A DNA stretch of 64,000 nt from Candidatus Gastranaerophilales bacterium (GTDB lineage: Bacteria; Cyanobacteriota; Vampirovibrionia; Gastranaerophilales; Gastranaerophilaceae), in the NCBI GenBank assembly GCA_944323335.1, contig CALUSB010000003.1, positions 3,635 to 67,634 of the forward strand, written 5' to 3'. How positions within the stretch are numbered: position 1 is the stretch's first letter; every line of letters begins with the position of its first letter. Of this stretch, positions 1 through 64,000 are shown piece by piece. A program made the position numbers and the translations under genes. The notes below the pieces were generated by a model that was given only the letters and a program-made list of their open reading frames with translations, did no database searches and was not told where the DNA came from.

Positions 1-248
1 AAGCAATAAATTTTGCAAAATACCAAAATTTAATGATAAAAGAAGGTGTTTGGGAAAAACCTTTAATTTCGTATGACACACTACTTGACTTAGATAACGA
101 TGATAAATCCGACATAGATTTAGATGGTGATGGCGTTCCCGATATGGATTTAGATGGTGACGGTATCATAGATATGAGCTCGGAACACCACTTGGCTTAC
201 ATTTGGGAAGCATTTAAAGACTTTTTGGGGGACATTTTTGGAGATTAG
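1..248 (+). CDS. 3' end of a gene that begins upstream of the window; acidic tail with tandem DxDxDG calcium-binding-type repeats
   Basis: The frame of the 33..248 ORF stays open back to nt 3, so the CDS is truncated by the window edge. The tail reads DLDNDDKSDIDLDGDGVPDMDLDGDGIIDM. TAG 246-248 directly abuts the ATG of the next gene. Confidence 0.5.
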   Translation, partial: AINFAKYQNLMIKEGVWEKPLISYDTLLDLDNDDKSDIDLDGDGVPDMDLDGDGIIDMSSEHHLAYIWEAFKDFLGDIFGD

Positions 249-2690
249 ATGAAAATACCCGGCACTACTAAAGTCAACTTCAAGCAAACAATAGCGCCCT
301 ATAAAAATACAAACCCCGCTACAAGTTATAGGGCCGGATTTTATCCTGTCATAGGAGCAGATTTTACAGATGGCGCTTATCCTTACACCAAGATAACAAA
401 CCCGCTTGAAAACTATAACAGCGCAGAAAAAATATTCAGAAAAAACATAAAAAACGGCAAGGGTATATTTGGCAGCGCCCAAAACTCTGAAAAATTTATA
501 TATAACGAAAAAATAAGAAAAAATGTAGTAAAATTCTTCGCAAAATATTCTCAAGAGGAAATTCAAAGACTCGAGAAGAAAAAAATTCTTACAATTGATG
601 AAGTGCGCTACAAAAATGATTTGAAAAACGTAAGAGATTTCTTTAGTGAATATGAATCTCTTCTTGACAAACAAGAAGATAAAATACTGCCCAAGATTGC
701 CTTTGCAGGAAATAAAAACGAAAACAAGCCTGCAATATTCATGTCGTACGAAAGTGAAAAAAATTGCAAAAATATGATTCATGGTTTCTCGGCAGCTTGC
801 GGCCTTGTATCAGCCGCCCTTGGGGAAGGTGCAGCAGTCGGAGCAGATACTATCCCCCTAAGAGTTCTACAGTTTGCAATGTTTTCTTCGATGGCAGCAT
901 ATTTAAAAGTACCCCCTATTGCATCCTTAGAATATTACACAAAAGAAATGTTTGCAGGGCAAACACTCGGGGTAGGAGGCGCAAGACTTATTACCTCTTG
1001 GCTTGGCATAGGCGCGCATGCAGCATCAGGGGCAACAGGAACAACAGCGGTAACAGGCGGAGGAGCAAATGCCGCAATAACAGGGGGAGTTAGAGCAGTC
1101 AATAGCTCATTAAGCATACTAATAACGGAAAAGATGGGTCGAGGATATGTCAAAAGGGTTAAAGAAGACAGAATGAATTTGCGTGACCAAACGGTAGAAA
1201 CGGCGGCTTACTTTATTGGAAGAGGTCTTTTCACCTCGCAAAACCCATTTGAAGACATTTCAGGTGTCGACTTTAAAGACGCATCTTCGCCCGAGCTTAT
1301 AAAAGAAGCCTTGGAAAAAATCCCCTTGGAACAACAAGAAGCCATAGCAACAACTCTAAGTTCACTCAAGGATTTTGGCAGAAGGGGTGCAAACTTCTTT
1401 GCAATCAACTTTGTGTCAAACATATTTACATCAGATGACAATAGCATTGAAACACTTAAAAAACGAGCATTTAAACTTTTTAAACAATCACTGATACAAG
1501 CAACAATATACGAGCTATGCGACCAAACGGTTTCTGCAACCATATCAAAAGAAGCCCAAGAAACTGTTAAAGAAATGCAGGAAAATCTCGAGAAATATCC
1601 GGAAGTTTATAGGGTATTTATAGAAAAAGAACATGAATTTTTTGAACAAATCAATATCGATACATTAGATAGTGAAGCCTTTGTAAGGCAATTCAAAAAC
1701 AGAACGTTCGTATACAACCTACAAAACTTTTCAAGAAGCGCAATTGAAGAATTTACACATGCCTGGGTAAACAGAAATAATTCCAAAACTGCCGCGACTA
1801 CTCTTGCAACTAAAAAAGGCAGGGAAGAAGAAATAGCAAAAAATAAAGAAATTAATGACTGTGTAAGCGAAGAAGAAAAAGAACAGATTTCTCAATTAAT
1901 AAATGAAATGGGTTCTTTAGTAACCGCAAAAAACACTAAAGAAAATGAAAAAGAATTTGGCTACGGTAGAATTGCCGGCTATGAAAAAATAAAAAATGAA
2001 CTGACACAAAAATTTATTATGCCCCTTGGTCTTGAGTCAGTTGGTTCATACACCACAGCGCCGCCTGCAATTCTTTTTTACGGGCCTACAGGCGTTGGTA
2101 AAACCGCTCTTGTAAGGGCAGTTTCAGAGCAAGGCAAATGTTTTATGCCAAAATTTAGAGAACCTGACAATATTGAAGAATTGTCAGAAGAACTTGAAAG
2201 ATTAAAAAAAGAAGCCGGAAATTCATCAAGACACACTGTAATTAAAATAGATGAATTTGATGATTTTGGTTCGGACAAAGAAGCAGCAAAAGTTTTTGCC
2301 GACTTTATAAAAGACTGTGCAGAAAATAAAATAACTCTTATGCTAACCACAAACGAACCCTTAGATATAGATGCCTCTATTTTAAGGCAAACAATTAATA
2401 TACCCGTATCGCCGCCGAATAAAGATGATTTAAAAGATGTAATTAAATTCTATTTTAGCGATTTTAGCGATACTGATTGCAAAGAAATAGCTGAAGCTTT
2501 AATAAAAAAGGCAAAAAACAATGCATATTCCAACTCGCAAATAAAACAACTGTCTTATGCGCTATTTAGGGGTAAAGATTCAAAAACTCCGGAAACTGTG
2601 TTAAAATTGATTCAAACAATGCCCCCTGAAATCCTGACATCGGATATTGAAAAACTCCAAAGAGAAAAAAGTAAGCTTGAGGAAATATAA
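249..2690 (+). CDS. Divergent AAA+ ATPase (C-terminal ATPase module) with Gly/Ala-rich DUF697/EcsC-like segment and unknown N-terminal region
   Basis: 813 aa with SD GGAGA 4 nt upstream. Walker A GPTGVGKT (nt 2082-2105), Walker B VIKIDEFDD, TTNEPLDIDASILR. Residues 176-304 are Gly/Ala-rich and amphipathic. The central region is K/E-rich and helical. Confidence 0.8.
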   Translation: MKIPGTTKVNFKQTIAPYKNTNPATSYRAGFYPVIGADFTDGAYPYTKITNPLENYNSAEKIFRKNIKNGKGIFGSAQNSEKFIYNEKIRKNVVKFFAKYSQEEIQRLEKKKILTIDEVRYKNDLKNVRDFFSEYESLLDKQEDKILPKIAFAGNKNENKPAIFMSYESEKNCKNMIHGFSAACGLVSAALGEGAAVGADTIPLRVLQFAMFSSMAAYLKVPPIASLEYYTKEMFAGQTLGVGGARLITSWLGIGAHAASGATGTTAVTGGGANAAITGGVRAVNSSLSILITEKMGRGYVKRVKEDRMNLRDQTVETAAYFIGRGLFTSQNPFEDISGVDFKDASSPELIKEALEKIPLEQQEAIATTLSSLKDFGRRGANFFAINFVSNIFTSDDNSIETLKKRAFKLFKQSLIQATIYELCDQTVSATISKEAQETVKEMQENLEKYPEVYRVFIEKEHEFFEQINIDTLDSEAFVRQFKNRTFVYNLQNFSRSAIEEFTHAWVNRNNSKTAATTLATKKGREEEIAKNKEINDCVSEEEKEQISQLINEMGSLVTAKNTKENEKEFGYGRIAGYEKIKNELTQKFIMPLGLESVGSYTTAPPAILFYGPTGVGKTALVRAVSEQGKCFMPKFREPDNIEELSEELERLKKEAGNSSRHTVIKIDEFDDFGSDKEAAKVFADFIKDCAENKITLMLTTNEPLDIDASILRQTINIPVSPPNKDDLKDVIKFYFSDFSDTDCKEIAEALIKKAKNNAYSNSQIKQLSYALFRGKDSKTPETVLKLIQTMPPEILTSDIEKLQREKSKLEEI

Positions 2691-2978
2691 ATGAAAATAT
2701 CACCGGTTATATCGCAGAGTTTTAAAAAAAGTACAAACATACAACCCTCCCAAGATAAAAAACCTTTTAAAATTGATACTTGGGACAAGCAGATGTATCT
2801 GCTAAGTGCCGTTATAACATCGGGTGCAGGTGTAAAATTTGCAAAAAAGGGCTTTTCTGGGGCAACACCGTTAGGCAAAACCGCAAAAGTCGCCGGCGGA
2901 GCTTTTATAACTCTCGTCTCGGCTGCCGCACTAACCTTACTTTGGAAAGTCCTCAAAAATATAAATTCCGACAAGTAA
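2691..2978 (+). CDS. Small membrane protein (two Gly/Ala-rich hydrophobic segments), unknown function
   Basis: 95 aa. The ATG abuts the upstream stop (TAAATG) and follows SD GAGGAAA. Hydrophobic segments are LLSAVITSGAGV and GGAFITLVSAAALTLLWKVL. Confidence 0.6.
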   Translation: MKISPVISQSFKKSTNIQPSQDKKPFKIDTWDKQMYLLSAVITSGAGVKFAKKGFSGATPLGKTAKVAGGAFITLVSAAALTLLWKVLKNINSDK

Positions 2979-2981
2979 GAC

Positions 2982-4196
2982 TTATATTTTTTTCAAGTAT
3001 TTATCTATATCGCATCTGAGAAGATACGCGTCTCGTTGTTTACCTTGCATCTCGCATATCATGGCGTTTATTTCTTTATAGCGTATGACATCGGCGTAAC
3101 GACCTTTTTCTGCAGCGTTGTCAGCCAATTCCGTTAACCAGCATTTATGAATTTCAAGACGGCTTTGACTCATATTTTTTATGTCATCATCAAGATGAGC
3201 GCTCCAAGTTTTTTTCTGTCCGAGCATTAAATTATCAAAATTAATTTTAAGAGGTATTCGTCTGCGATTTGCCAAAAAAGCAGAGTCAATGCCCCACTGA
3301 TTATCCGTACCAAAAACTATGGTCATGGGCTCTTTGTTTTCTGATAAAGAAAACAAAAACGCTTTCATATCACCTATAGTAAAATTTGATACACGAGCCG
3401 GGTTTAAGATATTGGAAAAATCATCTACAAATAATACTGTTCTTTTGCCCGTTTTTTGATATTTTTCCTGTGCATACTGAAGCTCTGTATTTAGCCTATA
3501 TATAGCATCATCCTCATCATCAGGAAGTTTAAAGCGAACAATTCTTGCATCAAGCTCGCTCTCCAGCCACTGTTCAATCTCTTTTCTTGTTTGAGCATTT
3601 GAACCTTCAAGCATCACGGCAGTTGGAACATCATCTTGCCCGCGAGATATAGGCTCTATAAATTCACAAACAAGTGCATCTTTGATTTTTGCACTTAGCT
3701 CTTCTTTTTTTATTCTTTCATTATCAGCTTTCTCAAGTTTTTTAAGGTCAGATTTAATTTTTAGCTCTTGTTCTTTTTTTTCTTGAATTTTTTCATTATT
3801 CATATCGAACATAAGAGCTCTTATTTGCCTTATTTCAGGCTCAATAATCCTTTTTACCCTTTTTTCTTTAGCAGGGTCTATAACAAGGCTTTCTATAACG
3901 GCAGGTGTAAGCAGCAAAACAATCAAAGCGGCTTTATAGAGGTTTTCGACCACAGGTGAAGGCGGGGGGTAAATTTCCCTGTATCTTTCCTTGAAATACT
4001 CCTGCTCCCAGTTTTTCTTGCCAAGATATTTTTCTGCGACAGCTATTTGTTTGTCGTCGTAGTAGCCCGAGGGATACTCTTTTCCTCTGAAACTTATAAA
4101 CACATCGCCCCTGTTGTTTTTCCTGAGACAATGTTCGACATTACCTGCATTAGTTTTCAAAACAGGCTTATTAAAGAAAACCGGAGCTATTTTCAT
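2982..4196 (-). CDS. Membrane-anchored AAA+-like protein with degenerate Walker A (probable pseudo-ATPase)
   Basis: 404 aa with an ATGA overlap with the upstream gene. TM segment LYKAALIVLLLTPAVIESLVI, then a K/E coiled-coil stretch. The AAA-like core aligns to the neighbouring paralogues, but the P-loop position reads LEGSNAQTRKE (nt 3582-3605). Walker B-like VLFVDDF is kept. Confidence 0.7.
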   Translation of the reverse strand: MKIAPVFFNKPVLKTNAGNVEHCLRKNNRGDVFISFRGKEYPSGYYDDKQIAVAEKYLGKKNWEQEYFKERYREIYPPPSPVVENLYKAALIVLLLTPAVIESLVIDPAKEKRVKRIIEPEIRQIRALMFDMNNEKIQEKKEQELKIKSDLKKLEKADNERIKKEELSAKIKDALVCEFIEPISRGQDDVPTAVMLEGSNAQTRKEIEQWLESELDARIVRFKLPDDEDDAIYRLNTELQYAQEKYQKTGKRTVLFVDDFSNILNPARVSNFTIGDMKAFLFSLSENKEPMTIVFGTDNQWGIDSAFLANRRRIPLKINFDNLMLGQKKTWSAHLDDDIKNMSQSRLEIHKCWLTELADNAAEKGRYADVIRYKEINAMICEMQGKQRDAYLLRCDIDKYLKKI

Positions 4197-4822
4197 TTGT
4201 TTTCACCCTTTTTAAAATTTTTATTTATAACAACTGCGACAGCACCAAGCGCAGCACCAATAGCATTAAATGCAAGTATGTAATTTCTTTTGCATTTTAT
4301 AAGCGCCTTGCCCATATCTTGTCTCATTTCGCAAACATGGGCATTTACGTGTTTTTCGTACAATTCATTATAATCTTTTGTAAGTTTTTCTAATGAGCGT
4401 TTAGCCATAGCTACAGTTTCCGCTAAATTTTGTTCACAATTTTTGAATTTCTCGAAAAAATGTCCCGATACGGATTCTTGCGCCAACCGCCTTGCTTCTT
4501 CAATTCTTGGAGTATTCTCATTTATTATATTTCTTGCAATTTGAATGTTTTGCTTTAACAACTGCACATAAGGCATTGAGTCAAAATTATCGGCCAGTTT
4601 CTTTGTTGCAGATTCAATGTATTGCTTATACAATTCACTTTCTGTATTTACCGCCCGCTTCGATAATATTGCCCCGATAACACCGCCTAAAAGAGTTGCA
4701 CCCACAAGTATAAAAGGCTCTTTCGGAAGCTTTGTTTTGTTGATTTTTTGCTCACTTGGGAGGGCATTTGAGACTTTTGGTATATTAAACTGCTTGTAGG
4801 GGTTATTTATATTGTTAATCAT
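4193..4822 (-). CDS. Two-TM helical membrane protein, unknown function
   Basis: 209 aa with SD GGGAGGGA, overlapping the upstream gene by 8 nt. TM segments near both termini (FILVGATLLGGVIGAILS; ILAFNAIGAALGAVAVVI) flank a long helical region. Confidence 0.65.
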   Translation of the reverse strand: MINNINNPYKQFNIPKVSNALPSEQKINKTKLPKEPFILVGATLLGGVIGAILSKRAVNTESELYKQYIESATKKLADNFDSMPYVQLLKQNIQIARNIINENTPRIEEARRLAQESVSGHFFEKFKNCEQNLAETVAMAKRSLEKLTKDYNELYEKHVNAHVCEMRQDMGKALIKCKRNYILAFNAIGAALGAVAVVINKNFKKGENK

Positions 4823-6164
4823 CCTGTGTCCCTCCCACTATTAATTCGACTTCGTTCTTATATTTTTCTAAGCTTTCTTTGTCAATCTTTGGAGACTCTT
4901 TTCTTATATAATATAACAAATCTTCTTGCGATACCTCACTACAGTGCTTGACGCATTCTTTGCATATATCTTCAATTTGGGAATTATTATACGCTCTATT
5001 TGGCAAAACGGAACAAACTTCTTCAGCCAATTCGGCTAAATTAATCTCATCCATATTTACATTCGGACAATCTTTTAGATAGTGTTCAAAAACAAGGGCT
5101 GAGTTTATTTTATCCGGAGGGTCAATTGCAACTTTTATAGGCATTCTGCTTGAACTTCTGAGTGCCGAGGGAATATCGAGAGGGTTATTTGTTGTAGCAA
5201 AAATTGTACAGTGGTAATCTTGTGAACAATTCTCCAAAAATCTTTTTAAACTCTGTACGACGGAAGATGTGCTATTCATAAACCTGTCTGCTTCATCAAC
5301 CAAGATTATTGTCCTAACACCATTTTCAAGAAAATTTTGCTGCGACATTTTAGCTATTGCCAAAAGATTATCATAAAATGTTTTTTCCTTATCTTTTCTG
5401 CTTCTTGCCGTAGGACTCGGCTCTGCTTTTTTAAATTCACAATTTGCACTGTGTGCAAAAGCCTTAGCAAAACTTGTTTTTCCGTTACCTGCGGGGCCAA
5501 AAAATAATATAGCATTAGGCATTTCAACATCTTGACCCGCCATTTCATAAGGAAGCAGATTTATAAATCTTTCCGTCAAAAGAAATTTTTCTTCCTCGTA
5601 ACCCGCTATTGAATCAAAACCTTTGTGAGAATTTTTATTTTGGGATAAAATTTGAGTTTTTTGCCTTATTTGCTCAGCCATAAGAAGAGCTTTTTTCACC
5701 TCTTGCAATTCCTTGGCATCTGTATTTCTTTGTTTTAACAGTTCATAATTTTGCTTCAAAAGCTCCAGATTTTCATCCTGTATTTCAAGGGCTATTTCCT
5801 GAGCTTTGAGAAATCCGCTTATTTTATAATCCTCATCACGAAGTATTTGCATTCTTTTTTTTGTTTTAAAAAAACCGCCTACCTGAGAAAGTCTTTCTTT
5901 ACTTGCCTCTTTTATGCTTCTATAGCCTAATTCAAATCTGGTGACAATACTATCAGCCGCTTTAGCATTGCTTTCTCTTAAAAATACGTCTTTTATGGCA
6001 TTATAAGCTTTGCTATGTTCTTTTTTATCCCCATCTATTACTGCGCAAAAAGAAACAGGAAAGCTTTTGCCTTGATTTTTTGGCAAATTTCTTCCGTTGG
6101 TCATTTTATAGCTGTTTACAGAATATATTTTCACTTGCAATATCCCGTTACTATAGACATACAA
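4815..6164 (-). CDS. Divergent AAA+ ATPase with coiled-coil N-terminal half (paralogue of the 249..2690 ATPase module)
   Basis: 449 aa from ATG 6164; alternative starts are GTG 6134 and ATG 6104. Walker A GPAGNGKT (nt 5475-5498), Walker B IILVDEADRF, TTNNPLDIPSALR, AYNNSQI. Confidence 0.8.
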   Translation of the reverse strand: MYVYSNGILQVKIYSVNSYKMTNGRNLPKNQGKSFPVSFCAVIDGDKKEHSKAYNAIKDVFLRESNAKAADSIVTRFELGYRSIKEASKERLSQVGGFFKTKKRMQILRDEDYKISGFLKAQEIALEIQDENLELLKQNYELLKQRNTDAKELQEVKKALLMAEQIRQKTQILSQNKNSHKGFDSIAGYEEEKFLLTERFINLLPYEMAGQDVEMPNAILFFGPAGNGKTSFAKAFAHSANCEFKKAEPSPTARSRKDKEKTFYDNLLAIAKMSQQNFLENGVRTIILVDEADRFMNSTSSVVQSLKRFLENCSQDYHCTIFATTNNPLDIPSALRSSSRMPIKVAIDPPDKINSALVFEHYLKDCPNVNMDEINLAELAEEVCSVLPNRAYNNSQIEDICKECVKHCSEVSQEDLLYYIRKESPKIDKESLEKYKNEVELIVGGTQDD

Positions 6165-6219
6165 AACAAGTGAAGATATTTTTTTGTCAATATAATTTAT
6201 AAATATCTATATAACAGCA

Positions 6220-6498
6220 TTATTCATCGCACAATTTTAACTCAATATTCTTTAGTAACTTAAGTGCAAGTTCGTTTTCAAGCTTGTACCAGATTATATT
6301 ACCCTCTCTGTAGCCCTTTATCACTCCACAATTTTTTAAGATATTAAGATGCTGAGAAATAAGTGACTGAGAGACTTTTAGCCTCTCAACCATGGTATTC
6401 ACATTGCATTTTCCTTTGTGCATTAATCCGCAGGCAATTTTTAACCTGAGCGGATGGCTTAGTGCTTTAAAAATTTCAGAGTATTCTTGTGCGTTCAT
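6220..6498 (-). CDS. ArsR/SmtB-family winged-helix transcriptional repressor
   Basis: 92 aa. HPLRLKI...VSQSLISQHLNILKNCGVI is typical of ArsR-type wHTH proteins. Cysteines at 23, 31, 57 and 90. SD GAGGTA. Confidence 0.85.
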   Translation of the reverse strand: MNAQEYSEIFKALSHPLRLKIACGLMHKGKCNVNTMVERLKVSQSLISQHLNILKNCGVIKGYREGNIIWYKLENELALKLLKNIELKLCDE

Positions 6499-6507
6499 AT
6501 TTACCTC

Positions 6508-6547
6508 TTGACAATATTAGTATATTATAATATTCTAATATTGTCAA
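6508..6547. promoter_or_regulatory. Perfect 13-bp inverted repeat operator carrying overlapping divergent sigma-70-type promoters
   Basis: TTGACAATATTAG-N14-CTAATATTGTCAA. Plus strand: -35 TTGACA 6508-6513, 17-nt spacer, TATTCT 6531-6536. Minus strand: -35 TTGACA 6547-6542, 17-nt spacer, TATACT 6524-6519. It lies between the ArsR gene and the CoADR-fusion gene. Confidence 0.55.
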
Positions 6548-6563
6548 CAATATGAGGTGATTT

Positions 6564-8924
6564 ATGAAAACTGTTATAATAGGCGGCGGAGCAGCAGGTG
6601 CAAGCTGTGCGGCAAGATTAAGAAGATTGAATGAAAACTGCGAGATATTAATTTTAGAAAAAACAAATGAAATATCTATAGCAAACTGCGGTTTGCCTTA
6701 TTATGTTTCAGGGGTGATAAACGAAAGAGAAAAAATCCTTGTTTCATCTGTCGAAAAATTTAAAAACTGGTTTAATATAGATGTTAAATTAAACACTGAA
6801 GTTGTATCAATAGATAGAGAAAATAAAACCGTACTGACACAAAACGGAGAAAATATTTCATACGACAAACTCGTTCTTGCACAAGGTGCTTCACCTATTG
6901 TTCCAAACTTTGAAGGAATGGACTCAAGCAAAGTATTCAGTGTCAGAAACCTATCCGATGCGGATAAAATAAAAGATTATATAAAAAACAACAACTCGAA
7001 AAAAGCCGTTGTAATAGGCGGCGGGTTTATTGGAGTTGAAATGACAGAAAACCTTTGCGAAATGGGGCTTGAAACAACTCTTGTAGAGCTTGCAGAGCAG
7101 ATTTTAGCTCCTGTTGATAGTGAAGTTGCAACTTTTGCACAAAATACAATGAAAGAAAACGGCGTTGAACTGATACTATCTGACGGCGTAAAAGAATTTA
7201 GAGAAAATACAATAATCCTAAATTCAGGTAAGGAAATAGCTTTTGACATAGTTATTATGGCAATTGGCGTAAAACCTGAAACAAAGCTTGCAAAAGACTC
7301 GGGGCTTGAAGTTCAAAGAGGTATTATCGTAAATGAATTTATGCAAACATCTGACAGTAACATCTATGCTGCGGGCGACAGTGTTGAGATATTAGACTTT
7401 GTAACAAATACAAATACCCTAATCCCGCTTGCAGGGCCCGCTAACAGACAAGGAAGAATTATAGCGGATAATATATGCAGCACAAAATCAACTTACAAAA
7501 AATCTCAAGGTACATCGGTAATAAAAGTTTTTGACCTGACTGTTGCAAGTGTGGGGAACAATGAAAAACAACTAAAGCAAAAACAAATCCCCTATTGGAA
7601 AACCTACACATTCTCAAGGTCGCATGCCGGCTATTACCCCGATTCAACCCAGATTTTATTTAAGCTCATTTTTGATAACTCAGGTAAAATCCTTGGCGCA
7701 CAAGCCGTGGGAGATAGCGGAGTTGAAAAAAGAATAGATGTAATTAGCTCAATTATGCGTCTTAACGGCACGGTTCAAGATATGCTTGATAGCGAGCTAT
7801 GCTATGCGCCGCCTTATTCTTCAGCTAAAGACCCTGTTAACATTTTAGGTATGAACGCCGATAATATATTGAGAGGCTTTGTAAAACCTGCCTATATGGA
7901 AGACTTAAATGACGCTCTTTTGGTTGATGTCAGAGTTCCTGTTTCATATAAAACAAACACAATTAACGGCGCTATAAACATACCGATAGATGAAATAAGA
8001 AAAAGAACAGACGAAATCCCAAAAGATAAAAAAGTAGTACTGTTCTGTAACACAGGCTACACAAGCTACTGCGCCTCAAGGATTTTAATTCAAAAAGGCT
8101 ACAACAATGTCTATTCACTGTGCGGCGGCTTTGAATTGTACAAAGAATTAACAAAAACCCTAAGTACTGTGCCAAAAACCGCACTATGTGCAAATGTTGC
8201 CTCAAATAGTCAAAAGACCATAATAGATGCAACGGGACTACAGTGCCCCGGGCCCATTATGAAAGTATCAGATGCAATTAATAAGGCAAAAGACGGTGAA
8301 GTATTTGAAATACGCTGCAATGACAAAGGCTTTAAATCTGACATCGGTGCTTGGTGCAGCAGCAGCGGAAACAGCCTTTTAGAGATAAAAAACGAGGGCA
8401 GAGAAATTGTAGCCACAATACAAAAAGGAACAGTCCAAAATAAACAAAATAACGATAAAAACGCTCAAACCATAGTAGTTTTTTCAAATGATTTAGACAA
8501 AGTGCTTGCCTCATTTATCATTGCAAACGGGGCAAAGGCAAGCGGCAAAGATGTAGTTATGTTCTTTACTTTTTGGGGGTTAAATGTCCTTAGGAAACCA
8601 AACAAAAAAGTTAAAAAAGGCTTTATAGACAAAATGTTTTCTCTTATGATGCCAAACGGAGCAGATAAACTTACATTATCCAAAATGAATATGCTCGGCT
8701 TTGGCTCAAAATTAATGAAATGGGTAATGAAAAATAAAAACATATCAACCCTTAATGAGCTCATACAAACAGCACAAAAGAGCGGCATTAAGTTTATCGC
8801 TTGTAATATGTCTATGGATGTTATGGGTATTAAAGAAGAAGAACTCATCGAAGGCGTTGAAATAGCAGGTGTTGCAAAATACATAGCAGAAAGCAATGGC
8901 GCTAATTCAAACTTGTTTATATAA
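6564..8924 (+). CDS. CoA-disulfide reductase-type flavoprotein fused to rhodanese, TusA/SirA-like and DsrE-like domains
   Basis: 786 aa. GGGAAG dinucleotide fold and redox Cys in SIANCGLPYY. Rhodanese loop CNTGYTS. TusA motif LQCPGPIMKV. The C-terminal ~150 aa is DsrE/DsrF-like. SD GAGGTG. Confidence 0.85.
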   Translation: MKTVIIGGGAAGASCAARLRRLNENCEILILEKTNEISIANCGLPYYVSGVINEREKILVSSVEKFKNWFNIDVKLNTEVVSIDRENKTVLTQNGENISYDKLVLAQGASPIVPNFEGMDSSKVFSVRNLSDADKIKDYIKNNNSKKAVVIGGGFIGVEMTENLCEMGLETTLVELAEQILAPVDSEVATFAQNTMKENGVELILSDGVKEFRENTIILNSGKEIAFDIVIMAIGVKPETKLAKDSGLEVQRGIIVNEFMQTSDSNIYAAGDSVEILDFVTNTNTLIPLAGPANRQGRIIADNICSTKSTYKKSQGTSVIKVFDLTVASVGNNEKQLKQKQIPYWKTYTFSRSHAGYYPDSTQILFKLIFDNSGKILGAQAVGDSGVEKRIDVISSIMRLNGTVQDMLDSELCYAPPYSSAKDPVNILGMNADNILRGFVKPAYMEDLNDALLVDVRVPVSYKTNTINGAINIPIDEIRKRTDEIPKDKKVVLFCNTGYTSYCASRILIQKGYNNVYSLCGGFELYKELTKTLSTVPKTALCANVASNSQKTIIDATGLQCPGPIMKVSDAINKAKDGEVFEIRCNDKGFKSDIGAWCSSSGNSLLEIKNEGREIVATIQKGTVQNKQNNDKNAQTIVVFSNDLDKVLASFIIANGAKASGKDVVMFFTFWGLNVLRKPNKKVKKGFIDKMFSLMMPNGADKLTLSKMNMLGFGSKLMKWVMKNKNISTLNELIQTAQKSGIKFIACNMSMDVMGIKEEELIEGVEIAGVAKYIAESNGANSNLFI

Positions 8925-8926
8925 AC

Positions 8927-9793
8927 CTACCTTAAAAAATTCGTCACAAATCTTTTTACCTTACAGAAAAAGCAAGAGTCTTTTTTATGAATTTCTTTAA
9001 TGGAAGTTATCTCATAAGGCTCAGGCTGCGGCGTTCTTTGATATTTTACCTTAGGTAAGCCTAAAAGCATTACATAAACAGGCTTATACCCGGATGGTAT
9101 TTCAAGCATTTCGCACAACTGCGGGAAAAACTTTAAACATGCCTGCGCAAAACCGCACCAGCAAGTACCAAGACCCAAGTGCTGAGCGTAAAGCTCAATG
9201 TAGCTAAGTGCTATTATCGGGTCAACATTAGCACAAGGTGCGCTAAGAGGGGATGAAACCACAATCATATGCGGAGCGCCCCTAAAAATTACATCCTCTC
9301 CGTTTAAAAAAGCGTCTTTATACCTTGAAAACTTATTCATAATAGGGGAAAGCGCCTTATATGACATAGTTTTTATAAGCAAATCGTTAACTTTTTTTCT
9401 GATTACATCCATTGCCGATTTTTTCTCAACTATTGAAAAATGCAGCGAGTGGTTATTACAACCTGTTGGAATGTACGGGAGCATATCTTTTAACTTTTTA
9501 AAGGTTTCTTCAGGTATCTCTTCATCCAAGTACTGCCTTACGCTTCTTCTTGATTTTATAATGTCTAAAATGTCATTATACCCTACAGTGCAAGAATCTT
9601 GAGGGTTTTTGCCATTGAATGAAAGTGCGCCCGTCGGGCATATTGAAAAACAATGCTGACAAGAAATACATCTTGTTTCATCATCGATTTTTGGAAAATT
9701 TTCACTATCAAAGCTTATACAACCGCTGACACAATCACTTACACAAAGCCCGCAGTGAGTACATTTGCTTTTATCAATGGTAATAGTTTTCAT
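8927..9793 (-). CDS. 2x[4Fe-4S] ferredoxin domain fused to nitroreductase-family protein
   Basis: 288 aa. CTHCGLCVSDC and CISCQHCFSICP cluster motifs are followed by a nitroreductase-like region (RRSVRQY...). Confidence 0.8.
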   Translation of the reverse strand: MKTITIDKSKCTHCGLCVSDCVSGCISFDSENFPKIDDETRCISCQHCFSICPTGALSFNGKNPQDSCTVGYNDILDIIKSRRSVRQYLDEEIPEETFKKLKDMLPYIPTGCNNHSLHFSIVEKKSAMDVIRKKVNDLLIKTMSYKALSPIMNKFSRYKDAFLNGEDVIFRGAPHMIVVSSPLSAPCANVDPIIALSYIELYAQHLGLGTCWCGFAQACLKFFPQLCEMLEIPSGYKPVYVMLLGLPKVKYQRTPQPEPYEITSIKEIHKKDSCFFCKVKRFVTNFLR

Positions 9794-9832
9794 ATTCGCC
9801 TCCTATTTACCACATCATTATACATTATTTGT

Positions 9833-11317
9833 CTAACTGACAAAACCCATTCTTACTTCATCTTTTTTCTTTAGACAATCAAGCGCGCTGTCAAAATCTT
9901 CTTGAGTAAGAACAATTTTTTCTACATCTTTAATATCAAATGTACCTTGCTCCATCTTGGCAAATATATCTTCCCTTTTGTATGCAAATTTTCTTGCTTC
10001 TTCAACAATAGCTGCTATATCCGCCCCGCTTGCATTAACTTTTGAGAGTTTTTTTGCGAACTCTTGAGGTGAAAATTTTTCATCAATTTTTTTATTTTTA
10101 GTATAAATGTTAAATATCTCAAGACAACCCTTTTCATCAGGCAAAGGAACATTTATGGTCTTACCGAATCTTCCCGAGCGCACAATAGCTTCATCTAAGA
10201 GTTCTTTCTTATTTGTTGCAGCCATAACAAAAATTCTGCAGCCGTCTTTTTCTATATCGCTCATAAGGGTTAAAATCTGATTTACCACTTTATCATCGTG
10301 TCGGGTAGAATTATCGCCCTCTCTTTTTCTTGCTACAGCGTCAAATTCATCTATAAATATAACACAGGGCTGATTTTCTCTTGCTTCCTCAAAAAGCTTA
10401 CGCCAGTTAGCTGCAGATTCTCCAATCCACTTTGACTCAAGTTCAAGTCCGTTTAGTTTAATAAAATGCACGCCTGATTCATTTGCTGCAGCCTGTGCTA
10501 TCATTGACTTTCCGGTACCGGGTTCACCCTCTAAAATAACCCCGTGGTTAACTATTTCAAAAGCTTCGGGGTATTTTATAGGAAAAATAACCGACTCTTT
10601 TATTTCTTTTATTGTTTTATCCAAGCCGCCAATGTCAGAAAATTTTATCTTCTCGGATTGTTTTCTTATACTTTTTGTTCCCATTTTCTCAAGGTTGCTT
10701 CTGTTTATTTTATAAACAGCCTCTTGTTCAGAGCGAGAAAAATCATGTATTTGTATTTTTGATTTTATCAAATCACCGATTGAAGTGTTTTGGTTTTTTG
10801 CAACCCTAAAAGAAGTTTTTCTTCCGTCAAAAACAAAAGCAGACTCGGGAGTAATTTTAAGAGATGCGCTTTTATTCATCCTAAGACTTTTTTCACCCTC
10901 AAGGCGATAAATCGGAGCATCAGAAAGATTTTGCATATAAAAATCACCAAAATGATTTCTTGCAATTGCGATATTGCCGTCCAGATTTTCATCTTCTACA
11001 AAAAATATTCTGGATACTATTTCAGGGTAAGTTTCAAGATTTTCCAGAAAATCTTTTCTTGCACCCTCAATATCTTTACCTGCAAGCAAAACATCATCAT
11101 CTTTCATAAAATTAAGGGCTGTTGAGACTTTATTTTCAAAAGAAGAATATCTGTTATCCAAAGCACCTCTGAAATTTATAAGAGAGCAGTTATAATTTTT
11201 ATCCACCAGTAAATCACTTTTAGCACCCAAGTACAAAGGATTTGAGCTGCCCAAAGAATTGATTTTGTTTATATGCGCAGTGTGCAGACTAACTGCTGAC
11301 AATGATTTTATTTTCAA
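9833..11317 (-). CDS. Classical AAA ATPase (Cdc48/FtsH-type single module) with ~220-aa unknown N-terminal region
   Basis: 494 aa with a TTG start 5 nt after GGAGG. Walker A GEPGTGKS (nt 10505-10528), Walker B VIFIDEFDAV, ATNKKELLDEAIVRSGRFGK, SGADIAAIVEEA. No TM segment and no protease domain. Confidence 0.85.
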   Translation of the reverse strand: MKIKSLSAVSLHTAHINKINSLGSSNPLYLGAKSDLLVDKNYNCSLINFRGALDNRYSSFENKVSTALNFMKDDDVLLAGKDIEGARKDFLENLETYPEIVSRIFFVEDENLDGNIAIARNHFGDFYMQNLSDAPIYRLEGEKSLRMNKSASLKITPESAFVFDGRKTSFRVAKNQNTSIGDLIKSKIQIHDFSRSEQEAVYKINRSNLEKMGTKSIRKQSEKIKFSDIGGLDKTIKEIKESVIFPIKYPEAFEIVNHGVILEGEPGTGKSMIAQAAANESGVHFIKLNGLELESKWIGESAANWRKLFEEARENQPCVIFIDEFDAVARKREGDNSTRHDDKVVNQILTLMSDIEKDGCRIFVMAATNKKELLDEAIVRSGRFGKTINVPLPDEKGCLEIFNIYTKNKKIDEKFSPQEFAKKLSKVNASGADIAAIVEEARKFAYKREDIFAKMEQGTFDIKDVEKIVLTQEDFDSALDCLKKKDEVRMGFVS

Positions 11318-11433
11318 ATTTGCCTCCGGCTGCGAATTAAATTATTTACAATTGTAGTAAATAAGCCCAATAAGTCAATGCTTTTAACCTAAAACTTAAT
11401 ATTTATTAATACTTTTCTTGCTATAATTTTTCT

Positions 11434-12120
11434 ATGGGAGCAATTGAAGATTTAAAAAATTTAGAAAACAAAGAAAAAGCCCGACATCTTATGAAGTTTT
11501 TTAAAACTAAAGAGGGGCAATATGGCTACGGGGACTTGTTTTTAGGCATATGTGTTCCCGATAACAGAGTTATTGCAAAAAAGTACTACAATAAAATAAC
11601 GCTCGATTATCTGCAAAATATGCTAAATGACCCCTATCATGAAATTCGCCTGTGTGCGCTTTTGATGATGGTTTTAATATATGAAAAAACAGACAAAAAA
11701 GAAGAGATTTTAAACCTTTATGTAAAAAATACTCATCGTATAAACAACTGGGACTTGGTAGACTTAAGCGCACCAAAGATTATTGGTGCAAATTACATTG
11801 AAACAAAAAATCCAAAAATAATAAATGAACTTGCAAAAAGCAACCACCTTTGGTCGCAGAGAATAGCGGTTGTATCTCAGCAAAGTGTCATTAAAAGCGG
11901 AGATTTCAGTATAATACTTGAGCTTGCGCAAAAATTTCTTGAGCATAAACACGACCTTATGCAAAAAGCCCTCGGGTGGATGCTAAGAGAGATGGGCAAA
12001 AAAGATGAAAAAACTCTTCTTGATTTCCTTGATAAATACCACAAAACAATGCCAAGAACTATGTTAAGGTATTCTATTGAAAGATTAACGCCGCAGCAAA
12101 GAAAGCATTATATGAGCTAA
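11434..12120 (+). CDS. DNA alkylation repair protein (AlkC/AlkD-like HEAT-repeat family)
   Basis: 228 aa. Strings typical of this family: HEIRLCALLMMV, NNWDLVDLSAPKIIG, LWSQRIAVVS, KALGWMLREMGK. Confidence 0.75.
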   Translation: MGAIEDLKNLENKEKARHLMKFFKTKEGQYGYGDLFLGICVPDNRVIAKKYYNKITLDYLQNMLNDPYHEIRLCALLMMVLIYEKTDKKEEILNLYVKNTHRINNWDLVDLSAPKIIGANYIETKNPKIINELAKSNHLWSQRIAVVSQQSVIKSGDFSIILELAQKFLEHKHDLMQKALGWMLREMGKKDEKTLLDFLDKYHKTMPRTMLRYSIERLTPQQRKHYMS

Positions 12121-12698
12121 ATTATATGGTTAATGTGAAGCAAAATCCCTGCTATTGCACCATATGCAAGAAAAATAAGCGGGTCTTTTTTTATTTTTAA
12201 ACTTATTAAAAACAAAATAAAAAGGAGCAAAAAACCTTTTAAGTCAAGATAGTTTTGAAGATTCAGAAGATTTATGCCCGAAAAATCAATGTTTCTTATA
12301 ATGGCATCTTTAAACAATCTAACTCCAACCGCAGCTAACATAGCGGCAGTTGCGGGTCTTAGGGCATACATTACAGAATCAAGATAGGGACTGTCTTTAA
12401 ATTTTTTAAGCATTTTTGAAATTATCACAACCATTAAAAAGGATGGCAGCATAATTGACATGGTTGCAACTAAAGACCCAGTGATACCTGCTGTTTTAAA
12501 CCCTGCAAAGGTAGCGACATTTAGCCCCACAGGCCCCGGTGTAATGCTTGAAATTGCAAGCATTCTGGATAGTTCAAGCGGGCTGAACCACCCGTAAACT
12601 TCTGACATATGGTACAAAAACGGCAATGTCGCATACCCTCCGCCAAGAGAGAAAAAGCCTATTTTTGCAAATTCCATACACAAAAGGACTAAAATCAT
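12117..12698 (-). CDS. chrA: Chromate transporter (CHR family), short-chain half protein
   Basis: 193 aa polytopic membrane protein with FSLGGGYATLPFL and ITPGPVG motifs. It overlaps its partner by 4 nt. Confidence 0.8.
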   Translation of the reverse strand: MILVLLCMEFAKIGFFSLGGGYATLPFLYHMSEVYGWFSPLELSRMLAISSITPGPVGLNVATFAGFKTAGITGSLVATMSIMLPSFLMVVIISKMLKKFKDSPYLDSVMYALRPATAAMLAAVGVRLFKDAIIRNIDFSGINLLNLQNYLDLKGFLLLFILFLISLKIKKDPLIFLAYGAIAGILLHINHII

Positions 12699-13240
12699 TC
12701 TTTTATCCTCCTTGTATAAAGGACTCTAAAAGTTCCAAAAAGAGCTGAAAGAATGATTATAATAACAGGCGAAACCCCCATTACACAAGATATAAAGGCA
12801 AATAAAAATATAAGAAAAGTTGCTCTATCAACAATAGAGACTCCCCACACCTCTTTTACGGTTAAAAAAATCAGTATGATTATTGATATATTTACGCCCC
12901 AAAAAATATCATTCATAATGACTGATTTTGCTATTATCCCCAAAAAAGACGCAAGCAAAAGAATTGATACAAAAGGAGCTAAAGTTAAGCCCAAAAGTGC
13001 GCACATAGCGCCAGTTTTGCCCCTCAGCCTGTAGCCCAAAAACATTATGGTGTTTGGTGCTATAATCCCCGGTACACACTGACCCATTGCATAAAAATCA
13101 ACAACTTCTTCCTTTGTAAACCAGTTTCTTTTTTCACAAAACTCATTAATCAAAAGCGGCACAATAACATACCCGCCGCCCAAAAGCAGCGCGCCTATTT
13201 TGACACATATTATAAAAAGCTCCGTTAGTCTTACTTTCAT
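12695..13240 (-). CDS. chrA: Chromate transporter (CHR family), short-chain half protein
   Basis: 181 aa polytopic membrane protein with the LLLGGGYVIVPLL motif, paired with the downstream half. Confidence 0.8.
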   Translation of the reverse strand: MKVRLTELFIICVKIGALLLGGGYVIVPLLINEFCEKRNWFTKEEVVDFYAMGQCVPGIIAPNTIMFLGYRLRGKTGAMCALLGLTLAPFVSILLLASFLGIIAKSVIMNDIFWGVNISIIILIFLTVKEVWGVSIVDRATFLIFLFAFISCVMGVSPVIIIILSALFGTFRVLYTRRIKE

Positions 13241-13284
13241 ATCTTAATTTTAGCGCAAAAATATTTTATCGTGCTTGACTTTTA

Positions 13285-13298
13285 TGTACAATCGTACA
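13285..13298. promoter_or_regulatory. Candidate LexA (SOS) box of the GTAC-N4-GTAC type inside the lexA promoter
   Basis: TGTACAATCGTACA palindrome between -35 TTGACT (13275-13280) and -10 CATAAT (13297-13302), immediately upstream of the lexA ATG at 13309. Confidence 0.55.
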
Positions 13299-13308
13299 TA
13301 ATTATATT

Positions 13309-13887
13309 ATGAAAAATTTAACCTTAAAACAACAAAACTTTTTTGAGCTTTTAGTACAAACGTATGGAAAAGACGCACTGCCAAGTTTAGAGACCATAAG
13401 AGAAAACCTCGGCTACAAGTCAAAAAATTCAATCGCTCAGTATCTAAAAACACTAAAAGGGTTGTCTTTAGTTAAAGAGCGCTCGGGAAGATTATATATT
13501 AAAACCCCCGCAGGCGCTCCCCTGCTTGCTACAAAAGTGCGCGCCGGCTTTGCCAATGCGCTTGATGATATTGTAGATAAAAGAATTTCTTTTGATGAAA
13601 TATTGCAGCTTGATAATCCAAGTGTCTTTGTTTTTAGAGTTTCAGGAGATTCTATGGTAGAACTTGGAATATTTGAGGGCGATTATGTAAGCATTAAAAA
13701 GACCTCCGATGCACAGGACGGGGATATAGTGCTCGCTAGCATTGACGGCTCTTTTACGCTTAAAACCTATCGCAAAAAAGGTCAGAAAATCTGGCTTGAG
13801 GCGGCAAATCCTCAATACGGAAATATTTATCCCAAAAATTCTCTCACGATATTTGGCGTTGCAACAGGTATAACAAGGAGGTTCTAG
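13309..13887 (+). CDS. lexA: LexA-like repressor (N-terminal wHTH plus S24 autopeptidase)
   Basis: 192 aa. VRAGF (Ala-Gly cleavage-site context), catalytic Ser in SGDSM, Lys in FTLKTY. Confidence 0.8.
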   Translation: MKNLTLKQQNFFELLVQTYGKDALPSLETIRENLGYKSKNSIAQYLKTLKGLSLVKERSGRLYIKTPAGAPLLATKVRAGFANALDDIVDKRISFDEILQLDNPSVFVFRVSGDSMVELGIFEGDYVSIKKTSDAQDGDIVLASIDGSFTLKTYRKKGQKIWLEAANPQYGNIYPKNSLTIFGVATGITRRF

Positions 13888-15077
13888 TGCCAAAATACAA
13901 TGTAATAGCCCTTGTTGACTGCAATAACTTTTTTGCCTCCTGCGAAATTCTCTTTCGTCCCGAGCTTAAAGGCAAGCCCGTGTGCGTATTATCCAATAAC
14001 GACGGCTGCATTGTCGCGCGCTCAAATGAGGCAAAAGCGCTTGGTATAAAAATGGGTATGCCTTATTTTATGGCAAAAAAACAATTTAAAAATGTTACTT
14101 ACCTGTCAGGAAACCACGCGCGCTACAATGAAATTTCAAAAAGAGTGATGACAAAGCTTTATGACTACACGCCAACAGTTGAAGTTTATTCAATTGATGA
14201 GGCTTTTCTTGACCTTGGCGGCACGCGAAGGCTGCATCGGTGCTCTTATGAAGAAATTATTGAAAAAATAAGAAAAGACATAAAAGAAGACATAGGAATA
14301 GATGTTTCTATAGGTTTATCTTACTCAAAAACCCTTGCAAAACTTGCCTGTGAAAAAGCAAAAGAATTGAACAAAAAAGACCCCTTAATAGGAACGTATA
14401 AAATAGGCTACAGGGAAATTAAAGAAGAGCTAAAAAACACTTCAATAGAAGACATCTGGGGTGTTGGCGCAAACACGGCAGCACTTTTAAGAAAACACTA
14501 CATCTCAAGCGCTTACAGTTTTACCTCACAAAATGACGCCTGGATTAAACGCATAATGGGCAAAGTCGGGCTGGATTTAAAATACGAACTGCTGGGTGAG
14601 TGTGTAAGCCCTGTTAATCCAAACGAAACAATGCCAAAAAGCATACAAAAAACCGCTTCTTTTGCCAATTTTACATCAGATAAAAACTACATAATAAACG
14701 CCCTTAACTACCACTGTCACAGGGTTTGCAAGAAACTCAGATTTCACTCGCTTACATCAGGTGTAATAAGCATTATGCTAAGGACAAAAGATTTTTACAT
14801 ACTAAGTGCAAAAGTTTCTCTTGAAACCCCTACAAACTCCGAGTTTGAATTTAATTTAAAAATAAAAGAAATGCTTGATGAAATATACAACCCAAACATT
14901 ATCTACCGCTCCTGCGGTGTAACTGCCCTAAAATTAAGCTCGCAAGACTCCTGCCAGCTGTCTGTTTTTAATTCTCAAAGACTTGAAAAAAATCAAAAAC
15001 TCTCAGATGTTTGGGATAAAATTGAGGAAAAATTCGGACGCTCAAAAATTCACCTTGGAACAAACGGACTTAATTAA
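13887..15077 (+). CDS. umuC: Y-family translesion DNA polymerase (UmuC-like)
   Basis: 396 aa. The GTG start shares one nt with the lexA TAG (TAGTG) and lies 5 nt after AGGAGG. Motifs: ALVDCNNFFASCE, SNNDGCIVARS, YSIDEAFLD. Confidence 0.8.
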   Translation: MPKYNVIALVDCNNFFASCEILFRPELKGKPVCVLSNNDGCIVARSNEAKALGIKMGMPYFMAKKQFKNVTYLSGNHARYNEISKRVMTKLYDYTPTVEVYSIDEAFLDLGGTRRLHRCSYEEIIEKIRKDIKEDIGIDVSIGLSYSKTLAKLACEKAKELNKKDPLIGTYKIGYREIKEELKNTSIEDIWGVGANTAALLRKHYISSAYSFTSQNDAWIKRIMGKVGLDLKYELLGECVSPVNPNETMPKSIQKTASFANFTSDKNYIINALNYHCHRVCKKLRFHSLTSGVISIMLRTKDFYILSAKVSLETPTNSEFEFNLKIKEMLDEIYNPNIIYRSCGVTALKLSSQDSCQLSVFNSQRLEKNQKLSDVWDKIEEKFGRSKIHLGTNGLN

Positions 15078-15177
15078 CAAAATTTTACATTAAGTATTGA
15101 AGTTATAACATGTTTTGGTTAATATTGTTACACCACCGATATTTGACGTTAGATAGAAAAAGCCAAAAGGATTAAAA

Positions 15178-15447
15178 ATGACAATTAATTTAAAAAACAA
15201 ACAGGAATTAATTAAAAAATTCGGCGCAAACGAAAAAGACAGCGGAAGCGTTGAAGTACAAGTAGCAATGCTTTCTCAAAAAATTGCCGAATTAACTGAA
15301 CACTTAAAAGAAAATGCTAAAGACTTCCAAGCAAAACGCGGTCTTTTAATGATGGTAGGCAGAAGAAAAAGAATGCTTACTTACATTAAAAAATCTGATA
15401 TTGAAAAATACAGAAAACTTATCAAAGAACTTAATATAAGAGGTTAA
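15178..15447 (+). CDS. rpsO: 30S ribosomal protein S15
   Basis: 89 aa. DSGSVEVQVAMLSQKIAELTEHLKENAKDFQAKRGLLMMVGRRKRMLTY. Confidence 0.95.
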   Translation: MTINLKNKQELIKKFGANEKDSGSVEVQVAMLSQKIAELTEHLKENAKDFQAKRGLLMMVGRRKRMLTYIKKSDIEKYRKLIKELNIRG

Positions 15448-15464
15448 TTTTTTAAACCATATTC

Positions 15465-15498
15465 AAAACAAGTCGCACCAAGCGGCTTGTTTTGTTTT
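15465..15498 (+). terminator. Intrinsic terminator after rpsO
   Basis: 12-bp stem (AAAACAAGTCGC / GCGGCTTGTTTT, one G-U pair) with a 5-nt loop, running into TTTTGTTTT. Confidence 0.6.
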
Positions 15499-15514
15499 AT
15501 GCTATAATTTCCCT

Positions 15515-16585
15515 ATGAGAATATTTTTAATCGGAAAATCAGCAGCAGTTTACGCCCTTGCGGATTACTTCAGTGAAAATAAAGACAATATCGTGTTTTC
15601 TACCCTTGAGGACACCTCAGCCGAGTTTGTTGATATTGCACAAATTAACACTCAAGAGCTTAAAGAGTTTGCTCTGGCTAATGAAATGTCTCTTACAATT
15701 TTATGTGATAGTGAATCTATTACAAGCGACATTCAAAAAGAATTCACCCAATCAGGCCTAAGTGTCTTTGCGCCCGAGGGCGAGTGTTTAAAGTTTATTG
15801 AATCTAAAATCTGGGCAAAAAAGTTCATCTACAGAAATAAAATCCCGACTCCAAGGTTTCAATTTTTTGAAAAACCTCAGGCAGCAATTGATTATATAAG
15901 ACAAAATAAATTTCCCGTTGTCATTAAACCCGATTCACACAGTTTAATAGGCACAAGGATTTGTGAAACATTTAAAAGTGCAAAAGAAGCGGTTGAAGAG
16001 TTCTTCAACACAGGCTCAAAAAGAATATTGACGGAAGAGTATATCTTTGGTCAAGAATTTAGCGTTTATGTAATTTGTGACGGCTACAACCCTGTTTTAA
16101 TAGGGGATTGTGCGGCATATCAAAATTCCTTTGCAAAATTTGACTGCGACTTTATTGAAGAAAACGAAAAACAAGAGCTCTTTAAAAACACAATTGTGCC
16201 GCTTGTCGGGGCGCTTTCAAAAGATATGGGCGAATACACGGGCATTATGGGTTTTGACTTTATAAAATCAAAAAATAAAATTTACCTTCTGGAGTGTAAC
16301 TCGTTTTTTAAAGATTTAGACGCTAAAATGATGATTGAAGCAATGGATGAACCCTTGGGAAAAGTTTTTGAAAGTGCGATAGACGGTACTTTATGCAGCA
16401 GTTTTGAAAGACTGAAAAACAAAGACAGGTATTTTTTAAGTGCACAGTTTTACGAAAATTCTCAAAAAGTAAACATTTGCCATAGCGGAAGAACGCTAAA
16501 TGAGGCAAAAAAACACTTAATTGAAGATGGAGCGGATGAAAACGAGCTTATGGAGGCGTTTAAAATATGGAAATACTTGCAATAA
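15515..16585 (+). CDS. ATP-grasp protein, divergent PurD (GAR synthetase)-like
   Basis: 356 aa. PurD-like layout (VVIKPDSHSLIG, EEYIFGQEFSVYVICDG, LLECNSFF), but the N-terminal GGREHA motif is replaced by GKSAAVYA. Confidence 0.5.
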   Translation: MRIFLIGKSAAVYALADYFSENKDNIVFSTLEDTSAEFVDIAQINTQELKEFALANEMSLTILCDSESITSDIQKEFTQSGLSVFAPEGECLKFIESKIWAKKFIYRNKIPTPRFQFFEKPQAAIDYIRQNKFPVVIKPDSHSLIGTRICETFKSAKEAVEEFFNTGSKRILTEEYIFGQEFSVYVICDGYNPVLIGDCAAYQNSFAKFDCDFIEENEKQELFKNTIVPLVGALSKDMGEYTGIMGFDFIKSKNKIYLLECNSFFKDLDAKMMIEAMDEPLGKVFESAIDGTLCSSFERLKNKDRYFLSAQFYENSQKVNICHSGRTLNEAKKHLIEDGADENELMEAFKIWKYLQ

Positions 16586-17262
16586 TTCCTGCCCGCGGCG
16601 GTTCTAAAGGTATAAAGAGAAAAAATCTCCGCCCTATTTGCTCAAAACCCCTTGTTGCCTATTCTATTGAAGCAGGGCTAAACTCAAAATACATAACAAG
16701 AACTGTTGTATCAACAGAAGATGAAGAAATAGCACAAGTTTCAAGACAATTTGGCGCGCAAGTCATTAAACGCCCGATGGAACTTGCACAAGATGAAACA
16801 AAAACAATTCCTGTAATGCTGCACGTTGCGCAATATTTAAAAAACAGTGAAAACTACATACCTGACTATGTAGTGCTTCTTCAGCCCACATGCCCGCTTC
16901 GCGATGCAAAATACACAGATGACGCCTTTGATTTTTATTTTGAAAAACAAAAAGAAGGTTACGACAGCTGCTTTAGCGCTTTTGACTTAGGAACAACACA
17001 TGCTAAATGGAAAATAGAGCACGACGGCAGGGCAACAGGACTTTATGACTATCGAACACGCCCTCGCAGACAAGATACAAGCGAGCATTACAAGATGGTA
17101 TGCGAAAACGGAGCGTTTTATGCGCTTAAGTATGAAACAATGCTTGAAGTTAAAGATTTTATTGGCTACAATCCCGCCGTTTATATAACAAAAAGGGTAG
17201 TAGATATTGACACGGAAGAGGATATTTTATGCATAGAAAAACAACTAATGGCAAAAAATTAA
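16567..17262 (+). CDS. Acylneuraminate (nonulosonic acid) cytidylyltransferase-family protein
   Basis: 231 aa. [17 protein letters not shown] and LLQPTCPLR are typical of the NeuA/PseF/LegF-type CMP-sugar synthetase family. It overlaps the upstream gene by 19 nt. Confidence 0.8.
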
Positions 17263-17474
17263 GCCTCGGGCAAATCATCTGTCTAAAGCTAATATCCCTC
17301 TACAGATTTTTTTCAAAATACACGCCCTCAACGTGCAGATTTTACCCGACCTGCTCAAAATACACTTATCTTGCCATTGAAAAATATGGTGTACTAAAGG
17401 GTATTTTCCTTGGCATAAAAAGAATTTTAAAATGTCACCCCTATCACCCCGGTGGGTACGACCCGCTGCCTTAG
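17229..17474 (+). CDS. yidD: Membrane protein insertion efficiency factor YidD
   Basis: 81 aa. [19 protein letters not shown]...[16 protein letters not shown]. Confidence 0.85.
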
Positions 17475-18064
17475 TCAAGAATTTCTACTTCGCCGTTTTC
17501 AAGGGTAAAATAGGCTTTTACAATCTTTAGACTGCCGTTTTCATAAGCTTCTTTTATAACTTTTGATTTAGCAAGCAGCCTGTGTTTTGCAAAGTCGCAG
17601 TAATATTTTGCAAGCTCATTAAAACAGTGTGTGCCCATTTGCATTTTAACACACTGGGCGTGGTGAATGAGATTTTCAAGTTCATCATTACATAAAGGCG
17701 CGCCCATAGCGTACTTCATAACACCGCAATCTTGGTGTCCAAGGATAACAAGAAGTTTGATTTTTAGATGACTTACGCCGTACTCAAGCGTCTCAAGTAC
17801 ATTTGGCCCTATTGTACCGCCTGCGCTTCTGGCTACAAAAAGCTCTCCTAAACCTGTGTCAAAAATAATCTCCGGTGAAGTTCTTGAATCAGAACAGCCA
17901 AGAACCATGGCATAGGGCTTTTGCCCCTCTGTCAGAGTTTTTTTCATTTCATTAAAGCAGTGATTTTTTACCCGAGGGGTGTTGTTTTTAAAACACCTGT
18001 TCCCCTCAAGTAAAATCTCTAAAAGCTCATCTGCACTGTAGTTTTCGCTATCAATTTTTTTCAT
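17471..18064 (-). CDS. Beta-class carbonic anhydrase
   Basis: 197 aa with CSDSR and GHQDCG zinc-ligand motifs. TAATG overlap with serS. Confidence 0.85.
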
Positions 18065-19329
18065 TATATTTTGTCAAATCCTGTGTATTTTCTAAGCGCT
18101 TCAGGGATAATAATATCTCCCTCAGGTGTTTGATAATTTTCTATTATTGCAGCAAAAGTTCTGCCGACCGCAAGACCCGAGCCGTTAATCGTGTGGACAA
18201 ATTGAACTTTTCCGGTTTCCTTGTCACGGTAACGGATATTTGCTCTTCTTGCCTGATAATCACCGTAGTTTGAGCAGCTTGAGATTTCTTTGTAGGTACC
18301 ATATGATGGCATCCAAACTTCTAAATCCCAGCATTTATTTGCAGAAAAACCAATATCAGCACTGCAAAGCGCTTCTCTTCTGTAAGGAAGTTCAAGCAGC
18401 TGGAGCATTTTTTCTGCATCTTTTGTTAATTTATCGTGTTCTTCAGGACTTGTTTGAGGAGTTGTAAGCTTAACAAGTTCAACTTTATTAAACTGGTGCA
18501 CTCTTATAAGCCCTCTTGTATCTTTACCTGCAGAACCCGCTTCGCGCCTGAAACAAGGAGTATATGCGCACATATACATAGGAAGCATATCTTCATTTAA
18601 TATTTCGCCTGAGTATATGTTTGTAACGGGGACTTCTGCAGTCGGAATGAGGTATAAATCCTCATCTACACACTTATACATATCCTGTTCAAACTTTGGA
18701 AGCTGTCCTGTTCCTGTCATTGTGGCGGCGTTTGCCATAAACGGAGGCAAAATTTCCTCATATCCCTGCTCTTGGGTATGAATATCAAGGAAAAAGTTTA
18801 TTATAGCGCGCTCAAGCTTAGCGCCTTTGCCCCTGTATAGAGTAAATCTGCTCTGAGAAAGCTTAACACCGCGCTCAAAATCAACAATATTTTTTGCTTC
18901 ACACAAATCCCAGTGAGCCTTAAATTCAAAGTCAAATTTCCTGGGCTCGCCCCACTTGTAGACTTCAACATTGTCATCTTCTGAAGTACCGATTGGAGTT
19001 GTTTCATCTGGAATGTTTGGAATATTCAAAAGAAGATTTCTTTGTTTTTCATCAAGACTTGATTGTTTCTCTTCAAGTTCTTTTATTTCATCACCGATTT
19101 TTTTCACTTCGGCTTGAATTTCATCAGTGTTTTGACCTGCTTTTTTCAGTTCGCCTATTTTTTGAGATTCGTTTTTTCTTTTTGCTCTTAGTTCGTCAAG
19201 CGTAAACTGCATTTTTCTTCTCTCTTCATCAACGGCAAGAACCGCGTCAATTGAGAGTTCCGGGTTTCTTCTTTTTAAAAGTTCGTTTATTTTTTCAGGA
19301 TTTTCTCTTATCAGTTTAATATCCAGCAT
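18064..19329 (-). CDS. serS: Serine--tRNA ligase
   Basis: 421 aa with an N-terminal coiled-coil arm and class II core ([29 protein letters not shown]). Confidence 0.95.
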
Positions 19330-20060
19330 TAAATACCTTCTTTCTCCTTAATTTTATCCAAATATGCCTTTAATTCTTTTATCTGCTTTGGTTTTATCGC
19401 CTTAAACTGTCCCTTTTTAAGACCGACCAAGTCAATTGTAGCATGTCTTATTCTCTTTAAGTGAATAACATTGTGCCCTAAAAACTCTATCATTCGCCTT
19501 ATCTGGCGATTCATGCCCTGATATAGCGTTATTTCAAGCAGGGTTTCGTCTTTTTTTCTCTCAATAATCTCACAATCACAGTATGCGATTTTACCTTTTT
19601 CAAGTTCAATGCCCGATGCCAGACGCTCTAAATCTTCAACCTTTAAAAAAGCGTCAACAGTTACCCTGTAGACTTTTGCAACCTTAATGGAGGGGTGAGT
19701 AAGCTCATATACAAGATTCCCGTCATTAGTTAAAATCAAAAGCCCCGATGAGTCCTTATCCAGCCTGCCGACAGGGTTAAGGTGCGACATTTCATCGGGC
19801 AGAATATCATAAATTGTTTTTCTGCCTTTTTCATCGCTGCTTGTTGTTATGTAACCCGTAGGTTTATAAAAACGGTAGTACTCAAGCTTCATAGTGCGAA
19901 GAGGTTTGTTGTCTATGCTAACTTTGTCTTTTGTTCTTATTTCATAACCAAGCAGCTTAACAACTTCACCGTTCACGCGCACACGCCCAGCCTCAATAAG
20001 CTCATCTGCCTTACGGCGAGAGCAAAATCCGCTTGAAGCTATGTATTTATTTATTCTCAT
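19329..20060 (-). CDS. Pseudouridine synthase, RsuA/RluB family (S4 domain)
   Basis: 243 aa. S4 domain [21 protein letters not shown], catalytic [17 protein letters not shown]. Confidence 0.85.
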
Positions 20061-20063
20061 AAA

Positions 20064-22532
20064 CTACCTTAAGATGACGCCCGGGATATTTTTTGTCAGA
20101 CCTTCTCTTATTTTTGTCATTTCTTTATCAATAATCTCATCAGTGAGGGTTTGATTTTCATCTTGCAGGGTAATTCTGTATGCCATTGATTTTTTGCCTT
20201 TTTCGATGTGCTCACCCTGATAAATATCAAACACCTTAGCACCTTTAAAGATATTTTTGTCCGCAACTTTTTTAATAACTTTTAAAATTGCCTCGTTTGT
20301 AACTTCTTCATCAAGCGCAAAAGCAATATCCCTTGTAACAGGCAAAAATACGGGAAGTTTTTTGTATTTAACGGTACTTGGCACAACGGCTTCTAAAATT
20401 GCCTCAAGGTTAATTTCAAAAACATACAAGTCTTGATTGAACTTCATTTTATCTTTCAAAATTGGGTGAATTTTACCCACATAACCAAGGTTTGTAAAGT
20501 TTTTGCCCATAAGGGAGATTTTTGCACTCTGAGCTGGGTGCATAAATTCGTTTTTCTTTGCGTCATTTTCATCAAAAGCACTATAGACAATTCTTTTTGT
20601 AAGATTCAGTTTTTCAAAAAGATTTTCTAAAACGCCTTTTAGTGTGTAGAAATCAACGGGCTTTTTGTCGTTCCACATTTCATTATTTACACTGCCAAAA
20701 ATAGCACCGCAGAGCTTTCTTTGCTCACTGACACCCGAGTTATCTTCATCTGCCTGAGAACTTACAAAGAAAGTTTTTCCTATTTCATAAAATCTAAAAT
20801 TCTTCTGTCCGTTATCAAAATTACCTTTTATGATATTTAAAAGACTTGGCATAAGTGCCTGTCTTAGGGTTGTATGGTCTTCGCTTTGAGGATTTTTAAC
20901 TTTAAGGGAAGTTTTATCATCAAGCTCTTGGAAATATTCTCTATAAAGGTTATCGCCTACAAGAGAAGATGTGACAACTTCATCGAACCCTGAGCCTAAA
21001 AATATTTCATTTATCTTTTTAAGAGTTCTGCTCTCAAAACTTATCTGAGCACCTTCATCAATTTGAGGAAGTGCAGGAGCGATTTTATCGTAACCGTCAA
21101 TTCTTGAAACTTCTTCTATAAGGTCAATTTCACGGTAAACATCATTTACCCTGTGGCTTGGAACTCTAAACTTGGCTGCCGCTTCATTTTTGCCCAACAA
21201 CGTAAAACCGAGATTTTCAAGCACTTCTATCGAGCGCTCTTGCGGGATGTCTATACCCAAAATTCTCTTTATTTCACTGTTTCTAAGAGTGATATCAATC
21301 TCGGGTGCTTTTGGTGTACCAACTTCAGCCATTGAATCAATTTTAGCGTCAGCGTATTTTTCCATAAGCTGTGCCGCTCTTAAAAGACCGCAGCGCACAA
21401 GCTCAGCGTCCACACCGCGCTCAAATCTGGCACTTGCTTCAGAGCGATAACCCACCGAGCGAGCGGATTTTCTGTTTGTATGAGATGTAAAGTTAGCCGC
21501 CTCAAGAGCAATATTTTTTGTATTGTCATCAATTTCAGAGTTTAGGCCGCCAAAAACACCTGCTATACAAACAGGGGTATCTTTTGTAGATATAACTACA
21601 CTTTGATTTGTAAGTTTTCTTTCTGTTTCATCAATAGTTACAATACTTTCACCCTCATGGGCATATCTTACGCAGAGGTAATTATCGAGTTTATCAAAAT
21701 CAAAAGCATGTAAGGGTGTGCCGTATTCAAGCAGAACATAGTTTGTAATGTCAACTACGTTGTTAATCGCTCTCATACCGCAGGCTTCAATTCTTCTTTG
21801 CATAAAAGCAGGTGAAGGCTTGATTTTAATATCTTTTAAAAGTGCGATTGAATAGTATTTGCAAGTTTCATCATCTTTTATTTCAATTTTAAAATCTTGA
21901 GTTTTCTTAGGCTCAACACAATCTTTTGGATTAAAGTTCATTTTCCTGTTGAATAAAGCACTTACTTCGCGCGCTATACCTACAACAGACATCTGATCAC
22001 CCCTGTTTGCGGTAGGTGCAACGTGGAAGATAATTTCCTCCGACAGGTTCATAATCTTTTCTAAGGGCTCACCAAGAGGGATAGTGTCATAGACACGATT
22101 TAGGATAAATATACCGTCCTCTTCCTGCATACCATCTAAGCCCAGTTCGTCGCAAGAGCAGAGCATACCTTGAGATTCAACACCGCGAATTACGGCAGGA
22201 GTGAGTTCAAAAAGCTCACCTGTTTTTCTTGAGAAAACTTTTGAACCGACACTTGCATAGGGAATTATTTGCCCCTCTTCAATGTTTTGAGCACCACAGA
22301 CAACCTGTTTTGTAGCAAAACCCGTATCAACAGTTACAAGGTGAAGCTTGTCCGCATTTGGGTGATTATCTATTTTTAGGATTTTTGCCGTGATTATATT
22401 TGTAAATTTCGGTTTTTTATATTCAACCTCTTCTACCTCAAGACCGCTCATTGTAAGCTTATGGGCAATTTGTTCGGGCTCAATTCCCGATAAATCTACA
22501 AATTCGTTTAACCACTCGTATGAAACCTGCAT
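20064..22532 (-). CDS. pheT: Phenylalanine--tRNA ligase beta subunit
   Basis: 822 aa. MQVSYEWLNEFVDL start, with tRNA-binding, B3/4, B5 and FDX-ACB layout. Confidence 0.95.
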   Translation of the reverse strand: MQVSYEWLNEFVDLSGIEPEQIAHKLTMSGLEVEEVEYKKPKFTNIITAKILKIDNHPNADKLHLVTVDTGFATKQVVCGAQNIEEGQIIPYASVGSKVFSRKTGELFELTPAVIRGVESQGMLCSCDELGLDGMQEEDGIFILNRVYDTIPLGEPLEKIMNLSEEIIFHVAPTANRGDQMSVVGIAREVSALFNRKMNFNPKDCVEPKKTQDFKIEIKDDETCKYYSIALLKDIKIKPSPAFMQRRIEACGMRAINNVVDITNYVLLEYGTPLHAFDFDKLDNYLCVRYAHEGESIVTIDETERKLTNQSVVISTKDTPVCIAGVFGGLNSEIDDNTKNIALEAANFTSHTNRKSARSVGYRSEASARFERGVDAELVRCGLLRAAQLMEKYADAKIDSMAEVGTPKAPEIDITLRNSEIKRILGIDIPQERSIEVLENLGFTLLGKNEAAAKFRVPSHRVNDVYREIDLIEEVSRIDGYDKIAPALPQIDEGAQISFESRTLKKINEIFLGSGFDEVVTSSLVGDNLYREYFQELDDKTSLKVKNPQSEDHTTLRQALMPSLLNIIKGNFDNGQKNFRFYEIGKTFFVSSQADEDNSGVSEQRKLCGAIFGSVNNEMWNDKKPVDFYTLKGVLENLFEKLNLTKRIVYSAFDENDAKKNEFMHPAQSAKISLMGKNFTNLGYVGKIHPILKDKMKFNQDLYVFEINLEAILEAVVPSTVKYKKLPVFLPVTRDIAFALDEEVTNEAILKVIKKVADKNIFKGAKVFDIYQGEHIEKGKKSMAYRITLQDENQTLTDEIIDKEMTKIREGLTKNIPGVILR

Positions 22533-22601
22533 TTTAAATCCTCTTTTTTAACATTTTTACAGATTTATTTTAGTAAAAACAAAGTTAAAAATAAAGACGC
22601 T

Positions 22602-24182
22602 CTAAATCACAATTTCTTTTTCGTTTTTATAGGTAACATACCCTAAAACCCCGCCGGGCGGTTTTTTTAAGTATTTTCTTTTTGTGTAAATAATTGAAGC
22701 CTTGGTTGAATTTTTCATAGGGGAGTTATCTTTTACAAGTTTTGCCGCAAATTCAAGCACCTTTGGCGTTAAGCGCGGGGAGTCTTTTTTTATTTTTATT
22801 AAAACGTGAGATGAGGGGCAATTATACGCATGAAACCATATATCCTCCCCTGAGGCGATTTTTGAAACCAAAAAGTCATTTTGTTTGTTATTTTTTCCCA
22901 AAAGAATTTCAAAACCCTCGCACTCATAACTTTTTAGTGAAATTTTTTCCTCTTTTTTAACTTCCTCTTTAATTAACCCGCACATTGCAAGCTCCGAGCG
23001 AATTTCATCCAGCTCGTTAAATGTCGAAGAATTTTCTATGTTAAATAAAATCTCCTCGTAATAAGCACTTTTTTCCTTTGAGTTTATATATTTTTCATAC
23101 CCGTAGTTATAAGCGCCTTTTGCTTTGGCGTAGAGTTTATAATAATTTTGAGCATTTTGAGAAGGGCTTAGTGTACCATCCAAGGGAATTTCTACGCCGT
23201 CGGGGGTAATAAACTTATCTTCACCCTCTTTAATCATATAAATATAGTTAAAAATACTATCGCCCAAAAGCTTGTAGTTGTTGGCTTTTTTCTCATCGGG
23301 GGGATTTTTTAAAATATTAGAGAGTTTTTTTAATTCTGTTTTTAAAACCTTTTGAAGAGTTGTTTTTTTCTGTGCAAAAATTTCATCAAACATAATTTTT
23401 GCAAAGTAATTATCAATAGCACAATTAAACTCATCTTCGCCCCACAATTCAAGCAGTGCACTTGTGTCGTTGAGGCTTATTGTTTCTTGCAGGTTTTTAA
23501 AAAGAATTTCAGGGTCGTTATTTTTTTCTAAAATAATCTCACATAAGGGGTAAGAGAGAAGATAATAGTGCTCGCAGAGAGTTTTTTTAATATCATCAGC
23601 GTTTTTTATAACTTCAAAAAAAGCCCCGTAGCTTGTTTTTAAGATATCTGTTTTATACTGTTTTGGCGGGTAAATATAGGGTATACCGCCTCTGATTTCT
23701 CTGATTGAACTTTTTTGAGCAGAAATATTATGCGCGCTGCCAAGAATATTTTTTGAGCGAAAATCATAAAGGATAATATTTGAATGTTTGCCCATAATTT
23801 CAATAGCAAGAACAATATTTGCAAGCTGACCTATTTCATCATATACCTCAAAGTGAAACTCAAGTATCCTCTCGTACTCCGGAATTGTAATTTTTTTTAT
23901 TCTTGCACCGTCAATGTATTTTCTTAGCTGCATGCAAAACATCGGAGGGTTTTTTGGTATCTCAAGAGCGCGCATTTGATAAGTTTTTTCATTTAAAAAG
24001 CAAATATGAGGATACTTTGGGTTTATATTAATATACAATTTTCGACTCTCACCGCAAGAGCGCAAGTTCAGTATAATCTCACGCCTTGAGGGCTGTTGAA
24101 CTTTCTGCACCGAAGAGTTAAGCAAAAAATCATAATTCAATCTTATGAAATTTTTCAAACTTAAAGAATCAAAATTATACAT
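22602..24182 (-). CDS. rqcH: NFACT-family ribosome quality control protein (FbpA/RqcH-like, DUF814)
   Basis: Start placed at MYNFDSLSLKNF (ATG 24182). The longer track ORF to 24341 runs antisense into nadD. C-terminal DUF814 motif WFHAYNCPSSHVLIK. Confidence 0.8.
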   Translation of the reverse strand: MYNFDSLSLKNFIRLNYDFLLNSSVQKVQQPSRREIILNLRSCGESRKLYININPKYPHICFLNEKTYQMRALEIPKNPPMFCMQLRKYIDGARIKKITIPEYERILEFHFEVYDEIGQLANIVLAIEIMGKHSNIILYDFRSKNILGSAHNISAQKSSIREIRGGIPYIYPPKQYKTDILKTSYGAFFEVIKNADDIKKTLCEHYYLLSYPLCEIILEKNNDPEILFKNLQETISLNDTSALLELWGEDEFNCAIDNYFAKIMFDEIFAQKKTTLQKVLKTELKKLSNILKNPPDEKKANNYKLLGDSIFNYIYMIKEGEDKFITPDGVEIPLDGTLSPSQNAQNYYKLYAKAKGAYNYGYEKYINSKEKSAYYEEILFNIENSSTFNELDEIRSELAMCGLIKEEVKKEEKISLKSYECEGFEILLGKNNKQNDFLVSKIASGEDIWFHAYNCPSSHVLIKIKKDSPRLTPKVLEFAAKLVKDNSPMKNSTKASIIYTKRKYLKKPPGGVLGYVTYKNEKEIVI

Positions 24183-24215
24183 AACAGGAAATATTGTAAT
24201 ATAATTAAAAAGATT

Positions 24216-24824
24216 ATGAAATGCTATTTTTTTGGAACATTTAACCCCATACACAAAGGACACCTTGAAATTGCACGCAAGGTACGCGAGCAGTTTAATT
24301 TTGAAAATGTCATTTTTGTTGTGGCATATGCCCCGCCGCATAAAGTTCCGGACACTACACCCTATGACAGATTAAAAATGGCGCAGCTTGCAGCAGGCAA
24401 AAGCAACGTGAGTGACATTGAGTTTTTTCTGCCCATACCAAGCTACAGTTACAACACAATTCTAGAGCTAAAAAAAAGGGATAAAACAGACAAGATAAAT
24501 TTCATCATGGGTTATGATTCTTTCTTTAAAATTGAAAGCTGGAAAAATCCGCAAATTTTAAAAGAAAATGTTAATTTTATAATCACAAAAAGACACTGCG
24601 AGGGTGATTTAGAAAAACCGCTCAAACATTTAAAAGAGCACGGCTGGAATTTTAAAATTGCAGATATTGACTTTATTGATGTATCATCAAATATGATTAG
24701 AGAAAAACTCTACAACAACCAAAGCACGGATGGTTTAATAGAGCCAAGGACACAGGAGTATATTTATGAACATGGATTATATAGAAAACAGGCTCAAGGA
24801 GTGCCTGAACGAAGAGAGATTTAA
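24216..24824 (+). CDS. nadD: Nicotinate-nucleotide adenylyltransferase
   Basis: 202 aa. FFGTFNPIHKGHLEIA, ISSNMIRE-type C-terminal motif (VSSNMIREK). Confidence 0.9.
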   Translation: MKCYFFGTFNPIHKGHLEIARKVREQFNFENVIFVVAYAPPHKVPDTTPYDRLKMAQLAAGKSNVSDIEFFLPIPSYSYNTILELKKRDKTDKINFIMGYDSFFKIESWKNPQILKENVNFIITKRHCEGDLEKPLKHLKEHGWNFKIADIDFIDVSSNMIREKLYNNQSTDGLIEPRTQEYIYEHGLYRKQAQGVPERREI

Positions 24825-25356
24825 ACATACTCTGGGGTGTGCTCACTGTGCTATAGAGCTTGCCAAGATGTATGGTTTAGATGAACAAAAAGCATTTCTT
24901 GCAGGACTTTTGCACGATTGTGCCAAGTGCAAACCTAATGATGAGCTTTTAAAAATCATAAAAGAAGAACTAAAAGACGTTGATGAGGGCGAACTTCAAA
25001 ACTACAAAACCCTCCACGCTCCTGTCGGCGCTTATTTTGCAAGGACAATTTATGGTATAGAAGATAAAGAAATTATTGATGCCATTCGCTGCCATACAAT
25101 AGGCAAGGTAAATATGAACCTTTTTGAAAAAATAATTTTTCTTGCCGACAAGATAGAGTGCTACACAAGGGACAAAAATTACTCGGATGAAATTAAAAAA
25201 ATCCTGACCGACAACCCCGGAGAAAAAGGGCTTGATATGGCACTTTTAAGATGTTTTTCAGAAACAATACACTCCCTTGTAAGAAGAGAGCTAAAAATCT
25301 GCAAAACGACAATTGATGTATATAATGAGCTTTTAGATAAAGTAAAGAATATATAA
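24766..25356 (+). CDS. yqeK: HD-domain phosphohydrolase YqeK
   Basis: 196 aa. RFKHTLGCAHCA...LLHDCAK. Conserved nadD-yqeK pairing. Confidence 0.85.
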   Translation: MNMDYIENRLKECLNEERFKHTLGCAHCAIELAKMYGLDEQKAFLAGLLHDCAKCKPNDELLKIIKEELKDVDEGELQNYKTLHAPVGAYFARTIYGIEDKEIIDAIRCHTIGKVNMNLFEKIIFLADKIECYTRDKNYSDEIKKILTDNPGEKGLDMALLRCFSETIHSLVRRELKICKTTIDVYNELLDKVKNI

Positions 25357-25430
25357 AGAGCACAAAATTTTAAATTTTTGTATTACAATTGTAATCAGGC
25401 AATTTTTCCATTTTAATCCGGAGAGAAAAC

Positions 25431-26759
25431 TTGAAAAATTCAAGGCTCACAACCTTTATATTTTCAGCGCTTTTTGCAGGCATACTTTTTGGCTGGCTTG
25501 CACCCGATTGGGCAGCAAAAATGCAGCCTCTGGCAGATGTTTTCTTAAAAATGGTTAAAATGATAATTGCTCCGCTTATCTTTGCGACACTTGTTGTAGG
25601 TATAGCAGGACACGGGGATGTAAAAAACCTCGGTAAAATAGGTTTAAAAACAATAATATACTTTGAAATTGCAACAACTCTGGCGCTCATTATAGGGCTT
25701 GTTATGGCAAATGTCCTAAAGCCCGGTGCAGGATTTAATATAGATTTAAGTACGATTTCTATGGGTGCCGTCAATGAAATGCAAACCATAAAAGTCGACC
25801 ACTCATTTTCTCATATGCTCTTAGACCTTGTGCCCACAAGTATTTTTAAGGCGCTTGCAGAGGGAAGTCTTTTGCAGATTGTTGTTTTTGCTATTTTCTT
25901 TTCTCTTGCAATTTGTGCAGTTGGTCAAAAAGCTCGTCCCGTGCTTGATTTTATGCAAAGTACTTGCGATATAATGTTTAAGTTTACAGAGTATGTTATG
26001 TACTTTGCACCAATGGGCATTTTTGGAGCAATTTCGGCTACAATAGGCAAAAACGGCGTAGGCATACTTGTTAATTATGCAAAGTTAATAGGGGTGACAT
26101 ACTTATCGCTTATAGTTTTTGTACTTATTACTCTTGTCATTGTCTGTAAAATAATAAGAATACCCTTTGGCGGTATAATAAAAGCGATAAAAGACCCTGC
26201 GCTGCTTGCTTTTTCAACTGCAAGCTCGGAAGCTGCTCTGCCTAAAGCTATGGATGCGATGGAAAAATTCGGAGTTCCAAAAAACATTGTAAGCTTTGTA
26301 ATGCCCACAGGATATACCTTTAACCTTGACGGGTCAACGCTTTATCTTACTCTTACAACACTTTTTTGCGCTCAAGTTGCAGGCATAGATTTAAGTTTTA
26401 ACCAACAGTTATTAATAATGTTCACTCTAATGCTTACATCAAAAGGTATTGCAGGTGTGCCGAGAGTTTCTCTTGTAGTTTTAACAGGTACTCTGCACAC
26501 ATTCGGACTTCCGGTTGAAGGGGTTGCCATACTGCTTGGAATTGACCAAATTCTTGATATGGGAAGAACAACGGTAAACCTTGTGGGCAACTGTGTAGCG
26601 ACAACCGTTGTCGCAAGGTGGGAAGATGAATTTGATTATAAGAAAATGAATAAATTCCTTGACTCTTTAAAAGTAAAAAAACCGTCCCTCGTAAATGAAA
26701 AAATTCTAGCCGACAAGCCTATTCAGTCAGGTAATTTGGAATATCAGGAAACTAAATAA
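25431..26759 (+). CDS. Dicarboxylate/amino acid:cation symporter (DAACS, GltP-like)
   Basis: 442 aa polytopic membrane protein. Motifs: SSEAALP, PTGYTFNLDGSTLY, GIAGVP, DMGRTTVNLVGN. Confidence 0.85.
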   Translation: MKNSRLTTFIFSALFAGILFGWLAPDWAAKMQPLADVFLKMVKMIIAPLIFATLVVGIAGHGDVKNLGKIGLKTIIYFEIATTLALIIGLVMANVLKPGAGFNIDLSTISMGAVNEMQTIKVDHSFSHMLLDLVPTSIFKALAEGSLLQIVVFAIFFSLAICAVGQKARPVLDFMQSTCDIMFKFTEYVMYFAPMGIFGAISATIGKNGVGILVNYAKLIGVTYLSLIVFVLITLVIVCKIIRIPFGGIIKAIKDPALLAFSTASSEAALPKAMDAMEKFGVPKNIVSFVMPTGYTFNLDGSTLYLTLTTLFCAQVAGIDLSFNQQLLIMFTLMLTSKGIAGVPRVSLVVLTGTLHTFGLPVEGVAILLGIDQILDMGRTTVNLVGNCVATTVVARWEDEFDYKKMNKFLDSLKVKKPSLVNEKILADKPIQSGNLEYQETK

Positions 26760-26768
26760 AATACAGTT

Positions 26769-27782
26769 ATGAAAGCTGTATTTTTTGATGTTCAATCCTA
26801 TGAAGAAAACTATCTTCATAACAATATTCCAAAAGACTACTCTTATATTTTTATAAAAGAGCCGCTAAACTCGCACTTTGCCTTGAGTGAAGAAATAAAA
26901 GGCGCAGAAGTTTTAAGTGTCTTTATAAGTTCTGACTTAAATGAAAATGTGCTCAAAAACTTCCCTAAATTAAAATACATACTCACTCGAAGCGTAGGTT
27001 TCAGCCATATTTGCCTTGAATACTGCAAAAAGAATAATATTTATGTCTTTAACACGCCTCATTACGGGGACAACACCGTTGCAGAGTACACTTTTGGTGC
27101 GCTTTTATACACCATAAGACATCTCGGGCGCGCGATTGAAGATGTTAAAGAAGATAAAATAAATATGAACAGGTACATAGGCACAGAGCTTTTCTCAAAA
27201 ACATTAGGCGTAATAGGGGCAGGCTCAATAGGCAAAAACGTACTTGATATAGCTCAAGGTTTTAAAATGAAAACACTTGCCTATGACCCTTATAGCAGCG
27301 ACAACTACTACACTTACACAACGCTAGATAATCTTCTTGCAAGTTCTGATGTAATATCAATAAATTCACCCCTTACAAAAGATAATCATCACCTAATAAA
27401 CAAAGAAAACATTGCAAAAATGAAGCAAGGGGCAATTATTGTAAACGCTGCGCGCGGCGAGATAATTGATACAGAAGCATTATATGAAGCACTTCTTGAA
27501 GAAAAAATCTCCTATGTTGCACTTGATGTCATGGAATGTGAAGAAATATTATGCTCGGAAAATAAAAAATGCCAAGGCTTAGAAAATTTAAAAGAAATCT
27601 GCCTTGAAAAATATTATCTTAATCAAAAGCTTCTTAAACTCCCAAACGTAACTATAACGCCTCATATGGCTTACAACACAAAGGAGGCAATAGGAAGAAT
27701 ACTTGCTATGACAATTGAAAATCTCATAAGCTGTTTAAATTTTAGCCCTGACTCTGGCGCAAAAAACCTTGTTTTGCTATAA
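26769..27782 (+). CDS. D-isomer-specific 2-hydroxyacid dehydrogenase (LdhA-like)
   Basis: 337 aa. GVIGAGSIGKNV NAD fold, NAARGEIID, HMAYNT. Confidence 0.85.
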   Translation: MKAVFFDVQSYEENYLHNNIPKDYSYIFIKEPLNSHFALSEEIKGAEVLSVFISSDLNENVLKNFPKLKYILTRSVGFSHICLEYCKKNNIYVFNTPHYGDNTVAEYTFGALLYTIRHLGRAIEDVKEDKINMNRYIGTELFSKTLGVIGAGSIGKNVLDIAQGFKMKTLAYDPYSSDNYYTYTTLDNLLASSDVISINSPLTKDNHHLINKENIAKMKQGAIIVNAARGEIIDTEALYEALLEEKISYVALDVMECEEILCSENKKCQGLENLKEICLEKYYLNQKLLKLPNVTITPHMAYNTKEAIGRILAMTIENLISCLNFSPDSGAKNLVLL

Positions 27783-27789
27783 TTTTCTT

Positions 27790-28446
27790 ATGGAATTGGC
27801 AAAATACATTGAACATACTCTGCTTAAACCGACGGCAACCGTTCAACAAATAACAAAACTTGTTGAAGAAGCCCTTGAGTACGGTTTTTTGGGTGTATGC
27901 GTAAATCCCGTTTATGTTAAACATGCTAAAAATATAGCAAAAGGTTCGGATTTAAAAATCGTTACCGTGGTTAACTTTCCGCTTGGCTCAAACGCTCTTG
28001 ATACAACACTTGTGCAGACTCATCAGGCGCTATCTGACGGAGCGGATGAAATAGATACGGTAATCAACCTTGGCGCTCTTAAAGAAGGTAATTACAAAAA
28101 AGTAACCGATGATATCAGAGCTACAAAAAATATTTGCGAAAATCATAATCTGAAAGTGATACTTGAAACGGATTTATTGACAAATGATGAAATAAAAAAA
28201 GCCTGTCTTGCCTGCATTAGCGCAGGTGCAGATTTTGTAAAAACATCAACGGGCTTTGTTAAAAACGGACTCGGCGCAAGAACTGATTTTGTAAGATTAA
28301 TGGCACAAACAGTTGAAAAACGCGGTCTTGGCGTCAAAGCAAGCGGCGGCATTACAACAAGATTTCAGGCAAAAGAACTGATTGAAGCAGGCGCAACTCG
28401 TCTTGGAACATCAAGCGGCGTTGCAATAGTTTATCCTCAAAGATAA
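27790..28446 (+). CDS. deoC: Deoxyribose-phosphate aldolase
   Basis: ATG 27790 (MELAKYIEHTLLKP) is preferred over the TTG at 27769. Motifs: GADFVKTSTGF, VKASGGI. Confidence 0.9.
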   Translation: MELAKYIEHTLLKPTATVQQITKLVEEALEYGFLGVCVNPVYVKHAKNIAKGSDLKIVTVVNFPLGSNALDTTLVQTHQALSDGADEIDTVINLGALKEGNYKKVTDDIRATKNICENHNLKVILETDLLTNDEIKKACLACISAGADFVKTSTGFVKNGLGARTDFVRLMAQTVEKRGLGVKASGGITTRFQAKELIEAGATRLGTSSGVAIVYPQR

Positions 28447-28461
28447 GGAAAGGTTATTAAA

Positions 28462-28647
28462 ATGGAAAAAATTACTATTCGCTCGGATAGAAAAACTGAC
28501 TACACTTTTTTGTATAAAGGTGAAGAAACAGTGCTTAAGGCAGGAAGCGTAATAAGTATATCTGACGGCTTAGAGCATGTTGTATTGCCTACCGTTGCGA
28601 TGAAAATTATGAATAATCTTATTGTTATTAAGGAAGATGTAAAATGA
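28462..28647 (+). CDS. Small hypothetical protein
   Basis: 61 aa. SD AAGGAAAGG upstream and an ATGA overlap with the downstream ACT-domain gene. No recognisable family. Confidence 0.4.
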   Translation: MEKITIRSDRKTDYTFLYKGEETVLKAGSVISISDGLEHVVLPTVAMKIMNNLIVIKEDVK

Positions 28648-28922
28648 GCAAAGATAAAATATTAATAACCATATCAGGTTTAGATAAAGTGGGAATTGTT
28701 GCAGGAATTTCTCAAAGCCTTGCAAAACTTGGCGTGAATATTGAAGACATTAAACAGACAATTATGCAAGACCACTTTGTGATGATGATGTTATGCGATA
28801 TTTCAAAATCTCAAAACTCTTTTAAAACAATAAAAGAGGAACTCATTGAATCAGGAGAAACCCTTGGTATGGAAGTCTGGGTACAGAGAAAAGAAATTTT
28901 TGACAAAATGCATACAATATAA
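28644..28922 (+). CDS. ACT-domain protein (UPF0237 family)
   Basis: 92 aa. ITISGLDKVGIVAGISQSLAKLGVNIEDIKQT. Conserved partner of the following UPF0210 gene. Confidence 0.8.
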   Translation: MSKDKILITISGLDKVGIVAGISQSLAKLGVNIEDIKQTIMQDHFVMMMLCDISKSQNSFKTIKEELIESGETLGMEVWVQRKEIFDKMHTI

Positions 28923-28937
28923 AAAACAGGTAAAAAG

Positions 28938-30305
28938 ATGGCTGATTTTAACGAAAAAGATATTATAGAAACAATTGAGATGATTAAGGTTCACCACCTT
29001 GACATCAGAACCACCACTCTTGCGCTCTCTCTTCGCGACTGCATCAGTGAAGATATTAAAACAGCAGGGGATAAGATTTACAACAAAATTACAAAGTATG
29101 CAAAAAACCTTAAAAAATACGCCGACGACCTTGAAAACGAGTTTTCCATACCTATTATAAATAAAAGAATTGCTATTACGCCTATTTCTATTATAGGTGA
29201 AGCCGCAAAAAATCCTGACTATGTGTATCTTGCAAAAGTTCTCGACGCTGCGGCAGATGAAGTAGGGGTGGATTTTATAGGCGGATACTCCGCTCTGGTT
29301 GAAAAAGGCTGCACAAAAGGGGATGAGATATTTTTAGAATCAATACCCGAGGCACTAAAGAGTACAAATAAGCTCTGCTCAAGCGTTAATCTTGCAACAT
29401 CAAAAGCAGGCATTAATATGAAAGGCGTGCTAAAAGTTGCAAATATCATTAAAAAAACGGCTGAATTAACCGCAGACTCTGACGGCCTTGGTGCGGCAAA
29501 GTTTGTATGTTTTTGTAACTCCGTATCAGATAACCCCTTTATGGCGGGCGCATACTGCGGCATAAACGAACCCGAGTGCGCGCTTAATATAGGTGTTAGC
29601 GGCCCGGGGGTTGTAAGGTGGGCAATAGAAAATATGCCAAAAGACGCACCTTTAGGCGATGTAGCTAACATGATTAAAAAAACGGCGTTTAAAATCACAA
29701 CAACAGGAGAATTAATAGGTAGAGAGCTTGCCTCAAGACTTAATATCCCATTTGGCGTTATAGACTTATCGCTTGCACCAACACCCGCTAAAGGTGACTC
29801 TGTTGCGGGAATTTTCCAAGCCATGGGGCTTGAACAAGCAGGTGCACACGGCACAACGGCAGCCCTTGCAATGTTAAACGATGCCGTTAAAAAAGGCGGC
29901 ATTATGGCATCAAGCTATGTTGGAGGCTTATCGGGTGCTTTTATTCCCGTATCCGAAGATGCAGGAATGATAGAGGCCGCAAGACAGGGTGTGCTTACGA
30001 TAGATAAATTGGAAGCGATGACAAGTGTCTGCTCTGTTGGGCTTGATATGATAGCAATCCCGGGGGATACACCTGTAAGTACCATTGCAGGTATGATAGC
30101 AGATGAAATGGCAATAGGTATGATAAACAAGAAAACTACTGCCGTTCGCGTCATTCCCGTACCGAACAAAAAAGAGGGCGAATGGGTTAAATTCGGAGGG
30201 CTCTTGGGTGAAGCACCAATCATGCCTGTAAGCAAACTGGATTCTTCAACCTTTGTAAACAGGAGCGGAAAAATTCCCGCCCCGATACACAGTCTTAATA
30301 ACTAA
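28938..30305 (+). CDS. UPF0210 (DUF711, PFL-like) protein
   Basis: 455 aa. [39 protein letters not shown] as remembered for this family. Confidence 0.8.
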
Positions 30306-30330
30306 AAAACCCGCTCTTGACGGGTTTTTT
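30304..30330. terminator. Bidirectional intrinsic terminator between convergent genes
   Basis: AAAAAACCCG-CTCTTGA-CGGGTTTTTT. The hairpin is flanked by an A-run and a T-run, so it can work on both strands. Confidence 0.65.
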
Positions 30331-30334
30331 AAAC

Positions 30335-31576
30335 TTATTTTAAAATTACTTTTACCTTTTCTTTTTCGTCTTTATTTGCAACCGTCGAACCGTTTAAAAG
30401 TTCAATTGCCTTGCTTAGCTGCGGGTCGCGTTCTTTTTTAACGTCTTCTTCGGTTAAATCTACCTCATAATCAGGCACAATACCTTTTTTATTTATATCT
30501 GTTCCGCTTGGCGTCAGATACTTTTGAATTGTAATGTGCATGGCAGAGCCGCCGGGGAGTCTGTTTATTTCTTGAACAAGACCCTTGCCGAAAGATTTTT
30601 TACCCACTATTGTCGCTCTTGAATTATCCTTGAGCGCACCGCTTAAAATCTCGCTTGCTGAAGCCGAACCGCCGTTTATGATAACAACTATAGGCTGCTG
30701 TGTCAGTATCCTCTGCGTTGCTCTTGTTGTATCTTTATAGCCGTCACGGTCAACCGTTGAAACTATTACCTTTGAATCAAGCAGCATATCAGCGATATAA
30801 ATAGCGTTTGTCAAAAGTCCGCCCGGGTTAGAGCGAAGGTCGATAATTAAACCGTCTTTATCACAGTTTTGAATAAGCGCTTGTTCAAACTCTGAAGTTG
30901 CGTTTTTGCTTATAAAAGAGCTTAATCTTATGTAGCCTAAATTATCAGGTATTTTAACAAACTCGGGAGCTTTTGTTGAAACTGATTTAATTTCAATTTT
31001 TTCTCTTGTAATTTTATAAGTCTTAGCAGGTTCCTTGCCTCTTTTTACAAGGAGTGTTACCTGAGTACCCTCGGGGCCTCTTATCTGCTCTGCAGCAGCG
31101 TCAACGGTTATACCTTTTGTGCTTTTTCCGTTAATTTCAAGAATTTCATCCTCAGCCTTAAGACCTGCACGCTCACCGGGGGTATCTTCAATTGGGGCAA
31201 TAACAAGCAACTTGCCCTCACGAACACCTATTTGAACCCCTATACCTTGCAGAGAACCTTGAATAGATTCATTTTCTTCCTTAAAATCCTTAGGGTTTAA
31301 AAACTTTGTATAAACATCATTTAAGCTTTGAACCATGGTCTCAATTGCAATGTAGGCATCTTCGTCATCTTTTATGTAATCATCATACTTATGACGCCAC
31401 CTTGACCAGTCTTGCTCGTTGTTTGTCTGGTCAACAAATTTTGCATTAACAAGCTTCCAGGCTCTGTCGTACAATGACTGCGGAGTTTGTGCAAGAACGG
31501 GATTAAAAAACGCGCTTACATAAAACAGACCGAACAGTAAAACAAATATAGAAGCTCTTTTAAATAAATCTTTCAT
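30335..31576 (-). CDS. ctpA: Carboxy-terminal processing protease (S41) with PDZ domain
   Basis: 413 aa with a signal/anchor segment. PDZ GDEILEINGKS-like (EDEILEINGKS), catalytic GGSASASEILSGALKD and GKKSFGKG. Confidence 0.9.
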   Translation of the reverse strand: MKDLFKRASIFVLLFGLFYVSAFFNPVLAQTPQSLYDRAWKLVNAKFVDQTNNEQDWSRWRHKYDDYIKDDEDAYIAIETMVQSLNDVYTKFLNPKDFKEENESIQGSLQGIGVQIGVREGKLLVIAPIEDTPGERAGLKAEDEILEINGKSTKGITVDAAAEQIRGPEGTQVTLLVKRGKEPAKTYKITREKIEIKSVSTKAPEFVKIPDNLGYIRLSSFISKNATSEFEQALIQNCDKDGLIIDLRSNPGGLLTNAIYIADMLLDSKVIVSTVDRDGYKDTTRATQRILTQQPIVVIINGGSASASEILSGALKDNSRATIVGKKSFGKGLVQEINRLPGGSAMHITIQKYLTPSGTDINKKGIVPDYEVDLTEEDVKKERDPQLSKAIELLNGSTVANKDEKEKVKVILK

Positions 31577-31693
31577 ATTCTCTCCTCTTTACCTGATATT
31601 ATAACAAACTATTAATTTATTTCCATAAAATAATTCATAATCCCCTATTAATTATGTATTTTATTTTTAAATCATATAAAGTAGAATTAAACT

Positions 31694-33658
31694 ATGATGA
31701 ATTCACAGAGAAAATCTTTATTCTTACTCACTTTTGCTTCGGTAATTATATTTTTTATTGTCTATATAATAGGCGTATCTATTTTTGAGTTGAAATCGTA
31801 TAATTTCCTTGTCAAAATGACAACTCAAAACGCCAAGGCATCAGATGACATTATGCTCATTGTGATAGATGATAAGTCACTGCACGAGCTCGGACGCTGG
31901 CCGTGGAAAAGGTCAAGGTATGAGGAGATTTTTAACTACATAACAAATCACACCCAAGCAAAACAAATAGGCTATGACGCTATAATTGTTGCACCTGATA
32001 CGGAGCACCCCGAAGCAGATAAAGAGTTTTTTAATAATATCAAAAAATATAAAAATCTAAGCGCAGGTGTGGGTTTTACTCATTCTCCGTTTGAAAAAAA
32101 TGTCTCAAAAGACACAATTAAATGGTACGAAGATGAACTCTTTAAGAAAAATGATATTGTAATAGAAGACAAAAGAAGTAAAAAATTTAAACAAGAAAGC
32201 AGCTATAAAAGCTTTAGCGCTTTTCAAAGAGATTATTTAAAAAACATTCAATCCTTAGGCTCTGTTAACACAAACCTTGATAATGACGGTTATATAAGAA
32301 AAGTTGACCAGATAATAAACTACAAAGGCAAGCTCTATCCGTCTTTAGGGCTTGTTATGTATTCTAAATACACAGGCATTAAGCACTTTGTACTTACGGA
32401 TAAGTATCTGCTTGCAAAAAATAACTCCCACTCTCTTAAAATGCCTGTTACAAATAAATTCGGCATTGCATATTCTAATATTTATTTTTATAAAACTGAC
32501 GACGGATTATACTCGCACCAAAAAATCTCCGCATCTGACGTTATAAAATCCCTTGAGGCAATAGAGAAGGGAGAAAAACCCCCGCTCAACCCCGATATTT
32601 TTAAAGACAAAATAGTTTTTGTAGGCGCAAACGCACAGGCTCAAGCACTGCAAGATGTCAAAAGAACGCCTATATCAGACGCATTTTCAGGTGTAGACAT
32701 TCAAGCTACAAACCTTGATAATATGATAAATAATGAATTTTACAGAACGTCAAGCGAATTATACAACCTGTTAAATGTCATTCTCATATTCATTTTAGCC
32801 TTTGTTATTGTCTGCACGCTGCCTATCCCTGTTGCGATTTTATCTTGTGCGTGTCTGATGTTTATGTACCTTATTTTCTCATTTTTCATGTTCACAAATA
32901 AGGTAGCCATAAACCTTGTTATGCCTGAGGTATTTATACTTTTTGCAATAGGCTGCGCATACTCATACAGATATCTTATTGAGGGCAGGAAAAAAGAAAA
33001 AATCCAATCCGCCATGGGTAAATACCTGTCAAAAGACGTTATGAAAAATGTTGTAGATAACATTGATTCAGTCAAACTTGGCGGCAAAAGGGCAAATGTT
33101 ACCGTACTTTTTGCTGATATCAGGGGTTTTACTTCAATAAGCGAAAGATTAAGTGCTGAAGAAGTAACCAAAATTTTAAACGAGTACTTTACCGCGATTG
33201 TTCCTATCATTGAAAATCATAACGGCATACTAAATAAATTTATGGGTGATGCGGTACTGGCGGTATTTGGCGAACCCATTAAAAACGAGCACCACGCGCT
33301 TGACGCCATTAAGTGCGCAGATTGCATGCTAAAGAAAGTTAAAACCCTTCAGGAAAAATGGCTTGAAGAGGGTAAACCGAAAATAGAAATCGGCATAGGC
33401 ATCTCAACGGGTGAAGCTTTTGTAGGCAACATTGGTTCTGAAGAGCGCCTTGAATACACGGTAATCGGCGATACCGTAAATACCGCGTCAAGAATAGAAA
33501 ACTACAACAAAGTCTACAGGACAAAGTTTTTAATAAGCCAAGAAACCTTTGAACAGGTTCAAAAACACGTTGATGTTATCAAAATAAGAGAAGTATCAAT
33601 AAGAGGTAAAGCAAAGAAAATTAACATTTATGAGGTTTTGCGCCTCCTTAATGTATAA
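31694..33658 (+). CDS. CHASE2-sensor class III adenylate/guanylate cyclase
   Basis: 654 aa. N-terminal TM plus extracytoplasmic CHASE2-like region (GRWPWKR), a TM bundle, and a cyclase domain VTVLFADIRGFT...KFMGDAVLAVFG...GDTVNTASR. Confidence 0.85.
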   Translation: MMNSQRKSLFLLTFASVIIFFIVYIIGVSIFELKSYNFLVKMTTQNAKASDDIMLIVIDDKSLHELGRWPWKRSRYEEIFNYITNHTQAKQIGYDAIIVAPDTEHPEADKEFFNNIKKYKNLSAGVGFTHSPFEKNVSKDTIKWYEDELFKKNDIVIEDKRSKKFKQESSYKSFSAFQRDYLKNIQSLGSVNTNLDNDGYIRKVDQIINYKGKLYPSLGLVMYSKYTGIKHFVLTDKYLLAKNNSHSLKMPVTNKFGIAYSNIYFYKTDDGLYSHQKISASDVIKSLEAIEKGEKPPLNPDIFKDKIVFVGANAQAQALQDVKRTPISDAFSGVDIQATNLDNMINNEFYRTSSELYNLLNVILIFILAFVIVCTLPIPVAILSCACLMFMYLIFSFFMFTNKVAINLVMPEVFILFAIGCAYSYRYLIEGRKKEKIQSAMGKYLSKDVMKNVVDNIDSVKLGGKRANVTVLFADIRGFTSISERLSAEEVTKILNEYFTAIVPIIENHNGILNKFMGDAVLAVFGEPIKNEHHALDAIKCADCMLKKVKTLQEKWLEEGKPKIEIGIGISTGEAFVGNIGSEERLEYTVIGDTVNTASRIENYNKVYRTKFLISQETFEQVQKHVDVIKIREVSIRGKAKKINIYEVLRLLNV

Positions 33659-33666
33659 TCTAAGAT

Positions 33667-36096
33667 ATGGAAAAGTATCTTAGCTTTGATGAAATACATA
33701 AAAAAATTATTGCCTCCTGTAAGCTTGAAATAGAAAACAAATACATTGATACGGTAGGCAAAAAGACTACTTTTTCAAAATTTGTTTTAAGCACTCTTTA
33801 TACGGTTTTAAAAAAAATAAATAAAACCGAGCGCCACAGGGTAGAAAAACTTATCACACATTTTGAACAGTATCACATTGACTCACCCCACTCAAGAGCA
33901 CAGAGCATTGAGCTTTTAGCCGATACTTTTGCTTATTTTAAAAAATTAATAAAACCTCAGCCTCGAATTAAGAAAAAAGAGGACATACCGGAGACAAAAA
34001 AACCCTACAGTGATGATATATCTCAAATTGAAGTTCAATTTGTAAAAGGTGTCGGGCCAAAAACAGCACTGTTATTTAACAAATTAAATATCTACACTGT
34101 AAAAGACCTCCTTGAATATTACCCCAAGCGATATGTAGATTATCAGGGAAGAGTAAAAATATCCAATCTTTCAATAGGCGAACAGGTGACTGTCTTTGCA
34201 ACAATTAAAAAAGTCAGCGCCTATTTAACCCTTAAAAAGCTGACCGTTTTAAATTTAACTATATCAGACGGCACGGGCGAGATTACTCTTAGCTTCTTTT
34301 ACAAATTAAAAAACAGAAAAATGCTTGAAAGATACAAGGCCCAATACCCTCAAGGCTCAAGCGTTATAGTTTTTGGAACGGTAAAAAGAGATTCTTATAC
34401 AAATAAAATCACTATAGATAAGCCTGAAGTTCAGGTTATGACTTGTGATTTTTGCTATGAAGATGATGAACTTATAAGTTCAGGCAAAGTTGTGCCGATT
34501 TATCCGCTTACGGAAAATCTTAACTCAAAAACCCTCTCTAACGCCATAAAAAGCGCTGTTGAAAAGTACTGCCCAAAAATGCCCGACCCTCTGCCGCAGT
34601 TTATTAAAGAAAAATACTCACTTATTGACAAAAGTGAAGCGGTAAGAAAAATTCACCTGCCAAAGACAAGACAAGAGGTGGAGGAGGCCAGATACAGGCT
34701 TGTTTTTGAAGAGTTGTTTACCCTGCAGATGAACTTAGCTCTTGTTAGAGAGGCAAACAGAAAAAATACTTCAATTCAACTAAAAATAAAGCAAGACGGG
34801 CTTGTAAGAAAATTCATCGAAAGCCTGCCTTTTGAACTTACAAATGCGCAAAAAAATGCGGTTGATGAAATAATAAATGACCTAAATTCAAAAGAGCCGA
34901 TGCAAAGGCTTCTGCAAGGTGATGTCGGCAGCGGAAAAACTGTTGTAGCCTGCATTATGCTCCTATGCGCCATAGAAAACGGCTACCAGGGAGCAATTAT
35001 GGCGCCTACGGAAATCCTTGCAAGCCAGCACTACAAAAACTTTATCCAGTGGCTGACCCCGCTAAATCTAAGCGTAGGGCTATTTTTAGGTAAACACGGC
35101 ACAAAAGTAAGAAATGATATGCTGACATCTTTAAAAAACGGACAAATGCATATTGCAGTCGGCACTCACGCTCTTATTCAAGAGGGGGTTGAGTTTTCAA
35201 ACCTTGGTGCGGTTGTAATAGATGAGCAGCACCGCTTTGGCGTAAAACAGCGCTCAAAGCTTTTAACTAAAGGCGAATTTCCTCAAATGCTCACAATGAC
35301 CGCCACTCCAATCCCCAGAACCCTTGCCCTTACTATGCATGGAGATTTAGACATTACAACAATTGATGAACTTCCAAAAGGCAGACTGCCTGTAATAACA
35401 ACACTTATCGGCGCTCAGGGCAGAAAAGAGGCCTACAACCTTATTAAAGAGCAAATTAAACTCGGACATCAGGCATACATTGTATACCCTCTTATAGATG
35501 AAAGTGAAACAATAAGTGCTAAAAACGCTACTCAAGAGGCTCAAAAGCTTCAAGCAGGTGAATTTAAGGACTATAAAATAGGACTTTTGCATGGAAAATT
35601 AAATGCAAAAGAAAAAGAGCAAGTAATGCTTGATTTTAAAGAGAAAAAATATGACATACTTGTTTCCACAACAGTTGTTGAAGTAGGTGTTGATGTACCC
35701 AACTCAACGGTTATGATAATAGAAAACGCGGAGCGCTTCGGACTTTCTCAACTGCACCAATTAAGAGGGCGGGTAGGGCGTTCTGACAAGCAATCTTACT
35801 GCATACTTATAAGCACATCAGCATCAAAACAGGTAAGAAACAGACTAAAAATAATGACACAGACAAATAACGGCTTTGTTGTCGCTCAAAAAGACCTTGA
35901 ACTGAGAGGCCCGGGGGAATTTCTCGGCACAAGACAAAGCGGCATACCTGATTTTGGACTTGCCGACATTGTAGGGGACGTAGAAATCCTTGAAAAAGCA
36001 AGAGAGTGTGCGCTTGATTTTGTAAAAAACTATGATATTGATGACTTTAAAGGTTTAAGGGAAGAGATTTTAAAACACAACCTCTTTAGAGGCTGA
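33667..36096 (+). CDS. recG: ATP-dependent DNA helicase RecG
   Basis: 809 aa with a wedge/OB domain. Motifs: GDVGSGKT, DEQHRFGV, TATPIPRT, QLHQLRGRVGR. Confidence 0.95.
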   Translation: MEKYLSFDEIHKKIIASCKLEIENKYIDTVGKKTTFSKFVLSTLYTVLKKINKTERHRVEKLITHFEQYHIDSPHSRAQSIELLADTFAYFKKLIKPQPRIKKKEDIPETKKPYSDDISQIEVQFVKGVGPKTALLFNKLNIYTVKDLLEYYPKRYVDYQGRVKISNLSIGEQVTVFATIKKVSAYLTLKKLTVLNLTISDGTGEITLSFFYKLKNRKMLERYKAQYPQGSSVIVFGTVKRDSYTNKITIDKPEVQVMTCDFCYEDDELISSGKVVPIYPLTENLNSKTLSNAIKSAVEKYCPKMPDPLPQFIKEKYSLIDKSEAVRKIHLPKTRQEVEEARYRLVFEELFTLQMNLALVREANRKNTSIQLKIKQDGLVRKFIESLPFELTNAQKNAVDEIINDLNSKEPMQRLLQGDVGSGKTVVACIMLLCAIENGYQGAIMAPTEILASQHYKNFIQWLTPLNLSVGLFLGKHGTKVRNDMLTSLKNGQMHIAVGTHALIQEGVEFSNLGAVVIDEQHRFGVKQRSKLLTKGEFPQMLTMTATPIPRTLALTMHGDLDITTIDELPKGRLPVITTLIGAQGRKEAYNLIKEQIKLGHQAYIVYPLIDESETISAKNATQEAQKLQAGEFKDYKIGLLHGKLNAKEKEQVMLDFKEKKYDILVSTTVVEVGVDVPNSTVMIIENAERFGLSQLHQLRGRVGRSDKQSYCILISTSASKQVRNRLKIMTQTNNGFVVAQKDLELRGPGEFLGTRQSGIPDFGLADIVGDVEILEKARECALDFVKNYDIDDFKGLREEILKHNLFRG

Positions 36097-37567
36097 TTAT
36101 TAAAATCACATCAACCGGTCTTGCAATAAGCCCGTGTGACGGGGGTTTCATATACATAAGAGTTTCTGAAACACTCTTTTTAATTATATTGTCAATTGGC
36201 TCAGAACCTGACCCTTGAAGGATTTTAATACCTATAACATCACCGTTGCTTGCAATTCTAATACTTAACTTTATAACATTATTTTTTGCAAAATCACTTG
36301 ATAAAAGCAGGTCATTTTGCAGATTGAGTTTAATATTTTTACCCACAAGTTGTAAAAATCTTGTGTAGTTACCTTTGTTTGCAATATTTTCAGGCACTTC
36401 CCAGGATATTTTATTTATTGTTGCAACCAGAGGCTCGCCTGTTGTTTGGCTTGCTATTGAATAATCGCTGCCGCTAGTTACACCATACACTTCTTGCGGC
36501 AGATTGTGGTCAGAGGCAAAATCCGCCTGGGATTGAATATCATAGTTAGATTCTTGAGTGTATGAATCGGCATCAGAAATGGAAGAAATATTCGAATTTG
36601 AATTTTTAAAAGCAATAAAGATTGATACAAAAAGAAAAACAAAAATACACACAGCAGTTATAAGTATTTTCTTTTTTCTGCCGCCTATAATTGAAAATAT
36701 TTTTGAGGATTCAATTCTATTATTCTTGTTGAAAATCCCATCTATTATGTTTTTGTACTTTTCATCACTGTAAATATAATAATCCTCATCCGAGGCATTA
36801 TCATCATAGGATTTTTGCACCCTTTTGTTATATATGACATCGTCTAATCCTTCATAAGATGTCGGATAGTTTTGAGCAATTGAAGAAATATTTTTTACAC
36901 CTCTTATTGTTCTGTTAAATTCAAGTACATCCGACAATTTCTTTGTACAAGCAGGACAAGTAACAAGATGCTGCAAAAGAAGCTTTTTATTGCTTGAGGC
37001 AAGTTCTTTGTCAATGTATCGCAAAAACAAGGAAAGGCAATCCAAGTGTTTGCCCGATATCTGCTTTGGAGAAGCAGGTTTTTTTAAGTCTTTAATAAGT
37101 GAAGCAACACTTTTCAAATATATTTCATCTACTATGACAAAATCGTCTTTTGGTCTTAAAAAATCAACATCAGAAGCCTTGAAATAGCCTGCAATTTTGC
37201 CGTCTTTTAATCTGTCACTTAAATCAACCACAACATAAAAATCGGGAGAACAGGAATATTCTTTGTGTGTTTTGGGAATTTTTACCGTATTATCTTTAAA
37301 TCTGCAAATAACATCTATGCGATAGTTGTTTATGTAAATATCGCTTATTCTAAACTCTTCAAAAATTTCAGGGATATTATACAAACCCCTTGTGGTGTTT
37401 ACCTTAAAGCCGCATTCGCTAAAATACTGAGCCGCGCAACTAATAGCCAGAATATCAACAAGGGCTTTTTTTCGCACCATAGGAGAGGACATACGCGCAC
37501 TAATCTTTCTTGCACGGTTTGCCAAATTGTCATTTATTTGCACGGTTGAACCACTATACTCTGACAT
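36086..37567 (-). CDS. Anti-sigma-factor-like membrane protein (zf-HC2 motif, one TM, TonB-C-like C-terminal domain)
   Basis: 493 aa. HLVTCPACTKKL (H-x3-C-x2-C), TM ILITAVCIFVFLFVSIFIAF, C-terminal NGDVIGIKILQGSGSEPIDNIIKKSV...KPP. The N-terminal ~170 aa is possibly DUF1822-like. Confidence 0.6.
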   Translation of the reverse strand: MSEYSGSTVQINDNLANRARKISARMSSPMVRKKALVDILAISCAAQYFSECGFKVNTTRGLYNIPEIFEEFRISDIYINNYRIDVICRFKDNTVKIPKTHKEYSCSPDFYVVVDLSDRLKDGKIAGYFKASDVDFLRPKDDFVIVDEIYLKSVASLIKDLKKPASPKQISGKHLDCLSLFLRYIDKELASSNKKLLLQHLVTCPACTKKLSDVLEFNRTIRGVKNISSIAQNYPTSYEGLDDVIYNKRVQKSYDDNASDEDYYIYSDEKYKNIIDGIFNKNNRIESSKIFSIIGGRKKKILITAVCIFVFLFVSIFIAFKNSNSNISSISDADSYTQESNYDIQSQADFASDHNLPQEVYGVTSGSDYSIASQTTGEPLVATINKISWEVPENIANKGNYTRFLQLVGKNIKLNLQNDLLLSSDFAKNNVIKLSIRIASNGDVIGIKILQGSGSEPIDNIIKKSVSETLMYMKPPSHGLIARPVDVILIISL

Positions 37568-37711
37568 TTAACACTATTCCTCTTCCACTAATAAAATGAC
37601 ACATAAATGTCAACATTTCAACATTTAAACATTAGCTAAACAAAAATTAACATTTCTTAAAAATGTATTCTCCCTTGCTTTTAAAACTCTTTTTGTAATA
37701 AAATATGTGCT

Positions 37712-39772
37712 ATGAGTGATTTTTTATTAGAAATATTAGTACAGGAACTTCCTTATAAGTTCATACCCGATGCGCAAAAACAGCTAAAAGACGCATTTGA
37801 AAAGCTTTTTAGTCAATACGGCATAGAATACAAAACTCTTGATGTTCAAGCGACACCAAGACGTCTTGCCGTTATGGTTTTTGACCTTACCGATAAACAA
37901 AAAGACATTGTAAAAGAAGCCAGAGGGCCTATTTTAAATATAGCGCTTGATGAAAATAAAAACTTCACCCCCGCAGCACTTGGTTTTGCAAAGAAAAACA
38001 ATGCTCAAGAGTCCGACCTTTACATTAAAGACAACTATATCTGGGCAAAAGTTGAAATAAAAGGCAAAAGCACAAAAGAAATTTTAAGCGAAAATATTGA
38101 AGATATAATCTTTAAAATGCAAGGCGCGCACTTTATGCGCTGGGGCAGTCATGAACAAAAGTTCTCCCGCCCGATTGAAAATATTGTAGCACTTTACAAC
38201 AGTGATATTTTGCCCCTTAAAGTTCTTGATAAAACATCTGCAAATACAACTTTAGGGCACAGATTCAGTGCAAATAAGGTTGTAAAAATTACAAATGCAA
38301 AAACTTATGTTGATGATTTAAGAAAAGCAAATGTTATAGTTAATGTTGAAGAGAGAAAAAAAGTTATTGTTGAAAGTGCTAAAAAATGCGCAGATACAAT
38401 AAATACGGTTATTAACTTTGATAATCTTGACGATTTATTGGAAGAAGTTACATATATCACAGAATACCCGATACCCGTTCTTTGTGACTTTGATAAAAAA
38501 TACCTTGAAATACCCGACATTGTAACAACAACTGTTATGTCAAAACACCAAAGGTATTTCCCTCTTTGGCAAAAAGACGGAAAATTATCCAATCACTTTA
38601 TCACTATGGCAAATTTTGTCGGCACAGATAAAGAATCTATGGACAATATCAAAGCAGGTAACCAAAGAGTAGTAAGCGCAAGACTTGAGGACGGCATTTT
38701 CTTTTATAAAGAAGATACAAAAACACCCCTTGTTGATAAGGTTGAGGCCCTAAAGGGTATGACTTTCCAAAAAGGCTTGGGCACACTTTTTGATAAAACT
38801 CAACGCATAATTGAACTCTCAAAACAAATCTGCAAACAGTTAAATGTTGAAGACAAAGACGTATTAAGAAGTGCGCTTTTAGCAAAAGCAGACTTAAGCA
38901 CTCAGCTTGTGTTTGAATTTACTGAACTTCAAGGCTACATTGGCGAAAATTATGCGCTTAAATCAGGTGAAAAACAAAACGTAGCGCTTGCCGTTAAAGA
39001 ACACTATTTCCCGCTGAACGCTTACAGTGAAACAGCCTCGGGCATTGAAGGACAGATAGTTTCTATAGCGGATAAAATCGACACAATTTGCGCCTTATTT
39101 ATCTCAACACAAGGTAAATTAAAGAAAAAACGCCCCACGGGCTCAAATGACCCTCTTGGCGCAAGACGCGCGGCTATAGGGATTTTAAGAACAGTTATCA
39201 ATAATTCCTTGAAGTTTGATTTAAAAACTCTTTTTGATAATTCGCTAAATATGTTATCAAAAGAATTCAATGTAGAACTTGAGGCTGAAACTGCCTCTGA
39301 TGTGTATGAATTTGTACTAAACAGGCTCTCTATAATGTATGAAAAAGAGTATTCTCAAGACTTAATGAAAGCCTGCAGTGTGATTAATCCGCTTGAAAAT
39401 CTTGATGATTATCTAAAGAGGCTTGATTTTCTTAAAACGGAAAACGAAAAAGAAACCTTTAAAACACTTTGCGAAGCGGCAAAAAGGGTACTTAGAATTA
39501 CAAAAGAAGCTAAATATAATGAAGTTAGCGAGGAACTTTTTACACTTGATGAGGAAAAAGAACTCTACGCTGCAATTAAAAAACAAACTCAAAGCCCTGA
39601 TGACCTTGCTAAATACACACTCTCGCTTTGCGAACTTGTTAAACCCATAAATAATTTCTTTGATAAAGTTCTTGTAATGGACAAAGATGAAAAAATCAAA
39701 AACAACAGGATTGCTCTTTTAAACCTTTTAAAAGAAAAATTCTCCCTTGTGTGCGATTTTCAATATTTGTAG
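37712..39772 (+). CDS. glyS: Glycine--tRNA ligase beta subunit
   Basis: 686 aa. LLEILVQELPYKFI start, TPRRLAV, GDKIDT-type motif (ADKIDT). Confidence 0.95.
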   Translation: MSDFLLEILVQELPYKFIPDAQKQLKDAFEKLFSQYGIEYKTLDVQATPRRLAVMVFDLTDKQKDIVKEARGPILNIALDENKNFTPAALGFAKKNNAQESDLYIKDNYIWAKVEIKGKSTKEILSENIEDIIFKMQGAHFMRWGSHEQKFSRPIENIVALYNSDILPLKVLDKTSANTTLGHRFSANKVVKITNAKTYVDDLRKANVIVNVEERKKVIVESAKKCADTINTVINFDNLDDLLEEVTYITEYPIPVLCDFDKKYLEIPDIVTTTVMSKHQRYFPLWQKDGKLSNHFITMANFVGTDKESMDNIKAGNQRVVSARLEDGIFFYKEDTKTPLVDKVEALKGMTFQKGLGTLFDKTQRIIELSKQICKQLNVEDKDVLRSALLAKADLSTQLVFEFTELQGYIGENYALKSGEKQNVALAVKEHYFPLNAYSETASGIEGQIVSIADKIDTICALFISTQGKLKKKRPTGSNDPLGARRAAIGILRTVINNSLKFDLKTLFDNSLNMLSKEFNVELEAETASDVYEFVLNRLSIMYEKEYSQDLMKACSVINPLENLDDYLKRLDFLKTENEKETFKTLCEAAKRVLRITKEAKYNEVSEELFTLDEEKELYAAIKKQTQSPDDLAKYTLSLCELVKPINNFFDKVLVMDKDEKIKNNRIALLNLLKEKFSLVCDFQYL

Positions 39773-40858
39773 ATGAATATACTTTTTGTTACAGACTTAT
39801 ATCCTCTTGAAGATAACCATAAGGGCATTCCAAAAACTATCGAAAACTTTGCCCTTGCACTAAAGGATTTGGGGCATAGTATTTTTGTGCTCAGAGCCGA
39901 TTTAGTTTTTAACACTCTTTTAAGGGGCAGAAAAATATACCCTCAAGGGGAGTATTTTCATAACGGAATAAAAATCATCAACAAAAATTTTCTTTTACCA
40001 AGCTATTTTGGGTTGGATTTTCTCAAAAAAGAAAACTTTGATGTAATAATTTCTCATATGCCATCAGGCACACTTTGTGCCGCTAAAATAAAAGAAAAAT
40101 TTAGAAAACCCCACATTGCCATACTGCACTCAAGCGACATTGAAGTAATGGAAAAATACAAAATTTATTTTTCATCCGCTCTTAAAAAAGCACTAAATAG
40201 TGCAGATAGTATTGGCGCACGCTCGCATTGGATAAAAGAAAAATTTAAAGATAAAGAGGTATTTTTACTTCCATCAGGAATAAAAAAAGAAGATGTAATT
40301 TCTAAAGACAAAGCAATAGAAAAATTTAAAAACACTCATCCTTTAAAAATAGCCTGTGTATCATCTTTCATAAAAAGAAAAAATGTAGCGGTTTTAATTG
40401 ACGCCATAAATAATATAAAAGACATTGATATAGAACTTAAAATATTTGGCACGGGTAGAGGAGAAAAAAAGCTAAAAAAACGGGCGAGCGGGGCAAAAAT
40501 ATACTTTATGGGGCAGATTGAAAAAAACGAAGTACTTAAAAACCTGAGGGATTCACATATGTTTATTCTGCCCTCAATAAAAGAAACCTTTGGCCTAAGC
40601 TACCTTGAGGCTCTTGCAAGCGGCTGCATTACACTATGCAGCAAATCAAGCGGTATGGACGGCTGGATAAAAGACTCATGTAACGGATTTATTATAGAAC
40701 CGAATGCAAAAAATATAGAAAATACAATAAGAAAAGTATATTCGCTAAATATAGACGAACTTACCCAAATATCACAAAACGGGATAAATTTAGCACAAGA
40801 ACTTGAGTATTACAAATGCGCACAAATTTATCTTGAAAATATTAAAAAAATTCTGTAA
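39773..40858 (+). CDS. Glycosyltransferase, GT4-like (GT-B fold)
   Basis: 361 aa. The ATG abuts the glyS stop. C-terminal ETFGLSYLEALASGC (E-x7-E type) motif. Confidence 0.8.
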   Translation: MNILFVTDLYPLEDNHKGIPKTIENFALALKDLGHSIFVLRADLVFNTLLRGRKIYPQGEYFHNGIKIINKNFLLPSYFGLDFLKKENFDVIISHMPSGTLCAAKIKEKFRKPHIAILHSSDIEVMEKYKIYFSSALKKALNSADSIGARSHWIKEKFKDKEVFLLPSGIKKEDVISKDKAIEKFKNTHPLKIACVSSFIKRKNVAVLIDAINNIKDIDIELKIFGTGRGEKKLKKRASGAKIYFMGQIEKNEVLKNLRDSHMFILPSIKETFGLSYLEALASGCITLCSKSSGMDGWIKDSCNGFIIEPNAKNIENTIRKVYSLNIDELTQISQNGINLAQELEYYKCAQIYLENIKKIL

Positions 40859-40911
40859 ATTAAAAATTTTTCATCTATAATTAACTTAAAAGATAAAATA
40901 AGGAAACAAAC

Positions 40912-41565
40912 ATGCAAGCAAGACGAGCTTCAAGAGAATTGGCACTAATTTTATTTTCACAACTTGAAAAAAATCTTGATATATACAAAGATGATGACTT
41001 TGAAAAAATAGTCTTAAAATCAGTAAGAACACTTATAAGTTCTTCAAAAGAAGAACTAAACATCGCTACAAGCGGGCTTTTAGAACTCAGTGAGCACATT
41101 GAAGAGTACGAAAACAATCACCCCGACAACCTTAAACGCCCGATTGACGCCAACAACATACCTGTTCAAATCCCCCTTACAAGCGATATGGCAGGCAGAA
41201 TAAAAACAGTTCTCGGCGTTTGCGATAAGGCACTGAATGCGCTTGAAATTGCAGAGCTTAGCACACTGTCACAAAAAGCGGACGTAAAAGACTACATCAA
41301 CAAAATTGCAATGACTTTCAAAGACAAAAAACAAGACATTGATAATATAATTAAAGAACTGGCTTTTGGCTGGGATATAGACAGATTGTTTAAAATAGAC
41401 AAAGACATTTTAAGAATTTCAATCATAGAGCTTGTGTTTATGAAAGACGCACCGCACAAGGTTGTAATAGATGAAGCACTTGAACTTGCAAAAAAATACT
41501 CAACCGATGACTCACCGTCTTTTATAAACGGTATACTTGCAAAAGTGGTCGAAAGATATGTTTAA
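40912..41565 (+). CDS. nusB: Transcription antitermination factor NusB (long form)
   Basis: 217 aa. RRASRELALILFSQL ... DRLFKIDKDILRISIIELVF ... VIDEALELAKKYSTDDSPSFINGIL. Confidence 0.9.
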   Translation: MQARRASRELALILFSQLEKNLDIYKDDDFEKIVLKSVRTLISSSKEELNIATSGLLELSEHIEEYENNHPDNLKRPIDANNIPVQIPLTSDMAGRIKTVLGVCDKALNALEIAELSTLSQKADVKDYINKIAMTFKDKKQDIDNIIKELAFGWDIDRLFKIDKDILRISIIELVFMKDAPHKVVIDEALELAKKYSTDDSPSFINGILAKVVERYV

Positions 41566-42493
41566 TTTCTTTAAAAAAGATGACAAAAATATCATCTCAA
41601 GCGGTTTTGAAGCACTTAAAAATGCGCTTTCAAAAACTTCAAAAACGCTTATTGATAATGTAGTTGAGGCGGCCTCAGGAAGTGAGGAGATAGATGAATT
41701 TACCCTTGATGACATTGAATCAATGCTTATAAAGGCTGATTTGGGGGTGGATTTAAGTGTTGAGATAGTAAATAAAATAAAAGATAAAAATCTAAAGTCA
41801 TCTCAGCTTAAAAACTTTTTAAAAGAAGAATTTGAAAACATTCTTGACGCTGCAGGTTCAAATGAGCTTAATTACAGAGAAAATTCTCTTAATATCTACT
41901 TTATAGTAGGTGTTAACGGCGCGGGCAAGACTACACTTATCGGCAAGCTTGCAAAAAAATTCAAAGACGAAGGCAAAAAAGTCCTCCTTGCAGCAGGCGA
42001 CACTTTCCGAGCTGCAGCAGAAGAGCAGCTTGATATCTGGGCAAAAAGAGCAGATGTTGAAATTGTAAGAAGAGATAAAGCAGACAGCGCAAGCGTTGTG
42101 TACGAAGCCATTGATAAAGCTAAAAAAGAAAATTTTGACGTAATTATTGTGGATACTGCAGGCAGACTGCAGAATAAATTTAACCTGATTGAAGAGTTAA
42201 AAAAGATAAAAAATGTAATCGACAAAAATGCACCCGAAGCCCTTGCAGAGAGCATTTTGGTACTTGATGCCAATCTTGGTCAAAACGGACTTTCTCAGGC
42301 CAAAGTTTTTAAAGAGGCGCTTAATTTGACCTCTGTAGCTATAACAAAACTTGACGGCTCAGCAAAAGGCGGCATTATAATAGCCATTGCAAAAGAATTC
42401 TCTCTGCCCGCCAAACTGGTTGGCATAGGAGAGAGAACTCAAGATTTAAAAAACTTTGACCGCAAAGAATTTATTGAGGCTATATTTGACTAA
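41558..42493 (+). CDS. ftsY: Signal recognition particle receptor FtsY
   Basis: ATG 41558 (MFNFFKK) is preferred over the TTG at 41537. Motifs: GVNGAGKTTLIGKLA, DTAGR, TKLDGSAKGG. Confidence 0.9.
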   Translation: MFNFFKKDDKNIISSGFEALKNALSKTSKTLIDNVVEAASGSEEIDEFTLDDIESMLIKADLGVDLSVEIVNKIKDKNLKSSQLKNFLKEEFENILDAAGSNELNYRENSLNIYFIVGVNGAGKTTLIGKLAKKFKDEGKKVLLAAGDTFRAAAEEQLDIWAKRADVEIVRRDKADSASVVYEAIDKAKKENFDVIIVDTAGRLQNKFNLIEELKKIKNVIDKNAPEALAESILVLDANLGQNGLSQAKVFKEALNLTSVAITKLDGSAKGGIIIAIAKEFSLPAKLVGIGERTQDLKNFDRKEFIEAIFD

Positions 42494-43432
42494 TTATAGC
42501 CCATGTTCGTCAAACCATCTTTCCCAGTCGGTTCTTTTATCTGAAGGGCCATCATCGTCATCATAAATAACCTCTTCAGGCTCTTCTTTATTATCAACCG
42601 TTACACCAAAGAAGATAAATTTGTAATCATCAAATCGCTTTCTCAAGCTTCTTGGAGGTCCAAAGAACTTATCTTTATGTTCCCTTAAATACCTTAAAAT
42701 ATCAGCCGAATCAAACTCTTGAGTTAAAAGCTGATGGTAAGGGCTTTTAACACCGAGCTTTTGGACACTTTTAGACACAGAGGGTTTTATTGTTCTTGTT
42801 GTCTTATCATTGTATATCTTATAGGCAAACTCTCTTGCTTCATCTTCGTCGTTAATAGGCTTACCGTATCTTTCTAAAGAAAGAAGATTCATAGCACGCC
42901 CTATATCATCTTTTATGAGTGCTCTCATATATGGCATACGTTGTGCTTCTCTCATTTGAGCCGTTTTAGGGTTAATATAATCATCTTCATTAACACCCTC
43001 AAGTTTTTTACTGTCTCTCCAAAGACCTGCTATAATTTCTTCAAACTCCTGACAACTGGGATATCTTACATAGTCGTCTTTTTCAGGATAAGTTGAAGCG
43101 GCCGCACAACATAGATTAAAATATTCTTTCATGCATCTGTCTAAATCCCAGCTTGTCGGCATTGCATGTCCTGCAGCATATGCAAAAGACCTTGCATAAA
43201 TTGCAAGATTATGTACAATTCCTTCTTTACCGGCATTAATGACCTCGGGCCTATAAATTACAACTACAGGCTGCTTTCTTCTGCCGAAAGCAGGATTTGT
43301 TTTTACAAAAGTATCTTGAATATTATTTTGAAAAGCTTTTGTATTTTGATAACCGTTAATGGGTACAGAATAATTTGAACCGGCATAGATATTTTTTGCA
43401 GGGGAATATGCCGTATTAAAATCAACTTTCAT
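42494..43432 (-). CDS. Hypothetical protein with the shared N-terminal module and an acidic C-terminal tail
   Basis: 312 aa. SD-like AAGGA 7 nt upstream. No TM and no recognisable family. Coding-like composition. The stop abuts the ftsY stop. Confidence 0.6.
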   Translation of the reverse strand: MKVDFNTAYSPAKNIYAGSNYSVPINGYQNTKAFQNNIQDTFVKTNPAFGRRKQPVVVIYRPEVINAGKEGIVHNLAIYARSFAYAAGHAMPTSWDLDRCMKEYFNLCCAAASTYPEKDDYVRYPSCQEFEEIIAGLWRDSKKLEGVNEDDYINPKTAQMREAQRMPYMRALIKDDIGRAMNLLSLERYGKPINDEDEAREFAYKIYNDKTTRTIKPSVSKSVQKLGVKSPYHQLLTQEFDSADILRYLREHKDKFFGPPRSLRKRFDDYKFIFFGVTVDNKEEPEEVIYDDDDGPSDKRTDWERWFDEHGL

Positions 43433-43539
43433 CTTAAAATCCTTCTTTTCTCGTGTTGGTGATGTAAATTATGAGTAAATTCTAGCAAAGTTCAAAAAAA
43501 CATACAATTATAATTGTCAAGATTTTAACAAAACTTTAT

Positions 43540-45174
43540 TTAAGATTTTAACAATTCTTTTGCAAACGAAACAGATATACTGTTAACTTCGCCTGACGCC
43601 AAAGTTGCAAGCGCCTCAAGTCTTTTTTCTTGCGTGTCAAGTTTTTCAACGCACACTTTTGTCCTATCATCCTGACTTTTTGACACCTTAAAGTGCGCAT
43701 TAGCATGAGCTGCAATTATCGGCTGGTGAGTAATTGCAAAAACCTGTATATCTTTTGATAAATTTGAAATAGCCTCAGCTACAGCGTTTGACGCCCTGCC
43801 TGAAATTCCCGTGTCAATTTCGTCAAAAATTATCGTCGATAGCGAGTCAACTTTTGCAAAAACACATTTTATAGCAAGCATAACTCTTGAAATTTCACCG
43901 CCTGAGGCCACTTTAGCTAAAGGCGCAAGAGAAGATGAAACATTTGTTGTAATTAAAAATTCAACATCATCAATCCCTTTAACATCTGCCTTTTTATCTT
44001 CTATACTTATTTCAAATTCAGCCTTAGAAAGCTCTAATTTTCTAAGCTCTTGCACAATTAATCCGCTAAGCTCGCCTGCGTATTTTTTTCTTTTTAAAGA
44101 TAAAGCATAAGATAATTCATCAACCTTTTTTTCAAGCTCATTTTGCCTTGCCTCAAGTTCATCAACGGAAGAAAAATCGCCCTCGATTTCGCTTAATTGT
44201 GCGGCAAATTTTTCTCTTGCTTCAAAAATATCGCCGTATTTTCTTTTTAATTTTAGAATAAGCGACATTCTCTCGTTTATCTCATCAAGCCTTTGGGGGT
44301 TATTTTCAAGGTTTTGCGAGTATTCTCTTAAAAAATCCGAGCAAAATTTAAGATTTTCATGTGCTTCAATGAAAGAGTTCTCTACTTCCCTTAGTCTTTC
44401 ATCACAATCACAAGAGCGAGAGAGGAGTCCTTTCATTTTAGCTAAAGCATCAATCACGCCGTCATCTGAGCCAAGAGAATAATAAATACCCTCGGTTGCC
44501 TCTTTTAGAGATTGCACATTAGAGAGCACTTCAAGTTCGCGCTCAAGTTGCGCTTCCTCGTCCACTCCGACATCGGCGCTATCAAGCTCATTTAGTTGGA
44601 ACTTTAGAAAATCAATTTCTTGAAGATTTTTAGAATTATTTTCACGAAGTGTGGTCAGTTTTTTTGTTGTTTCTGTATAATCTTTAAAAATATCGACATA
44701 CAATGAAAGATTATTTGTAAATTCTTCGTCAACGCTTTTTATATAAGCATCTAAAAGTTCAATATGATACTTTGGTAAAACATAAGTATAGCTTTGATTT
44801 TGAGAATGTATATCAACGAGGTGTTCTCTTAATTCTTTTATATAGTCAAGATTTACAAGTGCACCGTTTAGTCTGCACTTTTGAGAAGTTTGCGTTATTT
44901 CTCTTGAAATAACCGTTTCCTCACACAGGTCAAAATCTTTTAGTGTTGATTCTTCTTTTTTTGAATGAGAAAAAGTTATCTCAATTAAAGCGGATTTTGT
45001 TTTATCAAAAATAACATCCTTTTGCACCCTTGCACCAAGGACTGTATCTATTGCCTTTAAGATAATACTTTTACCGGCGCCTGTTTCACCCGTCAGAACA
45101 TTAAAACCATCTTCAAACTCTAAAAACAGTTCATCAATAAGTATAAAATTTTTAATCAATACAGATTTAATCAT
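43540..45174 (-). CDS. recN: DNA repair protein RecN
   Basis: 544 aa. GETGAGKSIILKAID Walker A, long coiled coil, ASGGEISRVMLA signature, IFDEIDTGISG. Confidence 0.95.
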   Translation of the reverse strand: MIKSVLIKNFILIDELFLEFEDGFNVLTGETGAGKSIILKAIDTVLGARVQKDVIFDKTKSALIEITFSHSKKEESTLKDFDLCEETVISREITQTSQKCRLNGALVNLDYIKELREHLVDIHSQNQSYTYVLPKYHIELLDAYIKSVDEEFTNNLSLYVDIFKDYTETTKKLTTLRENNSKNLQEIDFLKFQLNELDSADVGVDEEAQLERELEVLSNVQSLKEATEGIYYSLGSDDGVIDALAKMKGLLSRSCDCDERLREVENSFIEAHENLKFCSDFLREYSQNLENNPQRLDEINERMSLILKLKRKYGDIFEAREKFAAQLSEIEGDFSSVDELEARQNELEKKVDELSYALSLKRKKYAGELSGLIVQELRKLELSKAEFEISIEDKKADVKGIDDVEFLITTNVSSSLAPLAKVASGGEISRVMLAIKCVFAKVDSLSTIIFDEIDTGISGRASNAVAEAISNLSKDIQVFAITHQPIIAAHANAHFKVSKSQDDRTKVCVEKLDTQEKRLEALATLASGEVNSISVSFAKELLKS

Positions 45175-45977
45175 TATTTGTTAGGCGCAATTCCCCAGTG
45201 GAGTTTTTCTCTTAAAATATCATAAAAATGGCAGCAGTCGTTGTTTAATAGCAACAGTTTAGAATATCTTGAATGTTTTTCAATACAGACTTCGTTTTTC
45301 ACAATGCAAGCGTCCTGACCGTCTGATGTCATCTGAAAATCCTTGGGCGCTTCCGATGTTGTAATTTTAATGTGTTCCGATGTAGGTACGACAATAGGTC
45401 TGGCATTTAGCGTATGAGGACATATTGGAACTATTACAAAGCACTCAAGATTTGGAGATATAATAGGCCCTCCTGCAGACAAAGCATAAGCGGTTGAACC
45501 CGTAGGGGTAGAGATAATCAACCCGTCAGCTAAATACGAGCATAGTTTAATGTCGTTAATATAAAGATTCAGGGTTGATGTGCGAGAATACGTTGCACCT
45601 CTTATAACCATGTCATTTAGCGCTATAGCACCTGTAGTGGGGGATTTTAGCATGGTTCTTTTTTCAATTCTAAAATCTCCGGATTTTATCTTGTTTACAA
45701 CTTTTTCGATTTCATTTGGCATAGCCTGAGCTAAAAAACCAAGCCGCCCCATATTAAAACCAAACAAAACAGCATCTGTTTGCGAGTATTTTCTTGCACA
45801 TTTTAAAAGCGTACCGTCCCCGCCCACAACTATTACAAAACTTGCACTATCGGGCATTTCATCCAATGAAAAAGCGCAAGAATTTTCAAAAGAGCAGCAC
45901 AGTTTTTGCGAGAGCTCTTTTGCACCATCAATTTCAGGATTATAAACTATTATAGTTTTTTCTAAACTTAATTCCAT
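45174..45977 (-). CDS. nadK: NAD kinase
   Basis: 267 aa. GGDGTLL, STPTGSTAYALSAGGPI. Confidence 0.9.
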   Translation of the reverse strand: MELSLEKTIIVYNPEIDGAKELSQKLCCSFENSCAFSLDEMPDSASFVIVVGGDGTLLKCARKYSQTDAVLFGFNMGRLGFLAQAMPNEIEKVVNKIKSGDFRIEKRTMLKSPTTGAIALNDMVIRGATYSRTSTLNLYINDIKLCSYLADGLIISTPTGSTAYALSAGGPIISPNLECFVIVPICPHTLNARPIVVPTSEHIKITTSEAPKDFQMTSDGQDACIVKNEVCIEKHSRYSKLLLLNNDCCHFYDILREKLHWGIAPNK

Positions 45978-45978
45978 T

Positions 45979-46479
45979 TTATCTGTAATTTACAAATTGC
46001 AAAGGTATATTAAAACTGTCTTCTTTTTCTTTTAAAAGTTTAATAACGTCTTGCAAATCGTCTTTACTCTTTCCGCTTACACGAACCTGCTCGCCCTGAA
46101 TTGATGCTTGCACTTTTAGTTTTGAATCTTTAATTGCAGCAGTTATTTTTTTTGCAAGCTCCTGACTAAGACCTTTTTTAAGGTTGAATACCTGCCTTAC
46201 ATTCCCGCCCAGTGCAGCCTCAGGGGTTTGAGCATCGAGAATTTTTATACTCAGATTTCTTTTAATCATTTTTGTTTGCAGAATATCTAAAATATTTCTC
46301 AGCTTTAAATCATCACTTGTTGTAATAGTGATAGATTTGTCCGCATCAAGAGTAATATCAGAATTTGAACCTTTTAGGTCAAATCTGGAATTAAGTTCGC
46401 GCTTAACCTGGTCAACCGCGTTTACAAGCTCTTGTTTATCAAACTCGGACACAACATCAAAACTGCAATCTTTTGCCAT
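45979..46479 (-). CDS. yajQ: YajQ-family nucleotide-binding protein (UPF0234)
   Basis: 166 aa. SFDVVSEFDKQELVNAVDQVKRELNSRFDLKG. Confidence 0.9.
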   Translation of the reverse strand: MAKDCSFDVVSEFDKQELVNAVDQVKRELNSRFDLKGSNSDITLDADKSITITTSDDLKLRNILDILQTKMIKRNLSIKILDAQTPEAALGGNVRQVFNLKKGLSQELAKKITAAIKDSKLKVQASIQGEQVRVSGKSKDDLQDVIKLLKEKEDSFNIPLQFVNYR

Positions 46480-46494
46480 TTTTCACCCCATCTT

Positions 46495-46522
46495 TTTAAA
46501 AAAGGGGATTTTCATCCCCTTT
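46495..46522 (-). terminator. Intrinsic terminator after rpsU
   Basis: On the minus strand, AAAGGGGAU-GAAA-AUCCCCUUU is followed by UUU. It lies 19 nt downstream of the rpsU stop. Confidence 0.55.
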
Positions 46523-46540
46523 ATATCCTTATACTAAAAT

Positions 46541-46714
46541 CTAAACTCTTCTCTTGCGAGCAGCTTCAGATTTGCGTTTTCTCTTAACAGAAGGTTTTTC
46601 ATACCTTTCTCTGCGTTTGATTTCAGATAAAATTCCTGCTTTTTGAATTTTTTTCTTAAATCTTTTAAGAGCACTTTCGATATTTTCGTTCTCGCGAACT
46701 CTTACTTCAGGCAT
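46541..46714 (-). CDS. rpsU: 30S ribosomal protein S21
   Basis: Not in the ORF track (57 aa). My translation is [66 protein letters not shown] upstream. Confidence 0.9.
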
Positions 46715-46800
46715 ATTTTCACCTCCTTTGAAGACTTAAGTGTAACTTATGGCTTCAATATAACACGCACCAATAGCTGCGTCAAGAGATTAGACTACAT

Positions 46801-48174
46801 TTAGAGCTGTTTTGTAACAAGGGCAAAAATATCATTAAAGACAACATAAACCATAAGAAGAATTAAAAGCGCAAAAAATACTCTTGAAATCCCCTCTACA
46901 ATTTTTTCATCAAGCTCTCTGCCGCATATTTTTTCTAACGCTAAGAACATAAGGTGTCCGCCATCAAGCGCAGGAATAGGCAGAAGATTAATTATAGCAA
47001 GGTCAATACTAATAATGGCACTTAAAAGCAGCCCTTTTAGCATACCCGAGTTTTCAATGATATCGCCGCCTACTTTTGTTATTGCAACAATACCGTGCAT
47101 ATCACTAAGAGGAATTTTTCCGCTCACAAGCTGCCAAAGTCCAAGCAGCATAAGCTTTGTATTATCAACAAGATAATCCCAAGAGTGAGTAATAACATCA
47201 AGGGGTGTTTTAATGGGCAGGAAAATCTCGCTTACTTCAAGCTTTACACCTAAAAGCCCGTCCTTTGAGGTTTTTAAGTCGTTAAACACGAGCTCCTTGT
47301 CACCTCTTAAAACTTTTATTGAAAGAGGCTTGTAAGTATCTGAAATTGCACTGGCAATATCTTCAAGACTATATTCTTTATCTGCGACAAACTCACTTTT
47401 TTGATAAAGCTTTTGGGTTAAGTCCTTTTGAGTCTTTGTAAGCTCGAGCTCGTCAGGTTTGTACTTTTCAATCCCCATAAGAACATTCTGTGAAACCTTT
47501 AGTTCATCCTCAGGTGTTGATTTTGGAAGAATTATAGTTTCCCCTGTTTTTACAACAGTAGAAATTTCAGGATTCAGCGCCTTAAGTTCGGATAATTTTT
47601 TCTCAACTGTTTTATCTGAAACATAGCCGTCAAAGAATTTACTTTTTTGTACAAGAAAAATAAACTGATAAGAATTGGTTATAGGAATACCATTAACACT
47701 TATAATTTTATCATTTGGCAAAATGCCTGAGTCTTTAACATTTGACTTGACTTCAGGAGCAAAGTCTTTTACAAAAACATCATACTTGCTGCTTGGAAGT
47801 TTATGATAAAAAGCAGCGCAAAACATTACAAGAAACAGAGCAAATACAACATTTGCAAAAACACCGGCCGAGACTACAATTGCCTTTTGCCAAGGTTTTT
47901 TATTTTTAAAGCGTTTTGGTGAATCAAGCGGAAGGTTTTTAGCATCTTCATTTTCCTCATCATCATCGGGAAAAGATACATACCCTCCAAGTAAAAAGGC
48001 GTGTACGGTTATTTTTGTTTCACCGCACTTTGTTTCATACAAAACAGGGCCGATAGGAAGCCCGAGACCAAAGTGAGAAACCTGAATACCAAAAGCTCTT
48101 GCAGCAAGGTAGTGCCCCAGTTCATGCACTAAAACCAACAAACTTATTAAGATGAGCATTATAATGATATTCAT
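46801..48174 (-). CDS. rseP: RIP (site-2) zinc metalloprotease RseP, M50 family with PDZ
   Basis: 457 aa. HELGHYLAA, four TM segments, LLPIPALDGGH. Confidence 0.9.
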   Translation of the reverse strand: MNIIIMLILISLLVLVHELGHYLAARAFGIQVSHFGLGLPIGPVLYETKCGETKITVHAFLLGGYVSFPDDDEENEDAKNLPLDSPKRFKNKKPWQKAIVVSAGVFANVVFALFLVMFCAAFYHKLPSSKYDVFVKDFAPEVKSNVKDSGILPNDKIISVNGIPITNSYQFIFLVQKSKFFDGYVSDKTVEKKLSELKALNPEISTVVKTGETIILPKSTPEDELKVSQNVLMGIEKYKPDELELTKTQKDLTQKLYQKSEFVADKEYSLEDIASAISDTYKPLSIKVLRGDKELVFNDLKTSKDGLLGVKLEVSEIFLPIKTPLDVITHSWDYLVDNTKLMLLGLWQLVSGKIPLSDMHGIVAITKVGGDIIENSGMLKGLLLSAIISIDLAIINLLPIPALDGGHLMFLALEKICGRELDEKIVEGISRVFFALLILLMVYVVFNDIFALVTKQL

Positions 48175-48177
48175 ATT

Positions 48178-49302
48178 TTATTTTCTTTTTTCCGGTTTTC
48201 TTTTGACAAATCTGTACAAGCCAAAGAAAGTCGGCTTGTATGAGTTAAGATTTTTATTTGATTGAGCAAGAAGAAGTTTTAATTTTTTATTTTGCTCTTC
48301 AAGAGAGTTTACCTTTTGCTCAAGCATTTGTGATTTTTTCTCGGCTTGAATTAATTTTGTATTGTTTTTTTGGTCAGTTGAGAGAACCATAGAAACTTGT
48401 TTTGCAATTTTTTTTGCTATGGCTCTTGCTATCATATTTAGAGTTTTTTCTGAAATATCAAACTTAAAAGCGTTCTCCGGTTTTGGCGGAGTGACATCAA
48501 TATTTCTTTTTGCAAGCTCGTTTACAATGTATTTTTGAAATTTTTCCTGTGCTTGAATTGAATCAGACAAAAGTCCGATATCGTCAAAATCTTCATCACC
48601 CTCATCAGGTGTTGACATAATCTGTTGTATTTCTTTTTTTGATTCTTCTGTTGCCGGTTTTTCTTGAATATTCGGGCTTTCCGCCACAGGCTCGGAGTTC
48701 CAATACTCTTGCTGGGTCTCAACTGCAGGAGGAGTTTGTGGCAGCTCTTCCACAAAATTGTCAACAGGAGCGGTGTCGTTGCTTAATGTTTCTTGCTCAA
48801 GATTATTTTCTACAACAGATATATCCTCTTGTTTTTCTATAGGCAACTCGCCGTCTATAATATTTTGTTCACTTTGAGAATTATTATCAACAAGCTCGAC
48901 CGATACATCATCCCATCTGTGCCACTTGATATTCTCAAGAGGTATTTCTTTATTTATTTCCGATGCATCTTGACTAACGACGCTACTTTCTTCAACAACC
49001 TGCTCTACAGGCTGTTCCGTCTCATTATTTTTTTCTTCAATCGGCTGAGCGATATCCGCGGGCAAGGTCTCTTCTATAGAATCCTGTTTAGGGGACTCTT
49101 CCTGTATTTTTCTGCCCAGTACATTTTCAACAAGAATGTCGTAAGCACTTTTGTCAAAAAACTCATTACCGTCATCGTCTTCAAAAATGGCTTCAATTTT
49201 ATATTTTTTAAGAAAAGAGTCAAGCGTCAGGTAGTCGACAAAAAAGCCGTCCTGAGCAAGCTTATTCAATATGTCATTTTTAGAGTAAACTTTTGACTCC
49301 AT
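48178..49302 (-). CDS. Acidic hypothetical protein with C-terminal coiled coil and basic tail
   Basis: 374 aa with an E/D/Q-rich middle. C-terminal heptad-like KSQMLEQKVNSLEEQNKKLKLLL and FFGLYRFVKRKPEKRK. Located 3 nt upstream of rseP. Confidence 0.6.
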   Translation of the reverse strand: MESKVYSKNDILNKLAQDGFFVDYLTLDSFLKKYKIEAIFEDDDGNEFFDKSAYDILVENVLGRKIQEESPKQDSIEETLPADIAQPIEEKNNETEQPVEQVVEESSVVSQDASEINKEIPLENIKWHRWDDVSVELVDNNSQSEQNIIDGELPIEKQEDISVVENNLEQETLSNDTAPVDNFVEELPQTPPAVETQQEYWNSEPVAESPNIQEKPATEESKKEIQQIMSTPDEGDEDFDDIGLLSDSIQAQEKFQKYIVNELAKRNIDVTPPKPENAFKFDISEKTLNMIARAIAKKIAKQVSMVLSTDQKNNTKLIQAEKKSQMLEQKVNSLEEQNKKLKLLLAQSNKNLNSYKPTFFGLYRFVKRKPEKRK

Positions 49303-49442
49303 CTTAAATACCGTGGTGCTAACTTTATTGATTATATATTAAACTACAAATCAAAACAACATTGACTTATAGGAGATATTTTTCAAGAAAATGCCCCCGT
49401 TATAGAGGCTTATTGGTTGAGTATTATTTTGTTTTAATAAAA

Positions 49443-50582
49443 TTATACTGCTGTTTTTCTGTTATTTATTCCGGCCCTTAAGCCTTGAGCAAGGTCTTTT
49501 CTGCCGCTTTGTTCGTAAATCCTTGTAACAGATTCAAGGAATTTTATATTTTCAATAGAAGCTTGTTGTTTTTGCATTTTTGGTGCTTCTTTTTGCACAG
49601 GTCTTGATACAAATTGACTTGCCGGTTTTTGAACTCTTTTTTGATACGCAACTTGAGACTGAGAATTAACAGGTGTTGCATAAGGATTTTTCTGTGCATT
49701 TTGATAAGCACCAAGAGCGTAGTTCTGTTTTATTGCATTTCTTTGAGGCAGAACTTGTCTTTGTGGTCTTTGATAAGAAGGTACACTATGCATAGCCCTT
49801 GGCATAACACTCGGACGAGTTTGAGTTTGAGGAACTCTTCTTAGAGCAGGAGCCTCTTTATAAACCGTATCAAGCGGATTTGTTTTTTCTTCTTCATTAT
49901 TTTTTTGATAAGCAGAGCTTAGCCCTATAAGAGGTTCTTCTTGCAGCTTAACTTTAGCAAAAACTTTCCTTGATACAACAACTGAAGCTACAAGAAGCAC
50001 AAGACAGATAACAAGTGTCATATCACCTCTGCCGTCAAATATTCCAAAAAATGAACCTAAAAGATGTTCGGGGTTAAAGGAGTTGTCATTCCAGTCAATA
50101 TCTTCTTGAGCTATTTCATCTATATTGTTTGTCGGACGGTATTCTCTTATAGGTCTGTTTAGTACAAGCTCGTTTGTGGCACCGCTGCCTGTTTGTTGAG
50201 ATGTTTTAAATGCAAGTTGAGTCGAGCTTGTGTTTATACCGTTTACATAAATTCTTACTTTAGAGTTTTCAAGCTGCTGAACAATAACGGCGTCAATTCC
50301 TGAAACATCATCATAAATAGTATCAACATTATCAACGGTTAGCGCGTTTTTTAAATCAAAATAGATACTGTCAGAGTTTTCTGCCTTTGCTTTGTACTCT
50401 ACAGGTTTATCAGCCTTAACTGTCAACTTATATGCGCCGTTTAATTCTTTCGGTTTAGAAATTGTAACTGAAGTTATCAGACTCTCTTGAGCAAAAGCTG
50501 CACCGCAGAGTAAAATAAAAGCGCTGAGCGCAATCAATATTTTCTTAAAACCGAACACAAATGCCCTTACCATAATACTCAA
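49443..50582 (-). CDS. AMIN-domain membrane protein with Pro/Gln-rich C-terminal region
   Basis: 379 aa with a signal peptide (ILIALSAFILLCGAAFAQE). AMIN-like beta domain (YKLTVKADKPVEYKA...IYFDLKNA...VRIYVNG), TM MTLVICLVLLVASVVV, then Q/P/R-rich low complexity. Confidence 0.6.
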   Translation of the reverse strand: MSIMVRAFVFGFKKILIALSAFILLCGAAFAQESLITSVTISKPKELNGAYKLTVKADKPVEYKAKAENSDSIYFDLKNALTVDNVDTIYDDVSGIDAVIVQQLENSKVRIYVNGINTSSTQLAFKTSQQTGSGATNELVLNRPIREYRPTNNIDEIAQEDIDWNDNSFNPEHLLGSFFGIFDGRGDMTLVICLVLLVASVVVSRKVFAKVKLQEEPLIGLSSAYQKNNEEEKTNPLDTVYKEAPALRRVPQTQTRPSVMPRAMHSVPSYQRPQRQVLPQRNAIKQNYALGAYQNAQKNPYATPVNSQSQVAYQKRVQKPASQFVSRPVQKEAPKMQKQQASIENIKFLESVTRIYEQSGRKDLAQGLRAGINNRKTAV

Positions 50583-50688
50583 ATACTCTCCCTAATCAAG
50601 TTTTGTTATAACTAAACAATAGCTTGTTTCAGGAAGAGTATCATCAATCTCGGGGTTTAAAAAATATCTCAATCTAAAGATTTATTTT

Positions 50689-51159
50689 TTAGTTTATATT
50701 AGCAATTAAATTTGCCATCTCAATAGCCGCCTTAGCTGCTTCTGAGCCCTTATTACCCGCTTTTGTACCGGCTCGTTCAATTGCCTGCTCGATATTATCC
50801 GTTGTAAGAACTCCAAATATTACAGGCAACCCTTCTGATAAAGAAACTGAGGCTATTCCTTTTGATAATTCTGCGCAAACATAGTCATAGTGCGAGGTTG
50901 AACCCTTAATAATAGCGCCTAACGTCACAATAGCGCAGTATTTTTTTGTTTGGGCGGCTTTTTTTGCCATAAGAGGTATTTCAAAAGCGCCCGGGACCCA
51001 GATTATATCAATATTTTCTTCATCCACACCAAGACGCACAAAAGAATCAACAGCGCCTGATAAAAGCTTTGAACCTATAAATTCATTAAATCTTGAAACT
51101 ATAATGCAAAATTTGTCGGTTTTATTTGCGTATAAATTTCCCTGAAAAGTGTTTGTCAT
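50689..51159 (-). CDS. ribH: 6,7-dimethyl-8-ribityllumazine synthase
   Basis: 156 aa. [27 protein letters not shown]. Confidence 0.95.
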
Positions 51160-51211
51160 AGATGCATCCTTTGTTGACTACAAAAAGGATATTAACACAA
51201 AAATAATTTTA

Positions 51212-51245
51212 CATAAAGAAAAAGGCTTTTGAAAATCAAAAGCCT
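51212..51245 (-). terminator. Intrinsic-terminator-like hairpin on the minus strand, 53-86 nt upstream of the ribH start
   Basis: 10-bp perfect stem AGGCTTTTGA/TCAAAAGCCT (51223-51232 / 51236-51245) with a 3-nt loop. On the minus strand it is followed by UUUUUCUUUAU. Confidence 0.5.
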
Positions 51246-51774
51246 CTCGGAATACTTGTTTAGTAATTCCTCGTGTGTGAAGTGAAGGTTAGTGTGTGTT
51301 GGTTAGAAAGTACATCTTTTATGTTTTGTTATATCTTGTTTATCGCTTACATATATATAAAGTATTTCAGTTTTGAAAAATTGCGCACTTTTTTATTTTC
51401 GTTACATTAGTTTACAAATAGGGGTAAGTGCATAGTATGACTACATTTTTAGCCACAACAGCCAACACTGCATGAATATTAAGTAATGTTAAGAAAACGA
51501 TTTTTATTTTATTTTTCTGTAATATTTGTTTACAAAAGACTTGTTATTTTAAATGCGTAGTGATATATTAAAGATATACAAAATATATCTTTTCTCATAC
51601 GGTCTTTGTTTTTAGGTTTTATTTAACACACTTTTAAAAAACTTTTTGTTGTATCTTTAAATTTTTATTCGCTTAAACTACCGCCAAAAAGGCGCGGCGC
51701 GGCTTGCAAATTTTTTGTGCGCCAAAATTACACCGGAAAAAATTATGGTTAGAAATATTTAGGAGATGTCTTTT

Positions 51775-52665
51775 ATGAAAAATTCACTTAAAACAAAAAA
51801 TTCAACTTTAGCCCTAAGCTATGATGAAAGCTTAAATGAATACGTTAAAAAAATATCCAAATACCCGATTTTAACTCCTCAAAAAGAAAAAGAGCTTGCA
51901 CGCTTAAGTTCTCAAGGAGATGAAAATGCAAGAAAAGAGCTCATACAGTCAAACTTAAGACTTGTATTTAATGTTGCAAAAAAATCTATTCACTCAACCT
52001 CGCTAAGCTTAAGCGACCTTATTCAAGAGGGCAATATGGGACTTATGGCGGCAGCAGACAAATTTAACTGGAAACTGGGGTACAAATTTTCTACCTATGC
52101 TACTTGGTGGATAAAACAAGCAATGTTTAAAGCAATATCGGAGCAGTCTTATTCGATGAAAATCCCTGTTTATATTCAAGAAACATTATCTAAATACAAA
52201 AAAGTAAAATCCTCTCTTGAGCAAAAATACGGCTGCAGTGTTAAAAACTCAGAAATCGCAAAACATATTGGCTACAGTGAAGAAAAAATAGATTTATTTT
52301 TAAACTCATACACAAAAGCTCTTTCACTTGAAACAGGTTTTGAAACACAAAACGACTCTTCCTCAACTCGCGAGATGAGCCTTAGCGAGATTATTGAAGA
52401 TGAAAAACAAAATGTTGAAAAATACGTACTTGATAAACAACTGAAACACGATATCGCATGCGCCCTTGAATGTCTTAAATCAAGAGAAAAAGAGGTAATA
52501 ACTCTTCGCTTTGGTCTAAATGAAAGCGCAAGAAAAACACTTGAAGAAATAGGCAACATCTATGGCGTTACAAAAGAATGTATAAGGCAGATTGAAAAAC
52601 GTGCCATACAAAAAATTAACTCTACAAAATCTGCTCGCCAAATGCTTTTAGGGTATATTATTTAA
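51775..52665 (+). CDS. RNA polymerase sigma-70 family factor (RpoD-like, group 2-type, no region 1.1)
   Basis: ATG 51775 lies 9 nt after AGGAG. The ATG at 51766 is in frame but abuts the SD. Motifs: DLIQEGNMGLMAAADKF, YATWWIKQAM, region 4 LEEIGNIYGVTKECIRQIEKRA. Confidence 0.85.
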   Translation: MKNSLKTKNSTLALSYDESLNEYVKKISKYPILTPQKEKELARLSSQGDENARKELIQSNLRLVFNVAKKSIHSTSLSLSDLIQEGNMGLMAAADKFNWKLGYKFSTYATWWIKQAMFKAISEQSYSMKIPVYIQETLSKYKKVKSSLEQKYGCSVKNSEIAKHIGYSEEKIDLFLNSYTKALSLETGFETQNDSSSTREMSLSEIIEDEKQNVEKYVLDKQLKHDIACALECLKSREKEVITLRFGLNESARKTLEEIGNIYGVTKECIRQIEKRAIQKINSTKSARQMLLGYII

Positions 52666-53377
52666 CTTTAGCTATTACATAAAGGGGATTATAAGTAAGC
52701 TCAAATCCGTTATCGTCAAAAAACAAGTCTTTATATTTTTTCTCAAATTCTCTATACCTTTGAGCTCCCCAAGATTTAGAGTCAGAAACCGAAGCGCCCG
52801 TTGATTTTATATGATACAAAATATCTTTTACGCTCTTAAAATAAATTGTTTGAATCTCTTGTTCAAATTCAATAACTTCATATCCGCAGCTACTAAGCAC
52901 ATTTTTATAATCACAGTAATTAAGCCCTGTTTTTTCTATCATTTTAAACTGCTTACAGTTCTGCTCGCCAAAGCTTGAAAAGGCCAAAAGAGCACCGCTT
53001 GTCAGATTGTTTTTAATTTTATTTAAAAAAGTATCAAAACTGCTAAACCATTGAAAACAGGCATTTGAAATTATCAAATCATATTTATCCAAAAAATCAA
53101 CCCTGCAGGCGTCACCCTTTACAAACTCTAAATCGCTGAAGCCTGTAAAGTTATCTGTAATATCATTGAGCGTAAGTTTTGAATAATTTAAACTTTTTAC
53201 GATATTTTCTGTTAAAAAACCCGTACCCGAGCCAATTTCAAGAATTTTTTCAAAATTTGAATTGCAAAAATTGACAAGATGTCTGCACAGCGCATCTGCC
53301 ATGTGCTTTTGCACAAGGGCATTTTGCCTGTATGTGTCAGCTGCTTTTGAAAAATCATTGGACTTGTCTTTTTGCAT
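52658..53377 (-). CDS. bioC: Malonyl-ACP O-methyltransferase BioC
   Basis: 239 aa. FSKAADTYRQNALVQKHMADAL, SAM motif ILEIGSGTG. Confidence 0.75.
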   Translation of the reverse strand: MQKDKSNDFSKAADTYRQNALVQKHMADALCRHLVNFCNSNFEKILEIGSGTGFLTENIVKSLNYSKLTLNDITDNFTGFSDLEFVKGDACRVDFLDKYDLIISNACFQWFSSFDTFLNKIKNNLTSGALLAFSSFGEQNCKQFKMIEKTGLNYCDYKNVLSSCGYEVIEFEQEIQTIYFKSVKDILYHIKSTGASVSDSKSWGAQRYREFEKKYKDLFFDDNGFELTYNPLYVIAKVK

Positions 53378-53382
53378 AAAAA

Positions 53383-54066
53383 CTAAACCTCAAGAATTTC
53401 ATAAAAATCCTTAAATTCAAAAAACGGAAAATGCCCGCACTCAAGTTCCAGCTTGTTTTTGTGTGCTGCCCAAAAATTTGCCTGCGAAGAGTAGGGAAAA
53501 ATCCTGTCTTTTTTTGCAATAACAACTCTGTCAAAATCAAAATTTTTCTTAAACCAGGTTTTTTTTGAAACCATTTTTATATTCAAAAGTTCATCGGCAA
53601 GATTCTCTATTCTTCTGTTTGCTCTTTTGATATTAAGCGGAGAGGACGCACCAAGCGCCATTTTCTTTTCAAATTTTTCTATAGTGTCGTTATTTAGCGA
53701 ATTTGCCATAAGGTCAAATATTTTTTCATTGACGCCATAATCATTATCCACAGGGCAAAAAGTACCGCAAATAGCGCAGCTTGAATCAATCTGAGGCAAT
53801 AAGTCCTGATTATATACATAATTTAGCGCCCAAACACCGTAAGAATAAGCAATAACGTAGATTTCAGTGTATGGAAGAAAATCAAAATACTCAAGGGGAT
53901 TATTTTCCATATCAGAATAGTCATAAACAAAAAGCAGGTCGCTTTTTGAATTATCAAATTCTATAAAGCAGTTGGCGTCTGTATAAAACCCGCAGAAAAA
54001 AATTATCAACGAATTTTTATTGTGGCATATAAATTCAGTTTTCAAAACAAACCTCGCAAAATTCAC
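53383..54066 (-). CDS. bioG: Pimeloyl-ACP methyl ester esterase BioG-like (DUF452)
   Basis: 227 aa. LIIFFCGFYTD, nucleophile-elbow-like AYSYGVW. Positioned immediately upstream of bioC. Confidence 0.6.
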   Translation of the reverse strand: MNFARFVLKTEFICHNKNSLIIFFCGFYTDANCFIEFDNSKSDLLFVYDYSDMENNPLEYFDFLPYTEIYVIAYSYGVWALNYVYNQDLLPQIDSSCAICGTFCPVDNDYGVNEKIFDLMANSLNNDTIEKFEKKMALGASSPLNIKRANRRIENLADELLNIKMVSKKTWFKKNFDFDRVVIAKKDRIFPYSSQANFWAAHKNKLELECGHFPFFEFKDFYEILEV

Positions 54067-54165
54067 ACTCTTAAAATAAATAATACCAAAAACAACTCTT
54101 TAAGGGTATGAAAAAAACTCTTATTGTATTATAATTTCATAACGCAAGAAAAAAAGGTTAAGCCA

Positions 54166-56322
54166 ATGAAAAAAAAGCTGATTGTAATATTTGCGGCATT
54201 TTTGTTTTTAACAAATATATCTTATGCCCAAAATACTCCGACTCAAGAAGAAATACAAAAGTATAATTTATACTACAACAACGGTATTTCTAATCTGAAA
54301 AACAAAAAATACTCTTCTGCAATAGTAGAGTTTAAAAAAGTTCTAAGGTTTCAACCCTATGATGATACGGTAAGACAATCACTCTGCCTTGCTTATCTTG
54401 CACGCGCCGACTACTACGTAAGTGAGGAAAAAAACCCTAAAAAAGCAATTGCCGATTTAAAAAGCGCACTTTTTTATATGAAATACTGGAGTGATACACA
54501 GGGTGAGAAAGAGCAAAATATGGAAAACTCGGCTCTTAGCAACCTTGCCTCGCTTCAAAGAAGATATGAAGCAAATCTCACTCCCGCACAAAAATTCCAA
54601 AACGCTAAAACACTTCGCGCTCAGGGAGAACTACCCGCTGCAGCATATGATTTCTTGACTCTGAGGAATAACTCTCAATATGCAAAAACCGCAAATGAAA
54701 ACGCCGGAGATATTTTTAAAGCATTAAATAACAGTTTAAAAGCAATTGACTGCTACAGACAAGCTCTTAAGGCAGAGCCAAAGGATGCCAAATTGCACTT
54801 TAAATACGCTGTTATTTTAGATGAAGCCAACAATCAAGACGCTGCAGCAGAAGAGTATAACCTTGCTCTTAAATACGGCGAAAAAAATCCCGAACTTCTT
54901 GATATTCTTGAAAACCTCTGGCGCTCAAGAACAATAAACAACCCGAATAACGCTCAGGCGTATATTAACATGGGTACTGTTTATCAAATGAGAGGGGACT
55001 TAGTTAGTGCAAAAGCTCAATACCAAAAGGCTCTTTCTCTTGCGCCAAATGATAAAACCGCCCTTTTAAACCTTGCATCTCTTTATGCCGCACAAGGTGC
55101 AACGGCACAGGCAAATGCACTGTACGATAAGCTTCTTGCAAAAAATCCAAATGACCTTGACATTATAAGATACAAAGCCTCAACCTATGAGGCTCAAAAA
55201 GACTACAAAAACGCACTTATGCAATATAAGGCAATTCTTGCAATTTCTCCAAATGATAACGATGCAAAAAACGCTATAGCAGACATTGTAAACAATAAAT
55301 TTACGCCTGCGGATAAATACAACTACATGCTGCTTGAGGCAAATTCAAATCCCACAAACTACGACCTGCAGTACGCTTACGCTTATGAAATGCACAAGCA
55401 AAAAAAATACGACGAAGCGCTTAAATATTACCTCAGGGCAATTGAACTTAACCCCAAAAAACAAGAGGGTTACATAAATGCGGCACAAATCTATACACTT
55501 AAAAACGACTATGCAAACGCTCTGGATATATTAAACAGGGGTATTGCTCAAATACCATACGGAGCCGAGCTTTTAGCACAAAAAGACACTCTTGAGAAAA
55601 ACCAAGCAGGACAGCTTTATGAGAACGCTTCAAAACTCTATGAGGCAAAAAACTACAAAGGCGCGCTTGAAAATTACTTAAAAATAAAAGAGCAGACACC
55701 TGAGGTTTTATTTGCAATTGCGGGTTGTTATTTTGAACTGAAAGATTATAACAATGCCAACTTATACTATCAAAAAGTTCTGCAAAAAGAACCTCAAAAC
55801 CAACAGGCACTATACTATAGTGCTATGTCATATTCTGAAATGGGCGAAAATGACAAAGCTTTAACGCTGTTTAATAAAATAATTACAATTAACCCTCAAA
55901 ATACTGACGCAAAAGAGGCAATTAATGCCATTAGAGAGGCTCAATCGGCTCAAGAGTTAGAAAACGCCATAGCAAAATACGAACAAAAAGACTTCGCCGG
56001 CGCTATGCCTGTTTTAAATAAAATACTTATGAAAGAGCCAAAAAACACATATGCTCTTTATTACAGGGGTTTAATCCTTGAAGAACAAAAAAATCAAAAA
56101 GAAGCTAACGAGTGCTTTAAGGCTGCAATTAATGCTGATAACAACTTTGCACTTGCATACTACTCATACGCCCTTGGTCTGGATAACCTTGAAAAGTACC
56201 AAGAAGCAGTCACTAACTACGATAAATTCCTTGAACTTAAACTAAAAGAAGGAGAGGATGAATACACAAAATTTGCACGCGACAGAGTAAGTGAATTAAG
56301 AAAATTTTTAAACAGTAAATAA
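54166..56322 (+). CDS. Secreted/periplasmic TPR-repeat protein
   Basis: ATG 54166 gives the signal peptide MKKKLIVIFAAFLFLTNISYAQ (the track start at 54124 is TTG). TPR-like 34-aa repeats run throughout. Confidence 0.8.
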   Translation: MKKKLIVIFAAFLFLTNISYAQNTPTQEEIQKYNLYYNNGISNLKNKKYSSAIVEFKKVLRFQPYDDTVRQSLCLAYLARADYYVSEEKNPKKAIADLKSALFYMKYWSDTQGEKEQNMENSALSNLASLQRRYEANLTPAQKFQNAKTLRAQGELPAAAYDFLTLRNNSQYAKTANENAGDIFKALNNSLKAIDCYRQALKAEPKDAKLHFKYAVILDEANNQDAAAEEYNLALKYGEKNPELLDILENLWRSRTINNPNNAQAYINMGTVYQMRGDLVSAKAQYQKALSLAPNDKTALLNLASLYAAQGATAQANALYDKLLAKNPNDLDIIRYKASTYEAQKDYKNALMQYKAILAISPNDNDAKNAIADIVNNKFTPADKYNYMLLEANSNPTNYDLQYAYAYEMHKQKKYDEALKYYLRAIELNPKKQEGYINAAQIYTLKNDYANALDILNRGIAQIPYGAELLAQKDTLEKNQAGQLYENASKLYEAKNYKGALENYLKIKEQTPEVLFAIAGCYFELKDYNNANLYYQKVLQKEPQNQQALYYSAMSYSEMGENDKALTLFNKIITINPQNTDAKEAINAIREAQSAQELENAIAKYEQKDFAGAMPVLNKILMKEPKNTYALYYRGLILEEQKNQKEANECFKAAINADNNFALAYYSYALGLDNLEKYQEAVTNYDKFLELKLKEGEDEYTKFARDRVSELRKFLNSK

Positions 56323-57287
56323 TGAAAGAATTACCAAAAAACATAAAAATAATACAAGCGCCTCTGGCAGGGATTTCTGACATAGTTTACAGAAAACTTA
56401 TCAGAGAATTCTCAAAAGAAACTCTTCTTACAACAGAAATGCTCTCTTCTGAAGCGCTTGTTAATAACCAAAAATCTCTTATTCTAAGCTACGATAAATG
56501 TGAATACCCTCTGTCTTTCCAACTTAGCGGACATAAGCCTCACATTATGGCACGTGCTGCAAAAATCATTTGCGATAGAGCTTCAAGCATAGATTTAAAC
56601 TTTGGCTGTCCCGTAAATAAAGTTGTAAAAGGCTCTGATGGCAGCGCTATGATGAAAAATCCAAACCTTGCCACAGATATCGTAAAAGCTATAAAAGATG
56701 TAATTGATGTACCTCTAAGCGCCAAGTTTAGACTCGGCTGGAGTCTTGATGATATGAATTTTGTTGAATTTGCGCTGAAACTTGAAGAGGCGGGGGTGGA
56801 TTTTGTAACAGTACATGGACGCACGCGCTCTCAAATGTACTCAGGCCATGCCGACTGGGGAAAAATAGGGCAACTAAAAGGTGTGCTTAAAATCCCGTAT
56901 TACGCAAACGGAGATATAAAAACAATAGATGATGTTAAAAACTGCCTTAAGCAAACAGGAGCAAATGGTGTAAGTATCGGAAGAGGGTTTATGGGCGACC
57001 CGCATTTTGCCCTAAGGATTGAAAATTATTTTAAAACAGGAACTGTTGAAAACCCTCCCACACTTGAAGAAAAAATAGAAATACTTAAAAAACATGTATC
57101 GGGTGAAGTTGAATTAAGAGGCGAGAAAAACGGCATTAAGTTTATGAGGAAATTTTATAATTTCTACATATCATCCGTAAGAGACGCCTCAAAATATCGT
57201 CAGGTTTTGGTTAGAATTGATACAAAAGATGAAGTCTTTAGGGTATTAGATGAAATATTATCTCTACATCTTGCTAACTGTGGATAA
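56322..57287 (+). CDS. dusB: tRNA-dihydrouridine synthase
   Basis: 321 aa. APLAGISD, DLNFGCP, TVHGRTR. Confidence 0.85.
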   Translation: MKELPKNIKIIQAPLAGISDIVYRKLIREFSKETLLTTEMLSSEALVNNQKSLILSYDKCEYPLSFQLSGHKPHIMARAAKIICDRASSIDLNFGCPVNKVVKGSDGSAMMKNPNLATDIVKAIKDVIDVPLSAKFRLGWSLDDMNFVEFALKLEEAGVDFVTVHGRTRSQMYSGHADWGKIGQLKGVLKIPYYANGDIKTIDDVKNCLKQTGANGVSIGRGFMGDPHFALRIENYFKTGTVENPPTLEEKIEILKKHVSGEVELRGEKNGIKFMRKFYNFYISSVRDASKYRQVLVRIDTKDEVFRVLDEILSLHLANCG

Positions 57288-57495
57288 TACTTTGTACTGT
57301 GGTATTGCGCGCGACGTTGAAAAGCGTTTTATGGAGCATATGAGCGGTAAGGGGGCAAAATACACCCGCTCTCATAAACCGCTTAAAATTGTTTATACAA
57401 AAGAATTTGAAAATAAAAGCGAAGCACTTAGAGAAGAAATCCGCATAAAAAAACTTTCAAAAAAAGAAAAACAACGGCTTATTGATAACCAATAA
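57250..57495 (+). CDS. GIY-YIG domain protein (UPF0213 type)
   Basis: 81 aa. YYLYILLTVDNTLYCGIARDVEKRFMEH...GAKYT. Confidence 0.85.
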   Translation: MKYYLYILLTVDNTLYCGIARDVEKRFMEHMSGKGAKYTRSHKPLKIVYTKEFENKSEALREEIRIKKLSKKEKQRLIDNQ

Positions 57496-57509
57496 GCCGC
57501 TTTATTTTC

Positions 57510-58904
57510 TTAAAATTTCATTTCCAACTTATCTTTTTTTGACATGATGTTTTCCATGGCTTCTTCTTGTACTTGTTCTATATCAATTCCGATGCCGAAG
57601 AAATCCCTGAATTGCTCAATTATATTTAAAACTTTTGATTTTATATTACCCGAAACAAGTGAAATGTCACCGGTTGCAATTTCTGATTCAATCTTACTTT
57701 TGATTTTTGCCTTAGCATCTTTTACTTCAGCGTCACTTGCCTTACGCATTTTTATTTCTTCTTCTACGCCGCCTTCCTTGGCTTCTTTGCGTTCGGTTTT
57801 TCCACCTATACTTTTTGTTTCCGTGCCTTTGTACACTTCTTTATTGCCATCAGGTGCTATTGTAGTAATTTCAATATCATACCTGCTTTGATTTACAGTG
57901 TTTGTTTTTCTGTAATTTGAATAATGTGTGCGCTCTACAGTGCCGTCTTGGTCATATCTTACAGTTTTGCTGCCATCTAAGACACCGTTTTTATCGTAGC
58001 TATTTTTTCCTTTTAGAACTACGTTGCCTTGCTCATTTTTTCTTTCAAATTCTTTTACCTTGTCGTTTTTGTTTAAAGTCTGCTCTTCTGTGAAATTCCT
58101 TTCGTTACCATTAGCATCTCTGCTTATAATTTTAAGACTTCTTGTTTTTGTTCCGTCTTTTTGTATTTGATAATTGTCGTAAATAAATTCTTTGGTAGAA
58201 CCGTCAGAACTTACGGCAACTTTTGATTTTAAATTATTATTTTTATCATATTTATATTCTGTTTTTTTAACCAGAGTGTCTTCGCCCTCGCCCGTTGTAA
58301 CAACTTTTACAATCGGTTTTGAAGTTTTCGGGTCATATTCTATTGTTTTTAAAGTGGGTACGCCATCATTTGATGATTTTATGGTTTTTGCCACTTTTTT
58401 GCCATTATCATATTTAAGCTCTGTAACAACCTGATTATCTCCTTTGCCGGAAGTTACTGTTTTAGAAGTTTTTTCACCTGCTTTATAGTCAATAGTTGTT
58501 GTAACTTTATTTTCACCCTTACCGGTTGCTATTTCTTTTTGCACTACCTTGCCGTTTTTATTAACGGTTTGAACAACTTGTTTTCCATTGGGGTAAGTTT
58601 TGATAATCTGGTTGCCTTTTGCTTTTACTTTTACATTTGAATTATTTTTCGCAGCACGCTCTTTAATCTGTTGTGCTTTCTTCTTTGCTTCTGCTTTTGC
58701 TTCTTTTTGAGCTTTAGCTTTTGCTTGTTTTTGCGCCTCTGCCCTAGCAGCCTCTGCCTTTGCCTGTTTTTGTGCTTGTGCTTTCTTGTTGGCCTTTGCC
58801 TTTGCCTGTTTTTGTGCCTGAACTCTCTTTTGTTCATCCGCCTTTTTAGCTTTGTTTGCTTTGTTAGCTTTTTTTGCACTCAGTGCACCAATCTTTGCCA
58901 TCAT
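57510..58904 (-). CDS. Lys/Ala-rich N-terminal domain fused to YD-like beta-hairpin repeat protein
   Basis: 464 aa. The first ~85 aa is an AKKANKANKAKK...QKQAKAKA repeat. It is followed by ~20-aa repeats with YKYDKNNNL, SYDKNGVL and RYDQDGTV. Confidence 0.65.
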   Translation of the reverse strand: MMAKIGALSAKKANKANKAKKADEQKRVQAQKQAKAKANKKAQAQKQAKAEAARAEAQKQAKAKAQKEAKAEAKKKAQQIKERAAKNNSNVKVKAKGNQIIKTYPNGKQVVQTVNKNGKVVQKEIATGKGENKVTTTIDYKAGEKTSKTVTSGKGDNQVVTELKYDNGKKVAKTIKSSNDGVPTLKTIEYDPKTSKPIVKVVTTGEGEDTLVKKTEYKYDKNNNLKSKVAVSSDGSTKEFIYDNYQIQKDGTKTRSLKIISRDANGNERNFTEEQTLNKNDKVKEFERKNEQGNVVLKGKNSYDKNGVLDGSKTVRYDQDGTVERTHYSNYRKTNTVNQSRYDIEITTIAPDGNKEVYKGTETKSIGGKTERKEAKEGGVEEEIKMRKASDAEVKDAKAKIKSKIESEIATGDISLVSGNIKSKVLNIIEQFRDFFGIGIDIEQVQEEAMENIMSKKDKLEMKF

Positions 58905-59053
58905 CTACTCCTTATATATAAATCAGATAAGTATATATACGGACGATATTTGAATATATTTATATTTAAAAAGCAAAAATTTACAAAAGTACATAAAAAA
59001 AAGGGAGTTTAACAAAACCCCCATTTCCCCATTAAAAATCTTTTCCAATAAGA

Positions 59054-59077
59054 TTGTATCATAAATAAATGATACAA
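59054..59077 (-). terminator. Weak AT-rich hairpin downstream of cobO
   Basis: TTGTATCAT-AAATAA-ATGATACAA perfect 9-bp stem, with only a partial U-run on the minus strand. Confidence 0.3.
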
Positions 59078-59093
59078 CAAGTCTTAGCTATTC

Positions 59094-59666
59094 TTAATAT
59101 TCAATACCTCTTCTTGCCATAACTCCGATATCAAAATAGTGCTTAACAGGCTGCATCTCAGTCACAAGATGAGCCATTGCAATAAGCTCTTGGTGTGCTC
59201 TTCTTCCCGTTAAAACTATTTCAAGATTTTTAGGTTTATTTAGAAGTGTATTTTTTACATCTTGAACCTTAATCATACCCATATCAATACAGATATTAAT
59301 TTCATCAAGTATAACAAGTCCGTACTTGCCGCTCATGATAGCTTCTTTAGCGCATTCCCAACCTTTTTTTGCTTCTTTGTAATCATCAATATTCATGTTG
59401 TGCGAATAGCAAACTCTATCGAGCCCAAACTGTTTAACTTCAAGATTGTCGCTAAAGCGGTGAGAAGAAGCAATTTCTCCGTAAGTTGTACCTTGGTCAC
59501 CTTTAGCAAACTGTATAATCATAACTTTCCAGCCATGACCCAATGCTCTCAGTGCCAGACCCAAAGATGCCGTTGTCTTACCTTTGCCGTCTCCAGTGTA
59601 AATTTGAATGTAACCGTTTTCTAACAATTCTGCCTCCACAAGGTCGTCTGACCTTACCGCAATCAC
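59094..59666 (-). CDS. cobO: Cob(I)yrinic acid a,c-diamide adenosyltransferase (CobO/BtuR)
   Basis: 190 aa (GTG start, uncertain). IQIYTGDGKGKTTASLGLALRALGHGWKVMIIQFAKG, LVILDEI. Confidence 0.9.
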   Translation of the reverse strand: MIAVRSDDLVEAELLENGYIQIYTGDGKGKTTASLGLALRALGHGWKVMIIQFAKGDQGTTYGEIASSHRFSDNLEVKQFGLDRVCYSHNMNIDDYKEAKKGWECAKEAIMSGKYGLVILDEINICIDMGMIKVQDVKNTLLNKPKNLEIVLTGRRAHQELIAMAHLVTEMQPVKHYFDIGVMARRGIEY

Positions 59667-59971
59667 CTAAACCGAAGTTTTTTTTAATGTTTTAAGTACA
59701 CTTATATAGTAAAACAAAACTTACACTTTAGGCAACGGATAAATTCATTTTTCCCCTTTTGTTATACATTTTACACTTGTAGAAGTTGTGTTTCATCGTA
59801 TTTTTAAAGGATTTTAAAAAATACAACAAAATTAACATAAATAATTCTTCATTAATCTTAAAAAAGACTTGAAATAGTTGCCATTGGCTAATATTACCAA
59901 ACTTACAAAAAATAAATTAACTCACTTTTGTAAAGCAGATAACACCCGCCCGCATGCTAAAAACCCATGCT

Positions 59972-60946
59972 CTAATACGGAAGAGCAAAAATATTCATAG
60001 ATAGCGGTCGAGATTGTCTTACAAGGCAAAATGCGCCGTCATCAGTGCAGAGTGAATGCGGCTCATAACCAAGAGCTTTGCATTGAGTTCTTGTTAAGAC
60101 ATTGTTTCTTGCTATACAATCAGCTTGAGCAAAACTTATTTCTGCCATACTTTTATCATTTATTCTTAAAATTTCGGTTATCCTATCATCCGCCCTGTAT
60201 TCGCCTGAATCTACCTCAGCTTCGGTTACTTTTCTTGAGCGATATACGGTATATGCAAAAGGATAATCCTCGTTAATAAATTTAGTTGTTTCACTGCCGC
60301 AAGACGGGTGTTTTTTAAATGTCGGATTCTGAAAAGTTTCACCCGAGCATGCACTTGGTGTTGAAGAAGGCACAATATCACTGCAAGTACCGGGGACTAC
60401 CTCTCCTGTTTGCAGAAGTTTTAGAGGGAACTGGTCTTTTCCAACCTTATTTTCCCCGTCATCTCCGTCTATATCAATCATAATATCCTTCATGCCGACA
60501 GCAACCGTAGCACACTGACCGACATTTGACGCAGTACCTCTATATGTTGATGTAAAATCTTTTTCAAGTCCTGAATATGAAATCATATTTGAAGTTTGAA
60601 AATTGGGCTTGCCTGTTTTACCTCTGCCGTTTGCAGGGGCAGTTGCAACAGTTTTTACACATTTATAGTTACCGATAAGACTTAATGCCTCAGCCATCTG
60701 TACACATGTTTTGTTTGAATTGGCTTCAGGTGAGCTAATTAAATCATCGGGAAGGTTTTTAACCAAGTTGTCGCTCAAAACAAACTTGGCCGCATCATTA
60801 AGGTTTTTAACCGAAGCATAAGCAAAAGGCAAAACTCTGATTTTTTTAGGCTTTATATTTTGTATTGAAAGTGTCATAAGTATTGACAAAACAAGCATGG
60901 CAACAACAAGCTCTGCCATGGTCCAAGCATTTTTATAAATTTTCAT
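59972..60946 (-). CDS. Prepilin-type (type IV pilin/pseudopilin-like) protein with large Cys-rich globular domain
   Basis: 324 aa. N-terminus MKIYKNAWTMAELVVAMLVLSILMTL has an A/W-T-M-A-E variant of the G/F-T-L-I-E processing motif, followed by a hydrophobic helix. Eleven Cys in the remainder. Confidence 0.6.
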   Translation of the reverse strand: MKIYKNAWTMAELVVAMLVLSILMTLSIQNIKPKKIRVLPFAYASVKNLNDAAKFVLSDNLVKNLPDDLISSPEANSNKTCVQMAEALSLIGNYKCVKTVATAPANGRGKTGKPNFQTSNMISYSGLEKDFTSTYRGTASNVGQCATVAVGMKDIMIDIDGDDGENKVGKDQFPLKLLQTGEVVPGTCSDIVPSSTPSACSGETFQNPTFKKHPSCGSETTKFINEDYPFAYTVYRSRKVTEAEVDSGEYRADDRITEILRINDKSMAEISFAQADCIARNNVLTRTQCKALGYEPHSLCTDDGAFCLVRQSRPLSMNIFALPY

Positions 60947-60947
60947 A

Positions 60948-61904
60948 CTAATTCCTTTTTGTGTACTTCAGACAATCCTGATATGTATCAAAACAGAGTA
61001 TATCACTAATTTTTAGCTTGCTACATCCTACATCTAATTTAGACGGGTTTTTAACCGCACAAATTTTTATATTATTCTCAAGCGCCCCCAGTACCGCTTT
61101 AGAACCCATTGCACAATCAGGTACTACTAAATATTCAATATCGCAAACGCTTAAACCCTCGTCGTAAGAAAAACTTGGAGCATATTCAAGCCCCTCAAGT
61201 ACACAAGGCAGATAAGTAGATGAAATACACTCTGAGGCAACTTTTGGGTTTTCAATTTTCTTAGATATTTCTATATCAAAAAACGCTGGCGAGTGGGCGC
61301 AGGGAATATTTAACTCTTTTACAACAAGATGAGAAATAACAGCCTCAACCCCGCCTATAGGGTCAATTCCAATACCATTTGAATAATCAACATCATCAGC
61401 ATCCTCACCAAAATAACAAACAAGCGCTATAGCATTAGCTCCGCTTGAAATAAGACTTTTTGCAGCCTCAAGAAGTGTATTTGGATTTTTTATTTTACCT
61501 GAAGAAATGTTATTTGCAATAAAAAACTCTACCCCGACAGGTTCTTTTGTTTTTATCGGCTCTAAAATATCAAGTCCTTTAACAATTTTAAGCGCGCTAA
61601 TTGTATTAATATGCACATTTAAAACATCTTGAGGAATAGAACAGTCAAAAAGCACACCCAGCTTGTTTTGTTTTAAAGTTTCTTTTAATCTTATTTTTCC
61701 GCATAAAAACTCATCAAAAGCATACCCTTCAACATAGAGGATATTTTTATTTATTGCACTGAAAATACCGCCATTTACCGCATTAGGGTTAGCTATTACT
61801 TTAAAATATTTTGAATACTCTCTTACAATGTAACCAATATCACCTGCGTATCCGCCAATTTGAGCACCAATTCCCGTCGGCAGGGAAAAAGCAATATATT
61901 TCAT
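60948..61904 (-). CDS. Conserved hypothetical protein (DUF3326-like, from memory)
   Basis: 318 aa. MKYIAFSLPTGIGAQIGGYAGDIG N-terminus as I recall for DUF3326. Located 1 nt upstream of the pilin-like gene and overlapping holB by 4 nt. Confidence 0.55.
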   Translation of the reverse strand: MKYIAFSLPTGIGAQIGGYAGDIGYIVREYSKYFKVIANPNAVNGGIFSAINKNILYVEGYAFDEFLCGKIRLKETLKQNKLGVLFDCSIPQDVLNVHINTISALKIVKGLDILEPIKTKEPVGVEFFIANNISSGKIKNPNTLLEAAKSLISSGANAIALVCYFGEDADDVDYSNGIGIDPIGGVEAVISHLVVKELNIPCAHSPAFFDIEISKKIENPKVASECISSTYLPCVLEGLEYAPSFSYDEGLSVCDIEYLVVPDCAMGSKAVLGALENNIKICAVKNPSKLDVGCSKLKISDILCFDTYQDCLKYTKRN

Positions 61905-62848
61905 CTTGCACCGCCTGACATTTTAAGAAGCAAAGTGTCAAATACAACCCTATCTGACATAGAGGATAGAATCTGCTTTTTTGCCTCGCTTACAAAGTTA
62001 ATATCCCTGTTTAACTTTTTTAAATAAGCATAATCTGTATTTTGTTTTATCTCGTTACTTAGATAAGCAAGCAAGCTATCAAGCGCCTTAGATGATGGAA
62101 TTTGCGAGTCTTTTATATAATTTTGCAAATTTTCACTTATTAAAAATGCACCCTCAAGGTTTATATTCGGGTAAGAAGAAAAAATCTGTGCAACAAAAGA
62201 AAAATCCTCTTTTTTTTGTCTTGTAGGGAGTTTAAAGCACTGTGAGCGAGAAACAATAGTATTTATTAAATCCGAGCGATTTTTTGTTAAAAATACAAAT
62301 GTCGTTCTCTCGGGAGGTTCTTCAACGCTTTTTAAAAGAATATTAGGTGTTGTTGGGTTAAATGTCTTTTGGTTTATATGCCCCAAGCTCCATTCTTCTT
62401 CAAAAATATTGTAGCCCTCAGGTGAGTATTTTTGAATTGATTCGTTTGAAATATCATCCGGGGCGGTCGGCTTTGCATCAAAAAATATAAAAAACCTGTG
62501 ATAGTCCGATGTTTCTCTTAAGGATTTTTCAATATTTTTAGCTTGAATAGCAGAAATAACTGTCTTTGAATCATCATCAGAACTTTTAAAATGCAATTGA
62601 GAAACAAAATTTATCGCAGGGTGTTTGCCCTCTCTTATCCACTTGCAGTTAAGACACTGACAGTTAGTGTCTCCATCCTCAAGACAATTTAGCACTCGAG
62701 CAAGCTCAAGCGAGTAAAAAAGCTGAGCATAAGGGTCAAGTCCTTCAAAAACAAGAGACTGAGGAAAGCGATTTTTCTCAAGTTCAAAAAGAGCGTAAAA
62801 GTATTTTGTTATAAAAGGAAACTCGTGCGATAAGTTTTCTGCTAACAT
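61901..62848 (-). CDS. holB: DNA polymerase III delta-prime subunit
   Basis: 315 aa with a degenerate P-loop (LVFEGLDPYAQ). Zn-module-like CQCLNCKWIREGKHP, SRSQCFKL (SRC-like). Confidence 0.75.
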   Translation of the reverse strand: MLAENLSHEFPFITKYFYALFELEKNRFPQSLVFEGLDPYAQLFYSLELARVLNCLEDGDTNCQCLNCKWIREGKHPAINFVSQLHFKSSDDDSKTVISAIQAKNIEKSLRETSDYHRFFIFFDAKPTAPDDISNESIQKYSPEGYNIFEEEWSLGHINQKTFNPTTPNILLKSVEEPPERTTFVFLTKNRSDLINTIVSRSQCFKLPTRQKKEDFSFVAQIFSSYPNINLEGAFLISENLQNYIKDSQIPSSKALDSLLAYLSNEIKQNTDYAYLKKLNRDINFVSEAKKQILSSMSDRVVFDTLLLKMSGGAR

Positions 62849-63828
62849 TTAAGTTCCTCCGTAAACATTTTACAAAATGCACCCATAGGGTCGATTTGAC
62901 CTGTTTTTAGCATATACTCTACTTGGGTTAAATTAAGTTTTAATCTTAAAAGCTCTGCCACGTCCGTTTTTTTGAGCTTTTCAAGATTTTTCTTTACAAC
63001 AAACTCATGCTGGCCTGTTTTTCTTGAAATATCAAGAGAAGAGTAGGAGCTTGAGTAAACTTTTGTTTTTAAAAGGTTTGTAATGCTTGTTTGCAAAAAA
63101 CCTAAAATCTCAAGATAGTGTGATTTTTGAAGGATTTTTGAAATCTGCTCAAGCGCCAGTATGTAGTCTTTTTTAAGTATTAAATCAGGAATAGAGAAAA
63201 TATCTTCCCCTAAAAGACACACCTCTTTTAGCATATCGGGAGTAATTTTTTTGTCGGGATAGGCGTATAGCTTGAGCTTTTCTAACTGCATATCCAAATC
63301 ACGTATGTTTGTTCCGCAGTATTGAATTAAAAGTGTTGCTAAATCGCCCTGAAGCGTTATATCTTTTTCTTTTGCCAGCTCTTTTACGATAGGCGCAACT
63401 TTATAGTCCTCATAAGCCTTATATGCAGGGAATTCTTTTATCTTAGCACTTTGCGCCAAGGCTTTGTAGATTTTTTTTCTGCTGTCGGGTTTTTTCTTAT
63501 CCCCGCGTTCAACAGGACACAGAAGTACAACATGCACCCCTTGAGCTATATTTTTAAAGGACTCGCAAAGCATAGCGACCTGAGCGTCATCAAGCTTGAT
63601 TTTGCCTTTTGTTTCAAGGAAGTATTTGTCTGCTTTTATAATATAGAGAATATCCCCAAAAAACATTGATGATGTTCTTAACGCCTCATCAAAAGCAGAA
63701 AAATCAGGGTTATCCAAAACCCTATAATTAAGAGCGTCAAAGCTCTCCCCTAAGATTTTTTTCTTGAGAGCTTTGACTTCTTTTTCAATTAAATAATCCT
63801 CTTCACCCCAGAAAAAATATAAGGGCAT
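62842..63828 (-). CDS. holA: DNA polymerase III delta subunit
   Basis: 328 aa. MPLYFFWGEEDYLIEKEV start, and length and layout typical of HolA. Overlaps holB by 7 nt. Confidence 0.8.
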   Translation of the reverse strand: MPLYFFWGEEDYLIEKEVKALKKKILGESFDALNYRVLDNPDFSAFDEALRTSSMFFGDILYIIKADKYFLETKGKIKLDDAQVAMLCESFKNIAQGVHVVLLCPVERGDKKKPDSRKKIYKALAQSAKIKEFPAYKAYEDYKVAPIVKELAKEKDITLQGDLATLLIQYCGTNIRDLDMQLEKLKLYAYPDKKITPDMLKEVCLLGEDIFSIPDLILKKDYILALEQISKILQKSHYLEILGFLQTSITNLLKTKVYSSSYSSLDISRKTGQHEFVVKKNLEKLKKTDVAELLRLKLNLTQVEYMLKTGQIDPMGAFCKMFTEELKC

Positions 63829-63838
63829 AAGATTTCCT

Positions 63839-64000
63839 TTAGCTTTCTATTAAAAGACTTGCGCCGATAACACCTGCAGTGTTTCCAAGCTGCGCTTTAA
63901 CAACCTCAACACTTGCCGCTTGAATAGGCATGGCACGACGCGCAATTGTATCTTTAATCGGGTCAAAAAGTATATCGCCGGCATCTGCTACACCGCCGCC
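63839..64000 (-). CDS. 3' end of a ROK-family sugar kinase/regulator gene (5' part outside the window)
   Basis: My minus-strand translation is GGGVADAGDILFDPIKDTIARRAMPIQAASVEVVKAQLGNTAGVIGASLLIES*. GGGV..AGD and LGN.AG.IGA are ROK C-terminal hallmarks. Confidence 0.5.
   Translation of the reverse strand, partial: GGGVADAGDILFDPIKDTIARRAMPIQAASVEVVKAQLGNTAGVIGASLLIES

Follow-up and report, generated by a model that had tools for sequence, protein, structure and literature searches.

A lineage-specific six-gene module of gut Melainabacteria that may build a membrane-anchored AAA+ complex with an arginine supplied in trans

Two converging sets of genes at the start of a 64,000-nt stretch of DNA (the window, meaning the whole stretch analyzed) encode AAA+ proteins interleaved with membrane proteins, which raises the question of whether their products work as one machine. 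These genes form a previously undescribed, lineage-specific six-gene module carried by gut Melainabacteria (Gastranaerophilales), a non-photosynthetic sister lineage of Cyanobacteria, and are arranged as a convergent pair of translationally coupled operons: A-B-C, read from the plus strand, and F-E-D, from the minus strand (Table 1). Direct reading of the sequence places GGAG immediately 5' of the TAGATG that joins A to B and GAGG 5' of the TAAATG that joins B to C; on the other strand, F and E overlap by 8 nt (ATGATTAA) and E and D by 4 nt (ATGA). Only 3 nt separate the ends of the two gene sets, and a terminator scan of this gap detected no terminator-like hairpin, as a preliminary description of the locus had stated; the open reading frames, junctions, and motifs it quoted are all present in the sequence. 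Its five full open reading frames stand, but it missed the sixth gene of the module: the open reading frame at the window start is the 3' end of a single-pass membrane protein of ~446 aa, A, and shares 73% identity over 80 aa with the C-terminal end of its 446-aa counterpart in L008. A 446-aa gene also occupies the position of A in the syntenic relative L105. F, taken earlier to be 449 aa long, probably starts at GTG 6134, because its homologues begin with MKIYS.

Table 1. Positions of the module genes, their domains, and one neighboring gene in the window
Feature	Position	Strand	Basis or remark
Gene A, 3' end only	1..248	+	Last 81 codons; gene continues beyond window start
Gene B, 813 aa	249..2690	+	ORF
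DUF697/EcsC-like domain of B, aa 165-330	741..1238	+	Profile search, hhalign
AAA domain of B, about aa 570-813	1957..2690	+	BLASTP, alignment, motif tables
Gene C, 95 aa	2691..2978	+	ORF
Gene D, 404 aa	2982..4196	-	ORF, hhalign, AlphaFold, Foldseek
Gene E, 209 aa	4193..4822	-	ORF, TM scans
Gene F, probably 439 aa from GTG 6134	4815..6134	-	PF00004, profile vs PDB, alignment
Gene F as ORF, 449 aa from TTG 6164	4815..6164	-	ORF list
Canonical AAA gene outside module, 494 aa	9833..11317	-	PF00004, phmmer

Co-location in related genomes, a check proposed in the preliminary description, proved to be strongly kept: at least 12 species-level genomes of Gastranaerophilales/Melainabacteria carry all six genes in this convergent layout (F-E-D> <C-B-A), at 36-86% identity, with the low end of conserved synteny at ~36-41%, and both gut and environmental metagenome-assembled genomes (MAGs) are among them. 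Flanking genes are different and unrelated across these species, and in close relatives the module sits at a stable chromosomal site. No close relative turned up in other phyla. B is truncated and adjoins a prophage in L084 and is split into two open reading frames in L105; from these two cases the module appears to be dispensable in some strains. The search for a characterized family, also proposed earlier, gave no confident match, with NCBIfam scores far below their cut-offs (CdvC, 49 bits versus 650; CDC48, 35 versus 803; FtsH, 17-29 versus 600). PADLOC called no defense system in the region and PHROGs returned generic AAA matches only; no characterized family, defense system, or phage origin fits the module. 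Pfam and NCBIfam scans of the module proteins found no protease, MIT, Clp-N, TPR, or nuclease domains, in line with the earlier remark that protease, Clp-N, nuclease, and effector domains are missing.

B and F are AAA+ paralogues of the classical clade, and both have intact motifs for ATP binding and hydrolysis. BLASTP aligns them over 268 aa with 30% identity (1e-26), a similarity well above chance, and the shared strings outside the P-loop that had first suggested paralogy were all found. In F, the N-terminal signature (VKIYSV…PVSFCAV) is followed by a coiled-coil region and a classical AAA domain (PF00004 at 2.4e-16), and its profile matches p97, Cdc48, Afg2, and CdvC in the PDB. The Walker A (GPAGNGKT) and Walker B (ILVDEADR) motifs of F are intact, as claimed before, and so are sensor 1 and the two arginines of the second region of homology; Walker A is kept in 19/19 family sequences and the R…R pair in 13/13 module orthologues. 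The AAA domain of B (PF00004 at 1.5e-12) likewise has intact Walker A (GPTGVGKT), Walker B (IKIDEFDD), and sensor 1 (LTTNE) motifs, with GK[ST] in 18 and the catalytic glutamate in all 19 of its homologues. At the arginine-finger position, however, B reads ILRQT-INIP, and the alignment of the 19 homologues has no conserved arginine there or anywhere else in the AAA domain.

The third paralogue, D, is by its motifs and its structural model a pseudo-AAA. It begins with the N-terminal signature (MKIAPV…FISFRG), continues through a hydrophobic segment that is variable and a long helix, and then has a domain with lid whose Walker A (EGSNAQTR), Walker B (LFVDDFS), and sensor 1 (FGTDN) positions are dead; GK[ST] and DE are missing from 11/11 family members. 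That D aligns to the same AAA core, as proposed earlier, is borne out by hhalign against the F family (probability 98.8%, E = 9e-17) and by the AlphaFold model (pLDDT 79), which Foldseek matches to the AAA folds of Vps4, Mpa, Rpt, p97, and Msp1 with probability 1.0. The dead P-loop was thus described correctly, but the TM helix attributed to D is confined to the subclade near the window and is absent in L001, L004, and half of the homologues. An invariant arginine, R313 (NRRRIP; RI[PQ] in 11/11), lies at the arginine-finger position and, judging from alignment and a monomer model, appears to be an arginine finger. D-like proteins in other clusters (L018, L019, L026, L006, and L007) keep the same arginine in the form HRV, HRT, or HRF. 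The 83 columns that are invariant among 11 homologues, this arginine included, indicate strong purifying selection on D.

The catalytic motifs are therefore split: B has Walker A and B motifs without a finger, D has an arginine at the finger position without an ATP site, and F has both. D appears to supply the catalytic arginine that B has lost. Two natural fusions support physical association of the components: in one subclade (L018, L019, and L026), proteins of 603-622 aa carry E joined to the N-terminal end of D (hhalign against the D profile, 97.4%), and a paralogous cluster encodes a protein that combines a D-like pseudo-AAA with an active AAA. We give about an even chance to the reading that the module builds one inner-membrane-anchored hetero-oligomeric AAA+ complex with a trans-supplied arginine. 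The earlier idea of a heteromeric AAA+ assembly mixing catalytic and noncatalytic subunits gains from the B/D complementarity and the fusions; membrane anchoring would run through A, C, and E, and perhaps the DUF697-like domain of B, rather than through a conserved TM helix in the pseudo-AAA. F, for its part, holds every motif for a homo-hexamer and might work alone. Aromatic pore loop 1 is absent from B, F, and D in the motif tables; F has a basic non-aromatic stretch, ARSRKDKEK, in its place.

The long N-terminal part of B consists of the signature (MKIPGTTKVNFKQ) and a Gly/Ala-rich domain flanked by helical regions. Residues 1-570 are all-helical in the AlphaFold model (pLDDT 64), for which Foldseek gave no match in the PDB. 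Residues 165-330 are the most conserved part of B, with 26 invariant residues that include H178, C184, D200, Q208, and a TEKMGxGY string. A profile search of this domain against 1.84 billion representative proteins gave only 82 matches; hhalign relates it to a small-protein family from that search (99.55%, E = 2e-23), in which 15/25 members match PF05128 (DUF697) and 2/25 match EcsC. The domain, which holds a Gly-rich insert of ~25 residues, is on this evidence a distant DUF697/EcsC relative, although B itself has no direct match to PF05128 or PF12787 in Pfam. Because of this distant relationship, B is assumed to associate with the membrane; in the TM scan, the hydropathy of its Gly/Ala-rich part lies below TM level. 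A literature search found no functional study of DUF697/EcsC. Distant relatives of the domain occur in fusions with TIR and caspase domains and with effector-associated domain 9.

By TM scan, A, C, and E are membrane proteins. In full-length orthologues of A (390-487 aa), the N-terminal signature is followed by a single TM helix, oriented N-in according to the positive-inside rule, then by a periplasmic domain that is rich in Asp and repeats D-x-D-G-like strings, and finally by an acidic tail; A has no match in Pfam or the PDB. C combines the signature (MKISPVISQSFKK) with two Gly/Ala-rich hydrophobic segments; its position, size, and hydrophobic pattern are conserved, its sequence poorly so, and it has no match in Pfam or NCBIfam. 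E has an N-terminal tail, a Gly-rich TM1, a helical region of ~125 aa that is periplasmic by predicted topology, and TM2. TM scans agree with the earlier account of both C and E. The matches of E to PspA_IM30 (E = 0.018, 15 bits versus a cut-off of 33.9) and to GNVR are weak and at coiled-coil level only, and the helical region is predicted to be periplasmic.

The N-terminal signature, M[KR][IV]xx[IV]…[IV][SN]F[KR]G, is found on nearly all module components and on 41 non-redundant proteins in Melainabacterial loci, in 28/470 ORFs there versus 2/618 in loci from other phyla. Carriers outside the module include an M16 peptidase, a canonical Cdc48-like AAA, and several orphan membrane proteins, and the E-D fusions retain it internally at their junction. 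Since other proteins in the window carry ordinary Sec signal peptides, the signature is not a general export signal.

In the complex that we favor, B, D, and F would form a mixed ring, and ATP on B would be hydrolyzed only when a neighboring D or F gives an arginine in trans, the same logic by which Torsin is activated by the membrane-bound pseudo-AAA LAP1/LULL1. In an ordered (F-D-B)2 ring, each ATP site and each finger would be used exactly once. The ring would be anchored at the membrane by E (as the tether of D), A, C, and perhaps also the DUF697/EcsC-like domain of B. Given the lack of pore loops, an ATP-driven conformational switch or remodeler of its own membrane partners is more likely than an unfoldase that threads polypeptides, and the complex could set the periplasmic domains of A and E in motion. 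Our best guess for the output is assembly or remodeling of an envelope structure by a non-threading, trans-activated remodeler.

The same genes could instead be an anti-phage or conflict system, in which the AAA proteins sense infection and B's DUF697-like domain, C, and E kill or depolarize the cell in abortive infection. Fusions like those of the relatives of B's domain are hallmarks of conflict systems, the lineage has many diversified paralogous multi-AAA clusters, the module looks dispensable, and there are weak PADLOC matches (IetA, mads8, and TRIP13-type). However, these matches span the P-loop region only and are of generic AAA strength, domain scans show no nuclease, NADase, protease, or other recognized effector, the GC content of the module is that of its surroundings, and no integrase or transposase genes flank it. 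Because the six-gene order is constant across the whole identity range and the chromosomal site is stable, the module looks vertically inherited rather than a mobile defense island, and we regard a conflict system as unlikely.

We consider it quite unlikely that there is no hetero-oligomer at all, with F and B as separate homo-oligomers, D as a decayed paralogue or adaptor, and the genes merely co-regulated neighbors. F is fully equipped for homo-hexamer activity and the genes lie in two different operons, but a homo-oligomer of B should be a poor ATPase because its AAA domain has no conserved arginine; the selection on D, the fusions, and the constant company of the six genes in at least 12 species also speak against this account. 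Just as improbable, in our judgment, is a machine of the Pex1/Pex6, Msp1, Bcs1, or EccA type that translocates, extracts, or inserts proteins and whose clients are marked by the N-terminal signature. The enrichment of the signature, its presence on non-module proteins, its retention at the fusion junction, and a complex at the membrane with periplasmic parts would all suit such a machine; yet B, F, and D lack the pore loop needed for threading, the signature is not a general export signal, and its presence on the ATPases themselves and on every structural component is more in keeping with a motif for assembly or docking than with a substrate tag.

Among known systems, Torsin with LAP1/LULL1 in the eukaryotic ER and nuclear envelope offers a close likeness: the LAP1/LULL1 pseudo-AAA no longer binds nucleotide yet retains a single, strictly conserved arginine, which completes the Torsin active site as a finger in trans (PMC4358337). 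The module would likewise pair a membrane-associated AAA+ protein without finger and aromatic pore loop with a membrane-tethered pseudo-AAA, B resembling the ATPase and D or E-D the activator. Torsins, however, belong to the Clp/Hsp100-type clade, whereas B, D, and F are nearest the classical clade (p97, Vps4, and proteasomal Rpt); the module adds a third, complete ATPase (F) and three membrane proteins, and its AAA side is cytoplasmic by inferred topology, that of Torsin lumenal. Any resemblance would be convergent. Mixed classical AAA rings such as Pex1/Pex6 with Pex15/Pex26, Yta10/12, and Rpt1-6 are, as is proposed for the module, ordered hetero-hexamers of paralogous classical-clade AAA proteins with unequal catalytic competence and with a separate small TM protein as membrane anchor. 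These rings thread substrate by aromatic pore loops, and each of their subunits can bind nucleotide in one domain or more, whereas the module lacks the loops and has one fully dead subunit; the sequence relationship is limited to the AAA domain. The chloroplast Ycf2-FtsHi import motor is a large membrane-bound heteromeric complex of active and degenerate AAA paralogues from the cyanobacterial/plastid lineage, and in this mixture it is like the module; it is FtsH-derived and keeps M41 (pseudo)protease domains, which the module lacks. Pairs of an NTPase with DUF697 (E. coli YcjX-YcjF and GTPase-DUF697 fusions) and EcsC also place a Gly/Ala-rich helical module beside or joined to a P-loop NTPase, but the partner in B is an AAA+ domain rather than a GTPase or YcjX-type NTPase, and B's domain differs by its Gly-rich insert. 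Vps4/CdvC with ESCRT-III/CdvB is also membrane-associated; no NCBIfam model scores higher for F than CdvC, and Vps4 structures lead the Foldseek matches of D. The module has neither an MIT domain nor an ESCRT-III/PspA-type partner.

The canonical AAA gene that carries the signature (KIKSLS…LINFRG) is a fourth AAA gene, beyond the three described earlier, and lies 3.7 kb from the module. Its product is below every NCBIfam cut-off but matches PF00004 at 8e-40 and PDB p97/Cdc48 at 1e-100 (phmmer), and its arginine fingers (RSGRFG), SGADI string, and pore loop are all intact, the pore loop KWIGES being found only in this paralogue. These features mark it as a canonical single-domain Cdc48/PAN-like AAA ATPase, and it may represent the ancestral type of the family or be a partner of the module. 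The gene is found at the same position in L105.

The module comprises six genes in two convergent operons, A-B-C on the forward strand and F-E-D on the reverse strand. The preliminary description spoke of the truncated upstream open reading frame (ORF) as joined to B; read from base 3, this ORF encodes a sequence that shares 73% identity with the C-terminal end of the 446-aa product of the gene upstream of B in relatives, and we therefore count it as gene A, not as an unrelated gene. The ORF map of that description was reproduced exactly, the peptide motifs quoted in it were all found in the window proteins, and direct reading of the sequence confirmed every coupled junction: the stop of A is followed by the start of B (GGAGATTAGATG) and the stop of B by the start of C (GAGGAAATATAAATG), E and D overlap by 4 nt (ATGA), and F and E overlap by 8 nt (ATGATTAA). 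The ends of C and D are separated by 3 nt, and a consensus scan of this junction showed no terminator-like hairpin. The ORF of F stands as described; its start is likely the GTG at 6134, preceded by GGGA, rather than position 6164, because F homologues begin with MKIYS…. An Rfam scan of positions 1-12000 matched no RNA family, and the GC content of the module is that of its surroundings.

Coordinates of module genes, neighbouring features and related loci (window positions unless another locus is named)
Feature	Locus	Coordinates	Strand	Remark
A, truncated ORF	window	ends 248	+	ORF map
B, 813 aa	window	249-2690	+	ORF map
C, 95 aa	window	2691-2978	+	ORF map
D, 404 aa	window	2982-4196	-	ORF map
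E, 209 aa	window	4193-4822	-	ORF map
F, 449 aa	window	4815-6164	-	ORF map
Genes between module and canonical AAA	window	6220-9793
Canonical AAA, 494 aa	window	9833-11317	-	3.7 kb from module; same place in L105
Orphan protein, 312 aa	window	42494-43432		looser form of signature
ORF, 464 aa	window	57510-58904	-
Pilin-like ORF	window	59972-60946	-
N-terminal signature sites	window	249-290; 2691-2730	+	B, C
N-terminal signature sites	window	4080-4196; 6020-6134; 11170-11317; 43270-43432	-	D, F, canonical AAA, 312-aa orphan
N-terminal signature	L001, L004, L006-L008, L013, L018-L034, L044, L065
Six-gene layout	L001, L004, L008, L010, L011, L013, L014, L018, L019, L023, L025, L026			complete or nearly; L010 rearranged
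E+D fusion	L018	4523-6391		one subclade
E+D fusion	L019	9867-11735		one subclade
E+D fusion	L026	10110-11921		one subclade
Pseudo-AAA/AAA fusion, 761 aa	L006	9548-11833		paralogous cluster
B called as two ORFs	L105	13449-15939		331 aa + 506 aa
Prophage end and truncated B	L084	1-10088		also L104 (IMGVR_UViG_3300011008_002719)

B and F match the Pfam model PF00004 (1.5e-12 and 2.4e-16, respectively), with motifs conserved across both families. Their paralogy, first read from shared strings, is borne out by a mutual alignment (1e-26, 30% identity over 268 residues), and the family-specific strings listed in support of it fall inside this alignment. D scores under the gathering threshold of PF00004 (E 0.022), with all three motifs dead, and its pairwise matches to the AAA paralogues are weak (3e-6 and 1e-5). 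A profile of 11 D homologues aligns with the F family at an hhalign probability of 98.8% (E 9e-17), placing LEGSNAQTRKEI opposite FGPAGNGKTSFA, and the AlphaFold model of D (mean pLDDT 79) matches structures of Vps4, Mpa, proteasomal Rpt, p97, and Msp1 with a Foldseek probability of 1.0. Thus, D is a true pseudo-AAA protein of the classical clade. The claim that it has a dead P-loop on an AAA core holds; its own transmembrane (TM) helix, on the other hand, is limited to the subclade near the window.

In one alignment, we compared the AAA cores of F, B, and D (three species) with the canonical AAA protein encoded near the module; the motif columns were then tabulated across whole families. Walker A is intact in F (19/19), GK[ST] is present in 18 of 19 B proteins, and all 11 D proteins lack it. 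The DE of Walker B is found in most F proteins, and its catalytic Glu in every B protein (19/19), while none of the 11 D proteins has DE. The sensor-1 Asn is present in F (19/19) and B (18/19), and D has no canonical one. Two arginines (R-x4-R) occupy the finger position in all 13 module orthologues of F, and D has an invariant Arg (N-x-R-R-I-P) opposite GRFG of the canonical protein, both assignments being made at the sequence level. B, in contrast, has no conserved Arg anywhere in its AAA domain and carries ILxxT-xNIP at the finger position. The finger-position Arg is also kept in D-like proteins of other clusters (HRV, HRT, HRF). This complementary loss of motifs in B and D argues for what would be an obligate mixed oligomer with trans-activation. 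The alignment also shows that the aromatic pore loop 1 (aromatic-hydrophobic-Gly, between Walker A and Walker B) is absent from B, F, and D. Opposite KWIGES of the canonical protein, the F residues are basic and non-aromatic, and in B and D the site is deleted or unrelated in sequence.

The view that the ATPases are uncharacterized also stands, as no confident match to a characterized family was found in NCBIfam, PADLOC, or PHROGs. The F-family profile matches p97, Cdc48, Afg2, and CdvC in PDB; in NCBIfam, every score is far under its cut-off. A Cdc48/p97 assignment (N domain, D1, and D2) was rejected because each protein has a single AAA domain, and TIGR01243 scores 24-35 bits (cut-off 803). 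Vps4/CdvC (CdvC model NF041006, 49 bits against 650; no MIT match in Pfam) and FtsH/FtsHi (no Peptidase_M41 match; TIGR01241, 17-29 bits against 600) were rejected as well. No SpoVK, CbbX, or EccA model is among the NCBIfam matches listed for B or the best 25 of 48 for F, and the partners of these proteins (sporulation genes, RuBisCO, EccB-E/MycP) are absent from every locus examined. Neither Torsin nor LAP1-LULL1 is among the matches listed in the F profile and D fold searches. PADLOC-DB identified no defense system, with P-loop-level matches to mad8, IetA, and TRIP13 (best 1.9e-6, 26 bits) and none for the membrane proteins of the module. PHROGs gave generic AAA or clamp-loader matches and nothing else.

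The membrane proteins A, C, and E, together with their orthologues from other loci, match no known family in Pfam, NCBIfam, PADLOC, or PHROGs. In A proteins, the N-terminal signature is combined with a single TM helix, an extracytoplasmic domain that is rich in Asp and repeats DxDG-like strings, and an acidic tail; a profile search found no relatives of this family in Pfam or PDB. The C family is weakly conserved (28% mean column identity), and C was considered as a fragment of the DUF697 fold. E was considered as a PspA/ESCRT-III-like partner of a Vps4-like ATPase and rejected: the only such match in the module is one of 15 bits (E 0.018) at the level of a coiled coil, and the helical region of E lies between two TM helices and is therefore predicted to be periplasmic.

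Natural fusions connect several of these proteins. In three loci, E and D are one protein of 603-622 aa, with the order N-terminal signature, Gly-rich TM1, helical region, TM2, internal SF[T]G motif, and D-type pseudo-AAA (hhalign 97.4% against the D profile). This fusion implies that D and the C-terminus of E are both cytoplasmic, with E as the membrane tether of D and the helical region of E in the periplasm. In a second type, a D-like pseudo-AAA (hhalign 95.9%) is joined to an active AAA domain in a 761-aa protein. Its gene belongs to a paralogous cluster that contains three consecutive AAA genes, and an M16 peptidase that bears the N-terminal signature is encoded nearby. Both fusion types support a physical association of the separately encoded partners, and with the complementary motif loss they favor the proposed heteromeric mix of catalytic and non-catalytic subunits.

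Residues 165-330 of B are its most conserved part, above the ATPase, with 26 invariant positions. The Gly/Ala-rich stretch of B stays under TM-level hydropathy. AlphaFold models residues 1-570 as all-helical with moderate confidence (pLDDT 64), and Foldseek found no PDB match to this model with E < 0.9. A profile of residues 165-330 matched 82 of 1.84 billion representative proteins, 43 of them below 1e-10; the latter are mostly of B-like length, and the weaker ones are small proteins of 117-170 aa. The family of these small proteins aligns with the B domain at an hhalign probability of 99.55% (E 2e-23). Among 25 of its members, 15 match PF05128 (DUF697), at best with 4.3e-7 and in most cases slightly below the gathering score; 2 members match EcsC, one member carries a TIR domain, and one carries effector-associated domain 9 (EAD9). 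On the other hand, none of the 19 B homologues matches PF05128 or PF12787 directly, even at E ≤ 10. We therefore treat residues 165-330 as a non-member, a putative distant relative of DUF697/EcsC with a Gly-rich insert of ~25 residues. Another match to the profile combines a caspase domain (Peptidase_C14) with an EcsC-like region; such caspase, TIR, and EAD9 fusions (P0149, P0161, and alignment A7 from the profile search) suggest that the DUF697/EcsC-like domain may also be used in conflict systems of other organisms. A literature search on DUF697 found no functional study.

The nearest named homologues are from Candidatus Gastranaerophilales. Among the matches listed, relatives above 30% identity come from Gastranaerophilales, Melainabacteria, an unclassified "Cyanobacteria" MAG, and "uncultured bacterium" MAGs, and none from genomes assigned to other phyla. 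The layout F-E-D> <C-B-A recurs on contigs with F homologues of ~41% identity and entirely different flanks. Re-annotation found the six-gene layout, complete or nearly, in at least 12 loci from a pattern-limited scan of one genome per species; co-localization in related genomes, proposed earlier as a test, is thus conserved. A relative with 86% identity (L105) shares synteny with the window on either side; there, gene A encodes 446 aa, and MarR and MFS genes come after it. B is called in L105 as two overlapping ORFs, the result of a frameshift in a pseudogene or of an assembly error.

The canonical AAA protein is single-domain and Cdc48/PAN-like, with the KWIGES pore loop, Arg fingers, and SGADI intact, and likely represents the ancestral type of the B/F/D family. 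It was rejected as EccA (29.5 bits against 467) and SpoVK (21 against 423). Between it and the module are genes for an ArsR/HTH_5 regulator, a 786-aa CoA-disulfide-reductase-like fusion (Pyr_redox, rhodanese, TusA, and DsrE), and a ferredoxin-nitroreductase fusion. L105 conserves the set, but species further removed do not have it beside the module. The same lineage also contains several further paralogous clusters of multiple AAA genes.

Phage or prophage cargo was rejected as an origin of the module: the PHROGs matches are generic, and IMG/VR scans gave one contig, with a truncated B. In that contig (L084), a prophage end with a tail protein, a phrog_1423-type reverse transcriptase, and an endolysin is separated by ~700 bp from a B gene that starts only near residue 587; C and D come next. 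The arrangement suggests phage insertion into B, not phage carriage of the module, which would then be dispensable in that strain.

Nearly every module protein in every species opens with M[KR][IV]xx[IV] and, after 5-50 disordered residues rich in N, S, K, and Q, has [IV][SN]F[KR]G; we call this the N-terminal signature. In the window, it is present on B, C, D, F, and the canonical AAA protein; outside the module in other loci, the M16 peptidase and numerous orphan membrane proteins adjoining AAA clusters have it. In all, 41 non-redundant carriers were counted. Of 470 ORFs in Melainabacterial loci, 28 show the combined pattern, versus 2 of 618 in loci of other phyla, in a sample biased to AAA clusters. 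The Phe of the signature is invariant in the D family and nearly so in the F family, AlphaFold predicts the segment to be disordered, and the signature is kept internally at the E-D fusion junction. Other window proteins have Sec signal peptides of the ordinary type; thus, the signature is not a general export signal. We speculate that it may serve as a lineage-specific docking or assembly motif.

We give about even weight to the reading that the module encodes an inner-membrane-anchored, hetero-oligomeric AAA+ complex that is trans-activated and non-threading. Such a complex would be an ATP-driven switch acting on its own membrane and periplasmic partners. In the ring order that we infer, F-D-B-F-D-B, every live ATP site would be paired with a finger, and the finger-less B would sit next to the dead site of D. 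That the proteins instead form independent homo-oligomers is quite improbable given that B has no finger, D is under strong purifying selection, and the fusions occur in nature. A translocase or extractase for clients bearing the N-terminal signature is equally doubtful, because the pore loops are missing and the signature sits on the ATPases themselves. A conflict or defense system ranks just above these two and is still improbable. On the one hand, the TIR, caspase, and EAD9 fusions among distant DUF697-like relatives, the diversification of paralogues, and the apparent dispensability of the module, with B truncated next to the prophage end or split, would fit it. On the other hand, the six-gene synteny is stable over deep divergence, the GC content is native, and there is no recognized effector or PADLOC match.

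Torsin, which has no finger, is activated by the membrane-bound pseudo-AAA proteins LAP1 and LULL1 through a single conserved Arg (PMC4358337). This pair is the closest functional precedent for the proposed hetero-oligomer, with a likeness at the motif level: a finger-less ATPase and a finger-bearing pseudo-ATPase. However, Torsin is a Clp/Hsp100-type AAA+ protein, whereas F and D group with p97, Vps4, Rpt, Mpa, and Msp1. The fullest version, a Torsin/LAP1-like machine that evolved independently in Melainabacteria from Cdc48-type ancestors, combined with a lineage-wide N-terminal docking code, is unlikely as a joint claim. In it, the membrane-tethered pseudo-ATPase (D or E-D) would donate an arginine finger to B within an ordered ring without pore loops, such as (F-D-B)2; B would bring a membrane module of the DUF697 type; the periplasmic domains of A and E would undergo movements coupled to ATP turnover; and the signature would recruit dozens of proteins, several paralogous AAA machines among them, to one shared structure in the cell. 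The kind of part, classical AAA+, is already known, and the regulatory logic is known mainly from eukaryotic Torsin. The composition appears undescribed, with an AAA domain fused to a DUF697-like one, a pseudo-AAA that bears a finger, three orphan membrane proteins, and an N-terminal motif in common, and the literature and the sequence and domain libraries searched held no description of this module.

Mixed live/dead AAA+ rings and trans-activating pseudo-ATPases are known for the most part from eukaryotes (Torsin/LAP1, Pex1/6, dynein, and ORC), in addition to clamp loaders. If the proposed complex exists, it would be a bacterial case from the classical clade that is compact, encoded in operons, and expressible, and so a model for the evolution of ordered hetero-rings and trans-activation from a Cdc48-like starting point, with an ancestor-like paralogue near the module, and the predictions are directly testable with recombinant proteins. 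The module would also supply a defined NTPase partner for the widespread DUF697/EcsC module. To our knowledge, almost no cell biology of uncultured gut Melainabacteria has been characterized by experiment; a conserved envelope-spanning machine with a lineage-specific targeting or assembly motif would, if true, be among the first molecular handles on their cell organization.

Two other ORFs stood out elsewhere in the window. The 464-aa ORF has a highly repetitive Lys/Ala/Gln-rich N-terminus (…AKKANKANKAKKADEQKRVQAQKQAKAKANKKAQAQKQAKAEAARAEAQKQ…, within the first 75 residues), and the pilin-like ORF starts with MKIYKNAWTMAELVVAMLVLSILMTLS, by look a type IV pilin or pseudopilin N-terminus with an atypical leader.
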